A DNA stretch of 64,000 nucleotides from Sulfuricella sp. (GTDB taxonomy: Bacteria; Pseudomonadota; Gammaproteobacteria; Burkholderiales; Sulfuricellaceae). A model generated the notes under the pieces. The model made no database searches. It was not told the DNA's origin and saw only the letters and a program-made list of their open reading frames with translations. The stretch spans positions 709 to 64,708 of the forward strand of contig JAQTLK010000004.1 of assembly GCA_028714955.1 (NCBI GenBank). Reading direction: 5' to 3'. Of the stretch, positions 1-64,000 are shown piece after piece (position 1 is the first letter of the stretch; each line of letters begins with the position of its first letter). The position numbers were made by a program, and so were the translations under genes.

Positions 1-1
1 T

Positions 2-856
2 CGCGCGCATTTCGATCCCAACGAAGTGCAGGTCAGCACGCTGCTGTCGATCAAGACCGGTGGCTGTTCCGAGGATTGCGGCTACTGCTCGCAGTCCGCG
101 CACCACGACACGGCGGTGGAGCGCGCGCCACTGCTGGCGCTCGACGAGGTCGTATCTGCCGCGGCAAAAGCCAGGGAGAGCGGCGCCACCCGTTTCTGCA
201 TGGGCGCAGCCTGGCGCGGCCCGCAGCAGAAGGATATGGCGCCGGTATTGGAGATGGTGCGCGCGGTCAAGGCGATGGGGCTGGAAACCTGCGTCACCCT
301 CGGCATGCTCAAGGAAGAACAGGCGGCCCAGCTCAAGGATGCCGGGCTCGACTATTACAACCACAATCTGGATACCGCCCCCGAGTTCTACGGCCAGGTC
401 ATCACCACGCATACCTACCAGGATCGCCTGGATACGCTGGACAGGGTGCGCAAGGCCGGCATCAAGGTATGCAGCGGCGGCATCGTCGGCATGGGCGAAT
501 CGCGCGCCCAGCGCGCGGCGCTCATCGCCCAGCTGGCCAATCTCGACCCGGTGCCGGAGTCGGTGCCGATCAACATGCTGGTGCAGGTCGAAGGCACTCC
601 GCTGAAGAATGCTGAAAGCCTCGATCCGCTGGAGTTCGTGCGCACTGTCGCAGTGGCGCGCATCACCATGCCGAACAGCCTGGTGCGATTGTCCGCGGGG
701 CGCGGCGAGATGGCGGAAAGCCTGCAGGCGCTGTGCTTTCTGGCCGGCGCAAACTCCATTTTCTACGGCGAGAAACTGTTGACCACCGGCAACCCCGATA
801 CCGGCGCAGACCAGGCTCTGTTCGACAAGCTCGGCATGCGTGCCATGGCGGCGTAA
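2..856 (+). CDS. bioB: Biotin synthase (5' end outside window)
   Basis: Frame is open from the window edge ([21 protein letters not shown]). Radical-SAM CxxxCxxC (CSEDCGYC), YNHNLDT motif, first gene of a bio cluster. Confidence 0.97.
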
Positions 857-863
857 GAGGGGC

Positions 864-937
864 GGTGATGGGCAATGCGGGATGGGTAATGGGTAATTTC
901 CGTGGGTTTCATCACTCATCACCCATTACTCGTTACC
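864..937. repeat. Inverted array of 7-bp repeats (GGTAATG-like x5, CATTACC-like x4) forming a hairpin between bioB and bioF
   Basis: ggtgatg ggcaatg cgggatg ggtaatg ggtaatt (864-898) and catcact catcacc cattact cgttacc (910-937) are reverse-complement heptamer families. Confidence 0.75.
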
Positions 938-942
938 GATAA

Positions 943-2112
943 ATGCCTTTTTCATCCTTATCGCTGGAGCTGCAGCAACGCGAGGCTGACGGCCTGCTGC
1001 GCCGCCGCCGCGTGCTGCAGAGCCCGCAGGGCGTCCGTGTGCGGATGGATGGCGAAGATGTCCTGTCCTTCTGCAGCAATGACTACCTTGGCCTCGCCAG
1101 CCATCCCGCGCTGGTCGAGGCGGCCTGTGCGGGGGCGCGGCGCTTCGGCGTGGGCGCCGGTGCCTCGCACCTGGTAAGCGGGCATACTGCAGTTCACCAT
1201 GAGCTGGAGCAAAAGCTGGCGGAATTTACCGGCTTGCCGGCGGCGCTGCTGTTTTCCACCGGCTACATGGCCAATCTCGGCATCATCACCGCCCTGCTCG
1301 GGCGCGGTGGCACGCTCTTTGCCGACAAGCTCAACCACGCTTCGCTCAACGATGCGGCGCTGCTTGCGCGTGCCAGGATGATGCGCTACCCGCATGGCGA
1401 CCTGGCCGTGCTGGAGCGCCAGTTGGCCGCTTCCACGGCAAGGCGCAAGCTGGTGGCGAGCGATGCCGTGTTCAGCATGGACGGCGACATCGCCCCCGTG
1501 CCAGAATTGCTGGCATTATGCGAAAAATACGATGCCTGGCTGCTGCTGGATGATGCCCACGGCTTCGGCGTGCTGGGAAAAAACGGCCGCGGTACCCTGG
1601 AGCATTTCTCCTCACTCCTCGCCCCTCGCCCCTCACGAATAATTTACATGGCCACGCTCGGCAAGGCTGCCGGCGTGTTCGGCGCCTTTGCCGCCGGCGC
1701 GCCGGAGCTGATCGCCTGGCTGGTGCAGGCCGCGCGCAGTTATATCTACACCACTGCCACGCCACCGCTGCTGGCGGCGGCCTTGCTGGAAAGCCTGCGC
1801 ATCATTGCAGAGGAGACCTGGCGCCGCGAGCGCCTGGCCGAACTGGTGGATGTGCTGCGCGGGGGGCTGAAATCGCAGCGCTGGCGTCTGATGCCGTCCG
1901 AAACGCCCATCCAGCCGCTGTTGATCGGTTCCAGCCAGTCCGCCGTCAGGGCAAGCGAAAACCTGCGCCAGCGCGGCATCCTGGTGCCGGCGATTCGCCC
2001 GCCAACGGTGCCCCAGGGAACGGCACGCCTGCGCATCACGCTTTCGGCGGCGCACAGCGTGGCAGACGTGCGGCAACTGGTCGACGCGCTGCAGCAACTG
2101 GAGAATGAATGA
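943..2112 (+). CDS. bioF: 8-amino-7-oxononanoate synthase
   Basis: FCSNDYLGL, NHASL, DDAHG and the PLP lysine motif TLGKA; bio cluster context. Confidence 0.96.
   Translation: MPFSSLSLELQQREADGLLRRRRVLQSPQGVRVRMDGEDVLSFCSNDYLGLASHPALVEAACAGARRFGVGAGASHLVSGHTAVHHELEQKLAEFTGLPAALLFSTGYMANLGIITALLGRGGTLFADKLNHASLNDAALLARARMMRYPHGDLAVLERQLAASTARRKLVASDAVFSMDGDIAPVPELLALCEKYDAWLLLDDAHGFGVLGKNGRGTLEHFSSLLAPRPSRIIYMATLGKAAGVFGAFAAGAPELIAWLVQAARSYIYTTATPPLLAAALLESLRIIAEETWRRERLAELVDVLRGGLKSQRWRLMPSETPIQPLLIGSSQSAVRASENLRQRGILVPAIRPPTVPQGTARLRITLSAAHSVADVRQLVDALQQLENE
1608..1635 (+). repeat. Four tandem C(C/T)CCTC(A/G) heptamers inside bioF
   Basis: ctcctca ctcctcg cccctcg cccctca. Confidence 0.7.
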
Positions 2113-2870
2113 GCCTGCATGTCGATGTCCGCGGTAGCGGGCCTGATCTTGTCCTGCTCCACGGATGGGGCATGCACAGCAGCATCTGGGGCGGCGTGCA
2201 TGATGAGCTGGCGCGGGATTTCCGCGTCCATGCGATGGATTTGCCGGGTTATGGCGCCAGTCCGACCTGCCAGCCTTACGACCTGCAGCATTTGGAGCAG
2301 GAAGTGGCGCAGGCAATGCCTGCCCGTGCCGGCCTTGTCGGCTGGTCTCTGGGCGGCCTGGTGGCGCAGCGCCTGGCCCTGAACCTGCCGCAGCGGGTGG
2401 CAAGGCTGATGCTGGTGGGCTCGACGCCCTGTTTCGTGCAGCGTCCGGACTGGCCACATGGCATCGAAGCCGCGCTTCTGCAGTCCTTTGCGCATGACCT
2501 GGAACGCGATTATGCAGCCACCCTGATGCGCTTTCTGACGCTCCAGGTGCGCAACGGCGAGAATGTGCGCACAGTGCTGAAATACCTGCGCATGGCCCTG
2601 TTTGCGCGCGGCATGCCGAGTGCCGAAGTGTTGCGGGCGGGTTTGGATATCCTGCTGGAAAACGATTTGCGTGCCGAGATCGGGAAGCTTGTCCTGCCTT
2701 TGTCCATCGTGCATGGCGAGCGCGATATGCTGGCTCCCGTGACGGCTGCGCGCTGGCTGGCGGCGCAAGTTCCTGGCGCGCGACTGACCCTGATCGCGGG
2801 CTGTGCCCACGCGCCGTTCCTGTCTCACCCCAAGGTGTTTTTGCAGGAAGCCCGGGCGTTCTTCTCGTGA
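2109..2870 (+). CDS. bioH: Pimeloyl-ACP methyl ester carboxylesterase
   Basis: LLHGWG, nucleophile GWSLGG, C-terminal AHAPFLSHP; 4-nt overlap with bioF. Confidence 0.95.
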   Translation: MSLHVDVRGSGPDLVLLHGWGMHSSIWGGVHDELARDFRVHAMDLPGYGASPTCQPYDLQHLEQEVAQAMPARAGLVGWSLGGLVAQRLALNLPQRVARLMLVGSTPCFVQRPDWPHGIEAALLQSFAHDLERDYAATLMRFLTLQVRNGENVRTVLKYLRMALFARGMPSAEVLRAGLDILLENDLRAEIGKLVLPLSIVHGERDMLAPVTAARWLAAQVPGARLTLIAGCAHAPFLSHPKVFLQEARAFFS

Positions 2871-3763
2871 GCGATGCTGTGTCGGACGATGAATCGAGAA
2901 TTGACAAGCAGCGCATGCGCCGTTCGTTCGAGCGTGCCGCTGCGACCTATGACCATGTTGCCGTGTTGCAGCGCACGGTGGCGCAGCGCATGGCGGAGCG
3001 CCTGCAATTCGTGAAATTCACGCCGTCGCTGCTGCTGGATGCCGGATGCGGCACCGGCTATGCCCGTGGCTTGTTGCGCGACAGGTATCCGGCGGCGCGC
3101 CTGGTCGAGCTGGATATTGCGCTTGGCATGTTGCGCGCGGCACGCCGGGCGCAGCCATGGTGGCGGAAATTGCTGCCCGGCGCCGGAGGGGCTTACGTCT
3201 GCGGTGACCTGGACGCGCTGCCCCTGCGGTCCGCCTGCGTGGACATGGTGTGGTCCAACCTGGCCTTGCAATGGTGCAATGATCTCGATGCGACCTTCGC
3301 CGGCGTGCGCCGCATTCTGGCGCCCAATGGACTGTTCATGTTCAGCACTCTGGGTCCGGATACCCTGCGCGAACTGCGCCAGGCATTCGGCGCGGTGGAT
3401 GGCTATACGCACGTCAGCCGCTTTCTGGACATGCATGACATTGGCGATGCGCTGGCGCATGCGGGATTCGCCGAGCCAGTGATGGACATGGAACACTTCA
3501 CCCTGACCTATGGCGATGTTGCCGGCCTGATGCGAGACCTCAAGGCGCTGGGAGCGCACAACGCCACTCAGGGGCGGCGCCACGGCCTGGCGGGCAAGAC
3601 GGCATGGCAGCGCATGGAAGCCGCCTATGAGCAGTTACGCCGCGACGGCAAACTGCCAGCCACCTACGAGGTGGTCTATGGCCATGCCTGGGCGCCGGCA
3701 AGCTTGCCGGATGGCCGGCAGGTGGTGCAAATGCCGCTTTCGCGCAAGCGGAGGGAAGGGTGA
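2867..3763 (+). CDS. bioC: Malonyl-ACP O-methyltransferase
   Basis: SAM motif LDAGCGTG, SNLALQW, ATYEVVYGHAW; overlaps bioH. Confidence 0.95.
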   Translation: MSDAVSDDESRIDKQRMRRSFERAAATYDHVAVLQRTVAQRMAERLQFVKFTPSLLLDAGCGTGYARGLLRDRYPAARLVELDIALGMLRAARRAQPWWRKLLPGAGGAYVCGDLDALPLRSACVDMVWSNLALQWCNDLDATFAGVRRILAPNGLFMFSTLGPDTLRELRQAFGAVDGYTHVSRFLDMHDIGDALAHAGFAEPVMDMEHFTLTYGDVAGLMRDLKALGAHNATQGRRHGLAGKTAWQRMEAAYEQLRRDGKLPATYEVVYGHAWAPASLPDGRQVVQMPLSRKRREG

Positions 3764-4491
3764 TTATGGGCCTCTTGCCAGACCCCTCACCCCTTACCCC
3801 TCACTCCTCACCCAGGGGTATTTTCGTTACCGGCACCGATACCGGCGTGGGCAAGACGCTGGTCTCCTGTGCCCTGCTTCATGCCTATGCCGCCGCGGGT
3901 TACCGGACGGTGGGCATGAAGCCGGTAGCGGCAGGGTGCGCGCCGGGTCAGGGTGGATTGCGCTGCGAAGATGTCGAAATGCTGCAACGCGCTTCCAGCG
4001 CGCAGGCACCCCGCGAACTGGTGAACCCCTACGCCTTTGCGCCGCCCGTTGCGCCCCATATTGCCGCCGCCGAAGCGGGCGCGACGATCGACGTGGCGCA
4101 TATCCGGCGCGCATATCTTGCGCTGACGGGCCTGGCCGACAGGGTGGTGGTCGAGGGGGTGGGCGGCTTCCGGGTGCCGCTCAACGAGCATGCGGATACG
4201 GCGGACCTGGCCTGTTTGCTGGCCTTGCCGGTGGTGCTGGTGGTGGGGATGCGCCTGGGTTGCCTCAGCCATGCCCTGCTCGCGGCGGAGGCGGTTGCGG
4301 CACGGGGCTTGCTGCTGGCCGGCTGGGTGGCGAACCAGGTCGATCCGCAGATGGCCCGTTTCGATGCCAACCTGGAGGCGTTGCGACAACGGCTTGCCGC
4401 GCCCTTGCTCGGCGTGGCGGCTTATGCGCCGCAACCCGATCCCGCCAGGGTGGCCCAGGACCTGCTTTTCCCACGTCTCGGCGAAGGTTGA
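3760..4491 (+). CDS. bioD: Dethiobiotin synthase
   Basis: FVTGTDTGVGKT P-loop, MKPVAAG, VEGVGG, LGCLSHALL. Confidence 0.96.
   Translation: MIMGLLPDPSPLTPHSSPRGIFVTGTDTGVGKTLVSCALLHAYAAAGYRTVGMKPVAAGCAPGQGGLRCEDVEMLQRASSAQAPRELVNPYAFAPPVAPHIAAAEAGATIDVAHIRRAYLALTGLADRVVVEGVGGFRVPLNEHADTADLACLLALPVVLVVGMRLGCLSHALLAAEAVAARGLLLAGWVANQVDPQMARFDANLEALRQRLAAPLLGVAAYAPQPDPARVAQDLLFPRLGEG
3783..3810 (+). repeat. Four tandem CCCCTCA-type heptamers in the bioD 5' coding region
   Basis: cccctca cccctta cccctca ctcctca. Confidence 0.75.
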
Positions 4492-4546
4492 TTCAGGACA
4501 TGCTCATCCTTTACAAAATTGATAATTGCGGCATAATGGCAGCATT

Positions 4547-5005
4547 ATGATTCTGTCACGCACCAGCCAATACGCCATCCAGGCCCTTATCTACGTCACC
4601 ACGCGACCGCGTGGCGAGCCCGTGCTCAACCGCGAAATCGCCGAACATCTGGGCGTGCCTGCGGCATACCTGGCCAAGATCATGCAGACCTTGTGCAGAA
4701 GCCATTTGCTCGATTCGTTCCGCGGACGCCTGGGCGGCTTCTGTCTGCACGAGAACGCGGAAAAGACCGACCTGATGCAGATCCTGCTGCTGACCGAAGG
4801 CGCGGGGTTTACCGATACCTGCCTGCTGGGCCTCAAGGTATGCAGCGACGAGACGGCTTGCCCCATGCACTCGCGCTGGAAGCCGATCAAGGAAAAAGTG
4901 GTTCTGCTGCTGAAAGAGCAGACGCTGGAAAAACTGGCGCTTGCCGTGCAAAGTGGAAAATACCGCATCACCGACCTGCCCCATGCGGCGATGAATCCCC
5001 CATGA
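4547..5005 (+). CDS. Rrf2-family transcriptional regulator with Fe-S-type Cys motif
   Basis: LSRTSQYAIQAL...S.RG..GGF winged helix; C-x6-C-x5-C-x2-H (CLLGLKVCSDETACPMH). ATG at 4547 preferred over 4526. Confidence 0.9.
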   Translation: MILSRTSQYAIQALIYVTTRPRGEPVLNREIAEHLGVPAAYLAKIMQTLCRSHLLDSFRGRLGGFCLHENAEKTDLMQILLLTEGAGFTDTCLLGLKVCSDETACPMHSRWKPIKEKVVLLLKEQTLEKLALAVQSGKYRITDLPHAAMNPP

Positions 5006-5772
5006 CGACCGCTGTTGCCATGCCCAGGCCAGGCAGGCGGCGCGTCAAGCTTGCCGAAACCGCTTGCGAGCCGATTGCCTGCAAGGATTGCGGCATCTAC
5101 CGCCTGTGCCAGGCCGTGGGTGGAGATGTCGACCTCTCGCTGCTTGACCTGCTGGTAAAAAATCGCCGGACCTACAAACGCGGCGAACTGCTCTATCGTA
5201 TCGACGAGCCTTACCGGGCGGCGTTCGCGATCCGCAGCGGGGCAGTAAAGACCTCCGTGCTGACCGATGATGGGCGGGTCCAGGTCACCGGTTTCCATAT
5301 TTCGGGCGAGGTGCTCGGGCTCAATGCCATCATCAATGAACATTACAATTGCGAAGCGCGGGCGCTCGAAACCACCAGCGTGTGCGAAGTGCCGTTCGAT
5401 CGCTATGAAGAGCTGGCGCTTCGGTTGCCCGGACTCCAGCACCAGATGCTCAGGATCATGAGCCAGGAAATCCGCCACAACCAGGAAATGATGCTGCTTC
5501 TGGGCAAGAAAAAAGCGGAGGAGCGGCTCGCGACTTTTCTGGTCAACCTGTCCCGCCGCCTCGAACGGCATGGCCGTCCGGCGCAGGAATTCAAGCTCAG
5601 CATGTCGCGTAGCGATATCGGCAATTACCTCGGACTGGCCGAAGAAACCGTGTGCCGGGTCATTACCCGTTTCGAGGAAAGCGCCCTGATTTCAACCGAA
5701 CGCCGTCTGGTCCGCATCGGACAGATGGAACGCCTGCAAGCCATGGCAACGGGGCGCTCCAGCCTGGAATGA
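5002..5772 (+). CDS. fnr: FNR-like Crp/Fnr regulator
   Basis: N-terminal CKDCGIYRLC and internal SVCEVPF cysteines; HTH MSRSDIGNYLGL. ATGA overlap with the Rrf2 stop; the ORF-track start at 4693 is an over-extension. Confidence 0.85.
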   Translation: MTTAVAMPRPGRRRVKLAETACEPIACKDCGIYRLCQAVGGDVDLSLLDLLVKNRRTYKRGELLYRIDEPYRAAFAIRSGAVKTSVLTDDGRVQVTGFHISGEVLGLNAIINEHYNCEARALETTSVCEVPFDRYEELALRLPGLQHQMLRIMSQEIRHNQEMMLLLGKKKAEERLATFLVNLSRRLERHGRPAQEFKLSMSRSDIGNYLGLAEETVCRVITRFEESALISTERRLVRIGQMERLQAMATGRSSLE

Positions 5773-5936
5773 CCCGGCGGCCGAACCCCGCTTCCGCCCT
5801 TCACACGTAAAGATCATATCCCGGCGTTCCCGCGGCCCGAACGCCATGCTCCCTTCTCCGTGCTTGACGGCTGTTTCCCCCGCGCTCCCGTCATTGACGG
5901 CCCTCGGCACGCGCCAGCAAACCAGAACGCAAAAAG

Positions 5937-5995
5937 TTGCCAAAAGTCAGTGATTTTCTGGTGGTTTCAGGCTATATTAGCTGACCGTGTCAGCT
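5937..5995 (+). promoter_or_regulatory. Putative cco promoter: degenerate FNR-type site, -10 box and a palindromic operator
   Basis: TTGCC-AAAA-GTCAG (5937-5950), TATATT (5973-5978), AGCTGAC-CGT-GTCAGCT (5979-5995). Confidence 0.45.
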
Positions 5996-6138
5996 TGCCG
6001 CAGGCGAGATGAAAACAGACAGTCAGCCCGGGCGCATGGCGCGCCTGGTTTTTGTCATGTCTGCCAGGCGAGCGGTGACCCGGTGTTCAATTCTGGAAGA
6101 TGTTGCGGTTCGCTTCAAAAAACGTTAAGGAGAAGGTT

Positions 6139-7590
6139 ATGGCGGCAGTTGGCGTCGCAAGTGCCGAACAGTATAACTACGATATTGTTCGAAAATTTAC
6201 GATCATGGCTCTGGTATGGGGAGCGGTTGGCATGCTGGCGGGGGTGTATGTCGCTTCCGAGCTGGCCTGGCCGTTCCTGAACTTCGACGTGGCTTACATT
6301 ACCTTTGGACGTCTGCGTCCGGTACATACCAGCGCCGTCATTTTCGGATTCGGCGGCAGCGCACTGTTTGCCACATCCTACTATGTCGTGCAGCGCACCT
6401 GTCAGACGCGCCTTTTCTCCGATGGCATGGCGAGCTTCACCTTCTGGGGCTGGCAGGCGATTATCGTGCTGGCCGCGATCAGTTACATGCTGGGCTACAG
6501 CCAGAGCCGCGAGTACGCGGAAATGGAATGGCCGATCGACATCCTGATCGAAATCGTGTGGGTGGCGTATTTGATCGTCTTCGTGGCGACCATCATGAAG
6601 CGCAGGCAGCCGCACATCTATGTGGCCAACTGGTTTTACCTGTCCTTCATCCTGGCCACCGCCCTGCTGCATACCTTCAACAACCTGGCTGTTCCCGTCA
6701 GCCTGTTCAGCATGAAATCCTACAGCCTGTTCGCCGGCACCCAGGACGCCATGACGCAGTGGTGGTATGGACATAACGCCGTGGGCTTCTTCCTCACCGC
6801 CGCCTTTCTCGGCATGATGTATTACTTCGTGCCGAAGCAGGCCGGCCGCCCGATCTATTCCTATCGCCTGTCCATCGTACACTTCTGGGCGCTGTCCTTT
6901 CTCTACATGTGGGTGGGCGCTCACCACCTGCACTGGACCGCGCTGCCAGACTGGACCTCGACCCTGGCCGCCACGTTCTCCATCATGCTGCTGCTGCCTT
7001 CCTGGGGCGGCATGATCAACGGCATCATGACGCTGTCCGGAGCGTGGGACAAACTGCGGACCGATCCGATCATGCGCTTCATGATCGTTGCGCTGTCCTT
7101 CTATGGCATGTCCACCTTTGAAGGCCCGATGATGTCGCTGAAAGACGTCAATGCCCTGTCGCACTATACCGACTGGACCGTCGGTCACGTCCACTCCGGC
7201 GCTTTGGGCTGGGTGGCGATGATTACCTTCGGTTCCTTGTACCACCTGATTCCCAAGCTGTGGGACACCAGGATGTACAGCGAGAAGCTGATCGGCATCC
7301 ACTTCTGGCTGGCAACCATCGGCGTGCTGCTTTACATCACCGCGATGTGGATTTCCGGCATCATGCAGGGCCTGATGTGGCGAGCCTTCGATGATTTCGG
7401 TAACCTGCAGTACTCCTTTGTCGAGTCGGTGGCTGCCATGCATCCCTTCTACGCGATGCGCGCGATCGGTGGCATGTTCTTCCTGACCGGCATGCTGCTC
7501 ATGATATTCAATGCCTTCATGACCATCAGTCGGGCCAACCGCAATGTTTCCGTGGCCGTGTTGAACCCTGCCAGGGCGGCGGCAGCGTAA
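6139..7590 (+). CDS. ccoN: cbb3-type cytochrome c oxidase subunit I
   Basis: [33 protein letters not shown] histidine ligands; AGGAG RBS before ATG 6139. Confidence 0.97.
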
Positions 7591-7678
7591 GAAAAGCATG
7601 GCGAGCCTTTGCCCCTGCCTCCCGGCGCGCGAGGGGCGAGGCGTTGCCTTGCGTGACTGTTTATAGCGAGAAAACAAT

Positions 7679-8416
7679 ATGTTCAAACACGAATGGATTG
7701 AAAAAAACGTCGGCATCATGCTGGTCGCGATCATGCTCGCCATCAGTATCGGTGGCATGGTGGAAATCACTCCGCTGTTCTTCATCAAGGACACGGTGGA
7801 AAAAGTGGCCGGGGTACGCCCCTACACGCCGCTGGAATCGCGTGGCCGCGACATCTACGTGCGCGAGGGTTGCTACCTGTGCCATTCACAGATGATTCGC
7901 CCATTCCGCGACGAAGCGCTGCGTTACGGCCATTACTCCCTGGCGGCCGAATCCCAGTACGATCACCCTTTCCAGTGGGGATCCAAGCGCACTGGCCCGG
8001 ACCTGGCGCGCGTGGGCAAAAAATATTCCAACGAGTGGCACGTGCAGCATTTGAACGATCCGAAGTCCATGGTCCCGGCATCCGTCATGCCGCGTTATCC
8101 CTGGCTGCTGACGACCCCCCTGGATTACTCCGATGTGACCGACCGCCTCAAGGCCTTGCGCCAGGTGGGCGTGCCTTATTCCCTGACCCAGGGCGAGTAT
8201 GACAGGAACGTCAAGGAATTCGGCGCTGACGTGGCCAAAATGCTGCACATCCCCGACGCCCAGAAAAACCTCATTGCCCAGGCGCAGGCCGGAAACTATG
8301 ACGGCGATCGCAGCAACGTGAGCGAAATGGATGCGCTGGTGGCGTACTTGCAAGTGCTTGGCACGATGGTGGATTTCAGCAAGTACGATAACGACGAATT
8401 CGTGAAATTCCGTTAA
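7679..8416 (+). CDS. ccoO: cbb3 oxidase subunit II (monoheme)
   Basis: [40 protein letters not shown]. Confidence 0.96.
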
Positions 8417-8428
8417 GGGGACGGCAGG

Positions 8429-8614
8429 ATGGAATGGCTATATTGGTTCTCCAGATTCGAAAATACCAAGCCCCTCGGCTTGCTGATATTTTTTGTCTGT
8501 TTCTGCCTGATCGTGATTTACGTCTATGGCAGCAAGGCGCGGGGGGAAGAACTGGAATCGCGCGGGAACATACCATTTCTGGATGAGGATTCAGATACTG
8601 AGGAAGCAAAATAA
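8429..8614 (+). CDS. ccoQ: cbb3 oxidase subunit IV
   Basis: 61 aa, one hydrophobic helix, IPFLDED tail, position between ccoO and ccoP. Confidence 0.88.
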   Translation: MEWLYWFSRFENTKPLGLLIFFVCFCLIVIYVYGSKARGEELESRGNIPFLDEDSDTEEAK

Positions 8615-9528
8615 TGAGTCAGCAAAAAACGCAAATGGCGCAAACTACCGGGCACGTCTGGGACGACGATCTGCAGGAATACAGCAATCCGCTGCCTTCG
8701 TGGTGGCTGATAGGGTTCTATGCCTCGGTAATCATGGCGCTGATCTACTGGATGATTTATCCGGCCTGGCCGGTCGGCAAGCATTTCACCACGGGGTTCA
8801 ATACCGTCACTTACGTCAACGACAAGGGACAGGAAAAAACCTGGCACTGGAATACCCGTGCCCAGTTGATGAAAGACATGAACGAAGCGCAGAAAATGCA
8901 GAAACCATACTTTGACAAAGTGGCCGCCATGTCCTTCGCCGACATTGCCAGGGATCCGGAACTGACCAACTTCGTCAATTCCGCCGGCAAGGCGCTCTTT
9001 GCCGATAACTGCGCCGCCTGCCACCAGTCTGGCGGCCAGGGCAAGCCCGGTTTCTTTCCCAACCTGACGGATGACGACTGGCTCTATGGCGGCACCTATG
9101 CCAATATCCAGGAAAGCATTACCAAAGGCCGTCACGGCTACATGCCGGCGTTCAAGGAAGTGCTGAACGCCACGCAACTCGATGAACTGGCGAATTATGT
9201 CGCCAGCCTGTCTGGCGAGAAGGCGGATGCAGCCAAGGCCAAGGCGGGCGATGCCCTGTTCCACTCTGAAACCGCGGCCTGTTATTACTGTCATGGCAAC
9301 GATGCCAAAGGACGCCAGCAAATCGGTTCCGCCAACCTGACCGACAAGATTTGGCTATGGGCAGATGTGCCGGGGCAAGGCACGCCGGAGAAAAAGGTGG
9401 AGGCCATCCGCACGGTGATCGCCAACGGTCTCAACCGCGGCGTAATGCCGGCCTGGGAAGACCGTCTCAAGCCGGAGCAGATCAAGCTGCTGACCGCTTA
9501 CGTCCATGGCCTGGGTGGCGGCAAGTAG
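8614..9528 (+). CDS. ccoP: cbb3 oxidase subunit III (diheme)
   Basis: TTGHVWD..LQEYSNPLPSWW N-terminus; CAACH and CYYCH heme motifs. Confidence 0.96.
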   Translation: MSQQKTQMAQTTGHVWDDDLQEYSNPLPSWWLIGFYASVIMALIYWMIYPAWPVGKHFTTGFNTVTYVNDKGQEKTWHWNTRAQLMKDMNEAQKMQKPYFDKVAAMSFADIARDPELTNFVNSAGKALFADNCAACHQSGGQGKPGFFPNLTDDDWLYGGTYANIQESITKGRHGYMPAFKEVLNATQLDELANYVASLSGEKADAAKAKAGDALFHSETAACYYCHGNDAKGRQQIGSANLTDKIWLWADVPGQGTPEKKVEAIRTVIANGLNRGVMPAWEDRLKPEQIKLLTAYVHGLGGGK

Positions 9529-9615
9529 CAAGCAATATCACACAATACCGATCTATTTTTGGCCCGCCCCAGAGGTGCATCCTGGCGCGGGCCGCGCTAA
9601 CTTCCGGAGCCGCCC

Positions 9616-11046
9616 GTGCCCACGACTGAAGCACCTTCCCTCTACCAGAAACGCATCCCGATCTTCACCCGTTCGGTAAAAGGCAAGTTCCGCACCTTCA
9701 AGACGGCAATGCTGCTCCTGGCTTACAGCGTCTATTTCGGCTTGCCGTGGCTGCCTTGGCATCGCGGCCATGAGGCGGCGTCGCAAGCGGTGCTGTTTGA
9801 CTTGCCGGGACGCAAGTTTTATCTCTTCGACCTGGTGGTCTATCCCCAGGATATATTCTGGCTGTCGCTGCTGCTGTTTATCGCAGGGGCACTGCTGTTT
9901 TTCGTCACTGGCCTGATTGGGCGCGCATTTTGCGGCTATTTCTGCTTCCAGACGCTGTGGACCGACGCCTTTATCGCTATCGAAAGGATGATACAGGGAG
10001 AGCGTCCCGCGCGGCAACGGCTCTACAAGCAAGCCTGGAATGGGGAAAAAATCGCAAAAATCGGCCTGACTCACCTGTTGTGGCTGGCATTGGCGTTCTG
10101 GACGGCGTTTACCTTCGTCCTGTATTACGGCTATGCCCCCGAACTGACCGTTCAGTTCTTTAGCGGCAAAGCCCCGAGCGTGGCGTATTTCACCACGCTG
10201 ATTCTGACCCTGACCACCTATGTGGCGGCCGGTTGGGCGCGCGAACAAGTGTGCCTCTATATGTGTCCCTATGCCCGCTTCCAGGGCGTGATGTACGATC
10301 CGGAAACACTGGCGGTGGCCTACGATAGCCGCCGCGGCGAAGGCACGGCGGGCCGGGCGGTGCCGCGCGCCGGGCTGAGAACCCGCGAGGAGCGCAAGGC
10401 CAAGGGGCACGGCGACTGCGTAGACTGCAAATTATGCATGCAGGTTTGCCCGACCGGCATCGATATCCGCAATGGCTTGCAATACCAGTGCATCGCCTGC
10501 GGCCTGTGCGTCGATGCCTGCAACAACATGATGGACTCGATGGGCTATCCGCGCGGCCTGATTCGTTATGATTCGGAAGCGAACCTTTCCGCACCCATGC
10601 CGTCCAACCCTCACTTGCACTGGAAGCGGCTCAAGATTGCCGGCTGGGGCGTGGCGCTGGCCATCATGAGCGGGGCGCTGATCTTCAGCGTGGAGCACCG
10701 CACCAGCCTCGACGCCGCAGTGCAGCAGGTGCGCCAGCCGCTATTCGTGATGCTGTCGGACGGACACATACGCAACCGCTACCAGATACGCATCACCAAC
10801 AAGGCGGTGGAAGACGAAGTCTATGACATCACTGTCAAGGGCGTGCCGGACGCCGCGCTGGACATGGGTAATTTCCGTGAAGTCAAGGTGCGTGCAGGCA
10901 AAAGCCTGATCGTGCAGGCCAGCGTGTCGCTGCCGCGCGAAATGGCGGAACATGACAACCACTTCGAGTTCGTGGTCACCCCCAGGAGCCAGCCGGCACA
11001 TGCGGTCACCCTGGCAACCCGCTTCGATTATAAACACGATGAGTGA
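9616..11046 (+). CDS. ccoG: cbb3 assembly polyferredoxin
   Basis: GRAFCGYFCFQT, CLYMCPYARFQ, CVDCKLCMQVCPTGIDIR, CIACGLCVDAC. Confidence 0.95.
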   Translation: MPTTEAPSLYQKRIPIFTRSVKGKFRTFKTAMLLLAYSVYFGLPWLPWHRGHEAASQAVLFDLPGRKFYLFDLVVYPQDIFWLSLLLFIAGALLFFVTGLIGRAFCGYFCFQTLWTDAFIAIERMIQGERPARQRLYKQAWNGEKIAKIGLTHLLWLALAFWTAFTFVLYYGYAPELTVQFFSGKAPSVAYFTTLILTLTTYVAAGWAREQVCLYMCPYARFQGVMYDPETLAVAYDSRRGEGTAGRAVPRAGLRTREERKAKGHGDCVDCKLCMQVCPTGIDIRNGLQYQCIACGLCVDACNNMMDSMGYPRGLIRYDSEANLSAPMPSNPHLHWKRLKIAGWGVALAIMSGALIFSVEHRTSLDAAVQQVRQPLFVMLSDGHIRNRYQIRITNKAVEDEVYDITVKGVPDAALDMGNFREVKVRAGKSLIVQASVSLPREMAEHDNHFEFVVTPRSQPAHAVTLATRFDYKHDE

Positions 11047-11054
11047 ACCCTTGA

Positions 11055-11843
11055 ATGTTTGAAACCCTGTTTGGCGGCGCACTGACAATCATCGTGCTGT
11101 ATTACCTGCTGCGTGCATTCGGCGTGGGCAATTACTGGCGCGGAGTAATCAGCGGCATTGTGCCGGTCATCGGTTACCTGGGGATGAGCGCGTCGAACTG
11201 GCCGGGGGGCGACGTGATCTCGATGCACTTGGCCGTTTATCTTGCGACCGCGACCGTGCTGACCGTGGTCGGTGCGCGCAAGCGGGGGGAAATGAAGCGC
11301 CTGCACTGGGGTCCCAAGGTCATAATCATTTTCTTCCTCGCATTGTTCGTGATCGATGGCTCGCTGCTGGTGGTTTCCGGCCAGGGTGTGCCCCAGGCCG
11401 TGGCGAAATGGATACTGCCGCCGGCAAAGAAAACGGATCATGCGGCACATACGGCTTTTTCCGGGGTGGTGCCCCATGGCGAGGAAGCCGCCAGGAGCAT
11501 CAGCCAGTTTCGCGCCAGCACGGATAAGCAGAACAGGCTTGGCTGGAAGGTGAGCGTGGCGGGCCTGGGAAAAATCGTCCAGGGGCGTCAGGCTGGCGTT
11601 GCCGTCACGTCCAGCGGCGCCGATGGGCAGCCGTTGCGTGGCGCGGCGGCTGCAATGGCCGTATCGCGCCCCGGCATGGCAAAGCCGGAGCAGATACTCG
11701 ACCTGGTGGAAACCGATCCAGGCGTTTATCGCACGCAGATTACCGTGGAGCGGCCAGGCGTTTGGCTGGCGGCAATCCGCCTCCAGCATGGCAGGGATCG
11801 CTACGAAGTGCAGCAACAGCTTGATGTATCCGCCGCGCAATGA
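11055..11843 (+). CDS. ccoH: FixH/CcoH-family protein with N-terminal membrane region
   Basis: Position between ccoG and ccoI; several N-terminal hydrophobic helices; C-terminal FixH-like (KQNRLGWKV...ETDPGVY) region. Confidence 0.7.
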   Translation: MFETLFGGALTIIVLYYLLRAFGVGNYWRGVISGIVPVIGYLGMSASNWPGGDVISMHLAVYLATATVLTVVGARKRGEMKRLHWGPKVIIIFFLALFVIDGSLLVVSGQGVPQAVAKWILPPAKKTDHAAHTAFSGVVPHGEEAARSISQFRASTDKQNRLGWKVSVAGLGKIVQGRQAGVAVTSSGADGQPLRGAAAAMAVSRPGMAKPEQILDLVETDPGVYRTQITVERPGVWLAAIRLQHGRDRYEVQQQLDVSAAQ

Positions 11844-14263
11844 GCCTGGATGGCGCGTGTTTTCACTGCGGCCAGGCGGTGCCGCCCGATGCCGATTACC
11901 CGGTCAGCGTCGACGGCGCGCCGCATGGCATGTGCTGCCGTGGCTGCCAGGCGGTTGCCCAGGCTATCGTGGACAATGGCTTGCAGGCATATTACAGCCA
12001 TCGCACCGCGCTGCCCTCCACCGCCAATGAACTGATTCCCGCCGAACTGTCCAGGCTCGCCCTGTATGACCATCCCGAGATTCAAAAAAGCTTCGTTATC
12101 GAGGAAAAGGATGCCGCGCACCTCAAGCAGGCTTCACTGATCCTGGAGGGCATAACCTGCGCCGCCTGCATCTGGCTCAACGAACGCCACCTGCAGCAAT
12201 TGCCGGGGGTCAAAAATGTTCAGGTCAATTACGGCAACCACCGTGCCCGCATCACCTGGGACGAACATGAAATACAACTGTCCCGCATTCTGCGGGAAAT
12301 CCAGTTGCTCGGCTACAACGCGCATCCTTACAATGCCCTGCAGCAGGAGGCAACGCGGCGCCGGGCGAAAAGCCGCGATATACGGCGCATCGCGGTAACC
12401 GGACTGTCCGCCGGGCAGGTGATGATGCTGGCCGTGGCGCTGTATGCCGGCGCAGCTTTCGGCATCGAGCACCGCACCGCACAACTGCTGCGTTATGTCA
12501 GCCTGATCCTCACCCTGCCCGTCTTGTTCTACACGGCCGTGCCATTCTACGTCAGCGCCTGGCGTTCGTTGCAATCGGGACGGCTCAATATGGATGTGCC
12601 GGTTACCATCGCCATGATGACGGCCTTTGCCGGCAGTGCGTGGGTGACCTTTCGCGGTGCAGGCGTGGTGTATTACGATGCCATCACCATGTTCACGCTG
12701 TTCCTGCTGTCCACCCGCTTTCTGGAGCGCAATGCACGGGAAAGATCGGTGGAGGCGACGGAAAACCTGCTCAGGCTGGTGCCGGCAATGGCATTGAGGA
12801 TTCGCGCCGGACGGCAAGAAGCGGTGGCCGTGCTCGACCTGGCAGCGGGGGACCTGATCCTGGTGAAGCCGGGCGAAGCGGTGGCAGCGGACGGCGAGGT
12901 TACGGAGGGCGTGAGCAGCGTGGACGAGGCTCTGCTGACCGGAGAAAGCCGGGCGGTTGAGAAAGTGGCCGGCACCCCGGTGATCGCTGGCAGCATCAAT
13001 ATGGAAGGGCCACTTACGGTGCGGGTCACCGGCGTAGGCGAAAATACCGTGCTCGCCGGCATCGTGCGCCTGCTCGACCGCGCCGTGGCGGAAAAGCCGC
13101 GTCTGGCCCAGTTGGCGGACCGGGTCGCGGGCTACTTTACCTATATCCTGCTGGCCCTGGCCCTGCTTGTCGGGCTGGCCTGGTGGTGGGCAGACCCCGC
13201 GCGCGTGCTCGAAATCGTGCTGGCCGTCCTGGTGGTGACCTGTCCCTGTGCGCTCTCGATTGCCGCGCCAGCCGCTTTTGCCGCGGCCGGGTCGCACCTG
13301 CTGAAGCAGGGTATCCTGCTCACCCGCGGACACGCGCTGGAAACCCTGTCCAGGGTTACGCACGTGGTATTCGATAAAACCGGTACCTTGACTTACGGCA
13401 AGCCGCTGCTGAGCCGGGTTGTCGCGCTGGGCGAAATGGACGAGACGGAATGCCTGCGCATCGCGGCCAGCCTGGAACAGGCTTCGGAGCATCCATTGGC
13501 GCAAAGCTTCCGGGCACGCATCGGCAATGTGGCCCTGTATGCGGTTTCCAATGCGCAGAACTATCCTGGCAAAGGCGTGGCGGGCGTCGTAAACGGACGG
13601 CGCTATACGCTCGGCAACCGCGCCATGTCCCCGGCGGCGGCAAATCCGGACGGCGATGTGCCGGATGCCGGGGACGGCGCGACGCTGGTGTGGTTGTGCG
13701 ACGAGCGGCAAGTGCTGGCAAGATTCGCGCTTTGCGACGAACTGCGGCCAGAAGCCTTTGGCCTGGTCACCGAGTTGAAAGAACAGGGTTTCAGGATATC
13801 CATGCTGAGTGGCGATTCAGCGGCGGCAGTGCAGCATTTCGCCGCGCGCCTGGGCATTGCGGATTATCGCTGGGGCATGCGTCCGGAAGACAAGCTGGCG
13901 GCGCTGAAAGCGCTGCAGGCCGAGGGGCAAGTGGTGGCGATGGTCGGCGATGGCGTCAACGATGCGCCGGTGCTGGCAGGGGCGGATGTTTCCATCGCCA
14001 TGGGCGGCGGCACACAGGTCGCACGTGCGAGCAGCGACATTGTCCTGTTGTCCGAAAAACTGCCCGACATCTGGCATGCCTTGCAGACAGGGCGCGCAAC
14101 CATGAAGGTCATGAAGCAAAATTTCGCCTGGGCCGCGGGATATAATCTGCTCGCCCTGCCTTTCGCCGCCATGGGCTTTATTCCGCCCTGGCTCGCGGCT
14201 CTTGGCATGTCGGTGAGTTCTCTGGTGGTGGTGTTGAATGCCCTGCGTTTGAAACAGCTTTAG
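11840..14263 (+). CDS. ccoI: P1B-type copper-translocating ATPase for cbb3 assembly
   Basis: CFHCG...CCRGCQAV, CAACIW, TGES, CPCALS, DKTGT, GDGVNDAP. Confidence 0.95.
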   Translation: MSLDGACFHCGQAVPPDADYPVSVDGAPHGMCCRGCQAVAQAIVDNGLQAYYSHRTALPSTANELIPAELSRLALYDHPEIQKSFVIEEKDAAHLKQASLILEGITCAACIWLNERHLQQLPGVKNVQVNYGNHRARITWDEHEIQLSRILREIQLLGYNAHPYNALQQEATRRRAKSRDIRRIAVTGLSAGQVMMLAVALYAGAAFGIEHRTAQLLRYVSLILTLPVLFYTAVPFYVSAWRSLQSGRLNMDVPVTIAMMTAFAGSAWVTFRGAGVVYYDAITMFTLFLLSTRFLERNARERSVEATENLLRLVPAMALRIRAGRQEAVAVLDLAAGDLILVKPGEAVAADGEVTEGVSSVDEALLTGESRAVEKVAGTPVIAGSINMEGPLTVRVTGVGENTVLAGIVRLLDRAVAEKPRLAQLADRVAGYFTYILLALALLVGLAWWWADPARVLEIVLAVLVVTCPCALSIAAPAAFAAAGSHLLKQGILLTRGHALETLSRVTHVVFDKTGTLTYGKPLLSRVVALGEMDETECLRIAASLEQASEHPLAQSFRARIGNVALYAVSNAQNYPGKGVAGVVNGRRYTLGNRAMSPAAANPDGDVPDAGDGATLVWLCDERQVLARFALCDELRPEAFGLVTELKEQGFRISMLSGDSAAAVQHFAARLGIADYRWGMRPEDKLAALKALQAEGQVVAMVGDGVNDAPVLAGADVSIAMGGGTQVARASSDIVLLSEKLPDIWHALQTGRATMKVMKQNFAWAAGYNLLALPFAAMGFIPPWLAALGMSVSSLVVVLNALRLKQL

Positions 14264-14274
14264 AGGTTAAAGAG

Positions 14275-14460
14275 ATGACACCCATTTTGATCTTCCTGCT
14301 TGGTCTGGCTGCCTTGATGGTGATCATTGCTGGCGCCGGGATATTCTGGGCGATCAGGAACGGCCAGTTCGATGACATGGAAGGGCCGGCGCAACGCATC
14401 CTGATGGATGAGGATGATCCGCTCATACCGCACCGCACATTGAGGGGCGGCGAAAAATAA
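14275..14460 (+). CDS. ccoS: cbb3 maturation protein
   Basis: FWAIRNGQFDDMEGPAQRILMDEDD signature. Confidence 0.93.
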   Translation: MTPILIFLLGLAALMVIIAGAGIFWAIRNGQFDDMEGPAQRILMDEDDPLIPHRTLRGGEK

Positions 14461-14501
14461 ATTAGAATGCTGAACTAACCCGGATAACGAGGAGTGGAGC
14501 A

Positions 14502-14606
14502 ATGGCAATGTCAAACCTGTTTTCCAAGGAAAACCTGCCCATAACGATAGTGGTTGCCTTGATCGTATTGGCATGGCTGAGCTTTATGTCCGTGGTTCTG
14601 GCTTAA
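14502..14606 (+). CDS. Small single-helix membrane protein, 34 aa (MAMSNLFSKENLPITIVVALIVLAWLSFMSVVLA)
   Basis: GAGGAG/GGAG RBS upstream, a 20+ residue hydrophobic stretch, located between ccoS and the terminator. Too short for the ORF track. Confidence 0.6.
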   Translation: MAMSNLFSKENLPITIVVALIVLAWLSFMSVVLA

Positions 14607-14621
14607 CGCTTGCCCCGGACG

Positions 14622-14657
14622 CAAAAAAGGCGCCGTGCAGCCGCGGCGCCTTTTTTG
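14622..14657. terminator. Bidirectional intrinsic terminator between the cco operon and rpoH
   Basis: caaaaaaggcgccg-tgcagc-cgcggcgccttttttg: GC stem with A and T tracts on both sides. Confidence 0.85.
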
Positions 14658-14673
14658 TTTGCTCGGCGGGAAA

Positions 14674-15525
14674 TCAGTTTTCCCCGATAAGCACCTTCAT
14701 TTTCTGCATGGCCTTCTGTTCGATCTGGCGAATGCGCTCGGCAGAAACGCCATATTCCGCAGCCAGATCGTGCAGCGTCGCGCCGCCATCTTCCTGCAGC
14801 CAGCGCGCTTCGATGATGCGGCGGCTGCGTGCATCCAGTTTTTCCAGTGCAGTGGCCAGACCCTCGCTATGGCGCCGGGCGGTATCCTCTTGTTCCAGTT
14901 TCACGGCCGGCTCGGCACTTGGGTCGACCAGGTAGGAAATCGGGCTGAAGCTGTCTTCGTCATCCATGCTATTGCCTTCCAGCGCGATGTCCTGGCCGGT
15001 GAGGCGAGTTTCCATTTCCACCACTTCATGCGGTTTTACGCCCAGTTGCCCCGCCATGGCGCGAACTTCCTCCGGGTTCAGGGTGCCCAGGCTCTGCTTC
15101 AGACTGCGCAGATTGAAGAACAGCTTGCGCTGCGCCTTGGTCGTGGCAATCTTTACCAGGCGCCAGTTGCGCAGAATGAACTCGTGGATTTCGGCCTTGA
15201 TCCAGTGCACGGCGAATGAAACCAGACGCACGCCACGCTCAGGATCGAAACGCCTGACCGCCTTCATCAATCCGATATTGCCTTCCTGGATCAGGTCCGC
15301 CTGCGGCAGACCGTAGCCGATGTAGCCACGGGCGATGCTCACAACCACGCGCAAATGGGACATCACCAGCATGCGCGCGGCCTCCACGTCGCCGTTCTGC
15401 TGCAGGCGCACCGCGTAATCGTGCTCTTCTTCGGGAGTCAGCATGGGCAAAGCCTTGACCGACTGAATATAGCTTTCCAGGCTCCCAACTGAAATGGATA
15501 TGGGAAAATTAAGGGCGTGGGTCAT
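14674..15525 (-). CDS. rpoH: RNA polymerase sigma-32
   Basis: DLIQEGNIGLMKAV and the RpoH box QRKLFFNLR; VSAERIRQIE. Confidence 0.97.
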   Translation of the reverse strand: MTHALNFPISISVGSLESYIQSVKALPMLTPEEEHDYAVRLQQNGDVEAARMLVMSHLRVVVSIARGYIGYGLPQADLIQEGNIGLMKAVRRFDPERGVRLVSFAVHWIKAEIHEFILRNWRLVKIATTKAQRKLFFNLRSLKQSLGTLNPEEVRAMAGQLGVKPHEVVEMETRLTGQDIALEGNSMDDEDSFSPISYLVDPSAEPAVKLEQEDTARRHSEGLATALEKLDARSRRIIEARWLQEDGGATLHDLAAEYGVSAERIRQIEQKAMQKMKVLIGEN

Positions 15526-15551
15526 GAATTATTCCTCCTTGCAAGGCAATT

Positions 15552-15578
15552 TTAGCACTCGCTAATTGAGAGTGATAG
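15552..15578. promoter_or_regulatory. CIRCE element (HrcA operator) upstream of rpoH
   Basis: TTAGCACTC-gctaattga-GAGTGATAG against consensus TTAGCACTC-N9-GAGTGCTAA (2 mismatches). Confidence 0.85.
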
Positions 15579-15593
15579 TACAGTAAAAAGTTC
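15567..15593 (-). promoter_or_regulatory. sigmaE-type promoter of rpoH
   Basis: Minus strand GAACTT-N16-TCTCA, matching the GAACTT-N16-TCTGA sigmaE consensus. Confidence 0.7.
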
Positions 15594-15645
15594 AAGTATA
15601 AAACCCGTTCAACTTTTCAGGTACGGCAATACGGCCAGACAGCTC

Positions 15646-15813
15646 CTAGCCCGGATGTTTCATAAATTGACGCGCACCCTCGCTGGTCTTTTGTTCCGTA
15701 TGGAAATTTTGTTCGGTCGGACGTATGAATAAAACGCCACTCCCTCACAAAATTCCCCTACAGAGCAAAATCCTGCGCGATCATCACGCGAATTTATGAA
15801 ACATCCGGGCTAG
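15646..15813. mobile_element. MITE-like element, family A (168 bp)
   Basis: Perfect 23-bp terminal inverted repeats ctagcccggatgtttcataaatt / aatttatgaaacatccgggctag; no internal ORF. Confidence 0.8.
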
Positions 15814-16059
15814 GAGCCTGTCGGACTTGAAGAATCGAAGCGCAACGATTTTAGCAGGCAAGCCGCGCAGCGGCTGCTCGCAAAATTCGGCTGGGCGAGG
15901 ACAGATTTTGCGAGTTGGGCGATAAAGCCGCCCATCCCTGCTAACCCCATTTGCCGGTTTTGCAGGTCAATAGTCATTCTATTGACCAAAAAAGCGGTGA
16001 AATATGGACCGCCCAGGCGGATTTGCAGCCGATTTCCTTCAAGTCCGACAGGTTCCTAG
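15810..16059. mobile_element. MITE-like element, family B (250 bp)
   Basis: TIRs ctaggagcctgtcggacttgaag / cttcaagtccgacaggttcctag (22/23); shares CTAG 15810-15813 with element A. Confidence 0.8.
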
Positions 16060-16064
16060 TGGTT

Positions 16065-16247
16065 TTATGCGTCAATTTGGTCCAATGCTGCGCGCATTGC
16101 CGCCAGAATGAGCTTGTCTGCGGCGCCCTCGTCAATCTCGGGAATATCCCAGTCGAAGATTGCGCGATATTTTTCAAACAGGTTGCGCATATCTGCGACG
16201 ATTTCGCTGCGGTGCGCATCCAATTCCAGTTGTTCCATTTTGCTCAT
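16065..16247 (-). CDS. Small acidic hypothetical protein (60 aa)
   Basis: RBS-like GAGGA upstream; helical, protein-like composition (KYRAIFDWDIPEIDE). No recognised family. Confidence 0.7.
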   Translation of the reverse strand: MSKMEQLELDAHRSEIVADMRNLFEKYRAIFDWDIPEIDEGAADKLILAAMRAALDQIDA

Positions 16248-16298
16248 GGTATTTTCCTCTTTGACAAGATGACGATCTATTTACATTTCCTGTTGGTA

Positions 16299-17105
16299 TC
16301 ATGGATGCGCTTTCAAATTCATCATGGGCGTACTCCCCACTTGCGCCTGCCGGTAAAACAGCGTCAGTTGCCTGTAAACAGCGGGACAGCAGCTTTTCAA
16401 AATATCCGGTGCGGTAAAAAAATATTCGCTCAAAACTGCAAAAAACTCAGCCGGACTGGTAGCCGCGTAAGAATTGATAAAGCCCGGTTTTCCTGCCGCC
16501 ACATCCCTGCACAATTCCGCGTAAGCTCCGCTCAATGCTTCGGTCCATTGTTTTCGGCTCATGCCGCGACGTAATGGCGGCATGCCATTGGCCACCCCAT
16601 TGAGGCCATCCAGTTTGTGTGCAAACTCGTGCAATACGATATTGTTGCCGCCCTGGCGATGGTAACTGTCCCGTTCCACGTCATTCCAGGATAAAATTAC
16701 CGGCCCGCGCAGCCACGACTCGCCGCTCAAAGCGCTTGCTTCGTCATGCACCAGGCCCATGGCATCGCGCTGTACATGATTAACGCGAAACGCGCCAGGA
16801 TAGAGTATGACCTCGACCCAGCCGTCAAAATACTCCACGCCCAGATCCAGGATCAGCAAACAGGCCTGGGCGGCCACCACCACCCGCATTGAAGGCGTCA
16901 CTTCCAGACCCTGCGCGCCGGTGATTGATTTCTGATCCAGGAACCATGTCGTCAACTCGCGCAGGTGCGCCATTTGTACCGCATCCAGCCCTCTCAACAG
17001 CAACACGCGGCGGGACACGCTTTGCCAGATGCGGTGCGGTATCGGATGACGCTTGAGAATCCTGCGCATGCGCCAGCGCCGTAGCGCGATGCCTGGTGGG
17101 CGCAT
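16299..17105 (-). CDS. MtfA-like zinc-dependent peptidase (M90)
   Basis: IAAQACL-like VAAQACLLIL, GESW..GPVILSW, HEFAHKLD, YAATSPAEFFAVLSEYFF. Start uncertain (17105 or 17150). Confidence 0.88.
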   Translation of the reverse strand: MRPPGIALRRWRMRRILKRHPIPHRIWQSVSRRVLLLRGLDAVQMAHLRELTTWFLDQKSITGAQGLEVTPSMRVVVAAQACLLILDLGVEYFDGWVEVILYPGAFRVNHVQRDAMGLVHDEASALSGESWLRGPVILSWNDVERDSYHRQGGNNIVLHEFAHKLDGLNGVANGMPPLRRGMSRKQWTEALSGAYAELCRDVAAGKPGFINSYAATSPAEFFAVLSEYFFTAPDILKSCCPAVYRQLTLFYRQAQVGSTPMMNLKAHP

Positions 17106-17195
17106 CAGGTTTCCCCCCGGCTTTTCGTCGGTCAAGAAGATGGATTTCATGCTATCAGTTTTCCCTCACGCTGAATACGCCATTCCTTCCACCAT

Positions 17196-17212
17196 GTCCG
17201 ACAGGCTCCTAG
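17196..17212. repeat. Isolated family-B right end
   Basis: gtccgacaggctcctag is the exact reverse complement of the B left TIR core. Confidence 0.75.
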
Positions 17213-17303
17213 GCTTGAAACTTGATCCCCCATTTGTCAGACTTCAACATTAAGCAATCGGAAAACCAGGCCATGCACGCAAGCGGATGTTTTCGGAGAA
17301 TGC

Positions 17304-19010
17304 ATGATCCGCTTTGATCATCATTTGTGGCGGCGCTTTCGTGCCATAGCCGAACCTTACTGGTTCGGGGAAGAGAGGTGGCAAGCGCGGGGACTGCTAG
17401 TCCTGCTGGTGCTGCTGTTGCTGGGGCAGACGGGATTCGCCGTGCTGTTCAACCAGTTGACGGGAGAATTTACCTCGGCGCTGGCGGCAAAGGACGCGGA
17501 CCGGTTCTGGACCGCTATCGCTCAGTGCCTCGCCATTCTGGTCGTAGCCGTACCTATTTATGCGTTTTATTACTATGTGCGGGACAAGCTCGGTATTTAC
17601 TGGCGGCGTTGGCTGACCCGGAATTTCCTCGGCAACTATTTCAGCAACCGGGCTTATTACGAACTGAATGCCGGCAGCGAGATCGACAACCCGGATCAAC
17701 GCATTGCTGAAGACATCAATACCTTTACCCAAAGATCTCTCTACTTTCTGCTGGTGCTGATCGGTGCACTGCTGGACCTCGTGGCGTTCAGTGGCGTGCT
17801 CTGGTCGATTTCCACGGAACTGGTCATTTTTCTGATCATTTACGCGCTTGCCGGCACGGTGATCACGCTGCGCGTGTTCGGCAAGGTCCTGATCGGGCTC
17901 AACTTCCACCAACTCAGACGCGAAGCCAATTTCCGCTTCAGCCTGGTGCGCGTTCGCGAAAACGCCGAAGCCATCGCCTTTTATCGCGGTGAGGGACAGG
18001 AGTTGCGACAGGTCGGCCAGAATTTCAATGCGGCCTTCAGCAATTACAATAGACTCATCCGCGCGCAACTGAACCTGAACCTGTTTCAGTATGGCTACAG
18101 TTTCATGACCATCGTTTTGCCCAGCGCAATCATTGCCGGACGGGTACTCTCCGGGGAACTGGAAGTTGGACGCGCGATCCAGGCGGCAGGAGCTTTTGCG
18201 GCGATATTGAGCGCGCTGACGGTGATCGTGGAAAACTTCGAAAGCTTGAGCCGGTTTTCCGCGGGGATCGATCGCCTCGACAGCCTTGCCAGATTTTTCG
18301 CCGGGAAGAACGGCGGGCCGCCAAAGGAGGCCGAAGGTAACATCGACCTGGTGGCGGACTCCCGTCTGGTCATTGAAAACCTTACTTTGCATACCCCGGA
18401 CCGCGAAATCACCCTGATCAGAGACCTCTCCCTGAAGATCGACCCGGGCGAGGGGCTGATGATCGTTGGCGCCAGCGGTTGCGGAAAAAGTTCGTTACTG
18501 CGCGCCATCGCCGGCCTGTGGCACTCAGGGAGCGGCCGCATCATCCGGCCGGATAGCGGGGAAATGCTGTTTCTGCCGCAACGGCCTTACATGTTGCTGG
18601 GTAGCCTGCGCAGCCAGTTGTTATATCCGCGGCAGGATAGGGACGTGACGGACGAGGAACTCCTGCAGTTGCTGGAGCGCGTCAATCTTCCGGATATCTG
18701 CGCCCGGTTTGGCGGCCTGGATGCCGACCTGGACTGGGCAAAGGTACTGTCGGTGGGCGAGCAGCAGCGCGTGGCTTTTGCCCGCGTGCTGCTCGCCACG
18801 CCCCGCTATGCCATTCTCGATGAAGCGACCAGTGCCCTGGATAGCGCCAACGAGGACCATCTTTATCGGCAGTTGGCGGCCAGCGCCACAACGCTGGTCA
18901 GTGTCGGCCATCGTCCTTCCATTCTGAAATATCACGCACAGGTACTGGAGCTTGCTGGGGATGGGGCATGGCGGCTGCATGCGGCGAGAGGCTACAATTT
19001 CAATTTCTAG
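17304..19010 (+). CDS. Fused permease/ATPase ABC transporter (YddA/BacA-like, ABCD-type)
   Basis: IDNPDQRIAED, EANFRFSLVRVRENAEAIAFY (EAA motif), GASGCGKS, LSVGEQQRVAFAR, ILDEATSALD. Confidence 0.9.
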   Translation: MIRFDHHLWRRFRAIAEPYWFGEERWQARGLLVLLVLLLLGQTGFAVLFNQLTGEFTSALAAKDADRFWTAIAQCLAILVVAVPIYAFYYYVRDKLGIYWRRWLTRNFLGNYFSNRAYYELNAGSEIDNPDQRIAEDINTFTQRSLYFLLVLIGALLDLVAFSGVLWSISTELVIFLIIYALAGTVITLRVFGKVLIGLNFHQLRREANFRFSLVRVRENAEAIAFYRGEGQELRQVGQNFNAAFSNYNRLIRAQLNLNLFQYGYSFMTIVLPSAIIAGRVLSGELEVGRAIQAAGAFAAILSALTVIVENFESLSRFSAGIDRLDSLARFFAGKNGGPPKEAEGNIDLVADSRLVIENLTLHTPDREITLIRDLSLKIDPGEGLMIVGASGCGKSSLLRAIAGLWHSGSGRIIRPDSGEMLFLPQRPYMLLGSLRSQLLYPRQDRDVTDEELLQLLERVNLPDICARFGGLDADLDWAKVLSVGEQQRVAFARVLLATPRYAILDEATSALDSANEDHLYRQLAASATTLVSVGHRPSILKYHAQVLELAGDGAWRLHAARGYNFNF

Positions 19011-19022
19011 GAGCCCGTTGGA
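19007..19022. repeat. Degenerate family-B left end overlapping the ABC stop codon
   Basis: ctaggagcccgttgga against ctaggagcctgtcgga; TAG 19008-19010 is the stop. Confidence 0.55.
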
Positions 19023-19203
19023 AGTTCATAAATGTTGGCGATGGGCAACCGGGATTGGCGCGGGCGGAGGACAGATGATTTTGTCCCCCTCGTCCTTTGG
19101 GGGAAGGCAGGAGTGAGGGAAACGATCATGGCGAAGCGCTGTTTCATGACCCGGGGCGCCGATTCGTCATGATCGTCATGATCGTTATTGTCGGACACCA
19201 GTG

Positions 19204-19821
19204 ATGTATTATGGGGAAAAATTCAATGCATTGAGTCATCTTGTCGGGGCCATGCTGGCGCTTGCCGGTGCCATCGTGCTCGTCGTATTGGCCGCGCAGC
19301 AAGGGAATCCGTGGAAGGTGGCAAGCGTCTCGATCTACGGCGCGACACTGGTGCTGCTTTACAGCTTTTCCGCGCTTTACCATAGCCTGCGCGGCCGCGC
19401 CAAGGATGTTCTGCGCGAGCTCGACCATCATGGCATCTATCTGCTCATCGCCGGCAGTTACACGCCTTTCTGCCTCGTGACGCTGCGCGGCCCGTGGGGC
19501 TGGTCGCTGCTTGGGATTGTGTGGGGGCTCGCGGTGCTTGGCAGTCTGCAGGAACTGAGGGCGCAGAACGGCGCGCGAATCCTATCGGTGGTGATCTACG
19601 TCGTAATGGGCTGGGTGGTACTGGCGGCGCTGATCCCCCTGCGGCAGGCATTGGGGCCGGACGGTTTCGCCTGGCTCGTGGCCGGCGGCTTGTTTTATAC
19701 AATCGGCATTGTTTTCTACGCGCTTGATACCCGCCTTCGTCACGCGCACGGCATCTGGCATGTGTTCGTGATTGCCGGCAGCGCCGCCCATTACATTGCG
19801 ATCCTGAAATACGTCCTGTAA
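19204..19821 (+). CDS. Hemolysin III / PAQR-family membrane protein
   Basis: EKFNALSH, SALYH, DHHGIYLLIAGSYTPF, HGIWHVFV. Confidence 0.92.
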   Translation: MYYGEKFNALSHLVGAMLALAGAIVLVVLAAQQGNPWKVASVSIYGATLVLLYSFSALYHSLRGRAKDVLRELDHHGIYLLIAGSYTPFCLVTLRGPWGWSLLGIVWGLAVLGSLQELRAQNGARILSVVIYVVMGWVVLAALIPLRQALGPDGFAWLVAGGLFYTIGIVFYALDTRLRHAHGIWHVFVIAGSAAHYIAILKYVL

Positions 19822-19858
19822 TGATTCCCGTGGTTAACTCAATGCCAAAAGAGCTGCT

Positions 19859-20503
19859 ATGACACTATTGCCCGTTCTGACCGAACACATCAAATACCTG
19901 GTGGGCATTTTCGCCATCCTGAATCCACTTGGCGCCATTCCCATTTATCTCAGCCTGATGGCGGACCGTCGCCCGAAGGAGATGCACCGCACTGCGCTCA
20001 AAACTTCTGTTGCCGTGGCGATAATCCTGACGCTGGCCGTCTGGGGGGGTGATGCATTGCTGGCGTTCTTCGGTATCGGCATCCCGGCATTCCGTATCGC
20101 GGGCGGACTGTTGGTGCTGATTATCGCCATCGCCATGTTCAATGCCAAAACCAGTCCGGCCCGCCACACTGACGCGGAGCAGGCCGAGGCGGAAGTCAAG
20201 AACGACATCGCCGTGGTGCCGCTGGCGATCCCCCTGCTGGCAGGTCCTGGGGCAATCAGCCTGACTATCGTTGATGCGCATCAGGCAATCAGCTTTATGG
20301 ACAAACTTGTATTCAGCCTGGGAATACTCGGCGTGGCAGCGATAGTTTGGATGGTGCTGCGGTTGGCCGGGCCGATCGGCGCGCGCCTTGGCACAGGTGG
20401 GCTCAACATCGCGACCCGGGTCATGGGGCTGATACTCGCCTCCATGGCGGTGCAATTCATGGCAGACGGGATGCTTGAATTGTTTCCTGGACTATCCCAC
20501 TGA
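19859..20503 (+). CDS. MarC-family membrane protein
   Basis: LNPLGAIPIY, FRIAGG, VPLAIPLLAGPGAI, RVMGLILASMAVQF. Confidence 0.92.
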   Translation: MTLLPVLTEHIKYLVGIFAILNPLGAIPIYLSLMADRRPKEMHRTALKTSVAVAIILTLAVWGGDALLAFFGIGIPAFRIAGGLLVLIIAIAMFNAKTSPARHTDAEQAEAEVKNDIAVVPLAIPLLAGPGAISLTIVDAHQAISFMDKLVFSLGILGVAAIVWMVLRLAGPIGARLGTGGLNIATRVMGLILASMAVQFMADGMLELFPGLSH

Positions 20504-20552
20504 GGTTTCCTGGTTCAAAGCCAGGTTCATGGTTCCAAACCGGTCGCGCCAT

Positions 20553-21323
20553 TCATTCCGCCAGGGTCGGGTATAAGCTCACGGCGATGAATAGCAGGAC
20601 GGCGAACACCGAGAGCATGGCTGTGAAGTCGACACCGTAACCGTAAATGTTTTCACCGCCGGTGATTACGAGTCCGCGCAACACGTCGATCAGGTAAGTA
20701 AGCGGGTTGGCCTGTGCGATGACGCGCAACCAGCGGGGCATGATATCCAGCGGGTAAATCGCGTTGCTGGCGAAAAACATGGGCATGGTCAGGAGCTGTC
20801 CGATGCCCATGAAGCGCTCGCGTGTTTTGACAATGCACGCGATGATGAGCGAGAAGGTGGCAAAGATACCCGATCCCAGCATCACGCTGCCAAGCACCAC
20901 GAAAATGGCCAGTGGGTCCAGCCGGATGGAAACATGCATGAGCAGCGCAACAAGGTAAATGACCAGCGTCTGCACGATGCCGCGGAAGCCAGCGGCGACG
21001 GCCTTGCCGAAAACCAGCGAGCTGCGCCGGGCCGGGCTCACCAGGAGTTTATGCACCACGCCAAGGTCGCGCTCCCAGATGATCGCGATGCCATAGAAGA
21101 TCGAGCTGAACAGAATGCTTTGCGCCAGGATGCCCGGCGTGATGAACGCAAGGTAGCTCATCTGCCCGGTGTGGATGCCGCGAACCTGGGCCAGCACCTG
21201 CCCGAATACTACCAGCCACAGCACTGGCTGCACCGCACGGGAAACAAGCTCGGTTGGGTCGCGGGCGAGCTTGATGAGTTCGACTTCGACAATTGCGGCG
21301 CTTTCTCGAATAAATCGTTCCAT
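20553..21323 (-). CDS. ABC-2 type exporter permease (DrrB-like)
   Basis: YLAFITPGIL, IIWERDLG, PMFFASNAIYP, NPLTYLIDVLRGL. Confidence 0.9.
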   Translation of the reverse strand: MERFIRESAAIVEVELIKLARDPTELVSRAVQPVLWLVVFGQVLAQVRGIHTGQMSYLAFITPGILAQSILFSSIFYGIAIIWERDLGVVHKLLVSPARRSSLVFGKAVAAGFRGIVQTLVIYLVALLMHVSIRLDPLAIFVVLGSVMLGSGIFATFSLIIACIVKTRERFMGIGQLLTMPMFFASNAIYPLDIMPRWLRVIAQANPLTYLIDVLRGLVITGGENIYGYGVDFTAMLSVFAVLLFIAVSLYPTLAE

Positions 21324-21333
21324 GCTTGAGTCC

Positions 21334-22164
21334 TCAGCCCAGGCGCCTGGCGGTTCTGCGGGTCTGGGCGACTTCGCTGAAGGTTCCGCTTTCGTGTATC
21401 ACGCCACCTGCATAGTGTGCGAATACGTCGTCCATGGTTGCTTCCGCCCCGAGTCCCGCGCGCAACCCGGCGGGCTGTCCGACCACGCTTACCCGCCCCA
21501 TATGCAGAATCGCCAACTCATCGCAGAGCGTCTCAGCTTCTTCCATGTCGTGCGTCGTGATGAGAACCGTCATGCCATAGTCACGCCGGAGGTCCCACAG
21601 GCGATCCCATACCGTGCGGCGCGCAACCGGATCGAGCCCGATGGTCGGCTCGTCGAGAAACAGGATGGCGGGGCGGTGCAGCATGGCCTGGGCAAGTTCG
21701 AGGCGGCGGATCATGCCACCGGAATAGGTTCTCACCAGCTTGCGCGCCGCGTCGGCAAGTCCCATGAAGTCCAGCGCATCACCAATGCGCGCGCTTCTTT
21801 CTTTACGAGACAGACCATAGAGCCGGGCCGACAGGAGCAGGTTCTCGTAGCCGGTCAGCGCGCCGTCGGCGGACAGGAGTTGAGACACATAGCCGATGCG
21901 CCGCCTGACCTCTCCGGGCGCTGCGACAATGTCGAATCCGCCGACCTCGGCCGATCCGGAGGTTGGCGGCAACAGGGTCGTGAGCATCTTGATCAGGGTG
22001 CTTTTCCCCGCCCCGTTTGCGCCGAGCAAGCCGAATAACTCTCCATATGGAACCTGCAGCTCGATGTGGTCCACTGCGGTCAAGTGGCCGAACCGGCGCG
22101 TCAGTTGTGATGTTTTAATGGCAAAGGCATCAGGCATGCCGGCGGGGCGGTGAGGGAGATTCAT
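21334..22164 (-). CDS. ABC exporter ATP-binding subunit (DrrA-like)
   Basis: GANGAGKS, YSGGMIRRLELA, LFLDEPTIGLDP, TTHDMEEA. Start uncertain (22164 or 22137). Confidence 0.92.
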   Translation of the reverse strand: MNLPHRPAGMPDAFAIKTSQLTRRFGHLTAVDHIELQVPYGELFGLLGANGAGKSTLIKMLTTLLPPTSGSAEVGGFDIVAAPGEVRRRIGYVSQLLSADGALTGYENLLLSARLYGLSRKERSARIGDALDFMGLADAARKLVRTYSGGMIRRLELAQAMLHRPAILFLDEPTIGLDPVARRTVWDRLWDLRRDYGMTVLITTHDMEEAETLCDELAILHMGRVSVVGQPAGLRAGLGAEATMDDVFAHYAGGVIHESGTFSEVAQTRRTARRLG

Positions 22165-22290
22165 TGATTTACAATCCTTGCACTCCTGCACGCCAAAACT
22201 GCGCATCGGCACGGACCGGCAATCACCGGTGCTGCGGATATCGGGCGGGAAAGACGAAAAAGGCGACGTGCGGTCAATCGCACTCCCTGT

Positions 22291-23022
22291 TTACCGGCGC
22301 GAAACTATGACGCCGCCGACCAGCTTGACCTGGTCGCCGATGCGCCAGGGCGGCAGGGTGTCGGCGTCGATCAGGCGCGTGGTGCCATCCTCCATGCGTA
22401 CCGTAACCTGGTAGCTGACCGTCTGGTTCCTGGATTTCTCGATTGTGTTGCCGAGCAGGCCGCCGCCCAGGGCGCCAGCGAGCGTGGCAAGCGTGCGCCC
22501 GTTGCCCCTGCCGATGTTGTTCGCCAGGGCGCCGCCGACAACGCCGCCGACGACTGCGCCCACGCCGCTTCCCTGGCCTTCATGGGTCACCTGGCGCACA
22601 TCGGCGATGACGCCGCAATCGGCGCAGGGCGGCGGCACCGATGCCTCGCCTGGCGACGGAACGTAATCGGGAGGAACGCCACTGCCAAAGGGAGGAAGTG
22701 CCGCCTGGCTTACCGGAACTTCCGGTTTGGCTTTCATTCTTGCAGTCTTGCGATGGCGAGGCGGGGGTGTTTTTTCAACGGAAGCGGGCAATGCCATCGT
22801 TTCGGGTGCGCCGGCGGCAGTAGTTGGCGCGGTGGCGGCTGGCGCCGGCGGCGGGTTGGCCGCCACGGCGGCAGGCTGCACTTCGTTTGGAACCGGCCTG
22901 GCTGGCAATAGGCCGGTCAGTGCGGCGATGCCAACCAAAGACAGCAGCGTCACCGAAATGGCTGCGATCCACAACGCGGGGTGCAAAGAGGAAGACGAAA
23001 CGGTGTTTGGCGCTGTTTCCAT
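22291..23022 (-). CDS. Glycine-zipper 2TM domain protein
   Basis: N-terminal TM, Pro/Ala linker, CADCGVI..VR, GAVVGGVVGGALANNIGRG...GGLLGNTIEK, C-terminal YQVTVRMEDG. Confidence 0.85.
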   Translation of the reverse strand: METAPNTVSSSSLHPALWIAAISVTLLSLVGIAALTGLLPARPVPNEVQPAAVAANPPPAPAATAPTTAAGAPETMALPASVEKTPPPRHRKTARMKAKPEVPVSQAALPPFGSGVPPDYVPSPGEASVPPPCADCGVIADVRQVTHEGQGSGVGAVVGGVVGGALANNIGRGNGRTLATLAGALGGGLLGNTIEKSRNQTVSYQVTVRMEDGTTRLIDADTLPPWRIGDQVKLVGGVIVSRR

Positions 23023-23146
23023 GGATGGAGTTTCCTAAAGCGGGTCAGGCAAGGCGGCAGCAAAAGAATGGTAGGCGTCCATGTATGAAACAACGCGAAG
23101 CGTTTCCTTCTCCACTTTCTCGCCGGATTGAGCAGCTTTGCCGCTC

Positions 23147-23659
23147 TCAGGGTGCGGGGTATCCCGGTGGCGGGGGCGGCGGGTAGGAAGCGCCTGCCGG
23201 CATCCGCGCCCGGCTGCGCGGTATGGCCCCGGGCACGGGGACCTGCTCTCCCTTGGCGTACATGCACTGAATGTAGGCATTATCATAACTTCGCTGGGTT
23301 CCATAGGCTGAACTTTGAGCGGCACCGGCGCCAGCCATGCTGCCCACCAGCAGCCCGGTGCCAGCGCCCACGCCGGCACCCTCGTGCCCACCGCCGATAG
23401 CCGCGCCAGCAAGGGCGCCCACCACGGTTCCGGCCGCGGCGCTCGTGACACTGGAATTGACTGCGGCCTGGTTCGCGCTGGCGCCGCCTATCTGCTGCAG
23501 GGCGTATTGACGGCATTCGGCATCGTCGCTGCGGAACTGTTCGAAGGTTTTGCCACTGCCAGGCAGCGCCATTACGCTGGGTCCGGTCGGCAGGGAAGCG
23601 CATCCGGCGAGCAGCAGCATGGCCGATATGGCCGCGCGAGTAAAAATCGGGGATTTCAT
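23147..23659 (-). CDS. Glycine-zipper lipoprotein
   Basis: Lipobox LAGC, GTVVGALAGAAIGG..GAGVGAGTGLLVGS, YIQCMYAKG, Pro-rich tail. Confidence 0.85.
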   Translation of the reverse strand: MKSPIFTRAAISAMLLLAGCASLPTGPSVMALPGSGKTFEQFRSDDAECRQYALQQIGGASANQAAVNSSVTSAAAGTVVGALAGAAIGGGHEGAGVGAGTGLLVGSMAGAGAAQSSAYGTQRSYDNAYIQCMYAKGEQVPVPGAIPRSRARMPAGASYPPPPPPGYPAP

Positions 23660-23680
23660 GATGGTGACTCCTGGTTCAAA

Positions 23681-24052
23681 TTAGGGCTGGCCTGGTGGCT
23701 GCGGCAATACCTTTTGCCATCCGCTGGGGCACTCCTTGACGTAAGGGTAATAACCCTTTGCCGCAGGACAGTAGTACCAGTAATTGACAGGCGCGGCGGC
23801 ATCAGGAGCGGTGGGCGCCTCGGGAGCCGGCTGCTCGATATATACCTGCGGCACAGGATGTTCAATCACCACCGGCGGATAGTAATAGGGCGGGTACGGG
23901 TAGTAGTAGGGATGCGGATAAAATGATGGTTCCCAGTATGGTCCTATCGCCACGCCCAGATGCACGTGGCCACGGTGGTGATCTGCCCAGGCATTGCCTG
24001 CGCCGGATGCGCACAGCAGCAGAAGCGCAATTATCAACTTGAACGTTTTCAT
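23681..24052 (-). CDS. Secreted Pro/Tyr-rich protein
   Basis: Signal peptide ending AWA, YYYPYPPYYYPP, WYYCPAAKGYYPYVKECPSGW. ATG 24052 has an AAGG RBS. Confidence 0.8.
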   Translation of the reverse strand: MKTFKLIIALLLLCASGAGNAWADHHRGHVHLGVAIGPYWEPSFYPHPYYYPYPPYYYPPVVIEHPVPQVYIEQPAPEAPTAPDAAAPVNYWYYCPAAKGYYPYVKECPSGWQKVLPQPPGQP

Positions 24053-24220
24053 GGTGTTTGTCCTTATCCTTGGCGGCCGTGTTGGCTGTCTTCCAGACAG
24101 TTCCTGTTTTTCGAGTGACCCGAACCATTCGATTCCATACTTGCGAGATAGTTCTGTCACCTTGTTGACAGCTTTCTGTTGCCCTGCAGCGGCCGGGGCG
24201 AGCAGCGATAGAATGGCGGG

Positions 24221-25420
24221 CTAATAAGCCGTCAAATTCGTGCCCGCGGAGCCCACGGCGGCATATCCATAGTTGCCATGGGCGATCGCATAAAGCTTGT
24301 TGCCATTGCTTGGGGCCACCGAGACTGGAGCCGTCCAGTCAACCCCGTCAGCGCTGGTAAAGATTGCACCGCCATCGCCGACTGCCACAAATTGCGTGCC
24401 ATATATAACGGCGTTAATTGCCGGGTTCGAAGTGATGGAAGTTTGCAATGTCCAGGTCAAACCGTCCGTGCTGGTCAGGATTGTGCCTGCGGCACCGGTC
24501 GCCACGAAGGTTCCGTTTCCGTAAGCAACCCCCTTCAGGTCGTTTGAGGTGAGCTGCGCGACGCTTTGCCACGTGCTTGCATCCGCACTGGTGAGCACCG
24601 TCCCGCCGGCACCCACGGCGACATACCTGCCATTCCCATAGGCGATGCCATACAGGGCGGGGGCTGCGGGGACTGAGGATGCGGGCACCCAGCTGGCGCC
24701 GCCGCTGCTAGTGATAATCGTCCCGTTCGACCCCACTGCCACATAAAAACTTCCATTGGCGGCAAGGCCATAAATATCATTACTCGTGCCACTCGTCTGG
24801 GGAGTCCAGGTGACGGCATCGGCGCTTGTCAGGATGGTTCCGCCCGCACCCGCGGCCAGATAGCTGCCACCATAGACAGCAGCGTTGAGCTGGGTGGAGA
24901 CGCCGCTGTTTTGAGTCATCCAGGTTTTCCCGTCGGAACTCGACAGGACGATGCCGTTCGCGCCCACTGCGACGAATGTCGTTCCATAGGTAACGCCGCG
25001 CAGGTCGCCGGCGCCAGTGGACGCGCCGGTAATCCATGTGGCGCCCGCAAGACGCGGCACAGCCGAGACCGATGGACTGCCTCCCCCGCTGGGACCGCCA
25101 TTGATTCTCCCGTCGATGGTAAAGGAATAGGTGGTGCCATTGACCAAACCCGTCACCACATAAGGTGAAGAGATGGACATGTGCGATTGCGCTCCGGGCA
25201 GGGTGGTCCAGTTTCCGGTGGTAATGCTGCTTGCAGGGGCATAGAAGATCCAGTAATCCACGCCGGGCGACATGGTCCATGTGGCCGTGACAACACCGTC
25301 CCCTGGAACCACGGCGACATCCGTAGGAGGTGGTGCTGAAGATCCGCCATCACCCAATTGGCAGCTTGTCAGCATCAATGCTGTGCAGATTGCCAGCAGG
25401 TAAACAAAAAACGCTTTCAT
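24221..25420 (-). CDS. Lipoprotein with FN3-like domain and Asp-box (BNR) repeat beta-propeller
   Basis: Lipobox LTSC; GLVNGTTYSF FN3-like motif; six to seven repeats of (F/Y)VAVGxxGxIxTSxDGxTW. Confidence 0.8.
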   Translation of the reverse strand: MKAFFVYLLAICTALMLTSCQLGDGGSSAPPPTDVAVVPGDGVVTATWTMSPGVDYWIFYAPASSITTGNWTTLPGAQSHMSISSPYVVTGLVNGTTYSFTIDGRINGGPSGGGSPSVSAVPRLAGATWITGASTGAGDLRGVTYGTTFVAVGANGIVLSSSDGKTWMTQNSGVSTQLNAAVYGGSYLAAGAGGTILTSADAVTWTPQTSGTSNDIYGLAANGSFYVAVGSNGTIITSSGGASWVPASSVPAAPALYGIAYGNGRYVAVGAGGTVLTSADASTWQSVAQLTSNDLKGVAYGNGTFVATGAAGTILTSTDGLTWTLQTSITSNPAINAVIYGTQFVAVGDGGAIFTSADGVDWTAPVSVAPSNGNKLYAIAHGNYGYAAVGSAGTNLTAY

Positions 25421-25596
25421 TTCAATCCTTTTTGTTGTTTATGCGCTTGAACCTTGAAACCGTCGGTTGGACGGGATGGCGACAGTCGCCACACACTTAA
25501 CGTAAAACTCGCGCAGCGCGACCTCGTCCCCCTTCTCGCCGGATTGAGCGGCTTTGCCGCCAATCCCGGTGGGGACACTCCATGCGGGAGCTCCCT

Positions 25597-25674
25597 CCCT
25601 CATCCCGACCTTCTCCCGGAGGGAGAAGGGGCGAGCGTTCCCCCTCTCCCTCCGGGATGGGCCAGGGGTGAGGG
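25597..25674. repeat. GC-rich palindromic intergenic repeat (ccctcatccc...ggggtgaggg); half copy at 19084-19123
   Basis: Outer IR ccctcatccc/ggggtgaggg, inner hairpin ccttctccc-gga-gggagaagg; the 19084-19123 segment resembles its right half and both end gtgagggaaac. Confidence 0.7.
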
Positions 25675-25905
25675 AAACGTACATGGCCGCAGCACTGTTT
25701 CATGATTTAGGGCGGTGCTGCGCCATGACCGTTGGGTTGAAACCTTCGAGTAGCGCCAATGCCAGTTTCCGGCAAAGTTTATCGCCTGATGGATGCGTTT
25801 CCCTAGAATCAAATTGTTTCCAATTGTGTCCGGGACCCGGATTGAGGAGGAGAAAAGGTAACGTCTGGCCAGCGTTTCCTCTGTCAGCCGTTCACTGCGC
25901 CTTTC

Positions 25906-25920
25906 GTAACAGCCTGTAAC
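25906..25920 (+). promoter_or_regulatory. OmpR/CpxR-type direct-repeat box upstream of the Spy/CpxP-like gene
   Basis: GTAAC-agcct-GTAAC against the CpxR consensus GTAAA-N5-GTAAA. Confidence 0.5.
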
Positions 25921-25995
25921 AATTCTTCCATTGATTCAAAAAGATGAGTGTTCCTAGAATGAAAACCTCAGATCAACGAATAAGCGAGGCTCATC

Positions 25996-26454
25996 ATGAA
26001 AATATTCCGCTCTGTCTTGGGCGCTGTGGCGACCAGCATCCTGGTTACTGGTTTGGCGGCGCCCGCCATGTCGTTTGCTCACGATCAGGAATATCGCTAC
26101 AGCCAGTTTCGGCGGATCAGCCCGGAAGCGCGCGAGCAGTGGTTCAGGAATCGTCTGGACAGGGAAGCGGCCATGCTTGAAATCAAGTCGTCCCAGCAAA
26201 ATGCATGGGATGCCTACTCGGCTGCCAGTCTGGATGTCATGCGCACTTTCGGGGAAAGAAAAGCGTTGCCGGCTATAGCGGATGCTGCCGCCACCGTGCG
26301 TCAGCATGCAGAGCAGGCTTCAGTCTTTGCCCAGAAGCTTTCAAGGCTTGCTGATGCGACAGAAAAACTGCAATCGGTTCTGAATGAAGACCAGAAAAAA
26401 GTTCTCGATCGCATCGTTTCCATGCCGCGCAGACCGCATGGGAATATGCCATGA
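25996..26454 (+). CDS. Spy/CpxP-family periplasmic chaperone
   Basis: Signal peptide, helical body, LEIKSSQQ..W and VLNEDQKKVLD (LTxxQ-like) motifs. Confidence 0.75.
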   Translation: MKIFRSVLGAVATSILVTGLAAPAMSFAHDQEYRYSQFRRISPEAREQWFRNRLDREAAMLEIKSSQQNAWDAYSAASLDVMRTFGERKALPAIADAAATVRQHAEQASVFAQKLSRLADATEKLQSVLNEDQKKVLDRIVSMPRRPHGNMP

Positions 26455-26630
26455 ACCTAGAAACCTCAGTTGACCGCTTACCATGAGGTAAAGGGTTTTG
26501 GTTCTAAACAACTTTTGTCGCAATTTTACGCTCACCCGTTTGGTGAGGGCGCTACGGGCTGGATTGCACGGTTTTTGCCCACCTCGCAAAAACCGCACAC
26601 TCCAGCCCGTCCAACTGAGGTTTCTAGGTT
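26454..26630. mobile_element. MITE-like element, family C, copy 1 (177 bp)
   Basis: Perfect 19-bp TIR aacctagaaacctcagttg / caactgaggtttctaggtt; near-identical copy at 41395-41563. Confidence 0.85.
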
Positions 26631-26721
26631 GAAGGAAGACAGAGGGGAACCCGCGCCCTCGACACAGGCGGGTTGGCTGGAATTTAAAGAATAAAGCTGC
26701 TGTTCCCCCTGGTTTTCGGAC

Positions 26722-27867
26722 TTACAACGTTCCGTAGGAATGCAGGCCAGAGAGGAACATGTTGACGCCCAGGAAGGCGAAGGCGGTCACGAACAGGCCG
26801 ATCAGCGCCCACCATGCCAGCAGCGGCCCGCGCAGGCCTTTTACCAGGCGCAGGTGCAGCCATGCGGCGTAATTCAGCCACACGATCAGCGCCCAGGTTT
26901 CCTTGGGGTCCCACGACCAGTAGCCGCCCCAGGCTTCGGCCGCCCACATGGCGCCGAGGATGGTGGCGATGGTGAAGAAGGCGAAGCCGATGGCAATGGA
27001 TTTGTACATCAGGTCGTCGAGCATTTCGACGGTGGGCAGGCGGCTGGCCAGGATGCCCTTGTTGACCAGCAGGTAGGCCGCCCCGACCGCTGCGGCCAGC
27101 GCGAAGGCGCCATAGCCGATGAAGTTGGCGGGGACGTGGATTTTCATCCAGTAGGATTGCAGCGCCGGAACCAGCGGCTGTATCTCGTTGGCCTGGCGCC
27201 CGAAGGTGTACCACAGCAGGAAGCCTACCGCCGCGCTGATGACCAGCAGCACGAAGGCACCCATCTGGCGGTTCTGGTAGCGCAACTCGTAAAACAGGTA
27301 GAGCAGTGCGGTGAGGATGGAAAACAGGATGAAGACTTCATACAGGTTGCTGAGCGGGATGTGCCCGACATCCGGGCTGATGAGGTAGGACTCGTACCAG
27401 CGCGTCATCAAACCGACCAAGCCCATCGTCACCGCGCTCCAGGTGATGGCGCTGGATACCCGGGCGGCAAAGTCGGAGCGGCTCAGCAGGGCGAGCCAGT
27501 AGCCGCCAGTGGCGATCACGAACAGTGCACTCATCCACATGATGGCGGTCTGGCTGCCGAAAAAGAATTTAAGGAAAAAAGCCTGTTCCGCCCTGGCCAG
27601 TTGGCCGTGGTACTGGCTGATGCCGAACAGGCTCAAGGTGGCAACCACTAGCACCAATGCGCGGAAGGGCTTCCAGACCCAGCCTTGACCGATAAGTCCA
27701 GCACAGGACAGAAGCAGGATGCCTTTTTCGTAGCCATCCATGTCGTGGCCATAAAGATTGAACGCATAAAGGGCGCCGCCAGCCAGGATCAGGGCATAGA
27801 GCCAGTCGAACCAGGACAGGGTTTTAAGAAAGGCGGGCCGTGCACCGTAGTTTTGTGTCAATTCCAT
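26722..27867 (-). CDS. ccsA: System II cytochrome c synthase, WWD subunit (ResC/CcsA)
   Basis: WGGYWSWDPKETWALIVW, WMKIHVP, SGLHSYG. Confidence 0.93.
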   Translation of the reverse strand: MELTQNYGARPAFLKTLSWFDWLYALILAGGALYAFNLYGHDMDGYEKGILLLSCAGLIGQGWVWKPFRALVLVVATLSLFGISQYHGQLARAEQAFFLKFFFGSQTAIMWMSALFVIATGGYWLALLSRSDFAARVSSAITWSAVTMGLVGLMTRWYESYLISPDVGHIPLSNLYEVFILFSILTALLYLFYELRYQNRQMGAFVLLVISAAVGFLLWYTFGRQANEIQPLVPALQSYWMKIHVPANFIGYGAFALAAAVGAAYLLVNKGILASRLPTVEMLDDLMYKSIAIGFAFFTIATILGAMWAAEAWGGYWSWDPKETWALIVWLNYAAWLHLRLVKGLRGPLLAWWALIGLFVTAFAFLGVNMFLSGLHSYGTL

Positions 27868-27871
27868 TGAA

Positions 27872-29920
27872 TCATTCCTTTAGCAGGCGCGCGAGTTGTT
27901 CCTTGTGGCGAGCGAATTCCTTTTCGAAATCCATCGTCTTGCGGTTGGTCGACATGGCGAACAATACTGTTCCAGCCTGTCGTTTGACCAGCAACCAGAT
28001 GCGGCGTTCCCTGACATAGAACATGAAGAAAACGCCCAGAACCAGCAGCGCCGAGCCACCGTAAACGATGTTTTTGCCGGGGGAGCGGGTAAGCTGCAGT
28101 CCGCTCGCCAGCACTTCATCGAACTGGGAGAGCTGCAGGTACGCAGGTGCGCCGTAGCTGAACAGGTCGCTGGTCGTATTGAGGCTGTCGCGCACGAAGC
28201 GCAGGGTATTGTCATCCATCACCGCCGGCTGGCCGGCTTTGGCCTGGGTGATTCGCCAGGCCGAAACCGCCGCGCTTTCGAGAACCTTGAGATAGGTCTG
28301 GGCCGCCTTTTCCTGCTCTGCTGAGGGCACGGATTTTTCGATGAATTTAGCCAGGGCATCGTAGCCGCCGGCGGCGAAAATATCCAGCACCTTGACAGTG
28401 CTTGCCACCAGCTTGTCCTTCATGGAAGCGCTGATCCTTTCCCCTTGCAGCGCAAAATCGGCAAATTGGTGCGCGATTTCGGGGTGGGCCTGCTTATCCA
28501 TCAGCATGGCGCGCAGACGCATGAAGCCGTCGATCCGGTTTTGTCCGTCAAGCGGGAAGCGAACGTAGCGGAACGGCTCGTTGGGTGCCTCGCGCATGCC
28601 GGACAGCAGGTACCAGCGGTCATCCAGCAGGATCGGCAGCATGTAGTTGAAATACTCCCGTGCCTGGCCCTGGGCATCTCGGATTTTGTACTGAAAGCTC
28701 GGCCCGACATTGCGCAGGTCCTTCTTCGTCGATTTGGCGCTGCCGGTTTTCAGGTACTTGAGCAGGTTTTGCCAGCCACTGGCCATGTCGCCATTTTCAC
28801 TAGCGAAATTCTCGATATTGAACTTGCGAAATTCCGTGAACTCGACGCTGTAGGTCGCATTGCCATTGGATAGTTGCGATGCCTGCTTGACCACGCCATG
28901 CATGGTGAAGGGTTGGGAGGAGGGGCTGAACAGGTTCCACCCATTCATGGTCAGGCGGGTTCCGCCATCGCCGAAACTGGCCTGATAAATGGCGATGCCC
29001 TTGTAAATCAGCGGATGATTGACGCGGATGGTTTGCGAGAGTGTCTCATGCGTCGTTTTGTCCGTGATGGTGATGTCGCTTTCAAACGACTTGGGCTGGC
29101 CAGTGGGGTAGTGTTCGATGCGGAATTTCTTCAGCGTGATGTCGAATGGCAGGTCCTGCACCAGATAGCCGTCGGCGATATTGAGAAATACCACGTCGGC
29201 GGAGCTGCCTTCCGGAATCGTCACGCCACCGCGAAAGGAGAGATTGGCGGGAGAGAGCCGGCTTGCGGCGGGGATTTCTCCTAGCGGCAGGTCGCGCGTC
29301 TCGATCTTCTTCCAGCCAATGAGTTGTTCCACCTTGAGCGGGAGATTGCCGTCGATCAGTCCACCCAGGCAGATGATGACAATCGCGGCGTGAGTAAGCA
29401 CGTAGCCGAGGCGGTGATAGCTGCCGGTCTTTGCGGCAACGAGAATGTCGCCGGATCCGCTGGGCGCGCCTATCCTGGCATGGAAGCCCTGCCCCTGGAG
29501 GTACTGGCTTAAACGGTTTTGCAATGCGTCGGGTGGTACGTGGCTGGCAAATTCTGCCTGGTGCGAAAAGGCGCGCAGCGAGATTTCCGTGGCGTGTTCG
29601 CGAAACGAGCGCATTTCGCGCAGCATCAGGGGCGTGTTGCGGAAGATGCACATGCCGGTGGAGAGGATCAGAAACGCCAGAATGGCGAGAAACCAGCCGG
29701 AGTGGTATACGTCGTAGAGTCCCAGAAACTCGAACACCTGGAACCAGAACTGTCCGAACTGGATGACGTAGTTCGAATAAGGTTCGTTCTGCTTGAGCAC
29801 GGTGCCGATTACGGAGGCGATCGCCAGCACGGTGAGCAGGCTGATGGCCAGGCGCATCGAGCTTAGCAACTCATAGGCATTTTGCGTCAAGCGACGGTGA
29901 TAGGCGTTTGGAGGGTTCAC
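27872..29920 (-). CDS. resB: System II cytochrome c biogenesis protein (ResB/Ccs1)
   Basis: LSSMRLAISLL...IGTVLKQ, GYVLTHAAIVII, VNHPLIYKGIAIYQAS, SPGKNIVY. Confidence 0.93.
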   Translation of the reverse strand: MNPPNAYHRRLTQNAYELLSSMRLAISLLTVLAIASVIGTVLKQNEPYSNYVIQFGQFWFQVFEFLGLYDVYHSGWFLAILAFLILSTGMCIFRNTPLMLREMRSFREHATEISLRAFSHQAEFASHVPPDALQNRLSQYLQGQGFHARIGAPSGSGDILVAAKTGSYHRLGYVLTHAAIVIICLGGLIDGNLPLKVEQLIGWKKIETRDLPLGEIPAASRLSPANLSFRGGVTIPEGSSADVVFLNIADGYLVQDLPFDITLKKFRIEHYPTGQPKSFESDITITDKTTHETLSQTIRVNHPLIYKGIAIYQASFGDGGTRLTMNGWNLFSPSSQPFTMHGVVKQASQLSNGNATYSVEFTEFRKFNIENFASENGDMASGWQNLLKYLKTGSAKSTKKDLRNVGPSFQYKIRDAQGQAREYFNYMLPILLDDRWYLLSGMREAPNEPFRYVRFPLDGQNRIDGFMRLRAMLMDKQAHPEIAHQFADFALQGERISASMKDKLVASTVKVLDIFAAGGYDALAKFIEKSVPSAEQEKAAQTYLKVLESAAVSAWRITQAKAGQPAVMDDNTLRFVRDSLNTTSDLFSYGAPAYLQLSQFDEVLASGLQLTRSPGKNIVYGGSALLVLGVFFMFYVRERRIWLLVKRQAGTVLFAMSTNRKTMDFEKEFARHKEQLARLLKE

Positions 29921-29950
29921 GTTTTAATCAGTAATTAGTCATGTGCGGAC

Positions 29951-29980
29951 AAAAAAGGGTGACATCACTGTCACCCTTTT
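29951..29980 (-). terminator. Intrinsic terminator between cytochrome c4 and resB
   Basis: aaaagggtgaca-tcac-tgtcaccctttt; T-tract follows the stem on the minus strand. Confidence 0.75.
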
Positions 29981-30008
29981 GATTTGCTGCTGTCGGCCGC
30001 TTGTAATG

Positions 30009-30632
30009 CTAGTTGAGGCCGGAAATGTATTCCGCCACTGCCTTCATTTCCTGGTCTGTCATCTTGGAAGCGATAACGCGCATCATTTTGGCGCCGTCAT
30101 TGGCGCGCTCGCCGCTCCAGAAGCTCTTCAGCTGGGTCAGGACGTATTCCGCATGCTGACCGGCCAGGCGAGGAAACTGTACCGGGATGCCGGCGCCGCT
30201 CGGGCCGTGGCAGGCTGCGCAGGCGGGCACGCCGCTAGCCTGATTGCCGCCCTTGTAGAGTTTTTGGCCCGCGGCTGCCAGGTTCTTGTCCTTGGCGTTG
30301 CCGGGAGCGGGTTTCTGTGCGCCGAAATATACGCCCAGGCTTTTCATGTCCTCTGGCGACAGGGTGGCGACCATGCCGGCCATAATGGGATTAACACGTG
30401 CACCGGATTTGAAGTCGGCAAGTTGCTTGTTGATGTATTCGGGTATCTGTCCGGCCAGTTTCGGGTTGGCGGCTACGACGCTGTTACCATCAGCGGCATG
30501 ACAGGCAACGCAAACTGTCGTTGCGATCTGTTGCGCCTTGGCAGGGTCCCCCTTGGCGGCAGTTTCTTCTGCCAGCGCTGAAGACGCGACCATTGCTCCC
30601 GCTATCGCCACCATCGCCACGGTTTGTTTCAT
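30009..30632 (-). CDS. Diheme cytochrome c4
   Basis: Signal peptide, CVACH and CAACH, PKLAGQ / FPRLAGQ; AGGAG RBS before ATG 30632. Confidence 0.93.
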   Translation of the reverse strand: MKQTVAMVAIAGAMVASSALAEETAAKGDPAKAQQIATTVCVACHAADGNSVVAANPKLAGQIPEYINKQLADFKSGARVNPIMAGMVATLSPEDMKSLGVYFGAQKPAPGNAKDKNLAAAGQKLYKGGNQASGVPACAACHGPSGAGIPVQFPRLAGQHAEYVLTQLKSFWSGERANDGAKMMRVIASKMTDQEMKAVAEYISGLN

Positions 30633-30725
30633 TCTTGGACTCCTTGACAAGTTCTTTTGACTTAAAAAACGGTAATTCTATACCAAGACTTAAGATATCA
30701 TGCCACTTTGAACGAAAAATTTTCC

Positions 30726-31352
30726 ATGGCCCTTTTCCAGCACGTCAAGTTTTTTATTTCGGCGCATGATTTGCGCGATTTGCCCCCCTCCAGCGGCATG
30801 GAAGTTGCCTTCGCCGGGCGCTCCAATGCGGGTAAGTCGAGTGCGATCAACACGCTGGCCAATCGCACCCGGCTCGCCTTCGTCAGCAAAACACCGGGCC
30901 GCACCCAACTGATCAATTTCTTTCGGCTCGGCGAAGAAGGAGAGGATCGCTATCTGGTGGATTTGCCCGGTTACGGTTATGCCGCCGTGCCGGAAAAAAT
31001 CCGCCTTCACTGGCGCGGCGTGTTGAGCACCTACCTGCAGACCCGATCCTCGTTGCGTGGCCTGGTGCTGATCATGGATATCCGCCGCCCCCTCACCGAT
31101 CTGGACCGGCAGATGCTATCGTGGTTCCAGTATACCGGCAACCCGGTGCATGTGCTGCTGACCAAGGCCGACAAACTCAACCGGCAACAGGCCCAGGCGG
31201 TGTTGCGCACGGTAAAAAAGGAATTGGCGGAGATTTACCCAGGCGCGACCGCCCAGTTATTTTCCAGCTCAAAACATCAAGGCATGGAAGAAGCGGAGCG
31301 CGTGATCGGCAAATGGTTCGAACTGGCCGGGGAAGATCAGACGCAAGACTGA
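30726..31352 (+). CDS. engB: Ribosome-biogenesis GTPase EngB/YihA
   Basis: [38 protein letters not shown]. Confidence 0.96.
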
Positions 31353-31416
31353 AAGCGCCCGCTATCCGGTATTTACAAAATGCCGCGTGTAATGAAGCGC
31401 TGCTTCATGATTCTGG

Positions 31417-31535
31417 TTAACCCAGATTATCAATTAGCGCACGTAGGGCGGCTTTAGCCGCCCATGGGCGAATGAATTCGCCCCTACGGCGTATCGTTCT
31501 GCAAAAATCAGGGCTAATGGATTATCTGGGGTTAA
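31417..31535. mobile_element. TTAA-bounded inverted-repeat element containing a GTAG-type REP doublet
   Basis: Arms ttaacccagattatcaattagc / gctaatggattatctggggttaa; inner gtagggcggctttagccgccc and gggcgaatgaattcgcccctac (31443-31487). Confidence 0.65.
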
Positions 31536-31915
31536 TGCAACACCCGCGGTATCGCCAGAGAAAACTCCGCCACCCGGGCTTCGAAATGCGTGCCGTCCTC
31601 GGCTACCATCTGGTAGCTGCCACGCATGGTGCCCACCGGTGTTGCCAAAGACGTGCCGCTGGTATATTCGAAGCGCTCGCCCGGACGTAGCAAGGGCTGT
31701 TCGCCGATTACGCCGAGCCCACGCACTTCCTGCACCTGGTTTTCCGCATCGGTAATGATCCAGTGCCGGCTGACGAGTTGTGCCGCCTCGGTCCCGGTGT
31801 TGTTGATGGAAATGGTATAGGCAAAAACATAACGCCCGGCGCCCTCATCCGACTGGTCTGGAAGATAGGTGGCTTCGGTATCCACCTGGATTTCATATTT
31901 TTTGCTGTCTGCCAT
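31532..31915 (-). CDS. apaG: ApaG protein
   Basis: YVFAYTISINN, QLVSRHWIITDA, VRGLGVIGEQP, GTMRGSYQM. Confidence 0.95.
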   Translation of the reverse strand: MADSKKYEIQVDTEATYLPDQSDEGAGRYVFAYTISINNTGTEAAQLVSRHWIITDAENQVQEVRGLGVIGEQPLLRPGERFEYTSGTSLATPVGTMRGSYQMVAEDGTHFEARVAEFSLAIPRVLH

Positions 31916-32041
31916 AGAGCCATTATTGCACACGAATTTGACTTATCAGGCAAGAGAATCATTATTACCTCATCGAATAAGGACAGAGTCCATTGCGATA
32001 CTTCGCAACGGGGACGATATGCGGTAAAATGCGCCGACTTC

Positions 32042-32117
32042 GGGGGCATAGCTCAGCTGGGAGAGCGTCTGGTTCGCAATCAGAAGGTCGGGAGTTCGAT
32101 CCTCCCTGTCTCCACCA
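32042..32117 (+). tRNA. tRNA-Ala (CGC)
   Basis: Cloverleaf, G3:U70 pair, anticodon loop TTCGCAA, GTTCGATC T-loop, encoded CCA. Confidence 0.96.
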
Positions 32118-32124
32118 TCATTTC

Positions 32125-32151
32125 AAAGCCCGGACATGCTCCGGGCTTTTT
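32125..32151 (+). terminator. Intrinsic terminator of tRNA-Ala
   Basis: aaagcccgga-catgc-tccgggcttttt. Confidence 0.88.
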
Positions 32152-32156
32152 GCTGC

Positions 32157-32805
32157 GTGCGCCAGGCATGGCGCTGTTTTCTCCGCTGTGGTGGCGGGGA
32201 GAATGACTAGAAGGTGAAAGTCCTTTACACACCCGGCAAGGGGAAGTGTTAGCCGAACGGCAAGGGTGTCCGTCGCAAGGCGGAATCTGAAGGAAGCCGT
32301 AGGCAAAGTGCTGGCCTGACGAACAGGAAGCGGATAGAGGCGGCGTAGCGGGGTAAGCAGGCGCATATCTGTAAAGCCCGATACTTGCACGGAACGCTAC
32401 GACGTAGATCCGACAGGCATAAGCATGAAGGTCGCGCGAATTACCCTGGGAGGCCCGTCGGCCTGCCTTGTGCTACTGACATCGCAAGGTGTCGGGATGG
32501 GATGATGGGAGTCAGCCGAGGCCATAGTAGTGGCTCTGACCAAGCCGCGAAGGGCTGAACCTGCCATGAGCGGAAAGGTGGCTATCTCTCCGTGAAGTCT
32601 GGACAGTTGTCCCGAGAGGGAGCTGGCGACAGAGCACTAGGGGCCGGAAGCCTCGAAGGCGGTCGCAGCGTCTATAGGCTAACGGGCGAATAGTCCTCGG
32701 GACGTAAGCTCAACCCAGCAATGGGAGGCAGGAACCGCCGGATACGTGATCCGTACGTCCGGTGGTGTGGGAGGACGGCGGGGGTGACCCCGCCTCCTAC
32801 CCGAT
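32157..32805 (+). ncRNA. Class C (IIC) group II intron lacking an RT ORF (649 nt)
   Basis: 5' GTGCG; DI ggtgaaagtcc and ccctgggagg; DIII gagtcagccgaggccatagtag...gaagggctgaac; DV gaaccgccggatacgtgatccgtacgtccggtggtgtg with CGC triad and AC bulge; DVI with bulged A ending ctacccgat; inserted 5 nt after a terminator. Confidence 0.93.
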
Positions 32806-33100
32806 CCGCCGCGCCAGTGCTGGCGCGGCTTTCGGCAGGGTCTGGTGTTTCGCTATCGCCACATCAGTGAATTATTCCGACTACCTGGCTTCAGAGGACT
32901 CTCTTCTTTCCATTCGACCGGTGGCTGGCCAAACGTCCATAGGGGCCGATAGCTTGGTACTTCTGGGAGAGAAATCGTGCTGATGAAAAATGTCCCTACC
33001 TCGAATGAGATAGGGACATGGTTAATTGGCGGTCAACCAGCAACACGTTGGCTCAGCGCCTTGGTTTCCCCGCCCTTTTTAAGGGCGCGGCCGCTGCGTA

Positions 33101-34510
33101 TTACAGGCTGTAATACATGGCGAATTCGACCGGGTGAGTGGTCATGCGGAAGCGGGTGACTTCTTCCATCTTCAGTTCGATGTAGGCATCGATCCAGTCA
33201 TTGGAGAACACGCCGCCACGGGTCAGGAACTCGCGGTCCTTGTCGAGGTAGTCCAGCGCCTGGTCGAGCGAGGAGCACACGGTCGGGATCAGCTTTTCTT
33301 CTTCCGGCGGCAGGTCGTACAGGTTCTTGTCCATGGCATCGCCAGGATGAATCTTGTTCTGGATGCCGTCGAGGCCGGCCATCAGCAGTGCGGAGAAGCA
33401 CAGGTAGGGGTTGGCGGAAGGGTCCGGGAAACGGGTCTCGATGCGGCGGCCCTTGTCGCTGGCCACGTGCGGTATGCGGATCGAAGCGGAGCGGTTTTTG
33501 GCGGAGTAGGCCAGCATCACCGGGGCTTCGAAGCCGGGCACCAGGCGTTTGTAGGAATTGGTGCCAGGATTGGTGATCGCGTTCAGAGCACGAGCGTGTT
33601 TGATGATGCCGCCAATGTAGTACAGGGCGGTCTCGGACAGGCCGCCGTAGCCGTTGCCGGCGAACAGGTTCTTGCCGTCTTTCCAGATGGACTGGTGCAC
33701 GTGCATGCCGGAACCGTTGTCGCCGACGATGGGCTTGGGCATGAAGGTCGCGGTCTTGCCGTAGGCGTGAGCGACGTTGAATACCACGTATTTCAGGATC
33801 TGGGTCCAGTCGGCGCGTTTCACCAGGGTGCTGAACTTGGTGCCGATTTCGCACTGGCCGGCGGTTGCCACTTCGTGGTGGTGCACTTCGACCGGCACGC
33901 CCATTTCTTCCAGTGCAAGGCACATGGCGGAACGGATGTCCTGGAAAGAATCGACAGGGGGAACGGGGAAATAGCCGCCCTTGATGCCGGGGCGGTGGCC
34001 GGTATTGCCGCCTTCAAAGCTTTCGCTGGACGACCAGGCGGCTTCCTCGGACTCGATTTTCACCGAGGTGCCCGACATGTCGGCATGCCAGGTGACGGAG
34101 TCGAAAATGAAGAATTCTGGTTCCGGGCCGAAGTAGGCCGTGTCGCCGATGCCGGAAGATTTCAGGTAGGCTTCGGCACGCTTGGCGATGGAGCGCGGGC
34201 AGCGGTCGTAGCCCTTGCCGTCGGCGGGTTCGACCACGTCGCAGGAGAGGATCAGGGTGGCTTCATCGAAGAACGGGTCCATGTTGGCCGTATCGGGATC
34301 CGGCATCAACAGCATGTCGGACGCCTGGATGCCCTTCCAGCCGGCAATGGAGGAGCCGTCGAAAGCGTGGCCGCTTTCGAACCAGTCGGCATCCACGACG
34401 TGAGCGGGGATGGAAACGTGCTGTTCCTTGCCGCGAGTGTCGGTAAAACGCAGATCAACGAATTTGACTTCGTTGTCCTTGATCATTTTTAAAACGTCGG
34501 CAACTGCCAT
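33101..34510 (-). CDS. glnA: Glutamine synthetase type I
   Basis: [35 protein letters not shown]. Confidence 0.98.
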
Positions 34511-34555
34511 ATTTCTCTCCTACGAACGAATGGTAAAAAAATTCATGCGCTTCAA

Positions 34556-34571
34556 AGCACGAAGCATGCCA
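34556..34571 (-). promoter_or_regulatory. sigma54 promoter of glnA
   Basis: Minus strand TGGCATGCTTCGTGCT (GG-N10-GC). Confidence 0.8.
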
Positions 34572-34632
34572 TTAAATAAATCTTAATTAATCATTGTGAC
34601 ACAGACAGTTAAAATCCGGGCAAAAAAATGCT

Positions 34633-34680
34633 TGCCCTAGGATGGTGCGGCAGCTTCTTTTTTTGCGCCACTATGGTGCG
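34633..34680. promoter_or_regulatory. Two NtrC-type boxes
   Basis: TGCCCTA-gga-TGGTGCG (34633-34649) and TGCGCCA-cta-TGGTGCG (34664-34680) against TGCACCA-N3-TGGTGCA; 31 bp apart. Confidence 0.8.
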
Positions 34681-35837
34681 TGCCGGCGCAATTCGATGGT
34701 ACGAAAAATGCCATTTTCTGCCTCAATCCTTGCAATTTCGGCTTTCAATCCAGTTATTCTTTCTGCTTGCCAGGTCGCTGGATCGGCAAGCAGAATCTCG
34801 GCGTCCACCTTGCCGCCCAGGTAGTGCAGGACGATCCTGTCTGCTGGCGGCAGGCTGGTGCCCAGCCGCTGGCTGAGCAGGCGCAACAGCTCTTCGCGCG
34901 GCGGCAGGTGTATGCTGCGTTTGACCGCCGAATCATCTTCCGGGTCGATGTGCACCATCACGTCGAGTGCGGCATGCGCCTTGAGCACGCGCGCGCGTGC
35001 GGTTTCTGCCACGTAATGCCCTTCCGACACGCTGATTTTCGGATCGACCAGCACGTGCGCGTCGACCAGCGCGCGGTCGCCCATGCGGCGCGTGCGCAGT
35101 TCGTGCAGGCCCTTTACGCCGGGTGTCGCCAGCAAGGTGCCACGGATGGCCGCGACTTCCTGTTCGTCCAGGCTGGTGTCGATCAGTTCCATGAGGGACT
35201 GATAGGCCTGCTTCCAGCCCATGCGGAAAATCATCGCCGCCACCAGAGCGGCCGCCAGCAGGTCGAGAGAAGTCACTCCGTAGAGATTGCCGGCAATGCC
35301 CGCTACCACGATCAGCGACGAGGCCGCATCGGAGCGAGCGTGCCAGGCGTTGGCTTCGAGCATGCGCGAGTGGAGTTTGCGCGCCACGTGCAGCATGTAG
35401 CGGAACAGCCCTTCCTTGGCGGCCAGCGTGAGGACGGCGATCCACAAGGTCATGACATGCACCCTCTGGATGACGGATGGATCCTGGAGGCGTTGTGCCG
35501 CGCCCCACAACAGGGCGGCGCCAGTCCCCATCAGGATCGCGCCCAGCACCAGGGTGGTGGCGGTTTCGATGCGCGCATGGCCATAAGGATGTTCCCTGTC
35601 CGCGTCCTTTGACCCGTGGCGGTTGGCGAACAGCACCAGGAAATCGCACAGCAGGTCGGACAGGGAATGCATGCCGTCGGCCACCAGCGCGGAGGATTTG
35701 CCGATAATGCCGATCACGATCTGCAACAGGGTCAGCGCGACATTCACGCCGACGCTGACCAGCGTGACTTTTTTCGCTGCATGGTAGCGCCGTCCCGCGC
35801 CCTCGTGCGAGCTGGTTTTTACGTCATGTTTTTCCAC
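34671..35837 (-). CDS. Cation diffusion facilitator (FieF-like)
   Basis: ALVADGMHSLSD, HPYGHARIE, NAWHARSDA, MVHIDPE; GGAG RBS before GTG 35837. Confidence 0.92.
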   Translation of the reverse strand: MEKHDVKTSSHEGAGRRYHAAKKVTLVSVGVNVALTLLQIVIGIIGKSSALVADGMHSLSDLLCDFLVLFANRHGSKDADREHPYGHARIETATTLVLGAILMGTGAALLWGAAQRLQDPSVIQRVHVMTLWIAVLTLAAKEGLFRYMLHVARKLHSRMLEANAWHARSDAASSLIVVAGIAGNLYGVTSLDLLAAALVAAMIFRMGWKQAYQSLMELIDTSLDEQEVAAIRGTLLATPGVKGLHELRTRRMGDRALVDAHVLVDPKISVSEGHYVAETARARVLKAHAALDVMVHIDPEDDSAVKRSIHLPPREELLRLLSQRLGTSLPPADRIVLHYLGGKVDAEILLADPATWQAERITGLKAEIARIEAENGIFRTIELRRHAP

Positions 35838-35863
35838 AACGGCTCCATCGGACCTGCGCGCTA

Positions 35864-37048
35864 TTATTTTGCCTTGCCGGTTTCGAACGGGTAGCCGGCG
35901 GCTTTCCATTCCGGGTAGCCGCCACGGAACCAGTAGATATTCCTGTAGCCATTGCGCAGCGCCAGCACGGAAGCCTTGTAGCTCTTCCAGCACGGCGTGC
36001 CGTCGCAATAAAGCAGCATGGCGGTATTCTTGTCCTGCGGCAGCCTGGCCAGGTCGAACTTGTCTTCCGCGGCGTCAAACCCGACTTCCTTGGCGCTGAC
36101 TTCATGATAGGTAACCGGCAGCGCGCCCTTGATGTGTCCTTCCAGATATTCCGGCTCGGCGCGCGCATCGATCACGGTCACGCCTTTCGCCACCAGGTCG
36201 CGGGCCTGTTTGGCCTCGACCACGCGCGTGCCGGGCAGTTCTGTGGGCGTGGTATTGAGCATTGAAGAAATCGCGGCAAACTCCTCGCGTCGGGTGGGCG
36301 AGAAAACCATTTTCTTGCTGGCATCGGTTTCCGTTTCAGCGTATTTCAGCAGCGCGCTCCCGATCTTTTTTTCCTGCTCCGGGCTGATTTTCTTGCTGTT
36401 GACGGCAAAAGCCATCTTGGGCGCTTCGGCGGTAGGCTGGATAATCTTGCCCGGATGCGATTTCAACCACTTTCCGGCCAGCGCGGAATCCACGGCGACA
36501 ATATCCATGCTGTTGATTTCGAGCGCAAAAAGTTCAGCCTCCTGGCTACGGAAATAGCGGGCTTCCTGGAAATGCTTCCTGGTCTCGACCGATCTGGAGT
36601 TCAGTTCCCCGCGCACCAGGCCCGCCTGGACGGACTCGAAGGGCGGCAGGCCCAGTTTTGTTCCGACCGCCTCCTTGAGGCTTCGCCATTTCGCATCCTG
36701 TCCCGCGACGAAAACGGCACTCACCACGCCGCCTTCCTTGCATACCGGGTTGTAACCGGCTTTCAGCACGCTGGCGATGGTGTGGGAAGGTGCGATTATC
36801 ATGTCATACTCGCCGCGGCTGGCGCGTTTGGCCGCGGTAAAAGGGCTCGCTACCGGCGTGAAAGTGACGGGGGTGTTCAGTTGTGCGCTCAGAAATTTGG
36901 CCAGCGCCTGATATTTGCCCAATACGTCGGCATCCGCAAAGCGTTCGCTATCCGAAGGCGCCGCAGCCAGTTTCAGGGCTTCTGCAGACCAGGCCGGGCC
37001 CGCGCCCATCGCGGCCAGAAACAAAAACAATGGTATTGCACGTGACAT
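35864..37048 (-). CDS. Secreted PhnD-like solute-binding protein fused to a C-terminal rhodanese domain
   Basis: Signal peptide; type-2 binding-protein pattern (YQALAKFLSAQLNTPV, GEYDMII); rhodanese IDAR..EYLEGHIKGA, YCDGTPCWKS, WFRGGYPEW. Start at ATG 37048. Confidence 0.8.
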   Translation of the reverse strand: MSRAIPLFLFLAAMGAGPAWSAEALKLAAAPSDSERFADADVLGKYQALAKFLSAQLNTPVTFTPVASPFTAAKRASRGEYDMIIAPSHTIASVLKAGYNPVCKEGGVVSAVFVAGQDAKWRSLKEAVGTKLGLPPFESVQAGLVRGELNSRSVETRKHFQEARYFRSQEAELFALEINSMDIVAVDSALAGKWLKSHPGKIIQPTAEAPKMAFAVNSKKISPEQEKKIGSALLKYAETETDASKKMVFSPTRREEFAAISSMLNTTPTELPGTRVVEAKQARDLVAKGVTVIDARAEPEYLEGHIKGALPVTYHEVSAKEVGFDAAEDKFDLARLPQDKNTAMLLYCDGTPCWKSYKASVLALRNGYRNIYWFRGGYPEWKAAGYPFETGKAK

Positions 37049-37168
37049 TATAGACACCCCTTTCAAGACATTTGACCATGCATATAGCTTACCTTGAGAA
37101 AGCCTTAATGCGAAATTCTGCCCTGAGGTAGAATTCGCATCCAGAAAACCGACTCCGCAGAGAATTTC

Positions 37169-37984
37169 ATGACCGACCGCTACGCCGTGATAGGCAATCC
37201 CATCGCCCACAGCAAATCTCCCCTGATCCATGCCGAATTTGCCCGCCAGACAGGCCAGGACCTAAACTATACTTCATTGCTTGCCCCGCTTGACGCTTTT
37301 GCCCGCTGCGTGCGCGAATTTCAGGCAGCCGGGGGCAAGGGGCTCAACGTCACCGTGCCGTTCAAGCAGGAAGCGTGGAAGCTGGCGACTCGCCTGACGC
37401 CGCGCGCGGAACTCGCACAAGCGGTGAACACGCTGAAATTCGAAGGAGAAGCCATCCTGGGCGACAACACCGATGGCGCTGGACTGGTGCGCGACATTAG
37501 CGCCAACCTGGGTTTTGCCATCCAGGGCAAACGGATTCTGCTGATGGGGGCGGGGGGAGCGGCGCGGGGGGTGATCCTGCCCTTGCTGGAGCAGCGCCCG
37601 GCGCTGTTTGCCATTGCCAACCGCACACCGGCCAGGGCGCACGAACTGGCGCGGCTGTTCCTGCCCCACGGTGAACTGTGCAGCGGCGATTATGCCAGTC
37701 TTGCCGGCCAACATTTCGACCTGGTCATCAATGCCACTTCCAGCAGCCTGCACGACGAACTGCCGCCCCTTCCGGACAAGGTGTTCGCGTCCGGCAGCCT
37801 GGCTTACGACATGATGTACGGCAAGGGCCTGACGCCGTTTCTGCAATTCGCCCAGACCAACGGCGCGGCGCAATTGGCGGACGGCCTGGGCATGCTGGTC
37901 GAGCAGGCGGCGGAGTCTTTCTTCCTGTGGCGCGGCGTGCGGCCGGATACCCGGCCCGTCATGGCCATGCTGAAGTCCTTATGA
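37169..37984 (+). CDS. aroE: Shikimate dehydrogenase
   Basis: GNPIAHSKSP, NVTVPFK, GDNTDG, GAGGAA, DGLGMLVEQAA. Confidence 0.97.
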   Translation: MTDRYAVIGNPIAHSKSPLIHAEFARQTGQDLNYTSLLAPLDAFARCVREFQAAGGKGLNVTVPFKQEAWKLATRLTPRAELAQAVNTLKFEGEAILGDNTDGAGLVRDISANLGFAIQGKRILLMGAGGAARGVILPLLEQRPALFAIANRTPARAHELARLFLPHGELCSGDYASLAGQHFDLVINATSSSLHDELPPLPDKVFASGSLAYDMMYGKGLTPFLQFAQTNGAAQLADGLGMLVEQAAESFFLWRGVRPDTRPVMAMLKSL

Positions 37985-38676
37985 AATTCCTGTGGCGCTG
38001 GCTCTGGCGCGGATTGCTGATTTGCCTGGGCGTGGTCGTGCTGTATCAGGCATGGATTTTTGCCCATATCTGGTGGTGGGTGGATCACAACCCTTCCACC
38101 AGCGCCTTCATGGACACGCGCCTGGCGGAAATGCAGGAAAAGAACCCGGGCGCCGAGTTGCGCCACAAATGGGTGCCCTACGACCGCATTTCGATGAATC
38201 TGAAGCGCGCCCTGATCGCTGCCGAGGATGCCAAATTCATCGACCACGAGGGCTTCGACTGGGACGGCATCCAGAAGGCCTACGAAAAAAACCTGAAAAA
38301 AGGCCGCATCGTCGCCGGCGGTTCCACCATCAGCCAGCAGCTGGCGAAGAACCTGTTTCTCTCGTCCCGCAAGGCTTTCTGGCGCAAGGGAGAAGAGGCG
38401 CTGATCACGCTGATGCTGGAGCGCATGATGACGAAGCGAAGGATCCTGGAGATTTACATGAATGTCATCGAATGGGGCAACGGCGTATTCGGTGCGGAAG
38501 CCGCCTCGCGCTATTATTACAAGACCAGCGCCGCCAGCCTGAGCGCGGAGCAGGCCGCAAAACTTGCGGCCATGGTGCCCAATCCACGCTACTACGACAG
38601 CCACCGCAACGCCAAGGGATTGATGCGGAAAAGCGCGATCATTCTCGCGCGCATGCCGGCGGCGGAAGTGCCTTAA
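37981..38676 (+). CDS. mtgA: Monofunctional peptidoglycan transglycosylase
   Basis: [40 protein letters not shown] 37981. Confidence 0.95.
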
Positions 38677-39461
38677 GCAAACAGTCGCGCCAGTTCCACG
38701 CCGGGGTCCGGGGCGCGCATGAAGGCTTCGCCGACCAGGAAGGCGTTGACATTGTTCTGACGCATGCGTTGCACGTCCTCCGGCTTGAGAATGCCGCTCT
38801 CGGTAACCACGATGCGCTCTTGCGGCACGCTTGGCAGCAGTTCCAGCGTGGTTTCCAGCCGGGTTTCGAAAGTGCGCAGGTTGCGGTTGTTGATGCCGAT
38901 CAGCGGCGTCCTGAGCTGCAGCGCCAGTTCCAGTTCTGCCGCGTCGTGCGACTCGACCAGCACCGCCATGCCGAGTTCGTGGGCCACCGCTTCCAGTTCC
39001 TGCATGCGCGGCCGGTCCAGCGCCGCCACGATGAGCAGGATGCAGTCGGCACCCATGGTGCGGGCGCGACAGATCTGGTAGGGGTCGATCATGAAATCCT
39101 TGCGCAGCACCGGCAGGCTGCAGGCGGCGCGCGCCTCGATCAGGTCGCTCTTGCTGCCCTTGAAGAACTGGGTGTCGGTGAGCACGGACAGGCATGCCGC
39201 GCCGTGCTGTTCGTAGCTGCGGGCAATCGCGGCGGGGTCGAAGTTTTCCCGGATGATGCCGCGGGAAGGGCTGGCCTTCTTGATTTCGGCGATCACGGCG
39301 GATTTTCCCGCGGCAATCTTGCCGCGCATGGCGGCGATGAAGTCGCGCGTCGGCGGCATCGCTTCCGCCTCGGCGCGGATGGCCGCATAGGGCTTCTTTG
39401 CCACCGCGCGCGCCACTTCGGCTTCCTTGACCGCGATGATTTTGTTCAGAATGTCGGACAT
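38673..39461 (-). CDS. trpC: Indole-3-glycerol phosphate synthase
   Basis: [34 protein letters not shown]. Confidence 0.97.
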
Positions 39462-39464
39462 CGC

Positions 39465-40493
39465 TCAGGCTCTCTTGAAACGTTTGGAAACTTCCACCAG
39501 CTGGCGCAATTTTTCGCGCGCTGCGCCACTTTCTATGGCGGTGCGCGCCTGGGCTATCCCTTCGGCCAGTGTTGCTGCGCAGCCGGCCACGTAGATCGCC
39601 GCGCCGGCATTGAGCAGCACGATGTCGCGCGCCGGACCGGGCAGGTTGTCGAGCACGCCGAGCAGCATGTCCCTGGCCTGGGTTGCGTCCCATACTTTCA
39701 GCGCCTCCAGACTGCATGGTTCGAAGCCGAACTCGCGTGGCTGCAGGGTATATTCGCTGACTTCACCGTCCTTCAATTCGCCGATCAGGGTTTCGCCCGA
39801 CAGGGTGATTTCGTCCAGGCCATCGCTGCCGTGCACCACCATCACGTGGTGGCTGCCGAGGCGTTGCAGCACGCGGGCCTGGATGCCTACCAAATCGGGA
39901 TGGAACACGCCCATCACCTGGTTACTGGCCCCGGCTGGATTGGTGAGCGGGCCCAGCACGTTGAAAATCGTGCGCACGCCCAGCTCGCGCCGCACCGGTG
40001 CGGCGTACTTCATGGCGCCGTGGAAGTGGGGTGCGAACATGAAGCCGATGCCGATTTCGTCTATGCTCTGGCCAGCCTGTTCCGGGGAGAGGTCGAGGTT
40101 GACGCCCAGCGCTTCCAGCACGTCGGCCGAGCCGCAGGAGGAGGAGACCGAACGTCCGCCGTGCTTGGCCACGCGCGCGCCAGCAGCGGCAGCGACAAAG
40201 GCGGCGGCAGTGGAGATGTTGAAGGTGTGCGCCGCATCGCCGCCGGTGCCGCAGGTGTCGACCAGATGGTCGGTGCGGGTAACCGGCACCTTGGTGGCGA
40301 ACTCGCGCATCACTTGGGCGGCGGCGGAGATTTCCCCAACCGTTTCCTTCTTCACCCGCAGGCCCATCAGGATGGCTGCAATCTGCGCCGGGGTCACTTC
40401 CCCGCTCATGATCTGGCGCATCAGGGACAGCATCTCGTCGTGGAAAATCTCGCGCTGCTCGATCAGCCGGACAAGCGCCTCTTTTGGCGTCAT
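39465..40493 (-). CDS. trpD: Anthranilate phosphoribosyltransferase
   Basis: [42 protein letters not shown]. Confidence 0.97.
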
Positions 40494-41065
40494 CACGCGC
40501 ATTTCTCCTTGAGGAAATTGGCCAGCATCTGGTGCCCGTGCTCGGTCAGGATGGATTCCGGATGAAACTGCACGCCTTCCACCCGCAGGGTCTTGTGGCG
40601 CACCCCCATGATCTCTCCGTCATCGGTCCAGGCGGTGATTTCCAGGCAATCCGGCAGGCTTTCGCGCTCGATCACCAGCGAGTGGTAGCGCGTGGCGATG
40701 AAGGGGTTGGGCAGCCCCTTGAACACGCCCACGCCCTTGTGGTGAATCTGCGAAGTCTTGCCGTGCATGAGCTGCCTGGCGTGAACGATCTTGCCGCCAA
40801 ACGCCTGGCCGATGCTCTGGTGGCCGAGACACACCCCCAGCAGCGGCACCTTGCCGGCGAATTGCTGAATCAGCGGAACCGAAATACCGGCTTCGGCGGG
40901 CGTGCAGGGGCCGGGCGAAATCACGATGTGGTCCGGCTTGAGCGCCGCCACCTGTTCCACGGTGATTTCGTCGTTGCGGTACACCTGCACGTCTTCACCC
41001 AGCTCGCCGAAGTACTGCACCAGGTTGTAGGTGAAGGAGTCGTAGTTGTCGATCATCAGCAGCAT
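40493..41065 (-). CDS. trpG: Anthranilate/ADC synthase component II
   Basis: [29 protein letters not shown]. Confidence 0.95.
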
Positions 41066-41394
41066 AATGCGTCTATCCTATTGTTCTGTATGGCTACCGT
41101 TCCAGATAATCCGACTTGATACCCGCTATTTCTTTTGAGACCCCCGCGCCGATGGTCTGGAACCGTTTGCACGATAGCCGCTATTGTCGCCTAGATCGGC
41201 CTCGCTATAAACCCTTCCCTTGCCGCTCAGTCACGGCGCTTGCACCAGAAACAGCACGCCCCGCCATCGCTACGCCGTGCCTATCAGAACCACGCCATCA
41301 TGCGGTAAAGTTGCGTCATGGCGAGCAATTCTACAATGGTTCAAGGTTCCACGCCCACGCCGCTATTGCTATCATGGCGGGCAAATGACAATTT

Positions 41395-41563
41395 AACCTC
41401 AGTTGACCGCTTACCATGAGGTATGGCGTTTTGGTTCTAAACAACTGTTGTCGCGATTTTACGCTCACCTGTTTGGTGAGGGCGCTACGGGCCGGATTGC
41501 ACGGTTTTTGCCCACCTCGCAAAAACCGCACACTCCAGCCCGTCCAACTGAGGTTTCTAGGTT
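41395..41563. mobile_element. MITE-like element, family C, copy 2
   Basis: 7 substitutions relative to copy 1 by manual alignment; left TIR lacks 8 bp, consistent with slippage between aac repeats. Confidence 0.85.
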
Positions 41564-41581
41564 AATTAAAGAGGGGACCGC

Positions 41582-43654
41582 GTGAACTCAAACAGCATGC
41601 GTATTATTGGCTGGCTGCTGGTTGCCATTCTTGGCGCCTCAGCCCTGGGCGGCATCGCCCTCAACCGCGGCGAGCCGGTCAACGCCATCTGGCTGATTAC
41701 CGCCGCCGCCTGCGTCTTCGCCCTGGCCTACCGCTTTTATGCGGCCTGGATTGCCGCCCGCGTGCTGGTGCTGGATGAAACGCGCGCCACGCCGGCCGAG
41801 CGTTTCGACGATGGGCACGACTTCATCCCCACCAACAGGTGGATCGTGTTCGGCCACCACTTCGCCGCCATCGCCGGGCCGGGCCCGCTGATTGGCCCGA
41901 CCCTGGCCGCACAGTTCGGCTACCTGCCCGGCACACTGTGGATTTTGATCGGCGCGGTGCTCGGCGGTTGCGTGCAGGACATGACCATCATGTTCTTTTC
42001 CATCCGGCGCAACGGCAAAAGCCTGGGCCAGATGGCACGCGACGAACTGGGACCCATTGGCGGCAACGCGGCGCTGGTCGGCACGCTGATGATCATGGTG
42101 ATCCTCATCGCCGTGCTCGGCCTGGTGGTGGTCAATGCCATGAAGCACAGCCCGTGGGCCACTTCCACCATCGCCTCCACCATCCCCATCGCGGTGCTGG
42201 TCGGCCTGTACATGCGCGACATCCGTCCCGGGCGGGTGCTGGAAGGCTCGGTGCTCGGCCTGGCGTTGTTGCTGTTGGCCGTGGCGGGCGGCGGCTGGAT
42301 CGACCATAATCCGAGCCTGCGCCCCCTGTTCGACCACGAGGGACTGCCCCTGGCCTGGGCGGTGATCGCCTACGGCTTTGCCGCCGCCATCCTGCCGGTA
42401 TGGCTGCTGCTCGCGCCGCGCGACTATCTCTCCACCTTCATGAAGCTGGGCACCATTCTTTTGCTGACCCTCGCCATCGTGGTGATGCGTCCGGAGATCA
42501 GGATGCCCGCCCTGACGCAGTTCATCGACGGCAGTGGACCGATTTTCGGCGGTCGCGTGTTCCCCTTCGTGTTCATCACCATCGCCTGCGGCGCGGTGTC
42601 CGGCTTTCACGCCCTGATCGCATCCGGCACCACGCCCAAGCTGCTGGCCAGCGAAAAGGATATCCGCATGATCGGCTACGGCGGCATGCTGCTCGAATCA
42701 TTCGTCGCCATCATGGCCATGATCGCCGCCAGCGTGCTCGACCCCGGGGTGTTCTTCGCCATCAACAGCCCGGCTGGCATTGTCGGCAAGGAAGCTGCGG
42801 ATGCGGTAGCCAGGATATCCTCCTGGGGTTACCCCGTCACGGTCGAGCAAATGGAAATGCTGGCACGGGAAATGGGTGAAAAGACCCTGTTCGCCCGCAC
42901 CGGCGGCGCGCCCTCGCTGGCCGTCGGCATGGCCAGCCTCTTCGGCAGCGCCTTCGGCCAGAATCTGCTGGCCATGTGGTACCACTTCGCCATCATGTTC
43001 GAGGCGGTATTCATCCTCACCACACTGGATGCCGGCACCCGCGTCGGACGCTTCATGCTGCAGGACTTCCTCGGCAACTTCTCGCCGCGTCTCGGCCAGA
43101 CCTCCTGGTACCCTTCCGTGATCCTCACTTCAGGCATCATCGTCGCGGCCTGGGGCTATTTCCTCTATATCGGCGTGATCGACCCCAACGGCGGCGTCAA
43201 CATCCTGTGGCCGCTGTTCGGTATCTCCAACCAGATGCTGGCGGCCATCGCCCTGTCGGTCTCCACCGGCATCCTGGTGAAGTCCGGCAAGCTGAAATAC
43301 GCCTGGATCAGCGCCGCCCCCCTCGCCTGGCTGGCCATCGTCACCAGCGCCGCGGCCTGGGTAAAAATCACCAGCCCCGACGTGCGCATCGGCTTCTTCG
43401 CCGCCGCCAGGGACCTCGCCGACAAGCTCGCAGCGGGTGATTTACCACCGGACAAAGCCGCTGTTGCGCCGCAACTCATCTTCAACCAGCAACTGGATGC
43501 CTGGCTCACCCTGTTTTTCGTCATCCTGCTGTGGATAATCATTTTCGACATGCTGCGCGTATGTGTCGGCCACCTCCAGGGCAAGGCCGTGCCGCCATTG
43601 ACCGAATCCCCCCACGAGCCGAGCCGGTTGGTGGAAAAATGGGTGCGCGACTGA
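41582..43654 (+). CDS. cstA: Carbon starvation protein A family transporter
   Basis: VFGHHFAAIAGPGPLIGP, FITIACGAVSGFHAL, LDAGTRVGRF, LWPLFGISNQMLA. Confidence 0.95.
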   Translation: MNSNSMRIIGWLLVAILGASALGGIALNRGEPVNAIWLITAAACVFALAYRFYAAWIAARVLVLDETRATPAERFDDGHDFIPTNRWIVFGHHFAAIAGPGPLIGPTLAAQFGYLPGTLWILIGAVLGGCVQDMTIMFFSIRRNGKSLGQMARDELGPIGGNAALVGTLMIMVILIAVLGLVVVNAMKHSPWATSTIASTIPIAVLVGLYMRDIRPGRVLEGSVLGLALLLLAVAGGGWIDHNPSLRPLFDHEGLPLAWAVIAYGFAAAILPVWLLLAPRDYLSTFMKLGTILLLTLAIVVMRPEIRMPALTQFIDGSGPIFGGRVFPFVFITIACGAVSGFHALIASGTTPKLLASEKDIRMIGYGGMLLESFVAIMAMIAASVLDPGVFFAINSPAGIVGKEAADAVARISSWGYPVTVEQMEMLAREMGEKTLFARTGGAPSLAVGMASLFGSAFGQNLLAMWYHFAIMFEAVFILTTLDAGTRVGRFMLQDFLGNFSPRLGQTSWYPSVILTSGIIVAAWGYFLYIGVIDPNGGVNILWPLFGISNQMLAAIALSVSTGILVKSGKLKYAWISAAPLAWLAIVTSAAAWVKITSPDVRIGFFAAARDLADKLAAGDLPPDKAAVAPQLIFNQQLDAWLTLFFVILLWIIIFDMLRVCVGHLQGKAVPPLTESPHEPSRLVEKWVRD

Positions 43655-43655
43655 A

Positions 43656-43826
43656 ATGTTGCGCAAGATATGGCGCACCATCCGGCGCTTGAGCGGCGAC
43701 GATGCTTATGAACGCTACCGCGCACACTACCGCACCGTCCACCCTGACGAGCCCGAGTTAAGCCGCAAGGCATTTTTCAAACGCGAGCAGGAACGCAAGT
43801 GGAATGGCGTGAGGCGTTGCTGCTGA
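43656..43826 (+). CDS. YbdD/YjiX-family small protein (56 aa), CstA-associated
   Basis: MLRKIWRTIRRLSGDDAYERYRAH...HPDEP...FFKREQERKWNGVRRCC; starts 1 nt after the cstA stop. Not in the ORF track. Confidence 0.88.
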   Translation: MLRKIWRTIRRLSGDDAYERYRAHYRTVHPDEPELSRKAFFKREQERKWNGVRRCC

Positions 43827-43899
43827 AGTGCTGGGCAGCAGGTTGACGGAATACCCGGTTTCAAAGGATAATCCGCAATTCGTTGAATCCGGCGATTTC

Positions 43900-43974
43900 G
43901 GGTGGTTAGCTCAGCGGTAGAGCACTGCCTTCACACGGCAGGGGTCACAGGTTCAAACCCTGTACCACCCACCA
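43900..43974 (+). tRNA. tRNA-Val (CAC)
   Basis: Cloverleaf, anticodon stem ctgcc-TTCACAC-ggcag, encoded CCA; upstream TTGACG-N18-GATAAT promoter. Confidence 0.96.
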
Positions 43975-43985
43975 AATAAACAGGC

Positions 43986-44013
43986 AGGCCACCTTTCGGG
44001 TGGCCTTGTTGTT
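43986..44013 (+). terminator. Terminator after tRNA-Val
   Basis: aggccacc-tttcg-ggtggcct followed by tgttgttt. Confidence 0.7.
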
Positions 44014-44067
44014 TCATGTGAAAAATGTGCGGAAACATCCGCAACGTCTACCCAAGCACGGGCTTTC

Positions 44068-45186
44068 TCAGGAAGTCGTGCGCAGCACGGCAAGCTGCGC
44101 CAGCAGCGCATCGGTTACCGGTCCCAGCTTGCGCCGCATGAGAGAGCCGACAGCCGTGGTGCGCACCAGGATTGGCGCCACGCTGAATTCGCCCGTCTCG
44201 GCCAGCACCAGGAGGGCGTGCAGCGCGGCACGATACTGCGGCGCGGCGGCAAGCAGCGCCCCCATCTCGTCATCCGGCGCGGCGAGGCGCTGTGCCGCCA
44301 CGGCCAGCGCTTCTTCCAGCTCGAGCTCCCGGTTCGCGTCCTGGCGCAGTACGCCGAAATAAGCGCCGATGGCGCGAAACAGGGCTCGCGCCACATCCTG
44401 GTCCGCGGGGCGGCGCATCACGTCTTCGCAAGCCGCCAGGAAACGCTTGCCGGATGGCGCGAGCACGCGAGCCAGTTGCCGCGCATAGGGGTTGTCTGCT
44501 GCCAGCAATGGCTCCAGCACGGAGCTGCCATGTTGCGGCATTTCTCGCGCGTCATTTTCTCCCGGCAGCGCATCCGGCACAGCCTCGAGAAACCCCACGT
44601 AGTATGTGTTGTCGCCCTTGGCCCGGCTCCACAGGCGCTGCACGGTCCGCGGATCGAGCAAGCCCGGTTGCAGCACGATGCGCACCGTGTCGATCACGGC
44701 ATGCGGGCTGGTTTCGAACGGCAGGTTTTCAACCAGGTACTCGGCCAGTAACGGCCCCATGGTTCCCTGCGACACTGCTGCCCGTTCCAGCATGCGCCGC
44801 GCATTGTCCCCGCTCTGCACGCACCACCAGGCGCGCCGCGCCAGCTCATCGGTGAGTTTGGGCGAATAGGCCACTGATACCACGGCCTCCTCATCACCCA
44901 GCAGCAGCAGCTTGTCAATGTTGTCTCCCAGGTTCTGGCCCATGCGGGTCCAGCGCTGGATGAACAGAGGATAGCCGCCGGGGGATCCCAGCGCGTGGCC
45001 GGACAGCATTTCCCGCACCAGCCGCAGATACTGCTCCTTGCGCCCGGTGGGATGCAGCGCGATGCGCGCCTCGCTGCGCCCTGTCAGGGCATGCAGGGTC
45101 AGGCTGTTTTCATCGATGCGCACCGCCTGCAATTCATGAGTAAGCAGGACATTGAGGCGCAGTGCGTCTTCGCTGGAGAGTTCCAT
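44068..45186 (-). CDS. dsrS: DsrS-like protein (372 aa)
   Basis: MELSSEDALRLNVLL...VRIDE...LGSPGGYP..IQRWTRMGQ...LTDELARRAWW...LVENLPFET matches my recollection of DsrS of rDsr sulfur oxidizers; needs an HMM check. Confidence 0.72.
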   Translation of the reverse strand: MELSSEDALRLNVLLTHELQAVRIDENSLTLHALTGRSEARIALHPTGRKEQYLRLVREMLSGHALGSPGGYPLFIQRWTRMGQNLGDNIDKLLLLGDEEAVVSVAYSPKLTDELARRAWWCVQSGDNARRMLERAAVSQGTMGPLLAEYLVENLPFETSPHAVIDTVRIVLQPGLLDPRTVQRLWSRAKGDNTYYVGFLEAVPDALPGENDAREMPQHGSSVLEPLLAADNPYARQLARVLAPSGKRFLAACEDVMRRPADQDVARALFRAIGAYFGVLRQDANRELELEEALAVAAQRLAAPDDEMGALLAAAPQYRAALHALLVLAETGEFSVAPILVRTTAVGSLMRRKLGPVTDALLAQLAVLRTTS

Positions 45187-45203
45187 TGAGTCTCGTAAAA
45201 AAC

Positions 45204-46457
45204 CTAGTTCAGCTGTATCCGTTGTCCCCACGGCACGGGGGCCTTGCCCTTCACCAGCCAGAGCGTGGGGTAGCTGGGCTCGATGGCGGGGAAATCGCCT
45301 TCCGCGTCGGTGAAATAGAGCAGCAGATCGGGCTGGCGTCCCTGGCGCGCAATCCAGTCGAACACTGGCACGAAGCTGGTGCCGCCGCCGCCCTTGATGT
45401 CCCTGGGCAGACGCAATTCATCCCATGGCTCGAACTCCCACGGCGCACCGTTGGACAAGGCAGTGTCGCAAGCCAGCAGCGTCACCCTGGCACGTAATTG
45501 GCCCTTGAGCGCATCCACTTCCGAGAGGAACTGGGCAAGCTCCTTTTCCCCCACCGAGCCGCTGGTATCGAGCGCCACGACCAGGTCGACCTGGCCGCTG
45601 CGCAACGAGGGGAAAATGACATCGCCCTCGCGGCGCGAGGGTCGCATGTAGCTGTAATCGTCGCGTGCCACCTGGGAAAGGTATCGCGCCAGCAGCATGC
45701 GCCACGGCAGTTGCGGCTGCAGAAGGTGCTCGACCAGGCGCGCCAGCGCACCGCCCATCTTGCCCGCCGCCATCGCCTGCTGCGCGGCGGCGGCCATGCG
45801 CTGCTGCCATTGGCGGCCAAGTTCGTCGCGTTCCCTGGCATTCAGGGGAGGCGGCGGCGAAGCGCTGCCCTGCCCGTCCTGCCGCTCCTGCTGCAGCCCG
45901 CTCCCGCCGCCCTCGGCATCCTCCTTTTGCTGCCTGCCGCCGCCTCCGTCGCCATCCTGTTGCGGCTCCTGATCGTTCTCGCCGCCCTGGCCGCCTTCGG
46001 ACTCCTCGCTGTCATAGAGGTGCTGATCCATGGTCTGGTCGGAGTTGTTGTCGCCGATGCAGGGGTAGATTTCTTCCGCCGTCATGCCCTCGAAGGCGTC
46101 CAGCAACAGCACGCCAGGGGGCGCCTTGAGGCCATCGGCCACGAGCAGGGGATTGATGGCATGATCGCAGGCCACATCCCAGCGGTGCCTGACGCGGTGC
46201 TGGCGGCGCGCGAAATGCGACAGGGCGCAATGCAGTGCCTCATGAGCCAGCACGAATTGGGTTTCTTCCAGCGTCAACGCGGCGATATAGGCAGGGTTGT
46301 AGTAAAACTTGCGCGCATCGGTGGCCGAGGTGGGGCACCATTTCTCGTTCGCCGCCACCATCGGCAGGCGCAGCGCCAGCGCGCCGAGAAACGGCTTGTC
46401 CAGAATCAGCCGGGTGCGGGCCGCCGCGAGTTTGGTTTCGATGGAAGTATCAAACAT
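45204..46457 (-). CDS. Metallopeptidase-like (HExxH) plus vWA domain protein (DUF2201-like)
   Basis: LAHEALHCAL, WDVACDHAIN, acidic Gly-rich linker, MIDAS ALDTSGS, GGGGTSFVPVF, LYFTDAEG. Confidence 0.85.
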   Translation of the reverse strand: MFDTSIETKLAAARTRLILDKPFLGALALRLPMVAANEKWCPTSATDARKFYYNPAYIAALTLEETQFVLAHEALHCALSHFARRQHRVRHRWDVACDHAINPLLVADGLKAPPGVLLLDAFEGMTAEEIYPCIGDNNSDQTMDQHLYDSEESEGGQGGENDQEPQQDGDGGGGRQQKEDAEGGGSGLQQERQDGQGSASPPPPLNARERDELGRQWQQRMAAAAQQAMAAGKMGGALARLVEHLLQPQLPWRMLLARYLSQVARDDYSYMRPSRREGDVIFPSLRSGQVDLVVALDTSGSVGEKELAQFLSEVDALKGQLRARVTLLACDTALSNGAPWEFEPWDELRLPRDIKGGGGTSFVPVFDWIARQGRQPDLLLYFTDAEGDFPAIEPSYPTLWLVKGKAPVPWGQRIQLN

Positions 46458-46481
46458 TGCATTCAGGTGCAAACAGCCGGA

Positions 46482-47528
46482 TCACATCTCATACAGCATG
46501 ATATCGGACACCGCGTTCGCCCAGCGCGAAAACTGCGGCACCTTGAACAGTTGCTGGCCGATGGCGCGATGCATGTCGGACACCAGCATGATGCCCATTT
46601 CGCGCAGCGGGAAACGCCCGGCGTAGTCGAGGATATGGCCATATGCCACCAGCGCGTCCGGGGCTCCCCTGGTGCGAATGGCCCTGCCGACCAGCGCGGC
46701 AGCCACGGCGTATTGGAGGTCAACCTCGTTGGGCACTTCGGCCGCCTCGCCACGCACGATGGCGTCGATATCCGGCATTTTGCCCAGGTTGTCCACGAAG
46801 GCGTGCAGCTCCAGACCGGCGGCGGGGCCGACGCAAGCCTGCAGCGCGCCGAGCAGCAATTCCGGCATGTCGCCGAACTTTTGCAAGGCGCGATGGGCGA
46901 ATTCCCAGGAACGGGGGGAAGGGAAGGCCACCGGGTTGTGGGCCGGATCGAAATCGAACAGCAACTCGGGACGGAAACGCAGGAACGCGATCAGGCGCTC
47001 GTCGATGGCATTGGCGTAGGCCCAGGCTACCCAGTCGTCGAGATTGGCGTCCACCTCGAAATGGGAGAAGCGGTTGGCCAGCGGTGCGGGCATGGTATAA
47101 GTCACGCCGCGATCGCCCTGGCGGTTGCCCGCGGCAAAGATCGCCCAGCCATCCGGTACCCGGTAATCGCCCAGGCGGCGATCGAGGATCAACTGGTATG
47201 CCGCAGCAGAAACGCTCGGTGGCGCCGAGGTGATCTCGTCCAGAAACAGCACCCCGACTGCTCCGTGTCGTTCGGCATCGGGCAACATCGCCGGCGCCGC
47301 CCACTCCACGAGGTCGCCGACGCGGAAAGGGATGCCGCGCAGGTCGGAGGGCTCCATCTGCGACAGGCGAATATCCACCACCGGCGCATCATGGTGTGCG
47401 GCAACCTGGGCAATGATCTCGGACTTGCCCACACCGGGCGGCCCCCACAGCATCACCGGCGTATGGTGGCCTTCGTGGACACTGGTAAATTCCCGATCAA
47501 GTATCGTCATCAATTGCGCGGGGCGCAT
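46482..47528 (-). CDS. MoxR-like AAA+ ATPase
   Basis: WGPPGVGKS, LFLDEIT, AAGNR, PLANRF, SPRSWE. Confidence 0.88.
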   Translation of the reverse strand: MRPAQLMTILDREFTSVHEGHHTPVMLWGPPGVGKSEIIAQVAAHHDAPVVDIRLSQMEPSDLRGIPFRVGDLVEWAAPAMLPDAERHGAVGVLFLDEITSAPPSVSAAAYQLILDRRLGDYRVPDGWAIFAAGNRQGDRGVTYTMPAPLANRFSHFEVDANLDDWVAWAYANAIDERLIAFLRFRPELLFDFDPAHNPVAFPSPRSWEFAHRALQKFGDMPELLLGALQACVGPAAGLELHAFVDNLGKMPDIDAIVRGEAAEVPNEVDLQYAVAAALVGRAIRTRGAPDALVAYGHILDYAGRFPLREMGIMLVSDMHRAIGQQLFKVPQFSRWANAVSDIMLYEM

Positions 47529-47543
47529 CAAAATTTTCCTGAA

Positions 47544-48827
47544 TTATTTCAATTTTTCAAAAGCGCGCCGCGCGGCTTCCAGCGTCGCAGCGATCTCCGC
47601 ATCGCCGTGGGCGGCGGACACGAATCCGGCCTCGAAGGCGGAAGGCGCAAAGTACACTCCCTCGTCCAGCATGGCATGGAAGAAGCGGTTGAACCTCTCC
47701 TTGTCGCACTGCATCACTTCGGCGTAGCTGGTCGGAACGGTGGCACTGAAGTACAGGCCGAACATGCCGCCCACTGCCTGTGCACAGAAGGGAATACCCA
47801 GTTCCCGTGCCACGGCAGTCAGTCCGTCGGTGAGCTTGCGCGTCATGGCGCCCAGCTTTTCATAAAATTCGGGCGTCTGCAGCAATTTCAAGGTGGCCAG
47901 TCCCGCCGCCACCGCCACCGGATTGCCGGACAGGGTGCCGGCCTGGTAAACCGGGCCGAGCGGCGCGAGTTTTTCCATGATGTCGCGCCGCCCGCCGAAG
48001 GCGCCGACCGGCATGCCGCCGCCGATCACCTTGCCCAGGGTGGTGAGATCAGGCGTAATCCCATAGAGGCCCTGCGCGCTGCCAGGGCCGACGCGAAAGC
48101 CAGTCATCACTTCGTCGAAAACCAGCACGCTGCCATGCTGCGTGCACAAGTCGCGCAGCGCCTGGAGAAATTCCGGCCTGGGCGCGATCAGGTTCATGTT
48201 GCCGGCAACGGGCTCGACGATCACGGCAGCGATCTCGCCGCCAATGCTCTTGAACGTCTGCGTCAAGCCTGCGACATCGTTATAGCCCAGCACCAGGGTT
48301 TGCGCCGCGACTTCCGCGGGAACGCCCGCCGAGCTGGGGTTGCCGAAAGTCAGCGCGCCGGAACCGGCCTTCACCAGCAGGAAATCGGCGTGGCCGTGGT
48401 AGCAGCCTTCGAACTTGATGATCCTGCTGCGCCCAGTAAAGCCGCGCGCCAGGCGGATGGCGCTCATGGTGGCCTCGGTACCGGAACTGACCAGGCGCAC
48501 CTGCTCCATGGAAGGCACCAGCTTGCACAGCAGTTCGGCCATCTCCAGCTCGCGCGCGGTGGGCGCGCCGAAGCTGAGTCCACGCGCCGCGGCTTCCTGC
48601 ACCGCCTTGACCACTTTGGGGTAGGCGTGGCCGAGGATGGCCGGCCCCCAGGAGCCGACATAGTCGATGTAGGATTTTCCGTCCTCGTCCCACAGCATGG
48701 CGCCCTTGCCGCGCTTGAAGAACACCGGCGTGCCGCCAACCGAACCGAAGGCGCGCACCGGGGAGTTCACGCCGCCGGGAATGAGCCGTTGGGATTGTTC
48801 GAATAAAGTCTGGTTACGTGAAGTCAT
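47544..48827 (-). CDS. hemL: Glutamate-1-semialdehyde 2,1-aminomutase
   Basis: [44 protein letters not shown]. Confidence 0.98.
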
Positions 48828-48839
48828 GAGCATCGGGTC

Positions 48840-49481
48840 CTAATGCAGCCAGCGTCCAGGTGAAGCCGGACGGCTGAAAAGTTGAGAATATTGTCGCGCT
48901 GCCAGCTCGATGTCCGGCGCGTCGAACAGGCCGGAAATCACTGCTATCGCGGCGGCGCCCGCCTCGATCAGCACCGGCGCATTTTCTGGCGTGATGCCGC
49001 CGATGGCTATTATGGGAACATGCAAACGTTTGCGTGCTTCCTGCAACAGGTCAAGCGGGGCGGCCACTGCCCCGGGTTTGGTCGCGGAGGGGAAGAAGCT
49101 GCCAAAAGCGACATAATCCGCGCCTCCGGCTTCCGCCGCAAGCGCCAGTTCCAGATCATTGTAGCAGGACACGCCGATCATTTTTTCCGCACCCAGGACG
49201 ATGCGCGCCTGGCGCAGGGAGCCGTCCTCGCGCCCCAGGTGCACCCCATCGGCGCCGCTCAGGTCGGCCAGTCGCAGGCTGTCGTTGACGATCAGCGGCA
49301 CGCCGAAGGCATGGCACAGATCGATCAGTTCGCTGGCCTGCTCATGCTGCAGGGCGACATCCCGACTCTTGCTGCGATACTGCACCACTGCCGCGCCCCC
49401 GGCCAGCGCGGCGCGCACCTGTCGCAGCAATCGTGCCGTATCGGCCTGCTCGGGCGTAATGGCGTAGAGCCCGCTAATCAT
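48840..49481 (-). CDS. thiE: Thiamine phosphate synthase
   Basis: VQYRSK, LIVND, DGVHLG, SCYN, FPSATKP, AIGGIT. Confidence 0.95.
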   Translation of the reverse strand: MISGLYAITPEQADTARLLRQVRAALAGGAAVVQYRSKSRDVALQHEQASELIDLCHAFGVPLIVNDSLRLADLSGADGVHLGREDGSLRQARIVLGAEKMIGVSCYNDLELALAAEAGGADYVAFGSFFPSATKPGAVAAPLDLLQEARKRLHVPIIAIGGITPENAPVLIEAGAAAIAVISGLFDAPDIELAARQYSQLFSRPASPGRWLH

Positions 49482-50295
49482 CGCCGGCGGCCTCGTCCTC
49501 CCGCGCCCAGAATAGCCGGTCAGGAATATATTGCCCCATGCCGGGACGAAAGCCCGCTTTCAGCGCAGCCCAAGTGTATTCCTGGGCCTCGCGCACCGCT
49601 TCGGCCACCTCCAGCCCATGGGCGATGGAGGCTGCCAGCGCCGAGGCCAGCGTGCAGCCGGAACCGTGATAGCTGCCGGGCAGGCGCTGCCAGGCATCGG
49701 AACGCAGCACCCCCTCCTGGCCGTGCAGAACGTTGACCACCTGGGGCGTATTCTCGTGCGTGCCGGTAATCAGCACGTATTCGCAACCGGTTTCTATCAG
49801 GCGCCGCGCGCAATCGTTCAGGTCGAGCTCTTCGTCGCTATCGTACTGTGCAAGGCGGCGCGCTTCCAGGCTGTTGGGCGTGATGATGGTGGTCTGCGGG
49901 ATGAGCATGTCCAGCATGGCCTCCAGCATGTCCTCCGACGCCAGTTCGTCGCCGCGCCCGGAAGCCAGCACGGGGTCGATGATGAGGGGCACGTCGGGAT
50001 AATCCGCGACGATCTCGGCGATCGCCGCGATGATTTCCACGCTGCCCAGCATGCCGATCTTGAACGCCGCGACCGGCATGTCTTCAAGCACGGCGCGGGC
50101 TTGCGCGGCGACCAGTTCCGCATCGAGCGCGTGAACGTCTTCCACCCCCACGGTATCCTGCACCGTGACGGCGGTAATAACCGTCAAGGCGTGGCAGCCC
50201 ATGCTCGACAGGGTCAGCAGGTCGGCCTGCATACCGGCACCCCCGGTGGGGTCGGTAGCGGCAAAAGCGAGAACGATAGGAGGCGAATCGGCCAT
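49474..50295 (-). CDS. thiD: HMP/HMP-P kinase family
   Basis: DPTGGAGMQAD, KIGMLGS, IDPVLASG, ITPNSLEA, YHGSGCTLAS. Confidence 0.92.
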   Translation of the reverse strand: MADSPPIVLAFAATDPTGGAGMQADLLTLSSMGCHALTVITAVTVQDTVGVEDVHALDAELVAAQARAVLEDMPVAAFKIGMLGSVEIIAAIAEIVADYPDVPLIIDPVLASGRGDELASEDMLEAMLDMLIPQTTIITPNSLEARRLAQYDSDEELDLNDCARRLIETGCEYVLITGTHENTPQVVNVLHGQEGVLRSDAWQRLPGSYHGSGCTLASALAASIAHGLEVAEAVREAQEYTWAALKAGFRPGMGQYIPDRLFWAREDEAAGDD

Positions 50296-50359
50296 GATGG
50301 GGGGAATCCGTAAAGCGATCCCGCCGGAGCGGGATGCCGCTACGGCAGTTTACGCGGGT

Positions 50360-51244
50360 TTATTTCAGCTTGTTCAACTGGCGCTGGATCAAGTCATCCG
50401 AGAGCGGCACGTACCCTGCCTCCGCCACTGCCGCCTGCCCTTCCCTCGACAGGCCTGTCTTGAGAAACGCCATTACTTCGGGGGAAACCGGTTTGCCATT
50501 GGGCCTGTCGATATAAAGAAAAAGAAAGTGCTGCAGGCGGTAACTCTTGTTGTAGAGGTTGGCCACCGTCAGCGGAACAAAATCGCCCGCCCCCTTTTTC
50601 AGGGGCACGATCTTCAGGCCGCTATTTGCCTGGTAACGGCCATATCCGAGCGCATCCTTGTTCTGCGCCACCCTGGCCAGCAACTGTTCGTGGCTCAGCT
50701 CTTCGATACCGGGCTTGAAGTCGTCGCGGCACAGCACGGTGTTGCTGAAAAAGTCGCGCACAGGCGACTTGTTGTCGTGCCCGAGCAGCACGATGGATTG
50801 CTTGTCCCACGGTGCCGGCAAACCAAGCTGGCCCCAGGTGGTGATGCGCTCATGCCAGCCGCAACCGTGGCTGGCGGAATAAAGGCTGTCGAGCTGCCTG
50901 TAATCGAGGCCCTTGAGCGGATTGCCGGGGTGCACGTACACCGCCACGGCCTCGATCCCCACCGCGATGGCAGTGGGATAATAGCCATGCACGCGGATAA
51001 AGGCTTCGCTTTCGTCGTTGGTCATTTCGCGGTTCATCGCCGCCAGGTCGGCCTTGCCGGAAATCAGGGCTTTGGGTGCGGTGCTGGTGCCGGGGCTGGA
51101 AATATTGATATCGCCGCCGGAGCGGGCCGCCCACTGTTTCAGGAAAGGCTCCAGCACGCTGGAGCCAATCGAGGTAACGCCAGCCAACGCCGCCGCCGGA
51201 GCGGCCGCCAGCAAGAAAACCAGGGTCAGCAACGTGCGTAACAT
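50360..51244 (-). CDS. PstS-family phosphate-binding protein (orphan)
   Basis: Signal peptide, GTSTAPKALISGKADLAAMNR, AVGIEAVAVYVHP.NP, ALGY, FLYIDR, AGYVPL. No pstCAB adjacent. Confidence 0.8.
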   Translation of the reverse strand: MLRTLLTLVFLLAAAPAAALAGVTSIGSSVLEPFLKQWAARSGGDINISSPGTSTAPKALISGKADLAAMNREMTNDESEAFIRVHGYYPTAIAVGIEAVAVYVHPGNPLKGLDYRQLDSLYSASHGCGWHERITTWGQLGLPAPWDKQSIVLLGHDNKSPVRDFFSNTVLCRDDFKPGIEELSHEQLLARVAQNKDALGYGRYQANSGLKIVPLKKGAGDFVPLTVANLYNKSYRLQHFLFLYIDRPNGKPVSPEVMAFLKTGLSREGQAAVAEAGYVPLSDDLIQRQLNKLK

Positions 51245-51457
51245 AGCTTTATTGCCCTTATTTTATTAACGATGAATTCTTCGCGGCATCATAGCATAAT
51301 TGCCAAAGTCGGCAATTCGCCCAGATTATCGACGATATTGCCATTAACCCCCACAAGGACTTTACCTGTCGGGGTTTTTCTATACAATGGCATGCAGTTA
51401 TGGCTTCGCGTTGTTTCACGTCAGGCAGGCTTCGAACGCGGACTTTGAGGAGGATGA

Positions 51458-51859
51458 GTGAGCGAGGAAAACAATTTGAGCGGCACCAAGGTGATGGTGA
51501 TCGACGACAGCAACACCATCCGTCGCAGTGCTGAAATCTTCCTCTTGAAAGCCGGTTGCGAAGTGATCCTGGCGGAAGACGGCTTCGACGCCATGGCCAA
51601 GATCGCCGATTACCAGCCCGATATCATTTTCGTCGACATCATGATGCCCCGCCTCGACGGCTATCAGGCCACCATGCTGATCAAGAAGAACCCCCGTTTC
51701 AAGCACACGCCCGTCATCATGCTCTCCAGCAAGGATGGGCTGTTCGACCGCGCGCGCGGCAGAATGGTCGGCTCCGACGAATACCTCACCAAGCCCTTCA
51801 CCAAGGACAGCCTGCTGGAAGCCGTCCGTAAACACACAAGCACCCGTAGCGGCGCATAA
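51458..51859 (+). CDS. pilG: Twitching-motility response regulator
   Basis: KVMVIDDSNTIRRSAEIFL, DIMMPRLDGYQ, LSSKDGLFDRARGR. Confidence 0.95.
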   Translation: MSEENNLSGTKVMVIDDSNTIRRSAEIFLLKAGCEVILAEDGFDAMAKIADYQPDIIFVDIMMPRLDGYQATMLIKKNPRFKHTPVIMLSSKDGLFDRARGRMVGSDEYLTKPFTKDSLLEAVRKHTSTRSGA

Positions 51860-51880
51860 ATCAACGTACAGAGGTTACGC

Positions 51881-52246
51881 ATGGCAATCCATAAAATTCT
51901 GGTCGTCGATGATTCACCCACCGAACGCCATTTCCTCAACAGCCTGCTCACCAAGCAGGGTTATCAGATCGTGCTGGCGGAAAATGGCGAAGAGGCCATG
52001 CTCAAGGCCAGGCAGGAAAAGCCCGACCTCATCATCATGGACGTGGTGATGCCCGGCCTCAATGGCTTTCAGGCCACCCGCGCCATCTCCAAGGACGAGG
52101 AAACCCGGCACATTCCCGTCATCATGTGCACCACCAAGGGACAGGAGACGGACAAGGTATGGGCAATGCGCCAGGGCGCCAGGGACTATGTCACCAAACC
52201 GGTGAACCAGGCTGAGCTGCTCGGCAAAATCGCGGCACTCGGCTAA
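51881..52246 (+). CDS. pilH: Twitching-motility response regulator
   Basis: VDDSPTE, MDVVMPGLNGFQATR, TTKGQETDKVW. Confidence 0.95.
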   Translation: MAIHKILVVDDSPTERHFLNSLLTKQGYQIVLAENGEEAMLKARQEKPDLIIMDVVMPGLNGFQATRAISKDEETRHIPVIMCTTKGQETDKVWAMRQGARDYVTKPVNQAELLGKIAALG

Positions 52247-52260
52247 GGACGCCCAACCCC

Positions 52261-52785
52261 ATGGCACGACGCAATAAAATCGGGCTGCGCGAATTCCACC
52301 AGGAGGTGGTCGCCAAGCTGCAGGCCCTGAGTCAGGGCGGCGAAGCCGCGCCCTCATCGAAACTGGGGCTGCAGGCGGGCGATCAGTACTGGCTGGTGGA
52401 TCTGGCCGATATCGGCGAAGTGATCCAGCCGCCGGCGCTCACCCCCGTGCCGCTCTCGCAACCCTGGTTTGCCGGGGTCGCCAACGTGCGCGGCAACCTC
52501 TACAGCGTGGCGGATTTTTCCGCGTTCTGCGGCGGCGAAGCGGTAGCGGACAGCGCGGACAAACGCCTCGTTCTGGCCCACCCAAAATTCATGGTAAATG
52601 CTGGCCTGCTGGTCAGCCGCCTGCTTGGCCTGCGCCATGCAGACCAGTTGCAGGGGCGGGATATCCCGGCTGGCGCGGCGTCCTGGGTGAGCGCCGCGTA
52701 CACCGATAACGAAGGGCACCAATGGCAGGAATTGAACGTGCAGGCCCTGGTCAACGACCACGGCTTCCTGCAGGCGGGGCGGTAG
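52261..52785 (+). CDS. pilI: CheW-like adaptor
   Basis: VPLSQPWFAGVANVRGNLYSVAD. Confidence 0.9.
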   Translation: MARRNKIGLREFHQEVVAKLQALSQGGEAAPSSKLGLQAGDQYWLVDLADIGEVIQPPALTPVPLSQPWFAGVANVRGNLYSVADFSAFCGGEAVADSADKRLVLAHPKFMVNAGLLVSRLLGLRHADQLQGRDIPAGAASWVSAAYTDNEGHQWQELNVQALVNDHGFLQAGR

Positions 52786-52824
52786 CGCAGTACAGGCTCA
52801 AAAACAGCACCGAAAACACGAGGG

Positions 52825-54975
52825 ATGGAGATAAAAACAATGGCGTTCAAAGCGGAAAACCTGATGTTCTGGAAACGTGCCGGCAAAGGCAGGAGCGGTG
52901 CCGAAACCCCGCTGCATACCACCATGATTCTGCAGGGCATGCGCAAGCTTTCGGACAAGGAGCCGGGAACCGTCCCCCTCATCGGCCATCTGCCGATCGA
53001 GAGGCAATACCTGGTTACGGTTTCCACCCTGGTGATATTCCTCATCCTGGCGGTTGCCACCCTGGTCTACAACACCGTGCGCGTGGGCCGCAATGCCGAA
53101 TACGTGGCCACCTCCACCGAAATGCAGATGCTTTCGCAACGGATCGCCAAGAGCGCGCAGCAGGCAGCGCAGGGCAATACCGCCGCGTTCCGGCAACTGG
53201 ACGAAAGCGAAAAGCGCTTCGACAGGAGCCTCAAGAAACTGGTCAATGGCGGTGACGGCCTGCCGGCCTCGCCCGCTTCAGTGCAGCCGTTGCTGAAGGA
53301 GCTGGACAAGAAGTGGACCCCCTTGCAAAAAGCGATCGACCTGATTCTCAAGCAGGAAAAGGGGCTGGTGGATCTGAACCGCAGCGTGGCTGCGATCAAC
53401 ACCAACAACATCCAGTTGCTGGAACTGGCCGAGCAGGTGGCCGGTCTCCTGACCCAATCGGGCGCGCAACTGCGGGAAGTGACCATCGCCTCGCAACTGG
53501 TGATGCTGACCCAGCGCATGGCGAAAAACGCCAACACCCTGCTCTCGTCCGACGTCATCGACCCGGAAGTCGCCTTCCTGCTGGGCAAGGATGCCAACAC
53601 CTTCCACGACATCCTGGATGGCCTTCTCAACGGCAGCGAGGATCTGCGCCTGACCGCAGTCAAAGACCCTGACACCCGCGACAAGCTGAACGAACTCAAC
53701 GAGGCGTTCAAGGAATTTTCCGCGGAATCCAACAAGATTCTGCAAAGCATGCAGGATCTGGTGAACGCCAAGCAGGCCGGACGCTCGATCTTCGTGGGTT
53801 CAGACGGGCTGCTCGATGACGCCCGCAAGCTCGCCGCAGGCTATGAAAAGCTTGCCGGCGGCACAGGGCTGCTGGTGCTGTCCTTCGTTTACGGCCTTCT
53901 CGCCATTGGCGCCCTGGTCATGCTGGGCATGATTAACGTGAACGACGCCAAGAAGCGCGCGCTGGCAAGCGAGCGCGAGAACAAATCCAACCAGGAAGCC
54001 ATTCTGCGGCTGCTGAACGAAATGGGCGACCTGGCGGAAGGCGACCTGACGGTGCGTGCCAAGGTGACAGAAGACATCACCGGCGCCATCGCCGACTCCA
54101 TCAACTATACCATCGACGAATTGCGCGGCCTGGTAACGGAGATCAACAAGACCAGCGAGCAGGTGACCCAGGCTTCCCGCCAGGCGCAGAACATTTCCAA
54201 CGAACTGCTGGAGGCCGCGCAGAAGCAGTCGCAGGAGATCGAGGACACCTCCGCCCAGGTGTTGCAGATGGCGCAATCGATTAACGAGGTATCCGCCAAC
54301 GCCGCCGAGTCCGCCCGCGTGGCACAGCAATCTCTCGATGCGGCCGAGAAGGGCACCACCGCCGTGCACAACTCCATCACCGGCATGAACGAGATTCGCG
54401 AGCAGATCCAGGACACCTCGAAACGCATCAAGCGCCTGGGTGAAAGCTCGCAGGAAATTTCGGAAATCGTCGAACTGATTTCCGACATTACCGAACAGAC
54501 CAACATTCTCGCGCTGAACGCCGCCATCCAGGCTGCATCGGCCGGCGAGGCGGGGCGCGGCTTCACGGTGGTGGCGGAAGAAGTGCAACGTCTGGCGGAG
54601 CGCTCCGGCGAGGCGACGAAACAGATTTCCGCGATTGTGAAGGCCATTCAGACCGATACCCAGGACGCCGTGTCGGCGATGGAAAAGAGCACCCAGGGCG
54701 TGGTGGAGGGCGCCAAACTGTCCGATGCCGCCGGCCAGGCGCTGAACGAAATCGACCAGGTGTCGCGCAACCTCGCGGAACTGATCGAAACCATTTCCCG
54801 CGCCACCCAGAACCAGGCGCAGGCGGCCCGCGTCGTGGCCTCCAACATGCAGGAAATCCAGAACATCACCATCCAGACCACGGAAGGCACCAAAAAAACC
54901 GCCATTTCCGTGGGCGAGCTGGCGACACTGGCAACCGACCTGCGCGGATCGGTGGCTGGCTTCAAACTTTCCTGA
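52825..54975 (+). CDS. pilJ: Methyl-accepting chemotaxis protein
   Basis: Two TM helices, [57 protein letters not shown]. Confidence 0.95.
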
Positions 54976-54999
54976 GCAAGCCAAGGGGCACCTTGATAA

Positions 55000-57900
55000 A
55001 TGAGCATTGAATTCGATACCGGCCCGCTCACCTGGGTCAAGGGTGAAATTGACCAGGCCCTGCAGCAGGCTGACGAAAAACTGGCCCAATTCGCTGCCGA
55101 CGCCTCCGACAGCACGCCGTTGCGCCAGTGCCAGACGCATTTGCACCAGGTCAGCGGCGCCATCCAGATGGTGGGGCTCGAAGGCGTGGCGCGCCTCGGC
55201 GAAGCAATCGAGCAACTGGTCGGGGCGATGGAAAAGCGCGAGGTCGCCATTTCCGGGGCCAATCTCGACTTGATCAAGCGGGGCATGGCCGCACTCTCGC
55301 AGTACCTGGAAGACCTGCTTGGCGGCCAGCCGGACCAGCCGCTGCGGCTGTTTCCTGTTTATCACGCCTTGCTCGCGGCGCGGGGCGTGGAAAAGGTCAG
55401 CGAAAGCGAGCTGTTTTTCCCCGACCTGACCCTCCGCGCGCCGAAAAACCCGGATGTCCACCCCCGCGCCGCCGAGGCGCTGCCGAGCTTCCTCAAGGCC
55501 GAGCGCGCGCGTTACGAGCGCGGCCTGCTCGGCTTCCTGCGTAACGCGGAAGACAGCGCGGCGCTGGGCAAAATGCGCGATGCGCTGGCCGCCATCGAAC
55601 AAACCCAGACCGTTCCGGCGCTTCGCACTTTCTGGTGGAGCGCGACCGGCCTGGCTGAAAGCCTGCTGCACAAGGGCCTGGACGCCAGCCTCAACCTCAA
55701 GCAGTTATGCGGGCGCATAGACCAGCAAATCCGCCGTCTTGCCGAAGGCTCGCCCAAGGTGGCGGAACGCCTGCTGCGCGACGTGCTGTATTTTGTCGCG
55801 CGCAGCAAGCCGGTAAGCGGCAGGGTGGCAGAGATCCAGGGCTTGTTCGAACTAGAGGCATACATGCCCCATAGCGCGGAACAGGAAGCGGCAAAAACCG
55901 AGCAGGAGCGGATGCTGCCGCTGCTGCGCGAATTGCGCGACCTGCTTGCGTCCGCCAAGGAGGCCTGGCTCAAGTTCACCTCGGGCAGCAACGACAGCCT
56001 GGCGAATTTTCATGCTCAGGCCAGGCGCCTGGCGGACAGGGCCTCGGCTTTGGAAAATGCTCCGCTTAACCAGTTGCTGCACCAGATCGGCTATGGCGCC
56101 GCCGCCCTCGCCGCCCATCCCGCCGACATGAACGAAATGGTGGCGATGGAGATGGCTACCGCATTGCTGCTGGCGGAAAACACACTGGAACACTACCTGG
56201 GCGCAACGGATGAGTTCACCCGGCAGGCCGAAGTGCAATCCTCGAGACTGCAGGCGGCGCTGCAGGGCAGGCTGGACGAAATCGAAGTTTCGGACATTCC
56301 GCTGCTGGACGAAATGTCGCGCAAGGCACAGGAAAAACTCCTGCTGGCGCAGGTCGGCCAGGAAATCCAGTCCAACCTGCAGCACATCGAGCAGGTGCTG
56401 GACGGCTTCTTCCGCGATACCGCCAAACGCGACGAATTGCCCGGCCTGAAGCCTTTCCTCAAGCAAATCCAGGGCGCGCTGAAAATTCTCGAGCTGGAAC
56501 CCGCCATCAAACTGCTGGATGAGTGCGAGCGCCTCATCGACGGCTTTTCTCAGCCTGGCCATGAACCCCTGCAGGCGCAGATGGAACAGGTGGCAGAAGG
56601 ATTGAGCAGCCTCGGCTTCTATGTCGAAGCCATCCAGCGTGGCCGCGCGGACGCGGTGCAGATCGTTGACGGCGCCCTTGCCCGCCTCAATCCCGCCGCG
56701 CAAGCGCCGCTTGTGGCCACGCCGGTGGAAATCCCCGAAGAACAAGCCGCCACGAGCGTCGAAGCCAGTCTGGAAGACCAGAAACAGCGCGCCCAGGCCC
56801 TGCTGGAGCAGTGGCAGGAGAACCCTGACGATGCCCAGGCCAAGGCGGACCTGAAAAAACAGTTTTCCGTCTTGCAGCAGGACGCCGAACTGGTGGCGGA
56901 TGGCACGCTCAAATCCCAGGCCACGGAAGCGATGCGCCTTCTGGAACAGGCGGAAATGCCGACGGCCGAGCTGGCTACCGCAACCGCAGCCCTGAGCGCG
57001 CCGAAAATGGCGGCCAGCGTCCCATCGGCGGAGACGACGCGTCTCGCCGGAGAAGCCGACGAAACCATCGATGCCGAAATGCTCGAAATCTTCCTGGAAG
57101 AGGCCGACGAAGTGCTCGCCACGGTGACCGGGAATCTCGACCTATGCCATGCCCGGCCCAACGACAGGGAAGCGCTTGCCACGCTGCGCCGCAGTTTTCA
57201 CACGCTCAAGGGCAGCGGCCGCATGGTGGGCCTGTGGGAATTGGGCGAGGTTGCCTGGGCGATCGAGCAGGTGATGAACAAGTGGCTGCAGGAAGAAAAG
57301 AACGCCACCCCGGAACTCCTCGCCCTGCTTGGCCAGGCGCAGCAGCGCTTTCTTGGCTGGGTAGCCGCGCTGAAAGCCAGCGGCACGGTCAGGATCATGG
57401 CCGACGACCTGGTGGCGGAAGCCGAGCGCCTGAAAACCGGGATGAACGCACCTGGTGTTGCAGCGCCCCCCGAAGCACCCGCCGCGGCCGCTGAAGAAAC
57501 GCCTGCGGCGGAACCGGGCATGGAAATCAGCGCACCGCCCGGCGAGGAGCCCGCTGAAGAAATCATAAGCATCGTCGGGCTTCCCGCCGAGGAAACGCCA
57601 TCCGTTGCCGAAACGTGCGAAGAAAGTGCCGAAGCGGAGCCGCTTCCCGCAGCGCTCATGGAGCAAAGCGCGCCGGCAAGCGAAGCCGGGGTCGAAGCGG
57701 AGCCGCCTGCGGGTGTCGAAGCGCAGCAGCCTCCCGTGGAGGAAGAGCGTGAAATCTCGGTCGGCTCCGTCACCCTGCCCTATGCCCTCTACAGCATATT
57801 CATCAATGAAGCCGGACAGCACCTGGCCACGCTGCGGCAGCACCTGGATGCCCTGACCCAGAACCCCGAAGTGGCCGTGCAGCATGATTTCATGCGAGCG

Positions 57901-60531
57901 GCGCACACCCTGTGCGGCATCTCGCGCACGGTGGGTTTCCCGGCCATCGCCGAACTGGGCTTTCCGCTCGAAATGTGGTTGCAGGAACTGTTGCAGCACC
58001 CCGTGCCGCTCACGGCCAAACAGGTCGACCTCATGGGAGAGGCCATCGCCGCCCTGGGCAAGATGGTCGAAGCCATCCGCGATGGCCAGGAGCCAAAGTC
58101 GGCCCAGAAACTGGTTCGCTCCCTGGAGGGCATGCTGAACCAGGCCCGGGTGGCGCGCGAGCCGCTTGCGGTCGCCCCCGCACCCGCCGCCATCACGGAA
58201 GAAGCCGCCGTTGCCGCTCCGCCAGCGGTGCAGGAAAGCGTGCATCCAATCGCTGCCCCGCCAAGCGAAGCGCCTCGTGAACGCCGCGTCATCCGCGACG
58301 ACATCGATCCGGACCTGTTGCCGATCTTCCTCGAAGAAGCCCAGGACCTGTTCCCGCTGGTTGGCGGCCAACTGCGCGCCTGGCGCGCCAATACGGCCGA
58401 CCGCCCGGCTTCCGACGGACTGCAGCGCACGCTGCACACTCTCAAGGGCAGCGCCCGCATGGCCGGCGCCATGCGGCTGGGCGAACTGACCCACAACATG
58501 GAAGCGCGCGTCCTCGCCGCGCTCGACTCGGAGGACCTTCCGCCCGCGCTCTTCGACACGCTGGAAAGCGAATTCGACCGCATGGGCGACGTGCTGGAGC
58601 AACTGCGCAGCGGCCCGCTGCCCGAAGCAGAGGCCGTGCCGGCGAGTGCTGCCGTTATGGCGCCAGCCGAGCCTGCCGCCGTGGCGGCAGCGCCCGTCGC
58701 GGAGCCCGAAGCCGCCGCCAGGGTCATGCTGCGCATGCGCGCCGACGTGGTGGACCGGCTGGTGAATGAAGCCGGCGAGGTGAGCATCGCGCGTTCGCGC
58801 ATCGAAGGGGAAATGCAGAATTTCAAGCGTTCCCTGCTCGATTTGACCGAGAGCGTCAACCGCCTGCGCAACCAGTTGCGCGAAATCGAGATCCAGGCAG
58901 AAAGTCAGATGCAGTCGCGCCAGTCGCTCGCCCGCGAGTCCCACGAAGCATTCGACCCGCTGGAATTCGACCGCTTCACCCGTTTGCAGGAAGTGACCCG
59001 CATGATGGCCGAGAGCGTCAACGACGTCGCCAGCGTGCAGCACAACCTGCTCAAAAATCTGGACGAAACCGAAGCCGCGCTGCTGGCGCAGTCGCGCATG
59101 ACCAAGGAGCTGCAACAGGAATTGCTGCACGCCCGCATGGTGCCGTTGGCCAGCATCTCCGAGCGGCTTTTCCGCATCGCGCGCCAGACCTCGAAGGAAC
59201 TGGACAAGCGCGCCACGCTGGAGATCATCGGCGAGCAGGTCGAACTCGACCGCAGCGTGCTGGAAAAGATGACCGCTCCGTTCGAGCACCTGCTGCGCAA
59301 CGCCATCGACCACGGCCTGGAAAGCAGGGAGGCAAGGCTCGCCGCCGGCAAGGAGGAAGTCGGCGTCATCGAACTGCAGGCGCGCCAGGAAGGCAACGAA
59401 ATCCTGCTCACCCTGCGCGACGATGGCCGCGGCCTCGACCTCGACGGCATTCGCCGCAAGGCGATCGAGCTCGGCATGCTCGCGCCGGAGGACGAAGTCG
59501 CGCCGGCGCAGCTGATGGAACTGATTTTCTTCTCGGGCTTTTCCACCGCCGCCGAAGTGACCCAGGTTTCCGGGCGCGGCATCGGCATGGACGTGGTGCG
59601 CAATGAAATCGCCAGTCTCGGCGGCCGCATCGAAGTCGCCTCCGAAGCGGGCAAGGGAACGACCTTCAGCATCTACCTGCCGCTCACCCTGGCGGTTGCC
59701 CAGGCGGTACTGGTGCGCGCCGGCAGCCAGGTTTATGCGTTGCCCTCGACCATGGTGGACCAGGTCCAGGAGCTCAAGGCGGACGCACTGGCGGAGATTT
59801 ACCAGAAACAGCAGGTAACATGGCAAGGCAACGCCTACCCGCTGCACTACTTTCCGCGCCTGCTGGGGGACCAGGAATCCACCCCGGCAGCGCAGCGCTA
59901 CACCACCGTGATGCTCTTGCATAGCGGCGCGCAGCACGTGGCGGTGCACGTGGACGAGCTGATCGGCAACCGCGAGATCGTGGTCAAGAACATCGGCCCG
60001 CAGCTCGCCCGCGTACCGGGCGTGGCCGGGGCCACCGTGCTGGGCAACGGCAAGGTCGTGCTGATCCTCAATCCGGTCCAGCTCGCGCAGCGTCAGGGCA
60101 TCCCCGCCCTGCTTGGCCACCGCCCGGCTGCCGAAGCCGCGCAACAGCCCGCCGCCACGCCGCTCGTCATGATCGTGGACGACTCGCTCACGGTACGCAA
60201 GATCACCAGCAAGCTCCTCACGCGCGAAGGCTACCAGGTGGTGACCGCCAAGGACGGTGTGGACGCCTTGCAGGCTCTGGAGGACGTCACGCCGCAGGTG
60301 ATGCTGGTGGACATCGAAATGCCGCGCATGGATGGCTTCGAACTGACCAAGAATGTGCGCGGCAACGAAAGGACCGCGCACATCCCGATCATCATGATTA
60401 CCTCGCGCACCGCCGACAAACACCGCAACTACGCCCAGGAGCTGGGCGTCAACGTGTATCTGGGCAAGCCCTACCAGGAAGAGGAACTGCTGGGATACAT
60501 CGCGGGCTTCGTCAGGGGCAACCTGCACTGA
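55000..60531 (+). CDS. chpA: ChpA/PilL multi-Hpt CheA-like hybrid kinase
   Basis: Hpt motifs LHQVSG, FHTLKGS, AHTLCG, LHTLKGS; EHLLRNAIDHG HATPase; CheW; C-terminal receiver VDDSLTVRK. Confidence 0.95.
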   Translation: MSIEFDTGPLTWVKGEIDQALQQADEKLAQFAADASDSTPLRQCQTHLHQVSGAIQMVGLEGVARLGEAIEQLVGAMEKREVAISGANLDLIKRGMAALSQYLEDLLGGQPDQPLRLFPVYHALLAARGVEKVSESELFFPDLTLRAPKNPDVHPRAAEALPSFLKAERARYERGLLGFLRNAEDSAALGKMRDALAAIEQTQTVPALRTFWWSATGLAESLLHKGLDASLNLKQLCGRIDQQIRRLAEGSPKVAERLLRDVLYFVARSKPVSGRVAEIQGLFELEAYMPHSAEQEAAKTEQERMLPLLRELRDLLASAKEAWLKFTSGSNDSLANFHAQARRLADRASALENAPLNQLLHQIGYGAAALAAHPADMNEMVAMEMATALLLAENTLEHYLGATDEFTRQAEVQSSRLQAALQGRLDEIEVSDIPLLDEMSRKAQEKLLLAQVGQEIQSNLQHIEQVLDGFFRDTAKRDELPGLKPFLKQIQGALKILELEPAIKLLDECERLIDGFSQPGHEPLQAQMEQVAEGLSSLGFYVEAIQRGRADAVQIVDGALARLNPAAQAPLVATPVEIPEEQAATSVEASLEDQKQRAQALLEQWQENPDDAQAKADLKKQFSVLQQDAELVADGTLKSQATEAMRLLEQAEMPTAELATATAALSAPKMAASVPSAETTRLAGEADETIDAEMLEIFLEEADEVLATVTGNLDLCHARPNDREALATLRRSFHTLKGSGRMVGLWELGEVAWAIEQVMNKWLQEEKNATPELLALLGQAQQRFLGWVAALKASGTVRIMADDLVAEAERLKTGMNAPGVAAPPEAPAAAAEETPAAEPGMEISAPPGEEPAEEIISIVGLPAEETPSVAETCEESAEAEPLPAALMEQSAPASEAGVEAEPPAGVEAQQPPVEEEREISVGSVTLPYALYSIFINEAGQHLATLRQHLDALTQNPEVAVQHDFMRAAHTLCGISRTVGFPAIAELGFPLEMWLQELLQHPVPLTAKQVDLMGEAIAALGKMVEAIRDGQEPKSAQKLVRSLEGMLNQARVAREPLAVAPAPAAITEEAAVAAPPAVQESVHPIAAPPSEAPRERRVIRDDIDPDLLPIFLEEAQDLFPLVGGQLRAWRANTADRPASDGLQRTLHTLKGSARMAGAMRLGELTHNMEARVLAALDSEDLPPALFDTLESEFDRMGDVLEQLRSGPLPEAEAVPASAAVMAPAEPAAVAAAPVAEPEAAARVMLRMRADVVDRLVNEAGEVSIARSRIEGEMQNFKRSLLDLTESVNRLRNQLREIEIQAESQMQSRQSLARESHEAFDPLEFDRFTRLQEVTRMMAESVNDVASVQHNLLKNLDETEAALLAQSRMTKELQQELLHARMVPLASISERLFRIARQTSKELDKRATLEIIGEQVELDRSVLEKMTAPFEHLLRNAIDHGLESREARLAAGKEEVGVIELQARQEGNEILLTLRDDGRGLDLDGIRRKAIELGMLAPEDEVAPAQLMELIFFSGFSTAAEVTQVSGRGIGMDVVRNEIASLGGRIEVASEAGKGTTFSIYLPLTLAVAQAVLVRAGSQVYALPSTMVDQVQELKADALAEIYQKQQVTWQGNAYPLHYFPRLLGDQESTPAAQRYTTVMLLHSGAQHVAVHVDELIGNREIVVKNIGPQLARVPGVAGATVLGNGKVVLILNPVQLAQRQGIPALLGHRPAAEAAQQPAATPLVMIVDDSLTVRKITSKLLTREGYQVVTAKDGVDALQALEDVTPQVMLVDIEMPRMDGFELTKNVRGNERTAHIPIIMITSRTADKHRNYAQELGVNVYLGKPYQEEELLGYIAGFVRGNLH

Positions 60532-60586
60532 CGGCAATTTCTGCTTCCGGGCTGAAGCAGGTGGTCACGAATTTGTAAAGCGTGGC

Positions 60587-62308
60587 TTATTTCTTCTGCA
60601 ATATTTCGAAGCTGGTTCGCAGCCAGTTATCGCCCTTTTCGATCACCCGGCCCAAGGCGATCGAATAGTTGCGGCTGCGGGCGCTTAATTCGAAATGGCG
60701 GCCGGGAGCATATTCCACGCTGTCCATGATCAGGCTGACGCCACGTTTGTCCTCTCCGGCCGGCGGCAGGTAAAGCGCGCTTACCGGCAACACGATATCC
60801 ACCGCGTCGATACCGTCGACGGTATAACCACTATGACGAGGTTTCGACGCCTTGAGCGCGACGGTGACCGGCGCCTTGGCAAGAATCTCGATGCCGACAT
60901 TGCGTTGGCCAGATTCCAGCAAGGCCAGCCGCCGAATCACGCCGACCACCCAGTTATGGCTGCGCTCAGGCTTCAGCCCAACCAGTTTCCCGAGCCGCAC
61001 CCAATCGTTATCGACGGAATCGACGGTTGCGCCGAAGCCGCCCGAACTCTCGTTTTCCATCAGCCAGCGCTCATGATGCGCCACCTGCTGCGCCTGCTCG
61101 ACGGGCTTCTCCTGCCCGGCCCGTTGCAGCTTGTCCTGGGTGCGCTGCGTCACGAAGCCATAGAGACGCATGTCAAGCATCTCTTCATAGCTGATTCTGA
61201 CCTTCTGCTCCGCTTCTTTCTGCCTGGGCGAAAGCGCTTCGTTGTCCTGTTTCACCAGAGCGCAGATTTCGAGAAAATCCTTTGCCACATCGATCATTTT
61301 TACCCTGGCTACGCGCTCCTGCGAGCGCCGCACCCGTCCCTCGCCCGTGGACGACCATTGGCGCGTGATGCGCTCGATGAGTTCCAGGCATGACGGCAGG
61401 CGGCAGTCCTCGCCCAGGCCAAGCCGGGCAGGCGTTTCGCCCTGCTGTAGCGCCACCTTGGCTTGCGCCACCCGTTCCATCAAGGCATCGGTTCCCCAGC
61501 AGCGCGACATGCCGTCCGCCGTGAAAAGCTTGCGGGCGCGCCACGGGCCCTTGTCTTCGCCCAGATTGACGCAGAACACATGCCGCTGCGGGTCATAATC
61601 CCGCTCCAGCTTCAAGGTGTCGGCCCAGGTATCGAGCCACAGGTCCGCCATCTCGATCTGTTTCGGAAACAGACTGTTGGTATTAAGCACATCCAGGCTC
61701 AGGAGCTGAAGATATTCCTCGGCACAGGTCGTGCGGCGCGGGCACAGGGGATAGAGAAGCAGGGGCTTGCGCTCGAATTCTTCATATTCCGACAGACGGT
61801 AGAGATTGTGAACATGTTTCCACAGCTTGGCGCCTATCGTTTCATAGCGAAAATAACGCCACTTGGCCTGCTGCGCAAAATGGCGCAGGGCGCGCGCGGT
61901 GATCAGGGGAATATCGTGGCGGATATCGCTGCCGTTCGGATTGCCCACGTAAGCCATGACGAACATGTGGTAGCCGCGCGCCATCTGCCAGTGAAAGGAA
62001 AATACTTCGTTCCACAGGCGGCTCTCGATCTGGCGCGACATGCGCGGATTGCGGAGATACTGCTGGGTCAGCGCGTGCTGCAGTTCCTGCGCGCCTTCAT
62101 CGAGATGCATCAGCACTTGCAGGCGTTCTTTGCCGAGAGGCGCAGCTTTCTCGTTGAATTCATTGAGCGCAGCCACGATTTTTTCATGGGCTGAAAAAGT
62201 ATCGCCCATGGGCAATTCGAGCAGCCACGTCGTGGCCGCCTTGAGGCTGCCCAGGGGGTCGGACGGAGGCGATGGTTTTTTTCGGCCAAAAGGCAGAAAG
62301 TCGAGCAT
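60587..62308 (-). CDS. Helical protein with C-terminal PilZ-like domain (573 aa)
   Basis: Start MLDFLPFG at 62308; RSQER (RxxxR) and NESSGG (NxSxxG); beta-rich C-terminus. Confidence 0.7.
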   Translation of the reverse strand: MLDFLPFGRKKPSPPSDPLGSLKAATTWLLELPMGDTFSAHEKIVAALNEFNEKAAPLGKERLQVLMHLDEGAQELQHALTQQYLRNPRMSRQIESRLWNEVFSFHWQMARGYHMFVMAYVGNPNGSDIRHDIPLITARALRHFAQQAKWRYFRYETIGAKLWKHVHNLYRLSEYEEFERKPLLLYPLCPRRTTCAEEYLQLLSLDVLNTNSLFPKQIEMADLWLDTWADTLKLERDYDPQRHVFCVNLGEDKGPWRARKLFTADGMSRCWGTDALMERVAQAKVALQQGETPARLGLGEDCRLPSCLELIERITRQWSSTGEGRVRRSQERVARVKMIDVAKDFLEICALVKQDNEALSPRQKEAEQKVRISYEEMLDMRLYGFVTQRTQDKLQRAGQEKPVEQAQQVAHHERWLMENESSGGFGATVDSVDNDWVRLGKLVGLKPERSHNWVVGVIRRLALLESGQRNVGIEILAKAPVTVALKASKPRHSGYTVDGIDAVDIVLPVSALYLPPAGEDKRGVSLIMDSVEYAPGRHFELSARSRNYSIALGRVIEKGDNWLRTSFEILQKK

Positions 62309-62446
62309 TCCAGGTTTACCAAAGCAGTGAGAGATCAGCATCTTACCAGCAAACTGCGTGCCAGTTTCAATCCCCCCTTCCTTTATCGCCCAAGCAAAGG
62401 AAGGTATACTTGCCGCGAGACCCGTTTGACGTATTTTGAGGACGCC

Positions 62447-63361
62447 ATGACCCACCCCGGATTCAAGCCTTTCTCCCTGGATAGCGACGCGCACTACCTG
62501 CAATGGCGCGCGCGCAAGCTGGAAAACTACCCTGCGCGCGTCGAGGATCTGATCGTCAGCGTCAACGACCCGCGCCACTTGACCCCCGATGAGCACGGTG
62601 CCCTCCTGGCGCGTTGCCGCAAGGCCAACATGGCGCTCTATACCAGTCCCCTGGCCAATGTCGACAACAAGGACATCACGCGCCAGCTCGGCTACCAGTT
62701 CGGCCTCAACCGGCTGGATCGCAACATGCTGGCCGACGATGACGGCATCACTTCGCTCGCCGTCCATTCCGGCGGCGAACATCAGCACTACATCCCCTAC
62801 ACCGACCGTCCCATCAAATGGCATACCGATGGCTACTACAACCCGCGCGAGCGGCAGATATGGGGCTTGCAGCTGCATTGCGTGTGCAGCGCGGCGACAG
62901 GGGGCGAGAGCGGTCTCATGGATCATGAAATTGCCTATATTCTGCTGCGCGACGCCAATCCTGACCACATTCGCGCCCTGATGGAGCCGGATGCCATGAC
63001 CATCCCGGCGCGCATGGATGAAGACGGCGTCGCGCGGCCCGACGAAAGCGGCCCGGTATTCTCCCTGCACCCCGAAAGCGGCGACCTGCACATGCGCTAC
63101 ACCGCCCGCACGCGCAGCATCCACTGGAAAAAGACTCCCCAGGTAGAAGCCGCCGTCGCCTTCCTCGACCAGTTATTGAACAGCGACTCGCCCTATATCT
63201 TCCACGGTCGTCTGGAACCGGGCATGGGCCTGATCTGCAACAACGTGCTGCATGACCGCGCCGCGTTCAGCGATGACGAGAACTGCCGCCGCCTGCTGTA
63301 CCGGGCACGCTACTACGACCGCATCGCGGGCACGGAACTGGCGGCGGTATATCCCCGCTAG
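62447..63361 (+). CDS. TauD/TfdA-like Fe(II)/2-oxoglutarate dioxygenase
   Basis: WHTDGYYN (HxD) and CNNVLHDR (distal His), LLYRARY; GAGG RBS before ATG 62447. Confidence 0.85.
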   Translation: MTHPGFKPFSLDSDAHYLQWRARKLENYPARVEDLIVSVNDPRHLTPDEHGALLARCRKANMALYTSPLANVDNKDITRQLGYQFGLNRLDRNMLADDDGITSLAVHSGGEHQHYIPYTDRPIKWHTDGYYNPRERQIWGLQLHCVCSAATGGESGLMDHEIAYILLRDANPDHIRALMEPDAMTIPARMDEDGVARPDESGPVFSLHPESGDLHMRYTARTRSIHWKKTPQVEAAVAFLDQLLNSDSPYIFHGRLEPGMGLICNNVLHDRAAFSDDENCRRLLYRARYYDRIAGTELAAVYPR

Positions 63362-63431
63362 GCGCCTGTCGGACTTGTGATGAATCGGCGGCAAATCCGC
63401 TTCGTTCCCCATAAGTCCGACAGCCTCCTGG
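63358..63431. mobile_element. Minimal family-B element (74 bp)
   Basis: ctaggcgcctgtcggactt ... aagtccgacagcctcctgg; its TAG is the stop of the TauD-like gene. Confidence 0.75.
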
Positions 63432-63471
63432 GTGGATTGTAAGCCATTGTTCAGGCTATAATTCGCTCCCT

Positions 63472-64000
63472 ATGTATATCCACATACTCGGCATCTGCGG
63501 CACCTTCATGGGCGGCATCGCCGCCATCGCCCAGCAGGCAGGCCACAAGGTTACCGGCTGCGATGCCAACGTCTATCCGCCCATGAGCACCCAGCTCGAA
63601 GCACGCGGCATAGCACTGATCGAAGGTTTTGGCGCAGAACAGGTCGGGCTGGAGCCCGACATGTTCGTCATCGGCAACGTGGTCAGCCGCGGCAACCCGC
63701 TCGTGGAAGAAATCCTCAACCGCGGCCTGCCCTACATTTCCGGCCCGCAATGGCTGGCGGAAAACATGTTGCGCGACAAATGGGTGCTGGCGGTGGCGGG
63801 CACCCACGGCAAGACCACGACTTCGTCGATGCTGGCGTGGATTCTGGAATACGGCAATCTCGATCCGGGTTTCCTGATTGGCGGCGTGCCGCAGAATTTC
63901 GGCATTTCGGCGCGCCTGACCGACTCGCCGTTTTTCGTCATCGAGGCGGACGAATACGACACAGCCTTTTTCGACAAGCGCTCCAAGTTCGTCCATTACC
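63472..64000 (+). CDS. mpl: Murein peptide ligase (3' end outside window)
   Basis: MYIHILGICGTFMGG, GCDANVYPPMSTQL, VAGTHGKTTT, EADEYDTAFFDKRSKF. Missing from the ORF track because it has no stop in the window. Confidence 0.95.
   Translation, partial: MYIHILGICGTFMGGIAAIAQQAGHKVTGCDANVYPPMSTQLEARGIALIEGFGAEQVGLEPDMFVIGNVVSRGNPLVEEILNRGLPYISGPQWLAENMLRDKWVLAVAGTHGKTTTSSMLAWILEYGNLDPGFLIGGVPQNFGISARLTDSPFFVIEADEYDTAFFDKRSKFVHY

Follow-up and report, generated by a model that had tools for sequence, protein, structure and literature searches.

A 649-nt ORF-less class IIC group II intron behind a tRNA-Ala terminator in Sulfuricella, a further member of the HYER kind predicted to be mobilised in trans

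ORF-less class IIC group II introns are described as HYERs, hydrolytic endonucleolytic ribozymes (Liu et al., Science 2024, doi 10.1126/science.adh4859; PMC11754743, PMC12990946). According to the last two papers, HYERs cleave RNA and single-stranded DNA without protein, by means of a 6-nt recognition site. HYER1, a 637-nt RNA labelled 'Apu' (PDB 8K0P/8K0S), is presented in PMC11754743, PMC12990946 and PMC12248019 as a dimer formed via D1 stacking and a D3 palindrome. PMC12990946 credits the dimerisation of both HYER1 and HYER5 to the palindrome in D3, and the same three sources give HYER2, 3, 4 and 6 as monomers.

Bacterial ORF-less introns have been regarded as rare and as occurring nearly always alongside related introns that encode an IEP (Zimmerly and Semper, 2015; PMC4424553). 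Those of Thermosynechococcus elongatus are natural and spread via the IEP of related introns (PMC2882425), the mechanism proposed here; in T. elongatus, trans action has been proven by experiment (PMC2882425), whereas for the present lineage we infer it. C.te.I1 of Clostridium tetani is likewise a natural bacterial ORF-less intron. Both the T. elongatus introns and C.te.I1 differ from the present element in belonging to other classes (IIB/CL-type) and in targeting homing sites, not terminators. The model class IIC introns (O.i.I1, B.h.I1, GsI-IIC and the E.r. intron of 7UIM) combine, as here, a small ribozyme, a terminator stem-loop target and an En-less RT, but they are autonomous introns of Firmicutes, and their structures come from engineered ORF-less forms, in contrast to the natural one described below.

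We analysed a 64-kb stretch of Sulfuricella DNA (hereafter the window), which contains one copy of an intron of this kind. The features of the locus are as follows.

32042-32117, + strand: tRNA-Ala(CGC), whose terminator served as insertion target (ARAGORN; Rfam tRNA, 62.4 bits)
32125-32151, + strand: intrinsic terminator of tRNA-Ala(CGC) (read from sequence)
32152-32156, + strand: last 5 nt of the 5' exon, GCUGC, between T-run and intron (EBS1-IBS1 analysis)
32157-32805, + strand: ORF-less class IIC group II intron, 649 nt, complete as judged by Rfam, alignment with relatives and the same sequence in independent assemblies
32162-32449, + strand: domain I (DI), closing helix CCAGG (32162-32166) / CCUGG (32445-32449); RF02001 spans 32269-32440
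32363-32367, + strand: EBS1, GCAUA, in the 8-nt loop of hairpin 32358-32372; candidate recognition site, from covariation with the 5' exon
32454-32509, + strand: domain II (DII), RNAalifold helices with compensatory changes; RF01998 starts at 32473
32510-32519, + strand: J2/3 (AGUCAGCCGA), followed by domain III (DIII), 32520-32556 (RF01998, 62.2 bits; alignment)
32560-32732, + strand: domain IV (DIV), 173 nt, structured, without an RT ORF (covariation, ORF list, RT search)
32734-32766, + strand: domain V (DV), RF00029 alignment; compensatory pairs at alignment columns 626/644 and 629/639
32768-32803, + strand: domain VI (DVI), with bulged branch-site A at 32799 (RF00029, RNAalifold)
32808-32832, + strand: 3' exon GC-rich hairpin GCCGCGCCAG/CUGGCGCGGC, then UUU (read from sequence)

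Judged by Rfam covariance models and the sequence itself, 32157-32805 is a complete group II ribozyme, DI to DVI, with its catalytic landmarks intact; the initial annotation, made from the letters alone, had said as much, and every landmark that it listed was found in place. RF02001 (group-II-D1D4-3) matched over its full length at 32269-32440 (+; 137.1 bits, E 3e-28) and RF01998 (group-II-D1D4-1), which covers DII-J2/3-DIII, at 32473-32555 (+; 62.2 bits). RF00029 (DV/DVI) matched along the full model (1-77) at 32733-32805 (+), with a score of 39.3 bits (E 7e-6) that lies 0.7 bit below the gathering score of 40. The ends read GUGCG (32157-32161) and AU (32804-32805), for which GUGYG and AY are expected of group II introns. 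The DI closing helix is backed by a double change, CCAGA/UCUGG, in the relative L040, and DV carries the CGC triad at 32736-32738 and the AC bulge at 32755-32756. Two other Rfam matches near the element, to Betaproteobacteria_toxic_sRNA (26.5 bits against a gathering score of 50) and to group-II-D1D4-4 (32915-33048, 13.9 bits), were judged to be chance or terminator look-alikes.

The intron is inserted directly behind the terminator of the tRNA gene. A terminator DNA stem-loop is what class IIC introns recognise, and here it consists of a GC stem (32128-32134 / 32140-32146) with the loop CAUGC and a T-run at 32147-32151, with three extra A-U pairs reaching 32125/32149. The T-run is followed by GCUGC and then by the intron at 32157, which upholds the 5-nt spacing first noted. 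A hairpin and T-run also lay directly 5' of the element in 43 of the 46 complete relatives that we extracted (see below); the three exceptions are L003, a head-to-tail tandem copy, and L038 and L092, which have no upstream terminator.

Target recognition was examined through the candidate EBS1: positions 3 to 7 of its loop pair with the five nucleotides that end the 5' exon, for example CAAAA with UUUUG (L001), CCAUA with UAUGG (L130 and L030) and AACGA with UUGUU (L036). Among 43 distinct copies, the mean number of contiguous EBS1-IBS1 pairs was 3.84, compared with 1.27 when exons were shuffled among introns (1000 shuffles, maximum mean 2.19). In the window copy IBS1 is UGC (32154-32156), which pairs with the GCA of EBS1 to give three contiguous pairs against five in many relatives. 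Three base pairs stand at the low end but are acceptable for class C, which leans mainly on the stem-loop.

The RT-encoding relatives are class C introns of Pseudomonas and Betaproteobacteria (for example L003, L049 and L074, annotated ltrA). They have the terminator target and both intron ends in common with the window element and, at about 80-86% identity, the DI core, DV and DVI; they differ in their length (~1920 nt), in the 473-476-aa RT/maturase encoded in DIV, and in DIII-DIV, whose sequence has no relation to DIII-DIV of the ORF-less elements. The RT of these siblings has RVT_1 and GIIM domains and no endonuclease domain, and its best PDB matches were the GsI-IIC RT (6AR1, E 1.6e-136) and a IIC RNP (7UIM, E 1.1e-103), with LtrA at E 4.6e-39. 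Four features together assign the element to class C, in agreement with the first reading: its terminator target, its CGC triad, its small ribozyme and the GsI-IIC-like RT of its siblings. The search for other copies and for an RT-encoding sibling that had been proposed at the outset turned up both, although DIII-DIV of the siblings proved unrelated.

No trace of such an RT accompanies the window copy. Its longest + strand ORF is 57 aa, the ATG at 32566 in DIV is vestigial and opens just 9 codons, and a tblastn search of the 64-kb window with a sibling RT found no RT remnant (best E 1.5). DIV had been described as about 170 nt, closed by CCUGCC/GGCAGG and lacking an RT ORF; it measures 173 nt, and RNAalifold on 12 relatives predicts that helix (32560-32565 / 32727-32732) with compensatory changes. 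We considered whether DIV might be the leftover of an RT ORF, for which a MAFFT alignment looked suggestive, but neither 18 full-length introns nor the 5' end of their RT reading frame gave a significant match to a profile of the ORF-less DIV (nhmmer --max, best E 0.83). The only thing common to the ORF-less DIV and the RT-encoding introns is the position of the ATG.

Covariation indicates instead that the fold is preserved and under selection. In alignment A2 (12 ORF-less members, 72-100% identity), the RNAalifold consensus comprised 183 pairs, 55 of them with compensatory change. DIV alone had compensatory change in 14 of its 35 predicted pairs, 95.2% of cells were paired as against 31-47% with the partners slid, and none of 500 shuffles reached the observed DIV covariation on four of five measures. 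By this pattern of substitution, the 173 nt of DIV form a conserved RNA structure and are not left over from a coding sequence. Five of the 183 pairs are broken in the window copy, all outside DV and DVI, a number about equal to that in its nearest relatives. The fold of the single sequence was modestly better than that of shuffled sequences (z -1.9), a difference that is uninformative. Clean loss of the ORF with the fold preserved, as originally proposed, is thus borne out by the missing RT remnant and by the compensatory pairs.

To place the element in a lineage, we used blastn against plasmids, a 22-mer of DI against species-representative genomes (at least 119 loci) and a 22-mer of the window DIV against metagenomes. 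From the loci listed, 46 complete elements were extracted: 19 short, 24 full-length (~1920 nt) and 3 other deletion forms. The short elements, at least 19 in number, measure 674-683 nt, with one of 742 nt, and sit each behind a different terminator in Pseudomonas, Ectopseudomonas, Burkholderiales and IncP-1 plasmids of Aeromonas. Plasmid-borne ORF-less homologues aligned end to end with the window element, DIV included, at 74-76% identity (blastn); a copy lies between a korB-like parB gene and kfrA on IncP-1 plasmids of Aeromonas caviae and A. hydrophila, and others are on Pseudomonas megaplasmids. Ectopseudomonas mendocina has five copies, the same or nearly the same as the IncP-1 plasmid copy. 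The metagenome scan placed the window sub-lineage at two further terminators (L127, 94% identity; L130, 92%), and a family-specific DIII/DIV junction pattern had no match in viral contigs. A lineage of 649-683-nt ORF-less introns is widespread at many terminators in Beta- and Gammaproteobacteria, on IncP-1 plasmids and on megaplasmids. The initial annotation had called such introns uncommon; with at least 19 short copies in many hosts, this lineage is common.

Pseudomonas sp. NFX224 illustrates how these copies are arranged within one closed genome: seven ORF-less copies, 98-100% alike, lie at seven different terminators, together with one RT-encoding copy (L049). Co-residence of an RT-encoding relative with ORF-less copies was found in at least two genomes, NFX224 and the MAG MFD00032 (L040 with L099). 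In NFX224, the ORF-less and RT-encoding forms are 92-96% identical over nucleotides 1-387 and 93% identical in DV-DVI, with no similarity in DIII-DIV. This dissimilarity, with the null result of the DIV profile search, indicates that the ORF-less lineage owns a conserved DIII-DIV module and did not arise by simple internal deletion.

From its sequence and that of its relatives, the window element is very probably a non-autonomous, ORF-less class IIC intron of the HYER kind, mobilised in trans and retaining hydrolytic ribozyme activity. Read-through past the tRNA-Ala terminator would yield the intron RNA, which would excise itself, mainly by hydrolysis, as in IIC introns. The RNA would then recognise a terminator stem-loop plus 3-5 nt, the latter via EBS1, and reverse-splice into single-stranded DNA, and an RT-encoding class C intron at another place in the genome would supply the En-less RT/maturase that makes the DNA copy. 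Such an element would be a SINE-like parasite of autonomous IIC introns. The free RNA would, by analogy with HYER1-6, cleave complementary RNA or single-stranded DNA hydrolytically and without protein. Binding of the RT by DIV of the ORF-less lineage is our assumption. Tentatively, the parasite may be modular, with its own covarying DIII-DIV and with DI-DII and DV-DVI tracking the resident RT-encoding intron (92-96%) by recombination or by co-evolution for RT hijacking; the window copy might then be a naturally minimised, monomeric variant.

A trivial alternative is that assembly collapsed an RT-encoding intron of 1.9 kb into one of 649 nt, an outcome that the initial annotation had named as fatal to its reading. 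Several short-read assemblies do break within the element: contigs end inside it in L124, L125, L126, L128 and L129, the last two sharing a 127-nt overlap. However, one metagenome contig (run X1) covers 32088-33129 uninterrupted, the independent JGI contig L123 matches 31001-35000 at 99.8% identity over 4 kb with no indel, and these two independent assemblies give an identical length of 649 nt. ORF-less relatives of 668-683 nt with the same covarying DIV are present in closed long-read genomes and plasmids. In metagenomes X4-X6, the intron had 2.3-3.9 times the depth of its flanks, the contigs containing DIV were the deepest, and some contigs from the same samples join the intron 3' end to other exons. 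Raised depth, loose ends and contig breaks together point to the behaviour of a repeat, not to a collapsed 1.9-kb element, and we give the artefact almost no credence. The window copy could also be a dead fossil that no longer splices or moves, which we consider unlikely. Its EBS1-IBS1 pairing is just 3 bp, no RT lies within the 64-kb window, and RNA runs, none of them from this organism at useful depth, gave only one contig (X26, depth 3), which crosses the unspliced 3' junction. The copy also has a private deletion of 19 nt after 32174, which removed an accessory DI hairpin between direct GGCGC repeats; in the alignments the two closest relatives keep this hairpin, and the window copy alone has lost it. 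Yet the deletion took out one whole hairpin and spared the helix around it, all catalytic landmarks are intact, the count of broken pairs is about that of the relatives, and near-identical sequence occurs in the same samples at raised depth and joined to other exons. Decay in the paired regions or single-copy status, the other grounds on which the first reading was to fall, were likewise not what we found.

Two further readings would give the RNA a function of its own in the cell. The lineage might be kept as an RNA-only nuclease, for instance one that attacks incoming DNA or RNA or serves in competition between plasmids. HYERs cut RNA and single-stranded DNA without protein (PMC11754743, PMC12990946), the DIII-DIV module is lineage-specific, conserved, covarying and unrelated to that of the RT-encoding siblings, and copies occupy the IncP-1 plasmid backbone between korB and kfrA. 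Nevertheless, copy number, terminator targets and the matching of EBS1 to the exon are signatures of retrotransposition; copies are not syntenic among relatives, no defence genes were seen adjoining them, and our search found no published biological role, which leaves the nuclease role improbable. That the element is a domesticated regulatory RNA of the tRNA-Ala/glnA intergenic region could appeal to its place between the tRNA terminator and a second terminator-like hairpin. This we regard as very unlikely, as the same element stands behind unrelated terminators elsewhere, and Sulfurimicrobium lacus and a Sulfuricella MAG both keep the divergent tRNA-Ala(CGC)-apaG pair with the intron absent. 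Of the two possibilities raised initially, a non-autonomous retroelement or a domesticated ribozyme, the former is favoured by near-identical copies at many terminators per genome and a co-resident RT, whereas the unrelated terminators speak against the latter.

As a non-autonomous IIC intron, the element is not a new kind: ORF-less IIC introns have been known since 2024 as HYERs, and it is a further member, in a new host family, the Sulfuricellaceae, and of slightly reduced architecture. HYERs are defined, in PMC11754743 and PMC12990946, as class IIC and without any protein-coding region, and the window element has both properties. Like HYER1 (637 nt), it is class IIC, ORF-less, of similar size at 649 nt and equipped with a short target-recognition site in DI, here the candidate EBS1. 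Aeromonas punctata and A. caviae are synonymous names, and on IncP-1 plasmids of A. caviae there is an ORF-less element of 682 nt that aligns with the window element along its entire length, through DIV as well, at 76% identity; from species of origin and size, we infer that 'Apu' stands for Aeromonas punctata and that HYER1 is the A. caviae plasmid element.

The window element differs from HYER1 in its host, a betaproteobacterial sulfur-oxidiser, and probably in having one DI hairpin fewer, in its DV loop and in its DIII loop. The DV loop is 5 nt (UGAUC), compared with the 4-nt GAAC of relatives. The DIII loop of the sub-lineage is CUGACCA and does not contain the CCGG present in Aeromonas and Pseudomonas copies. 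By the palindrome rule given in PMC12990946, the window RNA would be a monomer, like HYER2, 3, 4 and 6. The missing palindrome and the 5-nt DV loop are common to the sub-lineage (window, L127 and L130), and the loss of the DI hairpin is confined to the window copy. The element adds sulfur-oxidising Betaproteobacteria to the hosts of natural ORF-less IIC/HYER ribozymes, and, being a natural variant that is shorter at 649 nt and lacks one DI hairpin and the DIII palindrome, it could help to tell which parts of HYER-type RNAs are dispensable. Its relatives, unannotated in public records, multi-copy and carried on broad-host-range IncP-1 plasmids, form a comparative set that bears on how ORF-less ribozymes spread and on their dependence on resident intron RTs. 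The practical value is modest, and no new category is opened.

The host context of the insertion was compared by fetching syntenic loci with GlnA and ApaG homologues. GlnA is 96% identical to that of a Sulfuricella sp. and 94% to that of S. denitrificans, and ApaG is 94% identical to that of Sulfurimicrobium lacus, which puts the intron in the chromosome of a member of the Sulfuricellaceae; the MAG GCA_053490435.1 represents a near-identical strain. Among these relatives, no orthologous empty site was found: DNA 3' of the tRNA in Sulfurimicrobium lacus and the Sulfuricella MAG is unrelated to the window, and the neighbours of glnA differ too, so that gene order is broken where the intron sits. 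Two contig joints (X5 and X6), which leave out 661 and 691 nt, are anchored on one side by no more than 20-26 nt and miss the exact intron ends, and as signs of intron-free DNA they are weak. Given its position behind a terminator and between genes, the intron is probably neutral to the host. Right after the intron, the 3' exon hairpin at 32808-32832 forms a second terminator-like stem-loop.

The ORF-less copies of the intron in Pseudomonas sp. NFX224 (L037, L055 and L095) could be compared directly with a co-resident copy that encodes the reverse transcriptase (L049). They shared 92–96% identity with it over nucleotides 1–387 and 93% in DV–DVI, whereas DIII–DIV was without similarity. The ORF-less lineage thus has a DIII–DIV module of its own. 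On E. coli IncF plasmids, this intron group was represented by other sizes:

L131:1501-2028, 528-nt variant whose 5′ segment differs and which lacks an upstream terminator
L132:1470-2477, 1,008-nt variant whose DIV encodes a 108-aa 'hypothetical protein'

IncP-1 plasmids of Aeromonas caviae, A. hydrophila and an uncultured bacterium carry a 682-nt ORF-less element in their backbone (L001:3970-4651), with the korB-like parB gene on one side of it and kfrA on the other. Comparison across this locus and L042, L059, L068, L093 and L100 showed five chromosomal copies of the same or almost the same sequence in Ectopseudomonas mendocina FJFQ21PNM24, and a Pseudomonas alcaligenes plasmid carried a copy at 99.9% identity to the IncP-1 element. 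This likeness suggests that the element spread horizontally very recently and then transposed. All of the plasmid copies are unannotated in their records.

In an ice metatranscriptome (run X28), a 423-nt contig at a depth of 183 was ~91% identical to window 32385-32805. This contig covered DII through DVI, including the entire ORF-less DIV, and its end coincided exactly with the last base of the intron. In the ice sample, RNA of a related ORF-less intron is thus abundant.

In both DNA and RNA contigs, we observed head-to-tail junctions, at which an intron 3′ end runs straight into an intron 5′ end. A P. kurunegalensis plasmid held two full-length copies in tandem (L003:2154-5993), and in a Burkholderiales MAG an ORF-less copy was followed by a second intron (L030:1050-1881, minus strand). 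The same junction occurred in two metatranscriptome contigs when RNA runs X25 and X28 were compared with window 32157-32805. These junctions may reflect tandem insertion behind the DVI hairpin, or they may derive from circles of intron RNA.

Gene order breaks at the window intron itself (window 31532-34510, compared with L133–L140), which separates tRNA-Ala(CGC)-apaG from glnA. These two blocks are non-adjacent in Sulfurimicrobium lacus, Sulfuricella denitrificans and related MAGs; their junction could have arisen by recombination between copies of the intron. Two further hairpins were seen in this region:

Window 32808-32832, second terminator-like stem-loop, starting 2 nt past the intron 3′ end: 9–10-bp GC hairpin GCCGCGCCAG/CUGGCGCGGC, then UUU
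Window 32990-33019, minus strand, strong terminator-like hairpin downstream of glnA: 13 pairs, then TTTTT

The latter probably serves as the terminator of glnA. Betaproteobacteria_toxic_sRNA gave an Rfam match below threshold (window 32107-32154; 26.5 bits against a gathering score of 50), which spans the tRNA 3′ end and terminator; the likeness most likely stems from the terminator alone. A second tRNA gene in the window, tRNA-Val(CAC) at 43900-43974, has no intron behind it.

Follow-up and report, generated by a model that had tools for sequence, protein, structure and literature searches.

A PhnD-like binding domain fused to a two-cysteine rhodanese in Sulfuricella: an undescribed periplasmic protein with a possible role in sensing

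A gene on the minus strand of the window (the whole stretch of 64,000 nucleotides analyzed here) joins a PhnD-like solute-binding protein (SBP) domain to a rhodanese, which raises the question of whether its product traffics sulfur, senses a cue or serves some other periplasmic function. The sequence-only reading had described it as an exported oxyanion-binding protein of a probable sulfur oxidizer and had put forward a possible role in sulfur trafficking or sensing. The open frame extends from 35864 to 37231 on the minus strand, and the start was taken as the ATG at 37048, which gives the following gene and leader.

35864..37048, minus strand: SBP-rhodanese fusion gene, complete, 394 amino acids plus stop, with the stop codon at 35864-35866 (open reading frame list, translation, Pfam)
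37057..37064, minus strand: putative ribosome-binding site GAAAGGGG, 8 nt 5' of the ATG at 37048 (direct reading of the sequence)
36986..37048, minus strand: predicted Sec signal peptide, residues 1 to 21, with cleavage after AWS (sequence)

The N terminus, MSRAIPLFLFLAAMGAGPAWS followed by AEA after the cleavage site, is a Sec-type signal, in agreement with the export that had been proposed; a twin-arginine motif and a lipobox were sought in the same region and neither was present. A hydrophobic N terminus was found in all homologs, and the product is predicted to be a soluble, Sec-exported periplasmic protein. In the AF2 model, residues 1 to 20 have pLDDT values below 50, and the whole fusion (pLDDT 91.9; pTM 0.84) is modeled as a confident single body.

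The fusion is a conserved gene, and a chance open reading frame is ruled out. At least 228 full-length homologs were found; both domains were covered in the best 80 of 555 species-level genome matches, and the SBP-rhodanese architecture was present in approximately 27 among 150 listed representatives at 50% identity. The hosts comprise Thiobacillus, Sulfuricellaceae, Dechloromonas/Azonexus, Usitatibacteraceae, unclassified Burkholderiales and other Betaproteobacteria. A protein 100% identical to the fusion occurs in public assemblies (P0001), and the best named match, at 85% identity, is SKTS_01410 of Sulfurimicrobium lacus. Database names of the homologs are generic only, the NCBI label for the fold being "PhnD/SsuA/transferrin." A literature search on rhodaneses with PhnD, CXXCW or chemoreceptors returned no relevant paper; according to this search no member has been studied, and both the fusion and its rhodanese subtype are undescribed, as had been suspected for the former. 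Both halves belong to well-known superfamilies, and it is their combination and the rhodanese subtype that lack a studied member. Among public sequencing runs the gene was found in DNA metagenomes only, and the RNA runs did not contain it.

The N-terminal half and the junction that follows it were delimited as below.

36257..36979, minus strand: periplasmic binding domain of the PhnD/PtxB/AioX fold with a putatively remodeled pocket, residues ~24 to 264 (Pfam, PDB profiles, Foldseek)
36230..36256, minus strand: junction TTPTELPGT, with invariant T267, P268 and G273 (alignments)

Residues 42 to 258 match PF12974 (Phosphonate-bd) with an E value of 2.7e-17 and 63.4 bits against a cutoff of 27, and the clamp belongs to the PhnD-like, two-lobe class II periplasmic binding protein fold. 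Searches against PDB profiles matched Te_PtxB (E value, 2.5e-12), Ps_PtxB and ArrX, and Foldseek gave target-normalized TM scores of 0.64 to 0.77 against ArrX, PtxB, AioX, PhnD and HtxB. In PhnD, PtxB and HtxB the oxyanion site is formed by an STS-H motif and Tyr ligands (PMC5700983, PMC5908839). The first Ser of STS, S139, was kept in 111 of the 113 aligned members of the fusion family, but the Thr position is Leu in 107 of the 113, and Ala or Gln stands in place of the second Ser; at the His position the family is divided between His, Gln and Pro (H73/Q26/P7), the window protein having Q169, and the Tyr positions are Glu or Val at the hinge and Leu or Pro in lobe 1. Judged from these alignments, the canonical STS-His/Tyr oxyanion site appears to be mostly lost, S139 alone remaining, so that the fold named in the sequence-only reading was borne out and its oxyanion-binding character was not. 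A phosphonate, phosphite or arsenic oxyanion was accordingly rejected as the canonical ligand. Column frequencies show a different conserved set, consisting of P87-A88-H89, S139, R146-G-E-L-N150, R167, D182 and W194, and they contain no metal-site motif conserved across the family.

The C-terminal half is the better conserved of the two and carries the two-cysteine loop.

35879..36229, minus strand: rhodanese domain of the periplasmic "C.G..CWKSYK" subtype, residues ~274 to 390 (Pfam, NCBIfam below threshold, model, Foldseek)
36053..36103, minus strand: subtype insertion E316-V-S-A-K-E-V-G-F-D...D-K-F-D332 (aligned to gaps in 6mxv)
35975..36007, minus strand: active-site loop C348-D-G-T-P-C353-W-K-S-Y-K358 (translation, HMMER alignment, invariance)

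Residues 279 to 384 match PF00581 (Rhodanese) with an E value of 4.4e-16 and 59.6 bits against a cutoff of 22.2, and the domain is a member of this homology family; modeled alone it has a pLDDT of 94.3. Against the PDB it gave 80 matches at an E value of 1e-3 or below, of which those listed are rhodanese-fold domains, and the best Foldseek matches are single-domain rhodaneses of the sulfurtransferase type (TM score, 0.6 to 0.66). The Lys-rich loop, in the context LLYC348DGTPC353WKSYK, places C348 after the central beta-strand in alignment with the canonical catalytic Cys. Compared with the sulfurtransferase loop type CX4[R/T/S], the fusion has C-D-G-T-P-C-W-K, that is, 8 residues rather than 6, with a second Cys and with Lys as the last basic residue; the HMMER alignment shows the two additional residues as an insertion relative to CGG--GFRS of 6mxv. 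C348 and C353 were invariant in the 113 aligned family members, and the CDGTPC loop stands as originally read. Canonical rhodaneses are without the upstream insertion, in which E316, S318, K320, F324 and D329 are invariant. The domain carries the full motif set of its subtype: the TP..L.G cap, D.R, the Y.EKS.K...FD insert, C.G..CWKSYK and WFRGG.P.W. The TP..L.G motif at the junction recurs in free-standing rhodaneses of the same subtype, where it caps the N terminus.

Using NCBIfam, the best match was to the rhodanese part of TsoB (61.2 bits against a cutoff of 805, covering profile positions 59 to 161 of 572), and below it were other rhodaneses of (seleno)proteins; TIGR03865 was matched with 50.3 bits against a cutoff of 128.05. 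Identity as a TsoB-type rhodanese/DsbD selenoprotein was rejected, as the match is partial and below cutoff and neither a DsbD module nor selenocysteine is present. A link to a PQQ dehydrogenase, prompted by TIGR03865, was also rejected, since the score lies far below cutoff and no PQQ dehydrogenase was found in any surveyed context of the fusion. More distant relatives carry thioredoxin-like, MauE or DsbD-like modules as fusion partners, including a rhodanese with Thioredoxin_7 (P0209) and a rhodanese with MauE (P0191). In all but one of the sampled representatives the two Cys were either retained or missing together, and Cys-less proteins were confined to one or two basal clades of a neighbor-joining tree (rough, constructed without support values). 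Because paired loss can be traced to so few clades it is weak as evidence of covariation, and it was down-weighted as evidence of a disulfide once the tree had been obtained.

To identify partners of the fusion, its gene neighborhood was examined in the window and across 81 loci, from which approximately 1,200 neighboring open reading frames were clustered.

34671..35837, minus strand: cation-efflux gene of the CDF family, downstream of the fusion gene (Pfam Cation_efflux and ZT_dimer, TIGR01297)
37169..37984, plus strand: aroE (shikimate dehydrogenase), upstream and divergent (domain search of neighbors)

The CDF gene probably starts at the GTG at 35837, 26 nt past the fusion stop, and a spacing of 21 to 26 bp is likewise found in six Sulfuricellaceae-type loci. 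No terminator-like site lies between the two genes, such sites being located at 34566-34542, after the CDF gene, and from this arrangement the two are probably cotranscribed. The divergent aroE is conserved among Sulfuricellaceae loci, and the promoter should lie in the 120-bp region between aroE and the fusion gene. Across the 81 loci no conserved partner gene was found: neighbors are clade-specific and housekeeping (aroE/mtgA/CDF/glnA, topA/gyrB/dnaN/dnaA, or moaA/typA), and the CDF neighbor is limited to one clade, accounting for approximately 7 of the 81 loci. No second copy of the rhodanese was found near the fusion gene. In Thiobacillus, a small conserved open reading frame lies upstream of the fusion gene; it has no match in Pfam, NCBIfam or the PDB. 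As had been noted for the window, no permease or ATPase adjoins the fusion gene, its neighbors being the CDF gene and aroE, and ABC-ATPase-like matches were found within ~10 kb in 6 of 79 loci and within 2 kb in one (tblastn with a single query, of limited sensitivity). Neither the window nor 80 related loci had a chemoreceptor gene adjoining the fusion gene (tblastn with seven partner chemoreceptors), and no histidine kinase, regulator or other sensor gene was adjacent to it in the surveyed contexts.

The free-standing rhodaneses of the subtype have a different setting. The closest of these, exemplified by Noviherbaspirillum sp. UKPF54 (CP040128, locus L083), are 52 to 55% identical to the rhodanese domain of the fusion, and in all seven close members a TarH/4HB-HAMP-MCPsignal gene lies 45 to 136 bp downstream on the same strand. 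One Cys-less free-standing member has the same downstream chemoreceptor gene, and the other neighbors differ between these loci. Among the free-standing members looked up, the chemoreceptor gene is next downstream in 8 of 10, and in metagenome loci this was the case for 72 of 74 informative instances. Two more distant free-standing members (P0162 and P0166) have no such neighbor. Two further proteins (P0182 and P0200) are single polypeptides in which the subtype rhodanese precedes a complete chemoreceptor. In another (P0143) its fusion partner is a PstS that scores above the PstS equivalog cutoff; the context of this gene, in which no chemoreceptor was found, is uninformative, as the contig ends there and a second rhodanese lies upstream. 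On the strength of gene order and domain fusion, the free-standing and receptor-fused rhodaneses of this subtype are predicted to be partners of chemoreceptors. Cys-less relatives retain both WKSYK and the chemoreceptor partner, suggesting that the core role of the subtype is independent of the catalytic Cys.

Because the free-standing and receptor-fused versions of the subtype partner chemoreceptors, we tentatively favor, with less than even confidence, a role for the fusion as a periplasmic sensing or coreceptor protein. This reading is backed by the conservation of the fusion, by the lack of conserved ABC genes nearby, as with the orphan proteins AioX and ArrX, by the pocket that appears remodeled, by the confident single body of the model, and by P0143, which joins the subtype rhodanese to PstS, itself a partner of the chemoreceptor CtpL. 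The fusion would work without a dedicated transporter, its clamp acting as a Venus flytrap in which H89, S139 and R167, to judge from the alignments, may replace the canonical ligands at cleft positions; such a replacement would imply a ligand other than phosphonate, phosphite or arsenic oxyanions. The cue, perhaps a small anion or a reactive sulfur or redox species, would be detected when the clamp captures its ligand, when C348/C353 undergo a thiol, disulfide or persulfide change, or in both ways, and contact between proteins would relay it to a membrane receptor whose gene lies elsewhere. Several points stand against a sensor: no receptor or sensor gene adjoins the fusion gene, the free-standing P0162 and P0166 are without a chemoreceptor neighbor, and the invariant Cys pair, together with the thioredoxin-like, MauE and DsbD-like fusions of relatives, points to real thiol chemistry or catalysis. 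Moreover, the chemoreceptor link belongs to free-standing relatives only (~50 to 55% identical), whose function may not necessarily transfer to the fusion.

Several other explanations were weighed. Rhodaneses are usually read as sulfurtransferases, and in a trafficking role the clamp would take thiosulfate, polysulfide or a related anion, C348 would carry a persulfide that C353 may resolve, and the sulfur would be handed over to a periplasmic acceptor. The catalytic position of C348 and the invariance of both Cys are compatible with this, the nearest solved folds are YgaP, GlpE and PRF rather than CDC25, many hosts (Thiobacillus, Sulfuricella, Sulfurimicrobium) are sulfur oxidizers, and a gene for a canonical cytoplasmic CRSGYRS rhodanese follows the fusion gene in Dechloromonas-type loci. 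However, linkage of the fusion to a sulfur gene, be it sox, dsr, sqr, tsd or another, was seen in no clade, the contexts being housekeeping, and the sulfur-oxidation genes tested for were absent from the window, leaving the proposed tie to sulfur metabolism and the sulfur-oxidizer setting without support from gene context. The family also extends to lineages not labeled as sulfur oxidizers (Dechloromonas/Azonexus, Usitatibacteraceae and unclassified Burkholderiales), a distribution wider than the earlier proposal would suggest. The longer loop ending in Lys, the clamp without an oxyanion site and the Cys-less relatives that keep WKSYK and a chemoreceptor partner also count against trafficking, which we consider possible but unlikely. 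Of the two roles offered by the sequence-only reading, sensing fits best, given the chemoreceptor genes coupled to the closest free-standing relatives, including Cys-less ones that, without the Cys, cannot be sulfurtransferases.

It is rather improbable that the protein is instead a periplasmic thiol-disulfide redox enzyme, in which a C348/C353 dithiol would act on a clamp-held oxyanion (arsenate, selenite or tellurite) or on a partner protein and be recharged by a DsbD/CcdA-type system. Longer rhodanese-type loops are used by the arsenate reductases (Acr2) and by CDC25 phosphatases, which favors such an enzyme, as do the ranking of TsoB and other (seleno)protein rhodaneses in NCBIfam, the Thioredoxin_7 and MauE fusions and the Cys pair being kept or lost together. 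However, the NCBIfam scores are far below cutoff (61 versus 805 and 50 versus 128 bits), the surveyed loci have neither a DsbD/CcdA gene nor a thioredoxin gene linked to the fusion, the paired loss is weak as covariation, the arsenic and phosphite pocket residues are absent, and CDC25 comes low among the fold matches. An ordinary SBP feeding an importer, ABC-type or other, whose genes lie elsewhere in the genome, with the rhodanese as an accessory tail, would be consistent with the transport SBPs PhnD, PtxB and HtxB of the PF12974 fold and with the orphan SBP genes known to serve distant transporters (PMC8050422). It is very improbable, as 73 of 79 loci showed no linked ABC ATPase in the single-query tblastn and such linkage is nowhere conserved, the STS-H/Tyr site appears lost, and a mere tail would not be expected to be the more conserved half. 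Finally, the close and terminator-free spacing to the CDF gene in the window and six Sulfuricellaceae-type loci, a divergent CorA-like gene beside the fusion gene in four Usitatibacteraceae-type loci and the "transferrin" element of the NCBI label could suggest a metal-handling partner of the CDF pump, in which either the CX4C loop or a clamp site of the His/Asp/Glu kind would bind Zn, Fe or Mn. To this we attach very little probability, since the CDF link is restricted to one clade and no family-wide metal-site motif was found; moreover, no CDF pump is known to depend on a periplasmic partner.

Taking the sensing or coreceptor reading further, a broader and more doubtful proposal is that the "C.G..CWKSYK" rhodaneses constitute an unrecognized class of extracytoplasmic coreceptor or ligand-sensing modules for chemoreceptors, and that the PhnD- and PstS-rhodanese fusions are adaptors through which a membrane receptor would respond to solute capture by the clamp or to a sulfane-sulfur or redox change of the two Cys. 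If true, this would be the first rhodanese-based periplasmic signal input; a subtype acting as a sensory partner of chemoreceptors would provide a new periplasmic input module and a handle on sulfur, redox or anion sensing. Should the fusion instead be an enzyme of sulfur transfer or redox chemistry, it would represent an undescribed periplasmic step in bacteria relevant to sulfur and nitrogen cycling. It is a core gene of sulfur-oxidizing and denitrifying Betaproteobacteria that are common in the environment, such as Thiobacillus, Sulfuricella and Dechloromonas. Either way, the rhodanese and chemoreceptor genes form a testable two-gene module with defined residues to mutate.

Among known systems, AioX and ArrX are orphan signaling SBPs with the same fold as the clamp (PMC5908839, PMC8050422). 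Together with ArxX, they form a PF12974 group through which arsenic oxyanions are signaled to a histidine kinase. The fusion has this fold in common with AioX, ArxX and ArrX (ArrX 6x8w, E value of 1.9e-15 and target-normalized TM score of 0.74; AioX 6esv/6esk), as well as a periplasmic location and the lack of a transporter of its own, its signaling role being proposed only. The AioX pocket consists of Y88, C106, Y131, S161, S163, H192 and D210 (PMC5908839), of which only the first Ser is conserved in the fusion family; AioX is without a rhodanese domain, and the fusion is without an adjacent two-component system. PhnD, PtxB and HtxB belong to the Pfam family of the clamp and have its two-lobe fold, but the fusion appears to have lost STS-H and the hinge Tyr, has no neighbors of the phnCE or ptxAC type and possesses an additional C-terminal domain. 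PstS, as the partner of the chemoreceptor CtpL, provides a precedent for an oxyanion SBP as a chemoreceptor ligand (PMC8050422), a likeness that is an analogy only for both the fusion and P0143.

On the rhodanese side, GlpE, PspE, YgaP and the periplasmic Sud have the fold and a Cys at the catalytic position in common with the fusion, at an identity of 25% or less; the fusion differs in its two additional loop residues, the second Cys, the Trp and an extra insert of 12 to 17 residues. The TIGR03865 CXXCW protein, associated with PQQ-dependent catabolism, and TsoB are, like the fusion, periplasmic and rhodanese-like with a loop of the Cys...CW type, at scores far below their cutoffs, whereas the fusion is without the PQQ dehydrogenase context, the DsbD module and the selenocysteine. 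The chemoreceptor-linked free-standing rhodaneses share with it the TP..L.G cap, the EKSAK..FD insert, the two-Cys loop and WFRGG.PEW; they are single-domain proteins with a receptor gene adjacent, in contrast to the fusion, which has an SBP domain instead and no receptor gene nearby.

For the gene encoding the fusion of a PhnD-like clamp and a rhodanese, the ATG at 37048 was preferred as the start because a GAAAGGGG ribosome-binding site sits 8 nt upstream. Translation from this codon gives 394 residues and a stop, beginning with a Sec-type signal peptide, MSRAIPLFLFLAAMGAGPAWS followed by AEA, in which neither a twin-arginine motif nor a lipobox was read.

35864-37231, minus strand: ORF as listed, preferred start at 37048
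Residues 42-258: Phosphonate-bd, PF12974 (Pfam, E 2.7e-17, well over the gathering score)
Residues 279-384: Rhodanese, PF00581 (Pfam, E 4.4e-16, well over the gathering score)
36007-35975, minus strand: rhodanese loop LLYC348-D-G-T-P-C353-W-K-S-Y-K, from the sequence

These features bear out the earlier description of an exported PhnD-like fold joined to a CDGTPC rhodanese. An AlphaFold2 model built from 113 homologues had a pLDDT of 91.9 and a pTM of 0.84, with disorder confined to the signal peptide; the high pTM suggests that clamp and rhodanese hold a defined relative position.

Searching about 5.8 billion proteins with the fusion returned 228 matches at E <= 1e-5. All 120 of the matches listed carried both Pfam domains within a length of 370 to 415 aa, and one matched the window protein at 100% identity. 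The best named match, Sulfurimicrobium lacus SKTS_01410 (85% identical), is annotated "hypothetical protein," and other source annotations are generic ("PhnD/SsuA/transferrin family substrate-binding protein" or "rhodanese-related sulfurtransferase"). When a single genome was scanned for each species, 555 relatives were identified; both domains were covered in all of the best 80, which came from Thiobacillus, Thiobacillaceae, or "Hydrogenophilales" (n = 32), Sulfuricellaceae-type taxa (n = 7), Dechloromonas/Azonexus (n = 3), Usitatibacteraceae (n = 2), and unclassified beta/Burkholderiales bins. The domain search suggested by the sequence-only reading thus identified a conserved two-domain family. 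Family alignments revealed greater conservation in the rhodanese half (invariant E316, S318, K320, F324, D329, C348, G350, C353, W354, S356, Y357, K358, W373, R375, G376, G377, P379, and W381) than in the clamp, where P87, P101, N150, F160, W194, and P210 were invariant and A88, H89, S139, L140, R146, G147, E148, R167, and D182 nearly so.

Foldseek with the model as query and a profile search of PDB sequences concordantly placed the clamp closest to ArrX, PtxB, AioX, PhnD1, HtxB, and XAC2383 (E down to 1.9e-15; target-normalized TM, 0.64 to 0.77; identity, 11 to 17%). The PhnD/PtxB-family ligand site comprises an "STS-H" motif and a hinge Tyr (PMC5700983), and the ligand residues Tyr88, Tyr131, Ser161, Ser163, and His192 (AioX numbering) are common to PhnD (PMC5908839). 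Published ligand residues were mapped via HMMER alignments onto the column frequencies of 113 fusion-family sequences. The first Ser of STS-H is retained (S139, 111/113), the Thr position is Leu in 107/113, Ala or Gln stands in place of the second Ser, and the His position varies (H73/Q26/P7), being Q169 in the window protein; the two ligand Tyr positions are Glu/Val and Leu/Pro. Family-specific conserved residues occupy cleft-type positions, namely, H89 (aligned with PhnD Ser68), S139, and R167, which lies two residues ahead of the STS-H His position, and the clamp carries a strict L-A-R-G-E-L-N helix. From these residues, we infer that a pocket persists, yet differs from a phosphonate, phosphite, or arsenic site. 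Of the "oxyanion-binding fold" proposed earlier, the PhnD-like fold stands, but the STS-H/Tyr site is lost save S139.

In HMMER alignments, C348 occupied the position of the catalytic Cys in solved rhodaneses, and the loop carried a two-residue insertion (CDGTPCWKS versus CGG--GFRS of 6mxv) and is therefore eight residues, not six; the second Cys is at +5, and Lys replaces the usual Arg. An extra insert of 12 to 17 residues (E316...D332) had no counterpart in the solved rhodaneses aligned. The best fold matches of a rhodanese-only model (pLDDT 94.3) were single-domain sulfurtransferase-type rhodaneses (3tp9, 6mxv, YgaP, Alr3790, and GlpE; TM, 0.6 to 0.66; identity, <= 25%), with CDC25 ranked below them. 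NCBIfam gave sub-threshold matches to the rhodanese portion of the selenoprotein TsoB (rhodanese/DsbD) (61 versus a cutoff of 805 bits) and to TIGR03865 PQQ_CXXCW (50 versus 128 bits), scores that make the domain a relative of both families, outside their membership.

A CDF cation-efflux gene (Pfam Cation_efflux and ZT_dimer; TIGR01297) lies 26 nt downstream of the fusion in the window, with no terminator-like site between them and such sites present past the CDF gene; aroE and mtgA are upstream and divergent, and glnA is farther downstream. When neighboring ORFs were called in 80 related loci and clustered, conservation was restricted to within clades (T, fusion):

Sulfuricellaceae type: mtgA< aroE< T> CDF> glnA>
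Thiobacillus type: LysM> dprA> smg> topA> small ORF> T>, then gyrB< dnaN< dnaA<
Dechloromonas type: moaA> typA< T>, then a canonical cytoplasmic rhodanese
Other clades: heterogeneous surroundings

No sox, dsr, PQQ dehydrogenase, two-component system, or chemoreceptor gene adjoined the fusion in the window or the 80 related loci. ABC-ATPase-like sequence occurred within about 10 kb in just 6 of 79 loci, in agreement with the earlier remark that no transporter is adjacent. The further window genes checked (cbb3 oxidase, copper ATPase, ResB, CstA, and a pilJ/chpA cluster) were housekeeping, so the description of the host as a probable sulfur oxidizer draws on taxonomy and has no basis in the genes of the window.

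Directly downstream of the fusion in Dechloromonas-type loci L009, L012, and L046, a same-strand gene encodes a 164-aa cytoplasmic single-domain rhodanese with a CRSGYRS loop; the gap is 37 to 94 bp in two loci, and the called ORFs overlap in the third. Thiobacillus-type loci (L010 to L066) have a strongly conserved small ORF of 125 to 136 aa between topA and the fusion on the same strand (e.g., L019:9490-9885 and L043:9532-9924), typically about 20 to 150 bp ahead of the fusion gene (start as called here). It lacks a signal peptide and had no match in Pfam, NCBIfam, or PDB; its strand/helix pattern suggests a possible degenerate receiver domain. Elsewhere in the window were the following:

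51458-60531, plus strand: type IV pilus chemosensory cluster, 16 kb from the fusion and unrelated to it, opening with three small genes, two of them receiver-like, then PilJ
52825-54975, plus strand: PilJ (PilJ and MCPsignal domains), followed on this strand by a ChpA-like kinase of 1,843 aa (four Hpt matches, HATPase, CheW, and receiver)
50360-51244, minus strand: orphan PBP_like_2 (PstS-type) binding protein, 294 aa, just upstream of the pil cluster, with no transporter genes noticed alongside in the window
60587-63124, minus strand: ORF of 845 aa, unmatched in Pfam at E <= 1e-5; three ORFs on the plus strand overlap it, and it may be spurious
44068-45231, minus strand: ORF of 387 aa, no Pfam match at E <= 1e-5

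Using phmmer with residues 262 to 394 against 1.84 billion representatives, 5,266 proteins were found at E <= 1e-3 and 580 at E <= 1e-10; about 27 of the best 150 50%-identity representatives had the PhnD-rhodanese architecture. Many matches of the same subtype (C.G..CWKSYK loop, EKSAK..FD insert, and TP..L.G cap) were free-standing, about 150 aa with a signal peptide and rhodanese only. Genomic places were looked up for free-standing members matched by a profile of that group. In all seven close members (Sulfuricella, Noviherbaspirillum sp. UKPF54, Sulfuriferula, Usitatibacter, and three further contigs), a TarH/4HB_MCP-HAMP-MCPsignal chemoreceptor gene lay 45 to 136 bp downstream on the same strand, this gene apart from which the neighbors differed among all seven. 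A Cys-less member had the same arrangement and two more distant members did not, giving the rhodanese-then-chemoreceptor order in 8 of 10 proteins. A metagenome scan added 80 loci, which as best matches form one fairly close group; a same-strand MCP (chemoreceptor) homologue started 7 to 217 bp past the rhodanese gene in 72 of the 74 loci that extended far enough downstream (653 bp in one).

L081-L090, L094, and L095-L174: loci with the two-gene module (rhodanese of about 150 aa, then a TarH/4HB chemoreceptor about 30 to 220 bp on)
L083:8001-8456: rhodanese of an example module
L083:8592-10280: MCP of the same module

The periplasmic domain of the partner receptors is conserved (RFRMAGVLL.QMP..GSKNH and EDEWP), and Cys was absent from the first 230 residues in all seven read, an absence that makes a simple exchange of thiols with the receptor less likely. 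In P0182 and P0200, each about 740 aa long, the N-terminal rhodanese is followed by a TM hairpin, a periplasmic helical region, HAMP, and an MCP signaling domain; they are Rosetta-stone fusions of the module. The low GC content of both sequences points to a host probably outside the Betaproteobacteria. Gene adjacency and these single-chain fusions are strong context evidence that free-standing members work with a chemoreceptor in the periplasm. No description of the module was found in the searchable literature.

Among about 105 representatives bearing the W[KR]SYK motif, about 14 have lost both cysteines, and one retains the first only. The Cys-less loop is S-[DH]-G-x-x-G-W-K-S-Y-K, with the remaining subtype motifs all kept (P0149, P0171, P0180, P0181, P0185, P0202, P0203, P0210, P0220, P0224, P0234, and P0259). 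As these proteins fall in one or two basal clades of a rough NJ tree, the paired loss would represent few events and is weak evidence for a C348-C353 disulfide. A Cys-less free-standing member (P0149 cluster, L094) still precedes a chemoreceptor gene in the same arrangement, so the conserved subtype core is independent of a catalytic cysteine. Remoter matches carried several rhodaneses in one chain, joined to MauE or Thioredoxin_7. The subtype rhodanese is also fused to a PstS meeting the PstS equivalog cutoff (P0143):

L091:1037-2437: PstS-rhodanese fusion (P0271/P0143)
L091:277-870: second rhodanese gene beside it

No pstCAB or chemoreceptor gene was found in the 8 kb downstream, and a contig end cuts the upstream side.

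The best single explanation of the PhnD-rhodanese fusion, offered tentatively, is that it would act as a periplasmic sensing or co-receptor protein. This is weakened by the lack of a receptor gene linked to the fusion, by the invariance of both cysteines within its family, and by the thiol-redox modules of distant relatives. A sulfurtransferase, as first proposed, would suit the fold matches and is rather unlikely, neither gene context nor pocket supporting sulfur trafficking; sensing, the other half of that proposal, is the better-supported direction. A dithiol redox enzyme acting through C348 and C353 is more doubtful. Less likely than either are a solute-binding protein (SBP) serving a distant transporter, which would fit the clamp fold and is improbable, and a metal role together with the CDF pump, whose adjacency is confined to one clade type and which is the most improbable of these.

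A sensing or co-receptor role is favored because the fusion rhodanese is 52 to 55% identical to MCP-linked proteins, with all subtype motifs present in the alignments, because the PstS-rhodanese fusion exists, and because of two known systems. Both domains are of known kinds, and no characterized member of the architecture or the rhodanese subtype was found in PDB, Pfam, NCBIfam (family level), or the searchable literature. Orphan signaling SBPs, as in AioX to AioS, belong to the same fold as the clamp, and docking of an SBP on a chemoreceptor is established for PstS and CtpL (PMC8050422).

Follow-up and report, generated by a model that had tools for sequence, protein, structure and literature searches.

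The locus lies in a 64-kb stretch of Sulfuricella sp. DNA, the whole of which is called the window here. On the minus strand, a run of genes leads from a PstS-family gene through thiD, thiE and hemL to three genes encoding a MoxR-type AAA+ ATPase, a zincin-vWA protein and a DsrS homologue. The genes, motifs and flanking signals are the following:

43900-43974, plus strand: tRNA-Val, convergent to dsrS (tRNA search)
43986-44006, no strand assigned: G+C-rich hairpin with a T tract, a two-way terminator (terminator scan and sequence reading)
44068-45186, minus strand: DsrS homologue, 372 aa from an ATG start
44935-44988, minus strand: most conserved DsrS motif, GSPGGYPxxLxRWTRMGQ
45204-46457, minus strand: zincin-vWA gene, 417 aa, Pfam DUF2201_N and DUF2201
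45555-45569, minus strand: MIDAS motif DTSGS of the vWA domain, read from the sequence
45852-46055, minus strand: acidic/Gly-rich linker, before the vWA domain
46230-46244, minus strand: HEALH (HExxH) zincin motif, read from the sequence
46482-47528, minus strand: MoxR-type AAA+ ATPase gene, ATG start, 348 aa
47235-47249, minus strand: Walker B motif LFLDE, read from the sequence, invariant in orthologues
47421-47444, minus strand: Walker A motif GPPGVGKS, read from the sequence, invariant in orthologues
47544-48833, minus strand: hemL (glutamate-1-semialdehyde 2,1-aminomutase), NCBIfam TIGR00713, 623 bits, cut-off 527
48840-49481, minus strand: thiE, NCBIfam TIGR00693, above cut-off
49474-50295, minus strand: thiD, NCBIfam TIGR00097, above cut-off
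50360-51244, minus strand: gene of a PstS-family periplasmic binding protein, NCBIfam TIGR02136, below its cut-off

The original prediction had placed all the genes correctly on this strand; the gaps are 15 nt between hemL and the AAA gene, 24 nt between the AAA and vWA genes, and 17 nt between the vWA gene and dsrS. For the zincin-vWA gene, the ATG at 46457 is preferred from the orthologue alignment; with the alternative TTG at 46472, the spacing to the AAA gene would be 9 nt. In the case of DsrS, the ATG start gives the same length as in the homologues, and a mechanically called ORF from GTG 45231, which would overlap the vWA gene, is unsupported. Farther upstream, thiD and thiE overlap by 8 nt. 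Promoter-like hexamers (51288-51315, consensus match only) lie near the PstS-family gene, which may be the one that opens the same-strand run. Another such pair at 47533-47560, before the AAA start codon, was disregarded, being a mere consensus match that would leave a 4-nt leader. At the other end, the terminator hairpin sits between dsrS and the convergent tRNA-Val. In this genome the AAA, vWA and dsrS genes are probably the tail of a transcript starting at or before thiD. Of the RNA runs, one alone covers any of the region, with a single 268-nt metatranscriptome contig within dsrS.

The AAA protein matches Pfam AAA_5 (E 1.1e-9, 38.9 bits against a 22-bit cut-off), and it is of the MoxR type in having the P-loop core motifs and an adjoining vWA partner gene 24 nt downstream. 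When its profile was compared with solved structures, the matches were to midasin AAA domains (1.5e-16), CbbQ (4e-4) and NorQ (6e-3). The mean column identity among orthologues is 83%, and the C-terminus carries a conserved extension of about 150 aa. In PADLOC, the AAA protein gave P-loop-local matches only (E at least 1e-4), and the vWA protein and DsrS gave none. Weak, sub-threshold matches to the IetA, BrxF and DolB P-loops and to bpMoxR (20.4 bits against a cut-off of 27), like the presence of relatives in phages and plasmids, could be taken to suggest a conflict system of the MoxR-vWA ternary type, either directed against phages or derived from a mobile element. However, no defence profile matched beyond the P-loop, no effector domain is present, the G+C content of the unit is like that of the neighbouring genes, and the genes combine a stable core-genome position with extreme conservation. 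We therefore rejected a defence system, an origin that we consider extremely improbable.

The second protein belongs to the DUF2201 zincin-vWA family (PF13203 and PF09967), both of whose domains score above the gathering thresholds: DUF2201_N with E 1.8e-47 and 162.7 bits (cut-off 23.2), DUF2201 with E 4e-25 and 88.8 bits (cut-off 26.4). The catalytic and metal-binding positions do not vary: all 16 zincin-vWA orthologues compared have H72, E73, H76, H81, D297, T298, S299 and S301. The peptidase motif is intact, and the protein may have peptidase activity. The AF2 model of this protein is poor (pLDDT 60, shallow alignment), and in a fold search with it the C-terminal domain alone matched integrin I and CLCA1 vWA domains. 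Since the model is of low confidence and the matches concern the vWA domain only, we do not conclude on the zincin type. The minigluzincin MJ1213 was the sole match, and a weak one (E 0.9), when the vWA protein was searched against the sequences of solved structures, and it was not used. The DUF2201 zincin-vWA family is widespread, phages and plasmids included, and uncharacterised.

The third gene had been proposed to be DsrS-like, and its product is indeed a true member of the DsrS family. Along its full length it shares 50% identity (E 9e-126) with the product of the gene that follows dsrN-dsrR in locus L028, and its relatives carry the name DsrS in NCBI and UniRef. The order dsr..P-N-R-X, in which X is a DsrS-family gene, is found in six loci (L028, L031, L049, L070, L072 and L073); in representative loci, the three genes upstream of X match Pfam NrfD, a CobB-like amidase and an IscA-like family. 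The window protein itself had no match in Pfam, NCBIfam, PADLOC or PHROG, none of which appears to hold a DsrS model. Its AF2 model (pLDDT 89.8) is an all-alpha repeat with a small N-terminal sheet, and the most conserved stretch forms a flexible loop in it. Compared with the PDB, the model gave matches of a generic alpha-solenoid kind alone, the best at E 0.26 and with TM under 0.3; DsrS was given no structural family. It is predicted with high confidence to be a helical-repeat protein without a match among solved structures.

The function of DsrS is unresolved, and dsrS has its own promoter in Allochromatium vinosum (PMC3368242). In Sulfurifustis, Sulfuricaulis and Thioalkalivibrio the gene is unlinked from the dsr operon (PMC5024460, PMC5328954). 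Within the 64-kb window, the same holds for the gene studied here, which was said to lie away from any dsr operon: tblastn searches for DsrK, L, O, P, N and R, CysG and Grx found none of them there.

We then asked how often the three genes occur together in other genomes. With DsrS as the anchor, 62 species genomes had a flank of 2.7 kb or more, and AAA-vWA lies directly upstream in 27 of them (plus one partial); with short contigs included, the figure is 37 of 74 classifiable loci. With vWA as the anchor, 31 of 62 metagenome loci have DsrS downstream at a distance of 600 nt or less, and the AAA gene stands immediately upstream of vWA in nearly all loci long enough to show it. These fractions are biased, because each sample consisted of the 80 loci most similar to the query. 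For the genome scan, an alignment of 28 DsrS sequences was too diverse and a subset of 14 was used. The spacing from vWA to DsrS is typically 3-30 nt, and the triad is retained in both Beta- and Gammaproteobacteria despite flanks that vary (at least 8 gene families upstream, at least 12 downstream). Two isolates, Sulfurimicrobium lacus and Sulfuricella denitrificans skB26, which are the closest named relatives and are sulfur oxidisers, have the same gene order, which in S. lacus extends to the upstream PstS-family gene. In a tree of DsrS, the AAA-vWA-linked genes make up the entire beta clade and three gamma clades, and the dsr-operon-linked DsrS form one nested clade. In the sampled relatives, the commonest genomic partner of DsrS is the AAA-vWA pair rather than the dsr operon. 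Our literature search found no paper joining DsrS with MoxR and no report of an AAA-vWA partner of DsrS; the matches to DsrS and von Willebrand together were irrelevant.

Because this arrangement recurs in dozens of species, it is far beyond chance. The original prediction was to fall if the third gene were not DsrS, or if the AAA-vWA pair lacked a link to it or to dsr genes elsewhere; the gene is a true DsrS and the linkage is recurrent. Chance being set aside, the three genes might still be neighbours without a shared function, the first two encoding a general remodelling and peptidase pair and the position of DsrS being inherited, with the order kept by descent. This would be consistent with an adjacency limited to about half of the loci, whichever of DsrS or vWA is the anchor, and with the pair standing alone beside unrelated HDOD, GGDEF, thioredoxin and Hsp15-like genes in some loci. 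Homologous phage and plasmid pairs also have other partners, such as DUF3150, and the AAA protein is far more conserved among loci (72-91% identity) than DsrS (44-76%). However, the adjacency has outlasted the split between Beta- and Gammaproteobacteria though every flanking gene differs, its spacing is operon-like, and the separated pair is still found beside sox genes or in genomes carrying DsrS. Indeed, where AAA-vWA has no adjoining DsrS, a BepA-like gene comes next in 14 loci, three of which are copies of a single Chromatiaceae locus, and sox genes follow it in 8 of the 14, so that the pair is often one gene from soxXYZA. In Thiohalobacter, the pair and DsrS occupy different sites. We consider it rather unlikely that the neighbours lack a common function.

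The unit was also thought to be co-expressed with tetrapyrrole supply, a claim weakened as far as hemL is concerned. This gene stands next to the AAA gene only in Sulfuricella-like loci (record names Sulfuricellaceae, Sulfuricella or Gallionellaceae), at 15-20 nt in the closest relatives only; the spacing is 341 nt in S. denitrificans and, in L005, L006, L009, L013 and L014, ranges from 81 to about 5100 nt. Moreover, thiD-thiE-hemL forms a conserved cluster by itself, such as PA3975-PA3977 of Pseudomonas aeruginosa. In another respect the claim gains strength, from the siroheme neighbourhood of DsrS elsewhere. Downstream of DsrS, grx-cysG (cysG encoding siroheme synthase) occurs in 24 of 69 loci, in Gammaproteobacteria. 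Upstream, 62 loci have sufficient flank and 5 of them carry dsrN-dsrR, a sixth case (L072) being on a shorter contig; dsrN, which precedes DsrS in one clade, is the siroheme amidase gene. These neighbours point to siroheme.

Such surroundings recall the class I (ATP-dependent) chelatases BchI/D/H and CobS/T/N, which likewise combine an AAA+ protein and a third subunit with a vWA protein that has an acidic linker, and likewise have tetrapyrrole genes nearby; the comparison is one of analogy only. By that analogy, the triad might be a chelatase-like machine that handles siroheme or siroamide, DsrS being the part that binds the tetrapyrrole. The three components, the acidic/Gly-rich linker preceding the vWA domain, the tetrapyrrole genes beside DsrS (hemL here, cysG and dsrN elsewhere) and a weak match of the AAA protein to the phage CobS-like phrog_249 "porphyrin biosynthesis" (E 7e-11) would fit. 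On the other hand, the AAA protein scores just 12.5 bits with the Mg_chelatase Pfam model, the vWA protein has a zincin peptidase domain instead of the AAA-like N-terminal domain of BchD/CobT, and iron insertion into sirohydrochlorin (CysG/SirB) is ATP-independent. Moreover, DsrS (372 aa) is no BchH or CobN homologue: with neither similarity to these proteins nor a Pfam or fold match, it was rejected as a porphyrin-binding subunit of that type. A chelatase is very unlikely.

The chances seem to us about even that the AAA+, zincin-vWA and dsrS genes form one functional unit in which DsrS is the specificity subunit for a reverse-Dsr component. We infer a dedicated MoxR/vWA-peptidase machine that would act in reverse-Dsr sulfur oxidation, with DsrS as its adaptor or client. 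The AAA+ subunits would assemble into a MoxR-type ring and, by means of ATP, pull on or remodel a protein. The vWA domain would dock, via its MIDAS metal-ion site, on an acidic residue that belongs either to the client or to the ring, and the N-terminal zinc-peptidase domain could clip the client. A cytoplasmic, helical-repeat DsrS, in physical contact with its two partners, would bring to the machine some component of the pathway of reverse dissimilatory sulfite reductase. The leading candidate client would be siroheme/siroamide-containing DsrAB or its maturation factors, and the purpose could be assembly, activation, repair or controlled turnover. The AAA and zincin-vWA proteins have full-length relatives in 686 phage records, jumbo phages included, and also on conjugative plasmids; the module is therefore generic rather than Dsr-specific. 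The precise proposal, that DsrS is the client adaptor of an uncharacterised MoxR class (AAA+ ring and zincin-vWA) that matures, activates or repairs DsrAB, has in our view an appreciable but low probability.

Alternatively, DsrS could be the substrate rather than the adaptor, that is, a regulator of dsr expression whose level is set by the AAA+/zinc-peptidase pair through ATP-dependent unfolding and through cleavage. The conserved adjacency of the triad and the intact peptidase motif apply equally to this scenario, and the flexible loop formed by the most conserved stretch of DsrS could be a recognition or cleavage site. Grimm and colleagues are said to have discussed DsrS and DsrR as post-transcriptional regulators in 2010; in the same work, deletion of dsrS in A. 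vinosum reportedly merely slowed sulfur oxidation. However, neither a nucleic-acid-binding nor a signalling domain is recognisable in DsrS, whose predicted fold is a scaffold-like alpha repeat; substrate and protease under one promoter would be possible, but unusual for MoxR systems. A role as substrate is unlikely.

For the adaptor scenario, the stakes concern a gene that is among the last of the dsr operon without a function (PMC3368242). DsrS gains a testable molecular partner, a highly conserved ATP-driven remodelling and peptidase pair, in a pathway that is a main sulfur-oxidation route in sediments, mats and symbionts. If the scenario is true, it would give DsrS and the DUF2201 module their first mechanistic role, and it would supply a first cellular context for the DUF2201 zincin-vWA family.

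The MoxR-vWA pairs CbbQ/CbbO, NorQ/NorD, CoxD/CoxE and RavA/ViaA mature or activate specific metalloenzyme complexes (PMC3893208). As in these systems, an AAA_5-type ATPase gene here precedes a vWA gene with a full MIDAS, the pair adjoins genes of one respiratory or energy pathway, and CbbQ and NorQ are, with midasin, the nearest solved structures to the AAA protein. Unlike them, the unit has a third conserved gene, dsrS, an AAA protein with the conserved C-terminal extension, and a vWA partner that bears an N-terminal HExxH zincin domain (DUF2201_N); no such domain is known in CbbO, NorD or ViaA. In the pairs of plasmids and jumbo phages (phrog_1297 and phrog_1314), both proteins are full-length homologues of the window pair (PHROG E-values 3e-92 and 5e-89). 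Their identities (35% for AAA, 29-42% for vWA, 28-42% overall) are far below the at least 55% of the sulfur-oxidiser orthogroup. In Cupriavidus pRK1-1 the order is AAA, DUF3150, VWA-like, the extra gene that accompanies such pairs being variable. The plasmid versions have DUF3150 as their third gene; it was considered as a DsrS relative and is unrelated (hhalign probability 0.4%). Finally, the DsrS of A. vinosum, encoded in dsrABEFHCMKLJOPNRS, is of the same family and the same length (about 370 aa) as the window protein; unlike in that organism, dsrS lies outside the dsr operon and after AAA-vWA both in the window and in roughly half of the species sampled.

The AAA+ gene, the zincin-vWA gene and the dsrS-like gene end a same-strand run in the window, which reads as follows:

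50360-51244, minus strand: PstS-family gene, in the same-strand run
49474-50295, minus strand: thiD (NCBIfam cut-off passed)
48840-49481, minus strand: thiE (NCBIfam cut-off passed)
47544-48833, minus strand: hemL (NCBIfam cut-off passed)
46482-47528, minus strand: AAA+ gene (Pfam AAA_5 above threshold)
45204-46457, minus strand: zincin-vWA gene (DUF2201_N and DUF2201)
44068-45186, minus strand: dsrS-like gene (homology and synteny)
43986-44006: G+C-rich hairpin with T tracts on both strands, between dsrS and a convergent tRNA-Val gene

The intergenic gaps in the window are short, with 15 nt between hemL and the AAA+ gene, 24 nt between the AAA+ and vWA genes and 17 nt between the vWA gene and dsrS. 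The original prediction had placed this run correctly, and only start codons were revised. Homologues back the ATG at 45186 for DsrS (372 aa), and the GTG start of the mechanical ORF was rejected in its favour; for the vWA gene they back an ATG start at 46457. Hexamers resembling a sigma-70 promoter (TTGAAA, a 16-nt spacer, GAAAAT; 47533-47560, minus strand) are found right where hemL ends, 4 nt ahead of the AAA+ start codon; they are a consensus match only and, if real, would give an almost leaderless triad transcript.

Divergent from the thiD run is a Pil-Chp-like chemosensory cluster (51458-60531, plus strand) encoding two CheY-type receivers, an MCP and a CheA-type hybrid kinase of 1843 aa. 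PilJ, CheW and two receivers are the same neighbour in Sulfurimicrobium lacus and Sulfuricella denitrificans, and the AT skew is +0.15 to +0.2 across 52-60 kb. Elsewhere, group II intron RNA domains (32269-32555, plus strand; Rfam RF02001 at 137 bits, RF01998 at 62 bits) begin about 150 nt after a tRNA-Ala(CGC) gene (32042-32117) and are followed by long ORFs (33101-34510) that may encode the intron's reverse transcriptase. The source organism, a relative of Sulfurimicrobium, is widespread, since DNA near-identical to positions 44000-48900 (at least 0.9 of sampled 31-mers) occurs in sediment, microbial-mat, sludge, landfill and hot-spring metagenomes, and one metagenome contig (L086) matches the vWA gene at 100% identity.

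The third protein of the triad matched none of the models in Pfam, NCBIfam, PADLOC or PHROGs. Its family is compact (407 cluster representatives at 50% identity), and members carry the name DsrS in NCBI and UniRef. A DsrS-anchored scan, taking one genome per species, found relatives in 595 genomes, from which 80 loci were fetched; this sample is biased, as these are the loci closest to the query. In six of the 80 (L028, L031, L049, L070, L072, L073) a dsr gene run ends in the DsrS homologue, preceded according to Pfam by DsrL-like, NrfD (DsrP), CobB-type amidase (DsrN) and IscA-like (DsrR) genes. This is the order dsr...OPNRS of A. vinosum (PMC4205035, PMC10892978). The window protein shares 50% identity over 363 residues (E 9e-126) with the L028 gene that follows dsrN-dsrR, which, with the synteny and the database names, establishes the predicted assignment as DsrS. 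Its position away from any dsr operon was also borne out, as no homologue of DsrK, L, O, P, N, R, CysG or Grx was found in the 64-kb window; dsrS genes lying apart from the dsr cluster are on record in Sulfurifustis, Sulfuricaulis and Thioalkalivibrio (PMC5024460, PMC5328954). The AF2 model of DsrS is confident (pLDDT 89.8, pTM 0.84), with a small three-stranded sheet at the N-terminus ahead of an all-helical body of repeats, and Foldseek matched it to no solved structure (best E 0.26, TM below 0.3, generic solenoids only). Conservation peaks at GSPGGYPxxLxRWTRMGQ (44935-44988, minus strand), the only internal stretch modelled with low confidence (pLDDT about 60), which probably forms a loop that is flexible and important for function, and is a candidate for binding.

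We then asked whether the AAA-vWA pair accompanies DsrS in other genomes. Among the 62 DsrS-anchored loci with at least 2.7 kb upstream, the genes directly upstream are AAA and vWA in 27 (plus one with a partial vWA match), a Sel1-repeat gene in 25, dsrN-dsrR in five and others in four; when short contigs with a visible vWA gene end are included, the pair precedes DsrS in 37 of 74 classifiable loci. In the reciprocal sample (80 metagenome loci with a vWA orthologue, 55-100% identity), the AAA gene directly precedes the vWA gene in nearly all loci long enough to show it, and 31 of the 62 loci long enough to tell carry DsrS no more than 600 nt downstream. The predicted linkage thus recurs from both anchors. 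The triad is found in records named Sulfuricellaceae, Gallionellaceae, Thiobacillaceae and Thiohalomonas/Thiohalomonadaceae, in many gammaproteobacterial MAGs and in two isolates, Sulfurimicrobium lacus and Sulfuricella denitrificans skB26. A neighbour-joining tree built from 81 DsrS sequences groups the AAA-vWA-linked genes into the entire beta clade plus three separate gamma clades, and the dsr-operon-linked ones into a single nested clade; therefore, within this query-biased sample, the textbook position of dsrS is a minority one and looks derived. Seven loci have the order Sel1-AAA-vWA-DsrS, which would fit insertion of the pair into a Sel1-DsrS junction, or its loss from one. A gene string conserved among Gammaproteobacteria (loci L015-L077; for example L034 4146-12926, L044 9506-9952) runs DUF6866 (opposite strand), a gene of about 200 aa, Sel1, optionally AAA-vWA, DsrS, a 181-aa gene, glutaredoxin and cysG; its ~200-aa and 181-aa genes match no Pfam family.

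That the pair and DsrS are neighbours with no shared function is unlikely in our judgement. Against such a reading stands a triad that stays constant while its flanks differ (no fewer than 8 gene families on the upstream side and 12 on the downstream side). In Thiohalobacter thiocyanaticus, Sel1-DsrS (L024) and the pair (66% identical; L081) occupy separate sites. In Chromatiaceae MAGs, a BepA-like M48/TPR gene comes after the pair, and soxY-soxZ after that; in this family DsrS sits in the dsr operon. The pair precedes a BepA-like gene in 14 loci, three of them copies of one Chromatiaceae locus, and sox genes (cytochrome c, SoxY, SoxZ or SoxA) come next in eight of these 14 (the DsrS-less loci L083-L085, L095, L118, L122, L156 and L158). 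The BepA-like peptidase has a signal-peptide-like N-terminus. Even where DsrS is not adjacent, then, the AAA-vWA orthogroup appears in these loci to keep to sulfur oxidisers and to the neighbourhood of genes for sulfur oxidation.

The AAA+ protein has intact Walker A and B motifs and falls in the MoxR/midasin group, since its nearest solved structures are midasin AAA domains (profile E 1.5e-16), followed by CbbQ and NorQ. Conservation among its orthologues is unusually strong, at 83% mean column identity over Beta- and Gammaproteobacteria. Its partner combines DUF2201_N, a putative metallopeptidase (E 1.8e-47), with the vWA-like DUF2201 (E 4e-25), joined by a variable acidic/Gly-rich linker. 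HEALH, one further His, two Asp and a complete MIDAS motif (DTSGS) are invariant among orthologues. Its AF2 model is poor (pLDDT 60), with fold matches for the C-terminal domain only (integrin I-domains, the CLCA1 vWA domain). The triad is a conserved three-gene unit with operon-like spacing and intact ATPase, zinc-site and MIDAS residues.

Full-length relatives of the pair also occur far outside sulfur oxidisers, on plasmids (131 records, below 45% identity) and in phages including jumbo phages (686 records, about 28-33% identity; PHROG E-values 3e-92 and 5e-89), so the module, an AAA+ protein, a zincin-vWA protein and a variable third protein, is generic. Cupriavidus pRK1-1 has the order AAA - DUF3150 - VWA-like, with an AAA protein 35% identical to that of the window; DUF3150 is unrelated to DsrS. 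These relatives would suit a defence or mobile-element system, a reading that we hold to be extremely improbable: no defence-system profile matched the triad beyond the P-loop, and the sulfur-oxidiser version forms a tight chromosomal orthogroup within the family. The phage family phrog_1314, which matches the entire zincin-vWA protein (E 5e-89), bears the label 'HNH endonuclease', and in several jumbo-phage records the gene is given as a homing endonuclease (e.g. L167 4001-5185, PP408249.1); the label seems to have been passed on in error from homing endonucleases nearby.

The triad had been described as appended to thiD-thiE-hemL. The 15-nt gap in the window fits this, but adjacency of hemL is confined to Sulfuricella-like loci: the gap is 15-20 nt in the closest relatives only (L001-L004, L012), 341 nt in S. 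denitrificans and 81 to about 5100 nt in L005, L006, L009, L013 and L014. As thiD-thiE-hemL is also a conserved cluster in its own right, we read the junction as lineage-specific. Other tetrapyrrole genes adjoin DsrS: in 24 of 69 loci it is succeeded by glutaredoxin and cysG (siroheme synthase, all four of whose Pfam domains are present), and dsrN (siroheme amidase) precedes it in the operon-linked clade. With hemL in the window these make three distinct contexts, suggestive of a tetrapyrrole link. They would also suit a chelatase-like tetrapyrrole machine, which we consider very unlikely.

By analogy with the MoxR-vWA pairs CbbQ/O, NorQ/D, CoxD/E and RavA/ViaA (PMC3893208), the AAA+ ring would remodel a client protein on which the vWA/MIDAS domain docks and which the zincin domain may cut; DsrS, scaffold-like to judge from its model, would supply specificity or itself be the client. 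That DsrS is a regulated substrate seems distinctly unlikely to us, somewhat more so than mere neighbourhood. No signal peptides were seen in the three sequences, and all three proteins therefore appear cytoplasmic, so that cytoplasmic Dsr components are likelier clients than the periplasmic Sox proteins. Among them DsrAB ranks first, given the siroheme genes that neighbour DsrS. We consider the case for a functional unit of three parts that acts in rDsr evenly balanced, and DsrAB or siroheme as its client a tentative proposal, rather doubtful as yet. Of the original interpretation, the partnership of AAA-vWA and DsrS is supported, as it recurs across Beta- and Gammaproteobacteria; the proposed action on DsrS or Dsr enzymes stays a hypothesis, and the idea of co-expression with hemL is weakened, the junction being lineage-specific. 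We found no paper joining DsrS with MoxR or vWA proteins in a search that left much subscription literature outside its reach. Through this linkage the role of DsrS, long a puzzle, becomes accessible to specific tests. The pair itself belongs to a known kind of system, that of the MoxR-vWA pairs; compared with these, the combination of a zincin-vWA partner with DsrS as a conserved third gene is new here.
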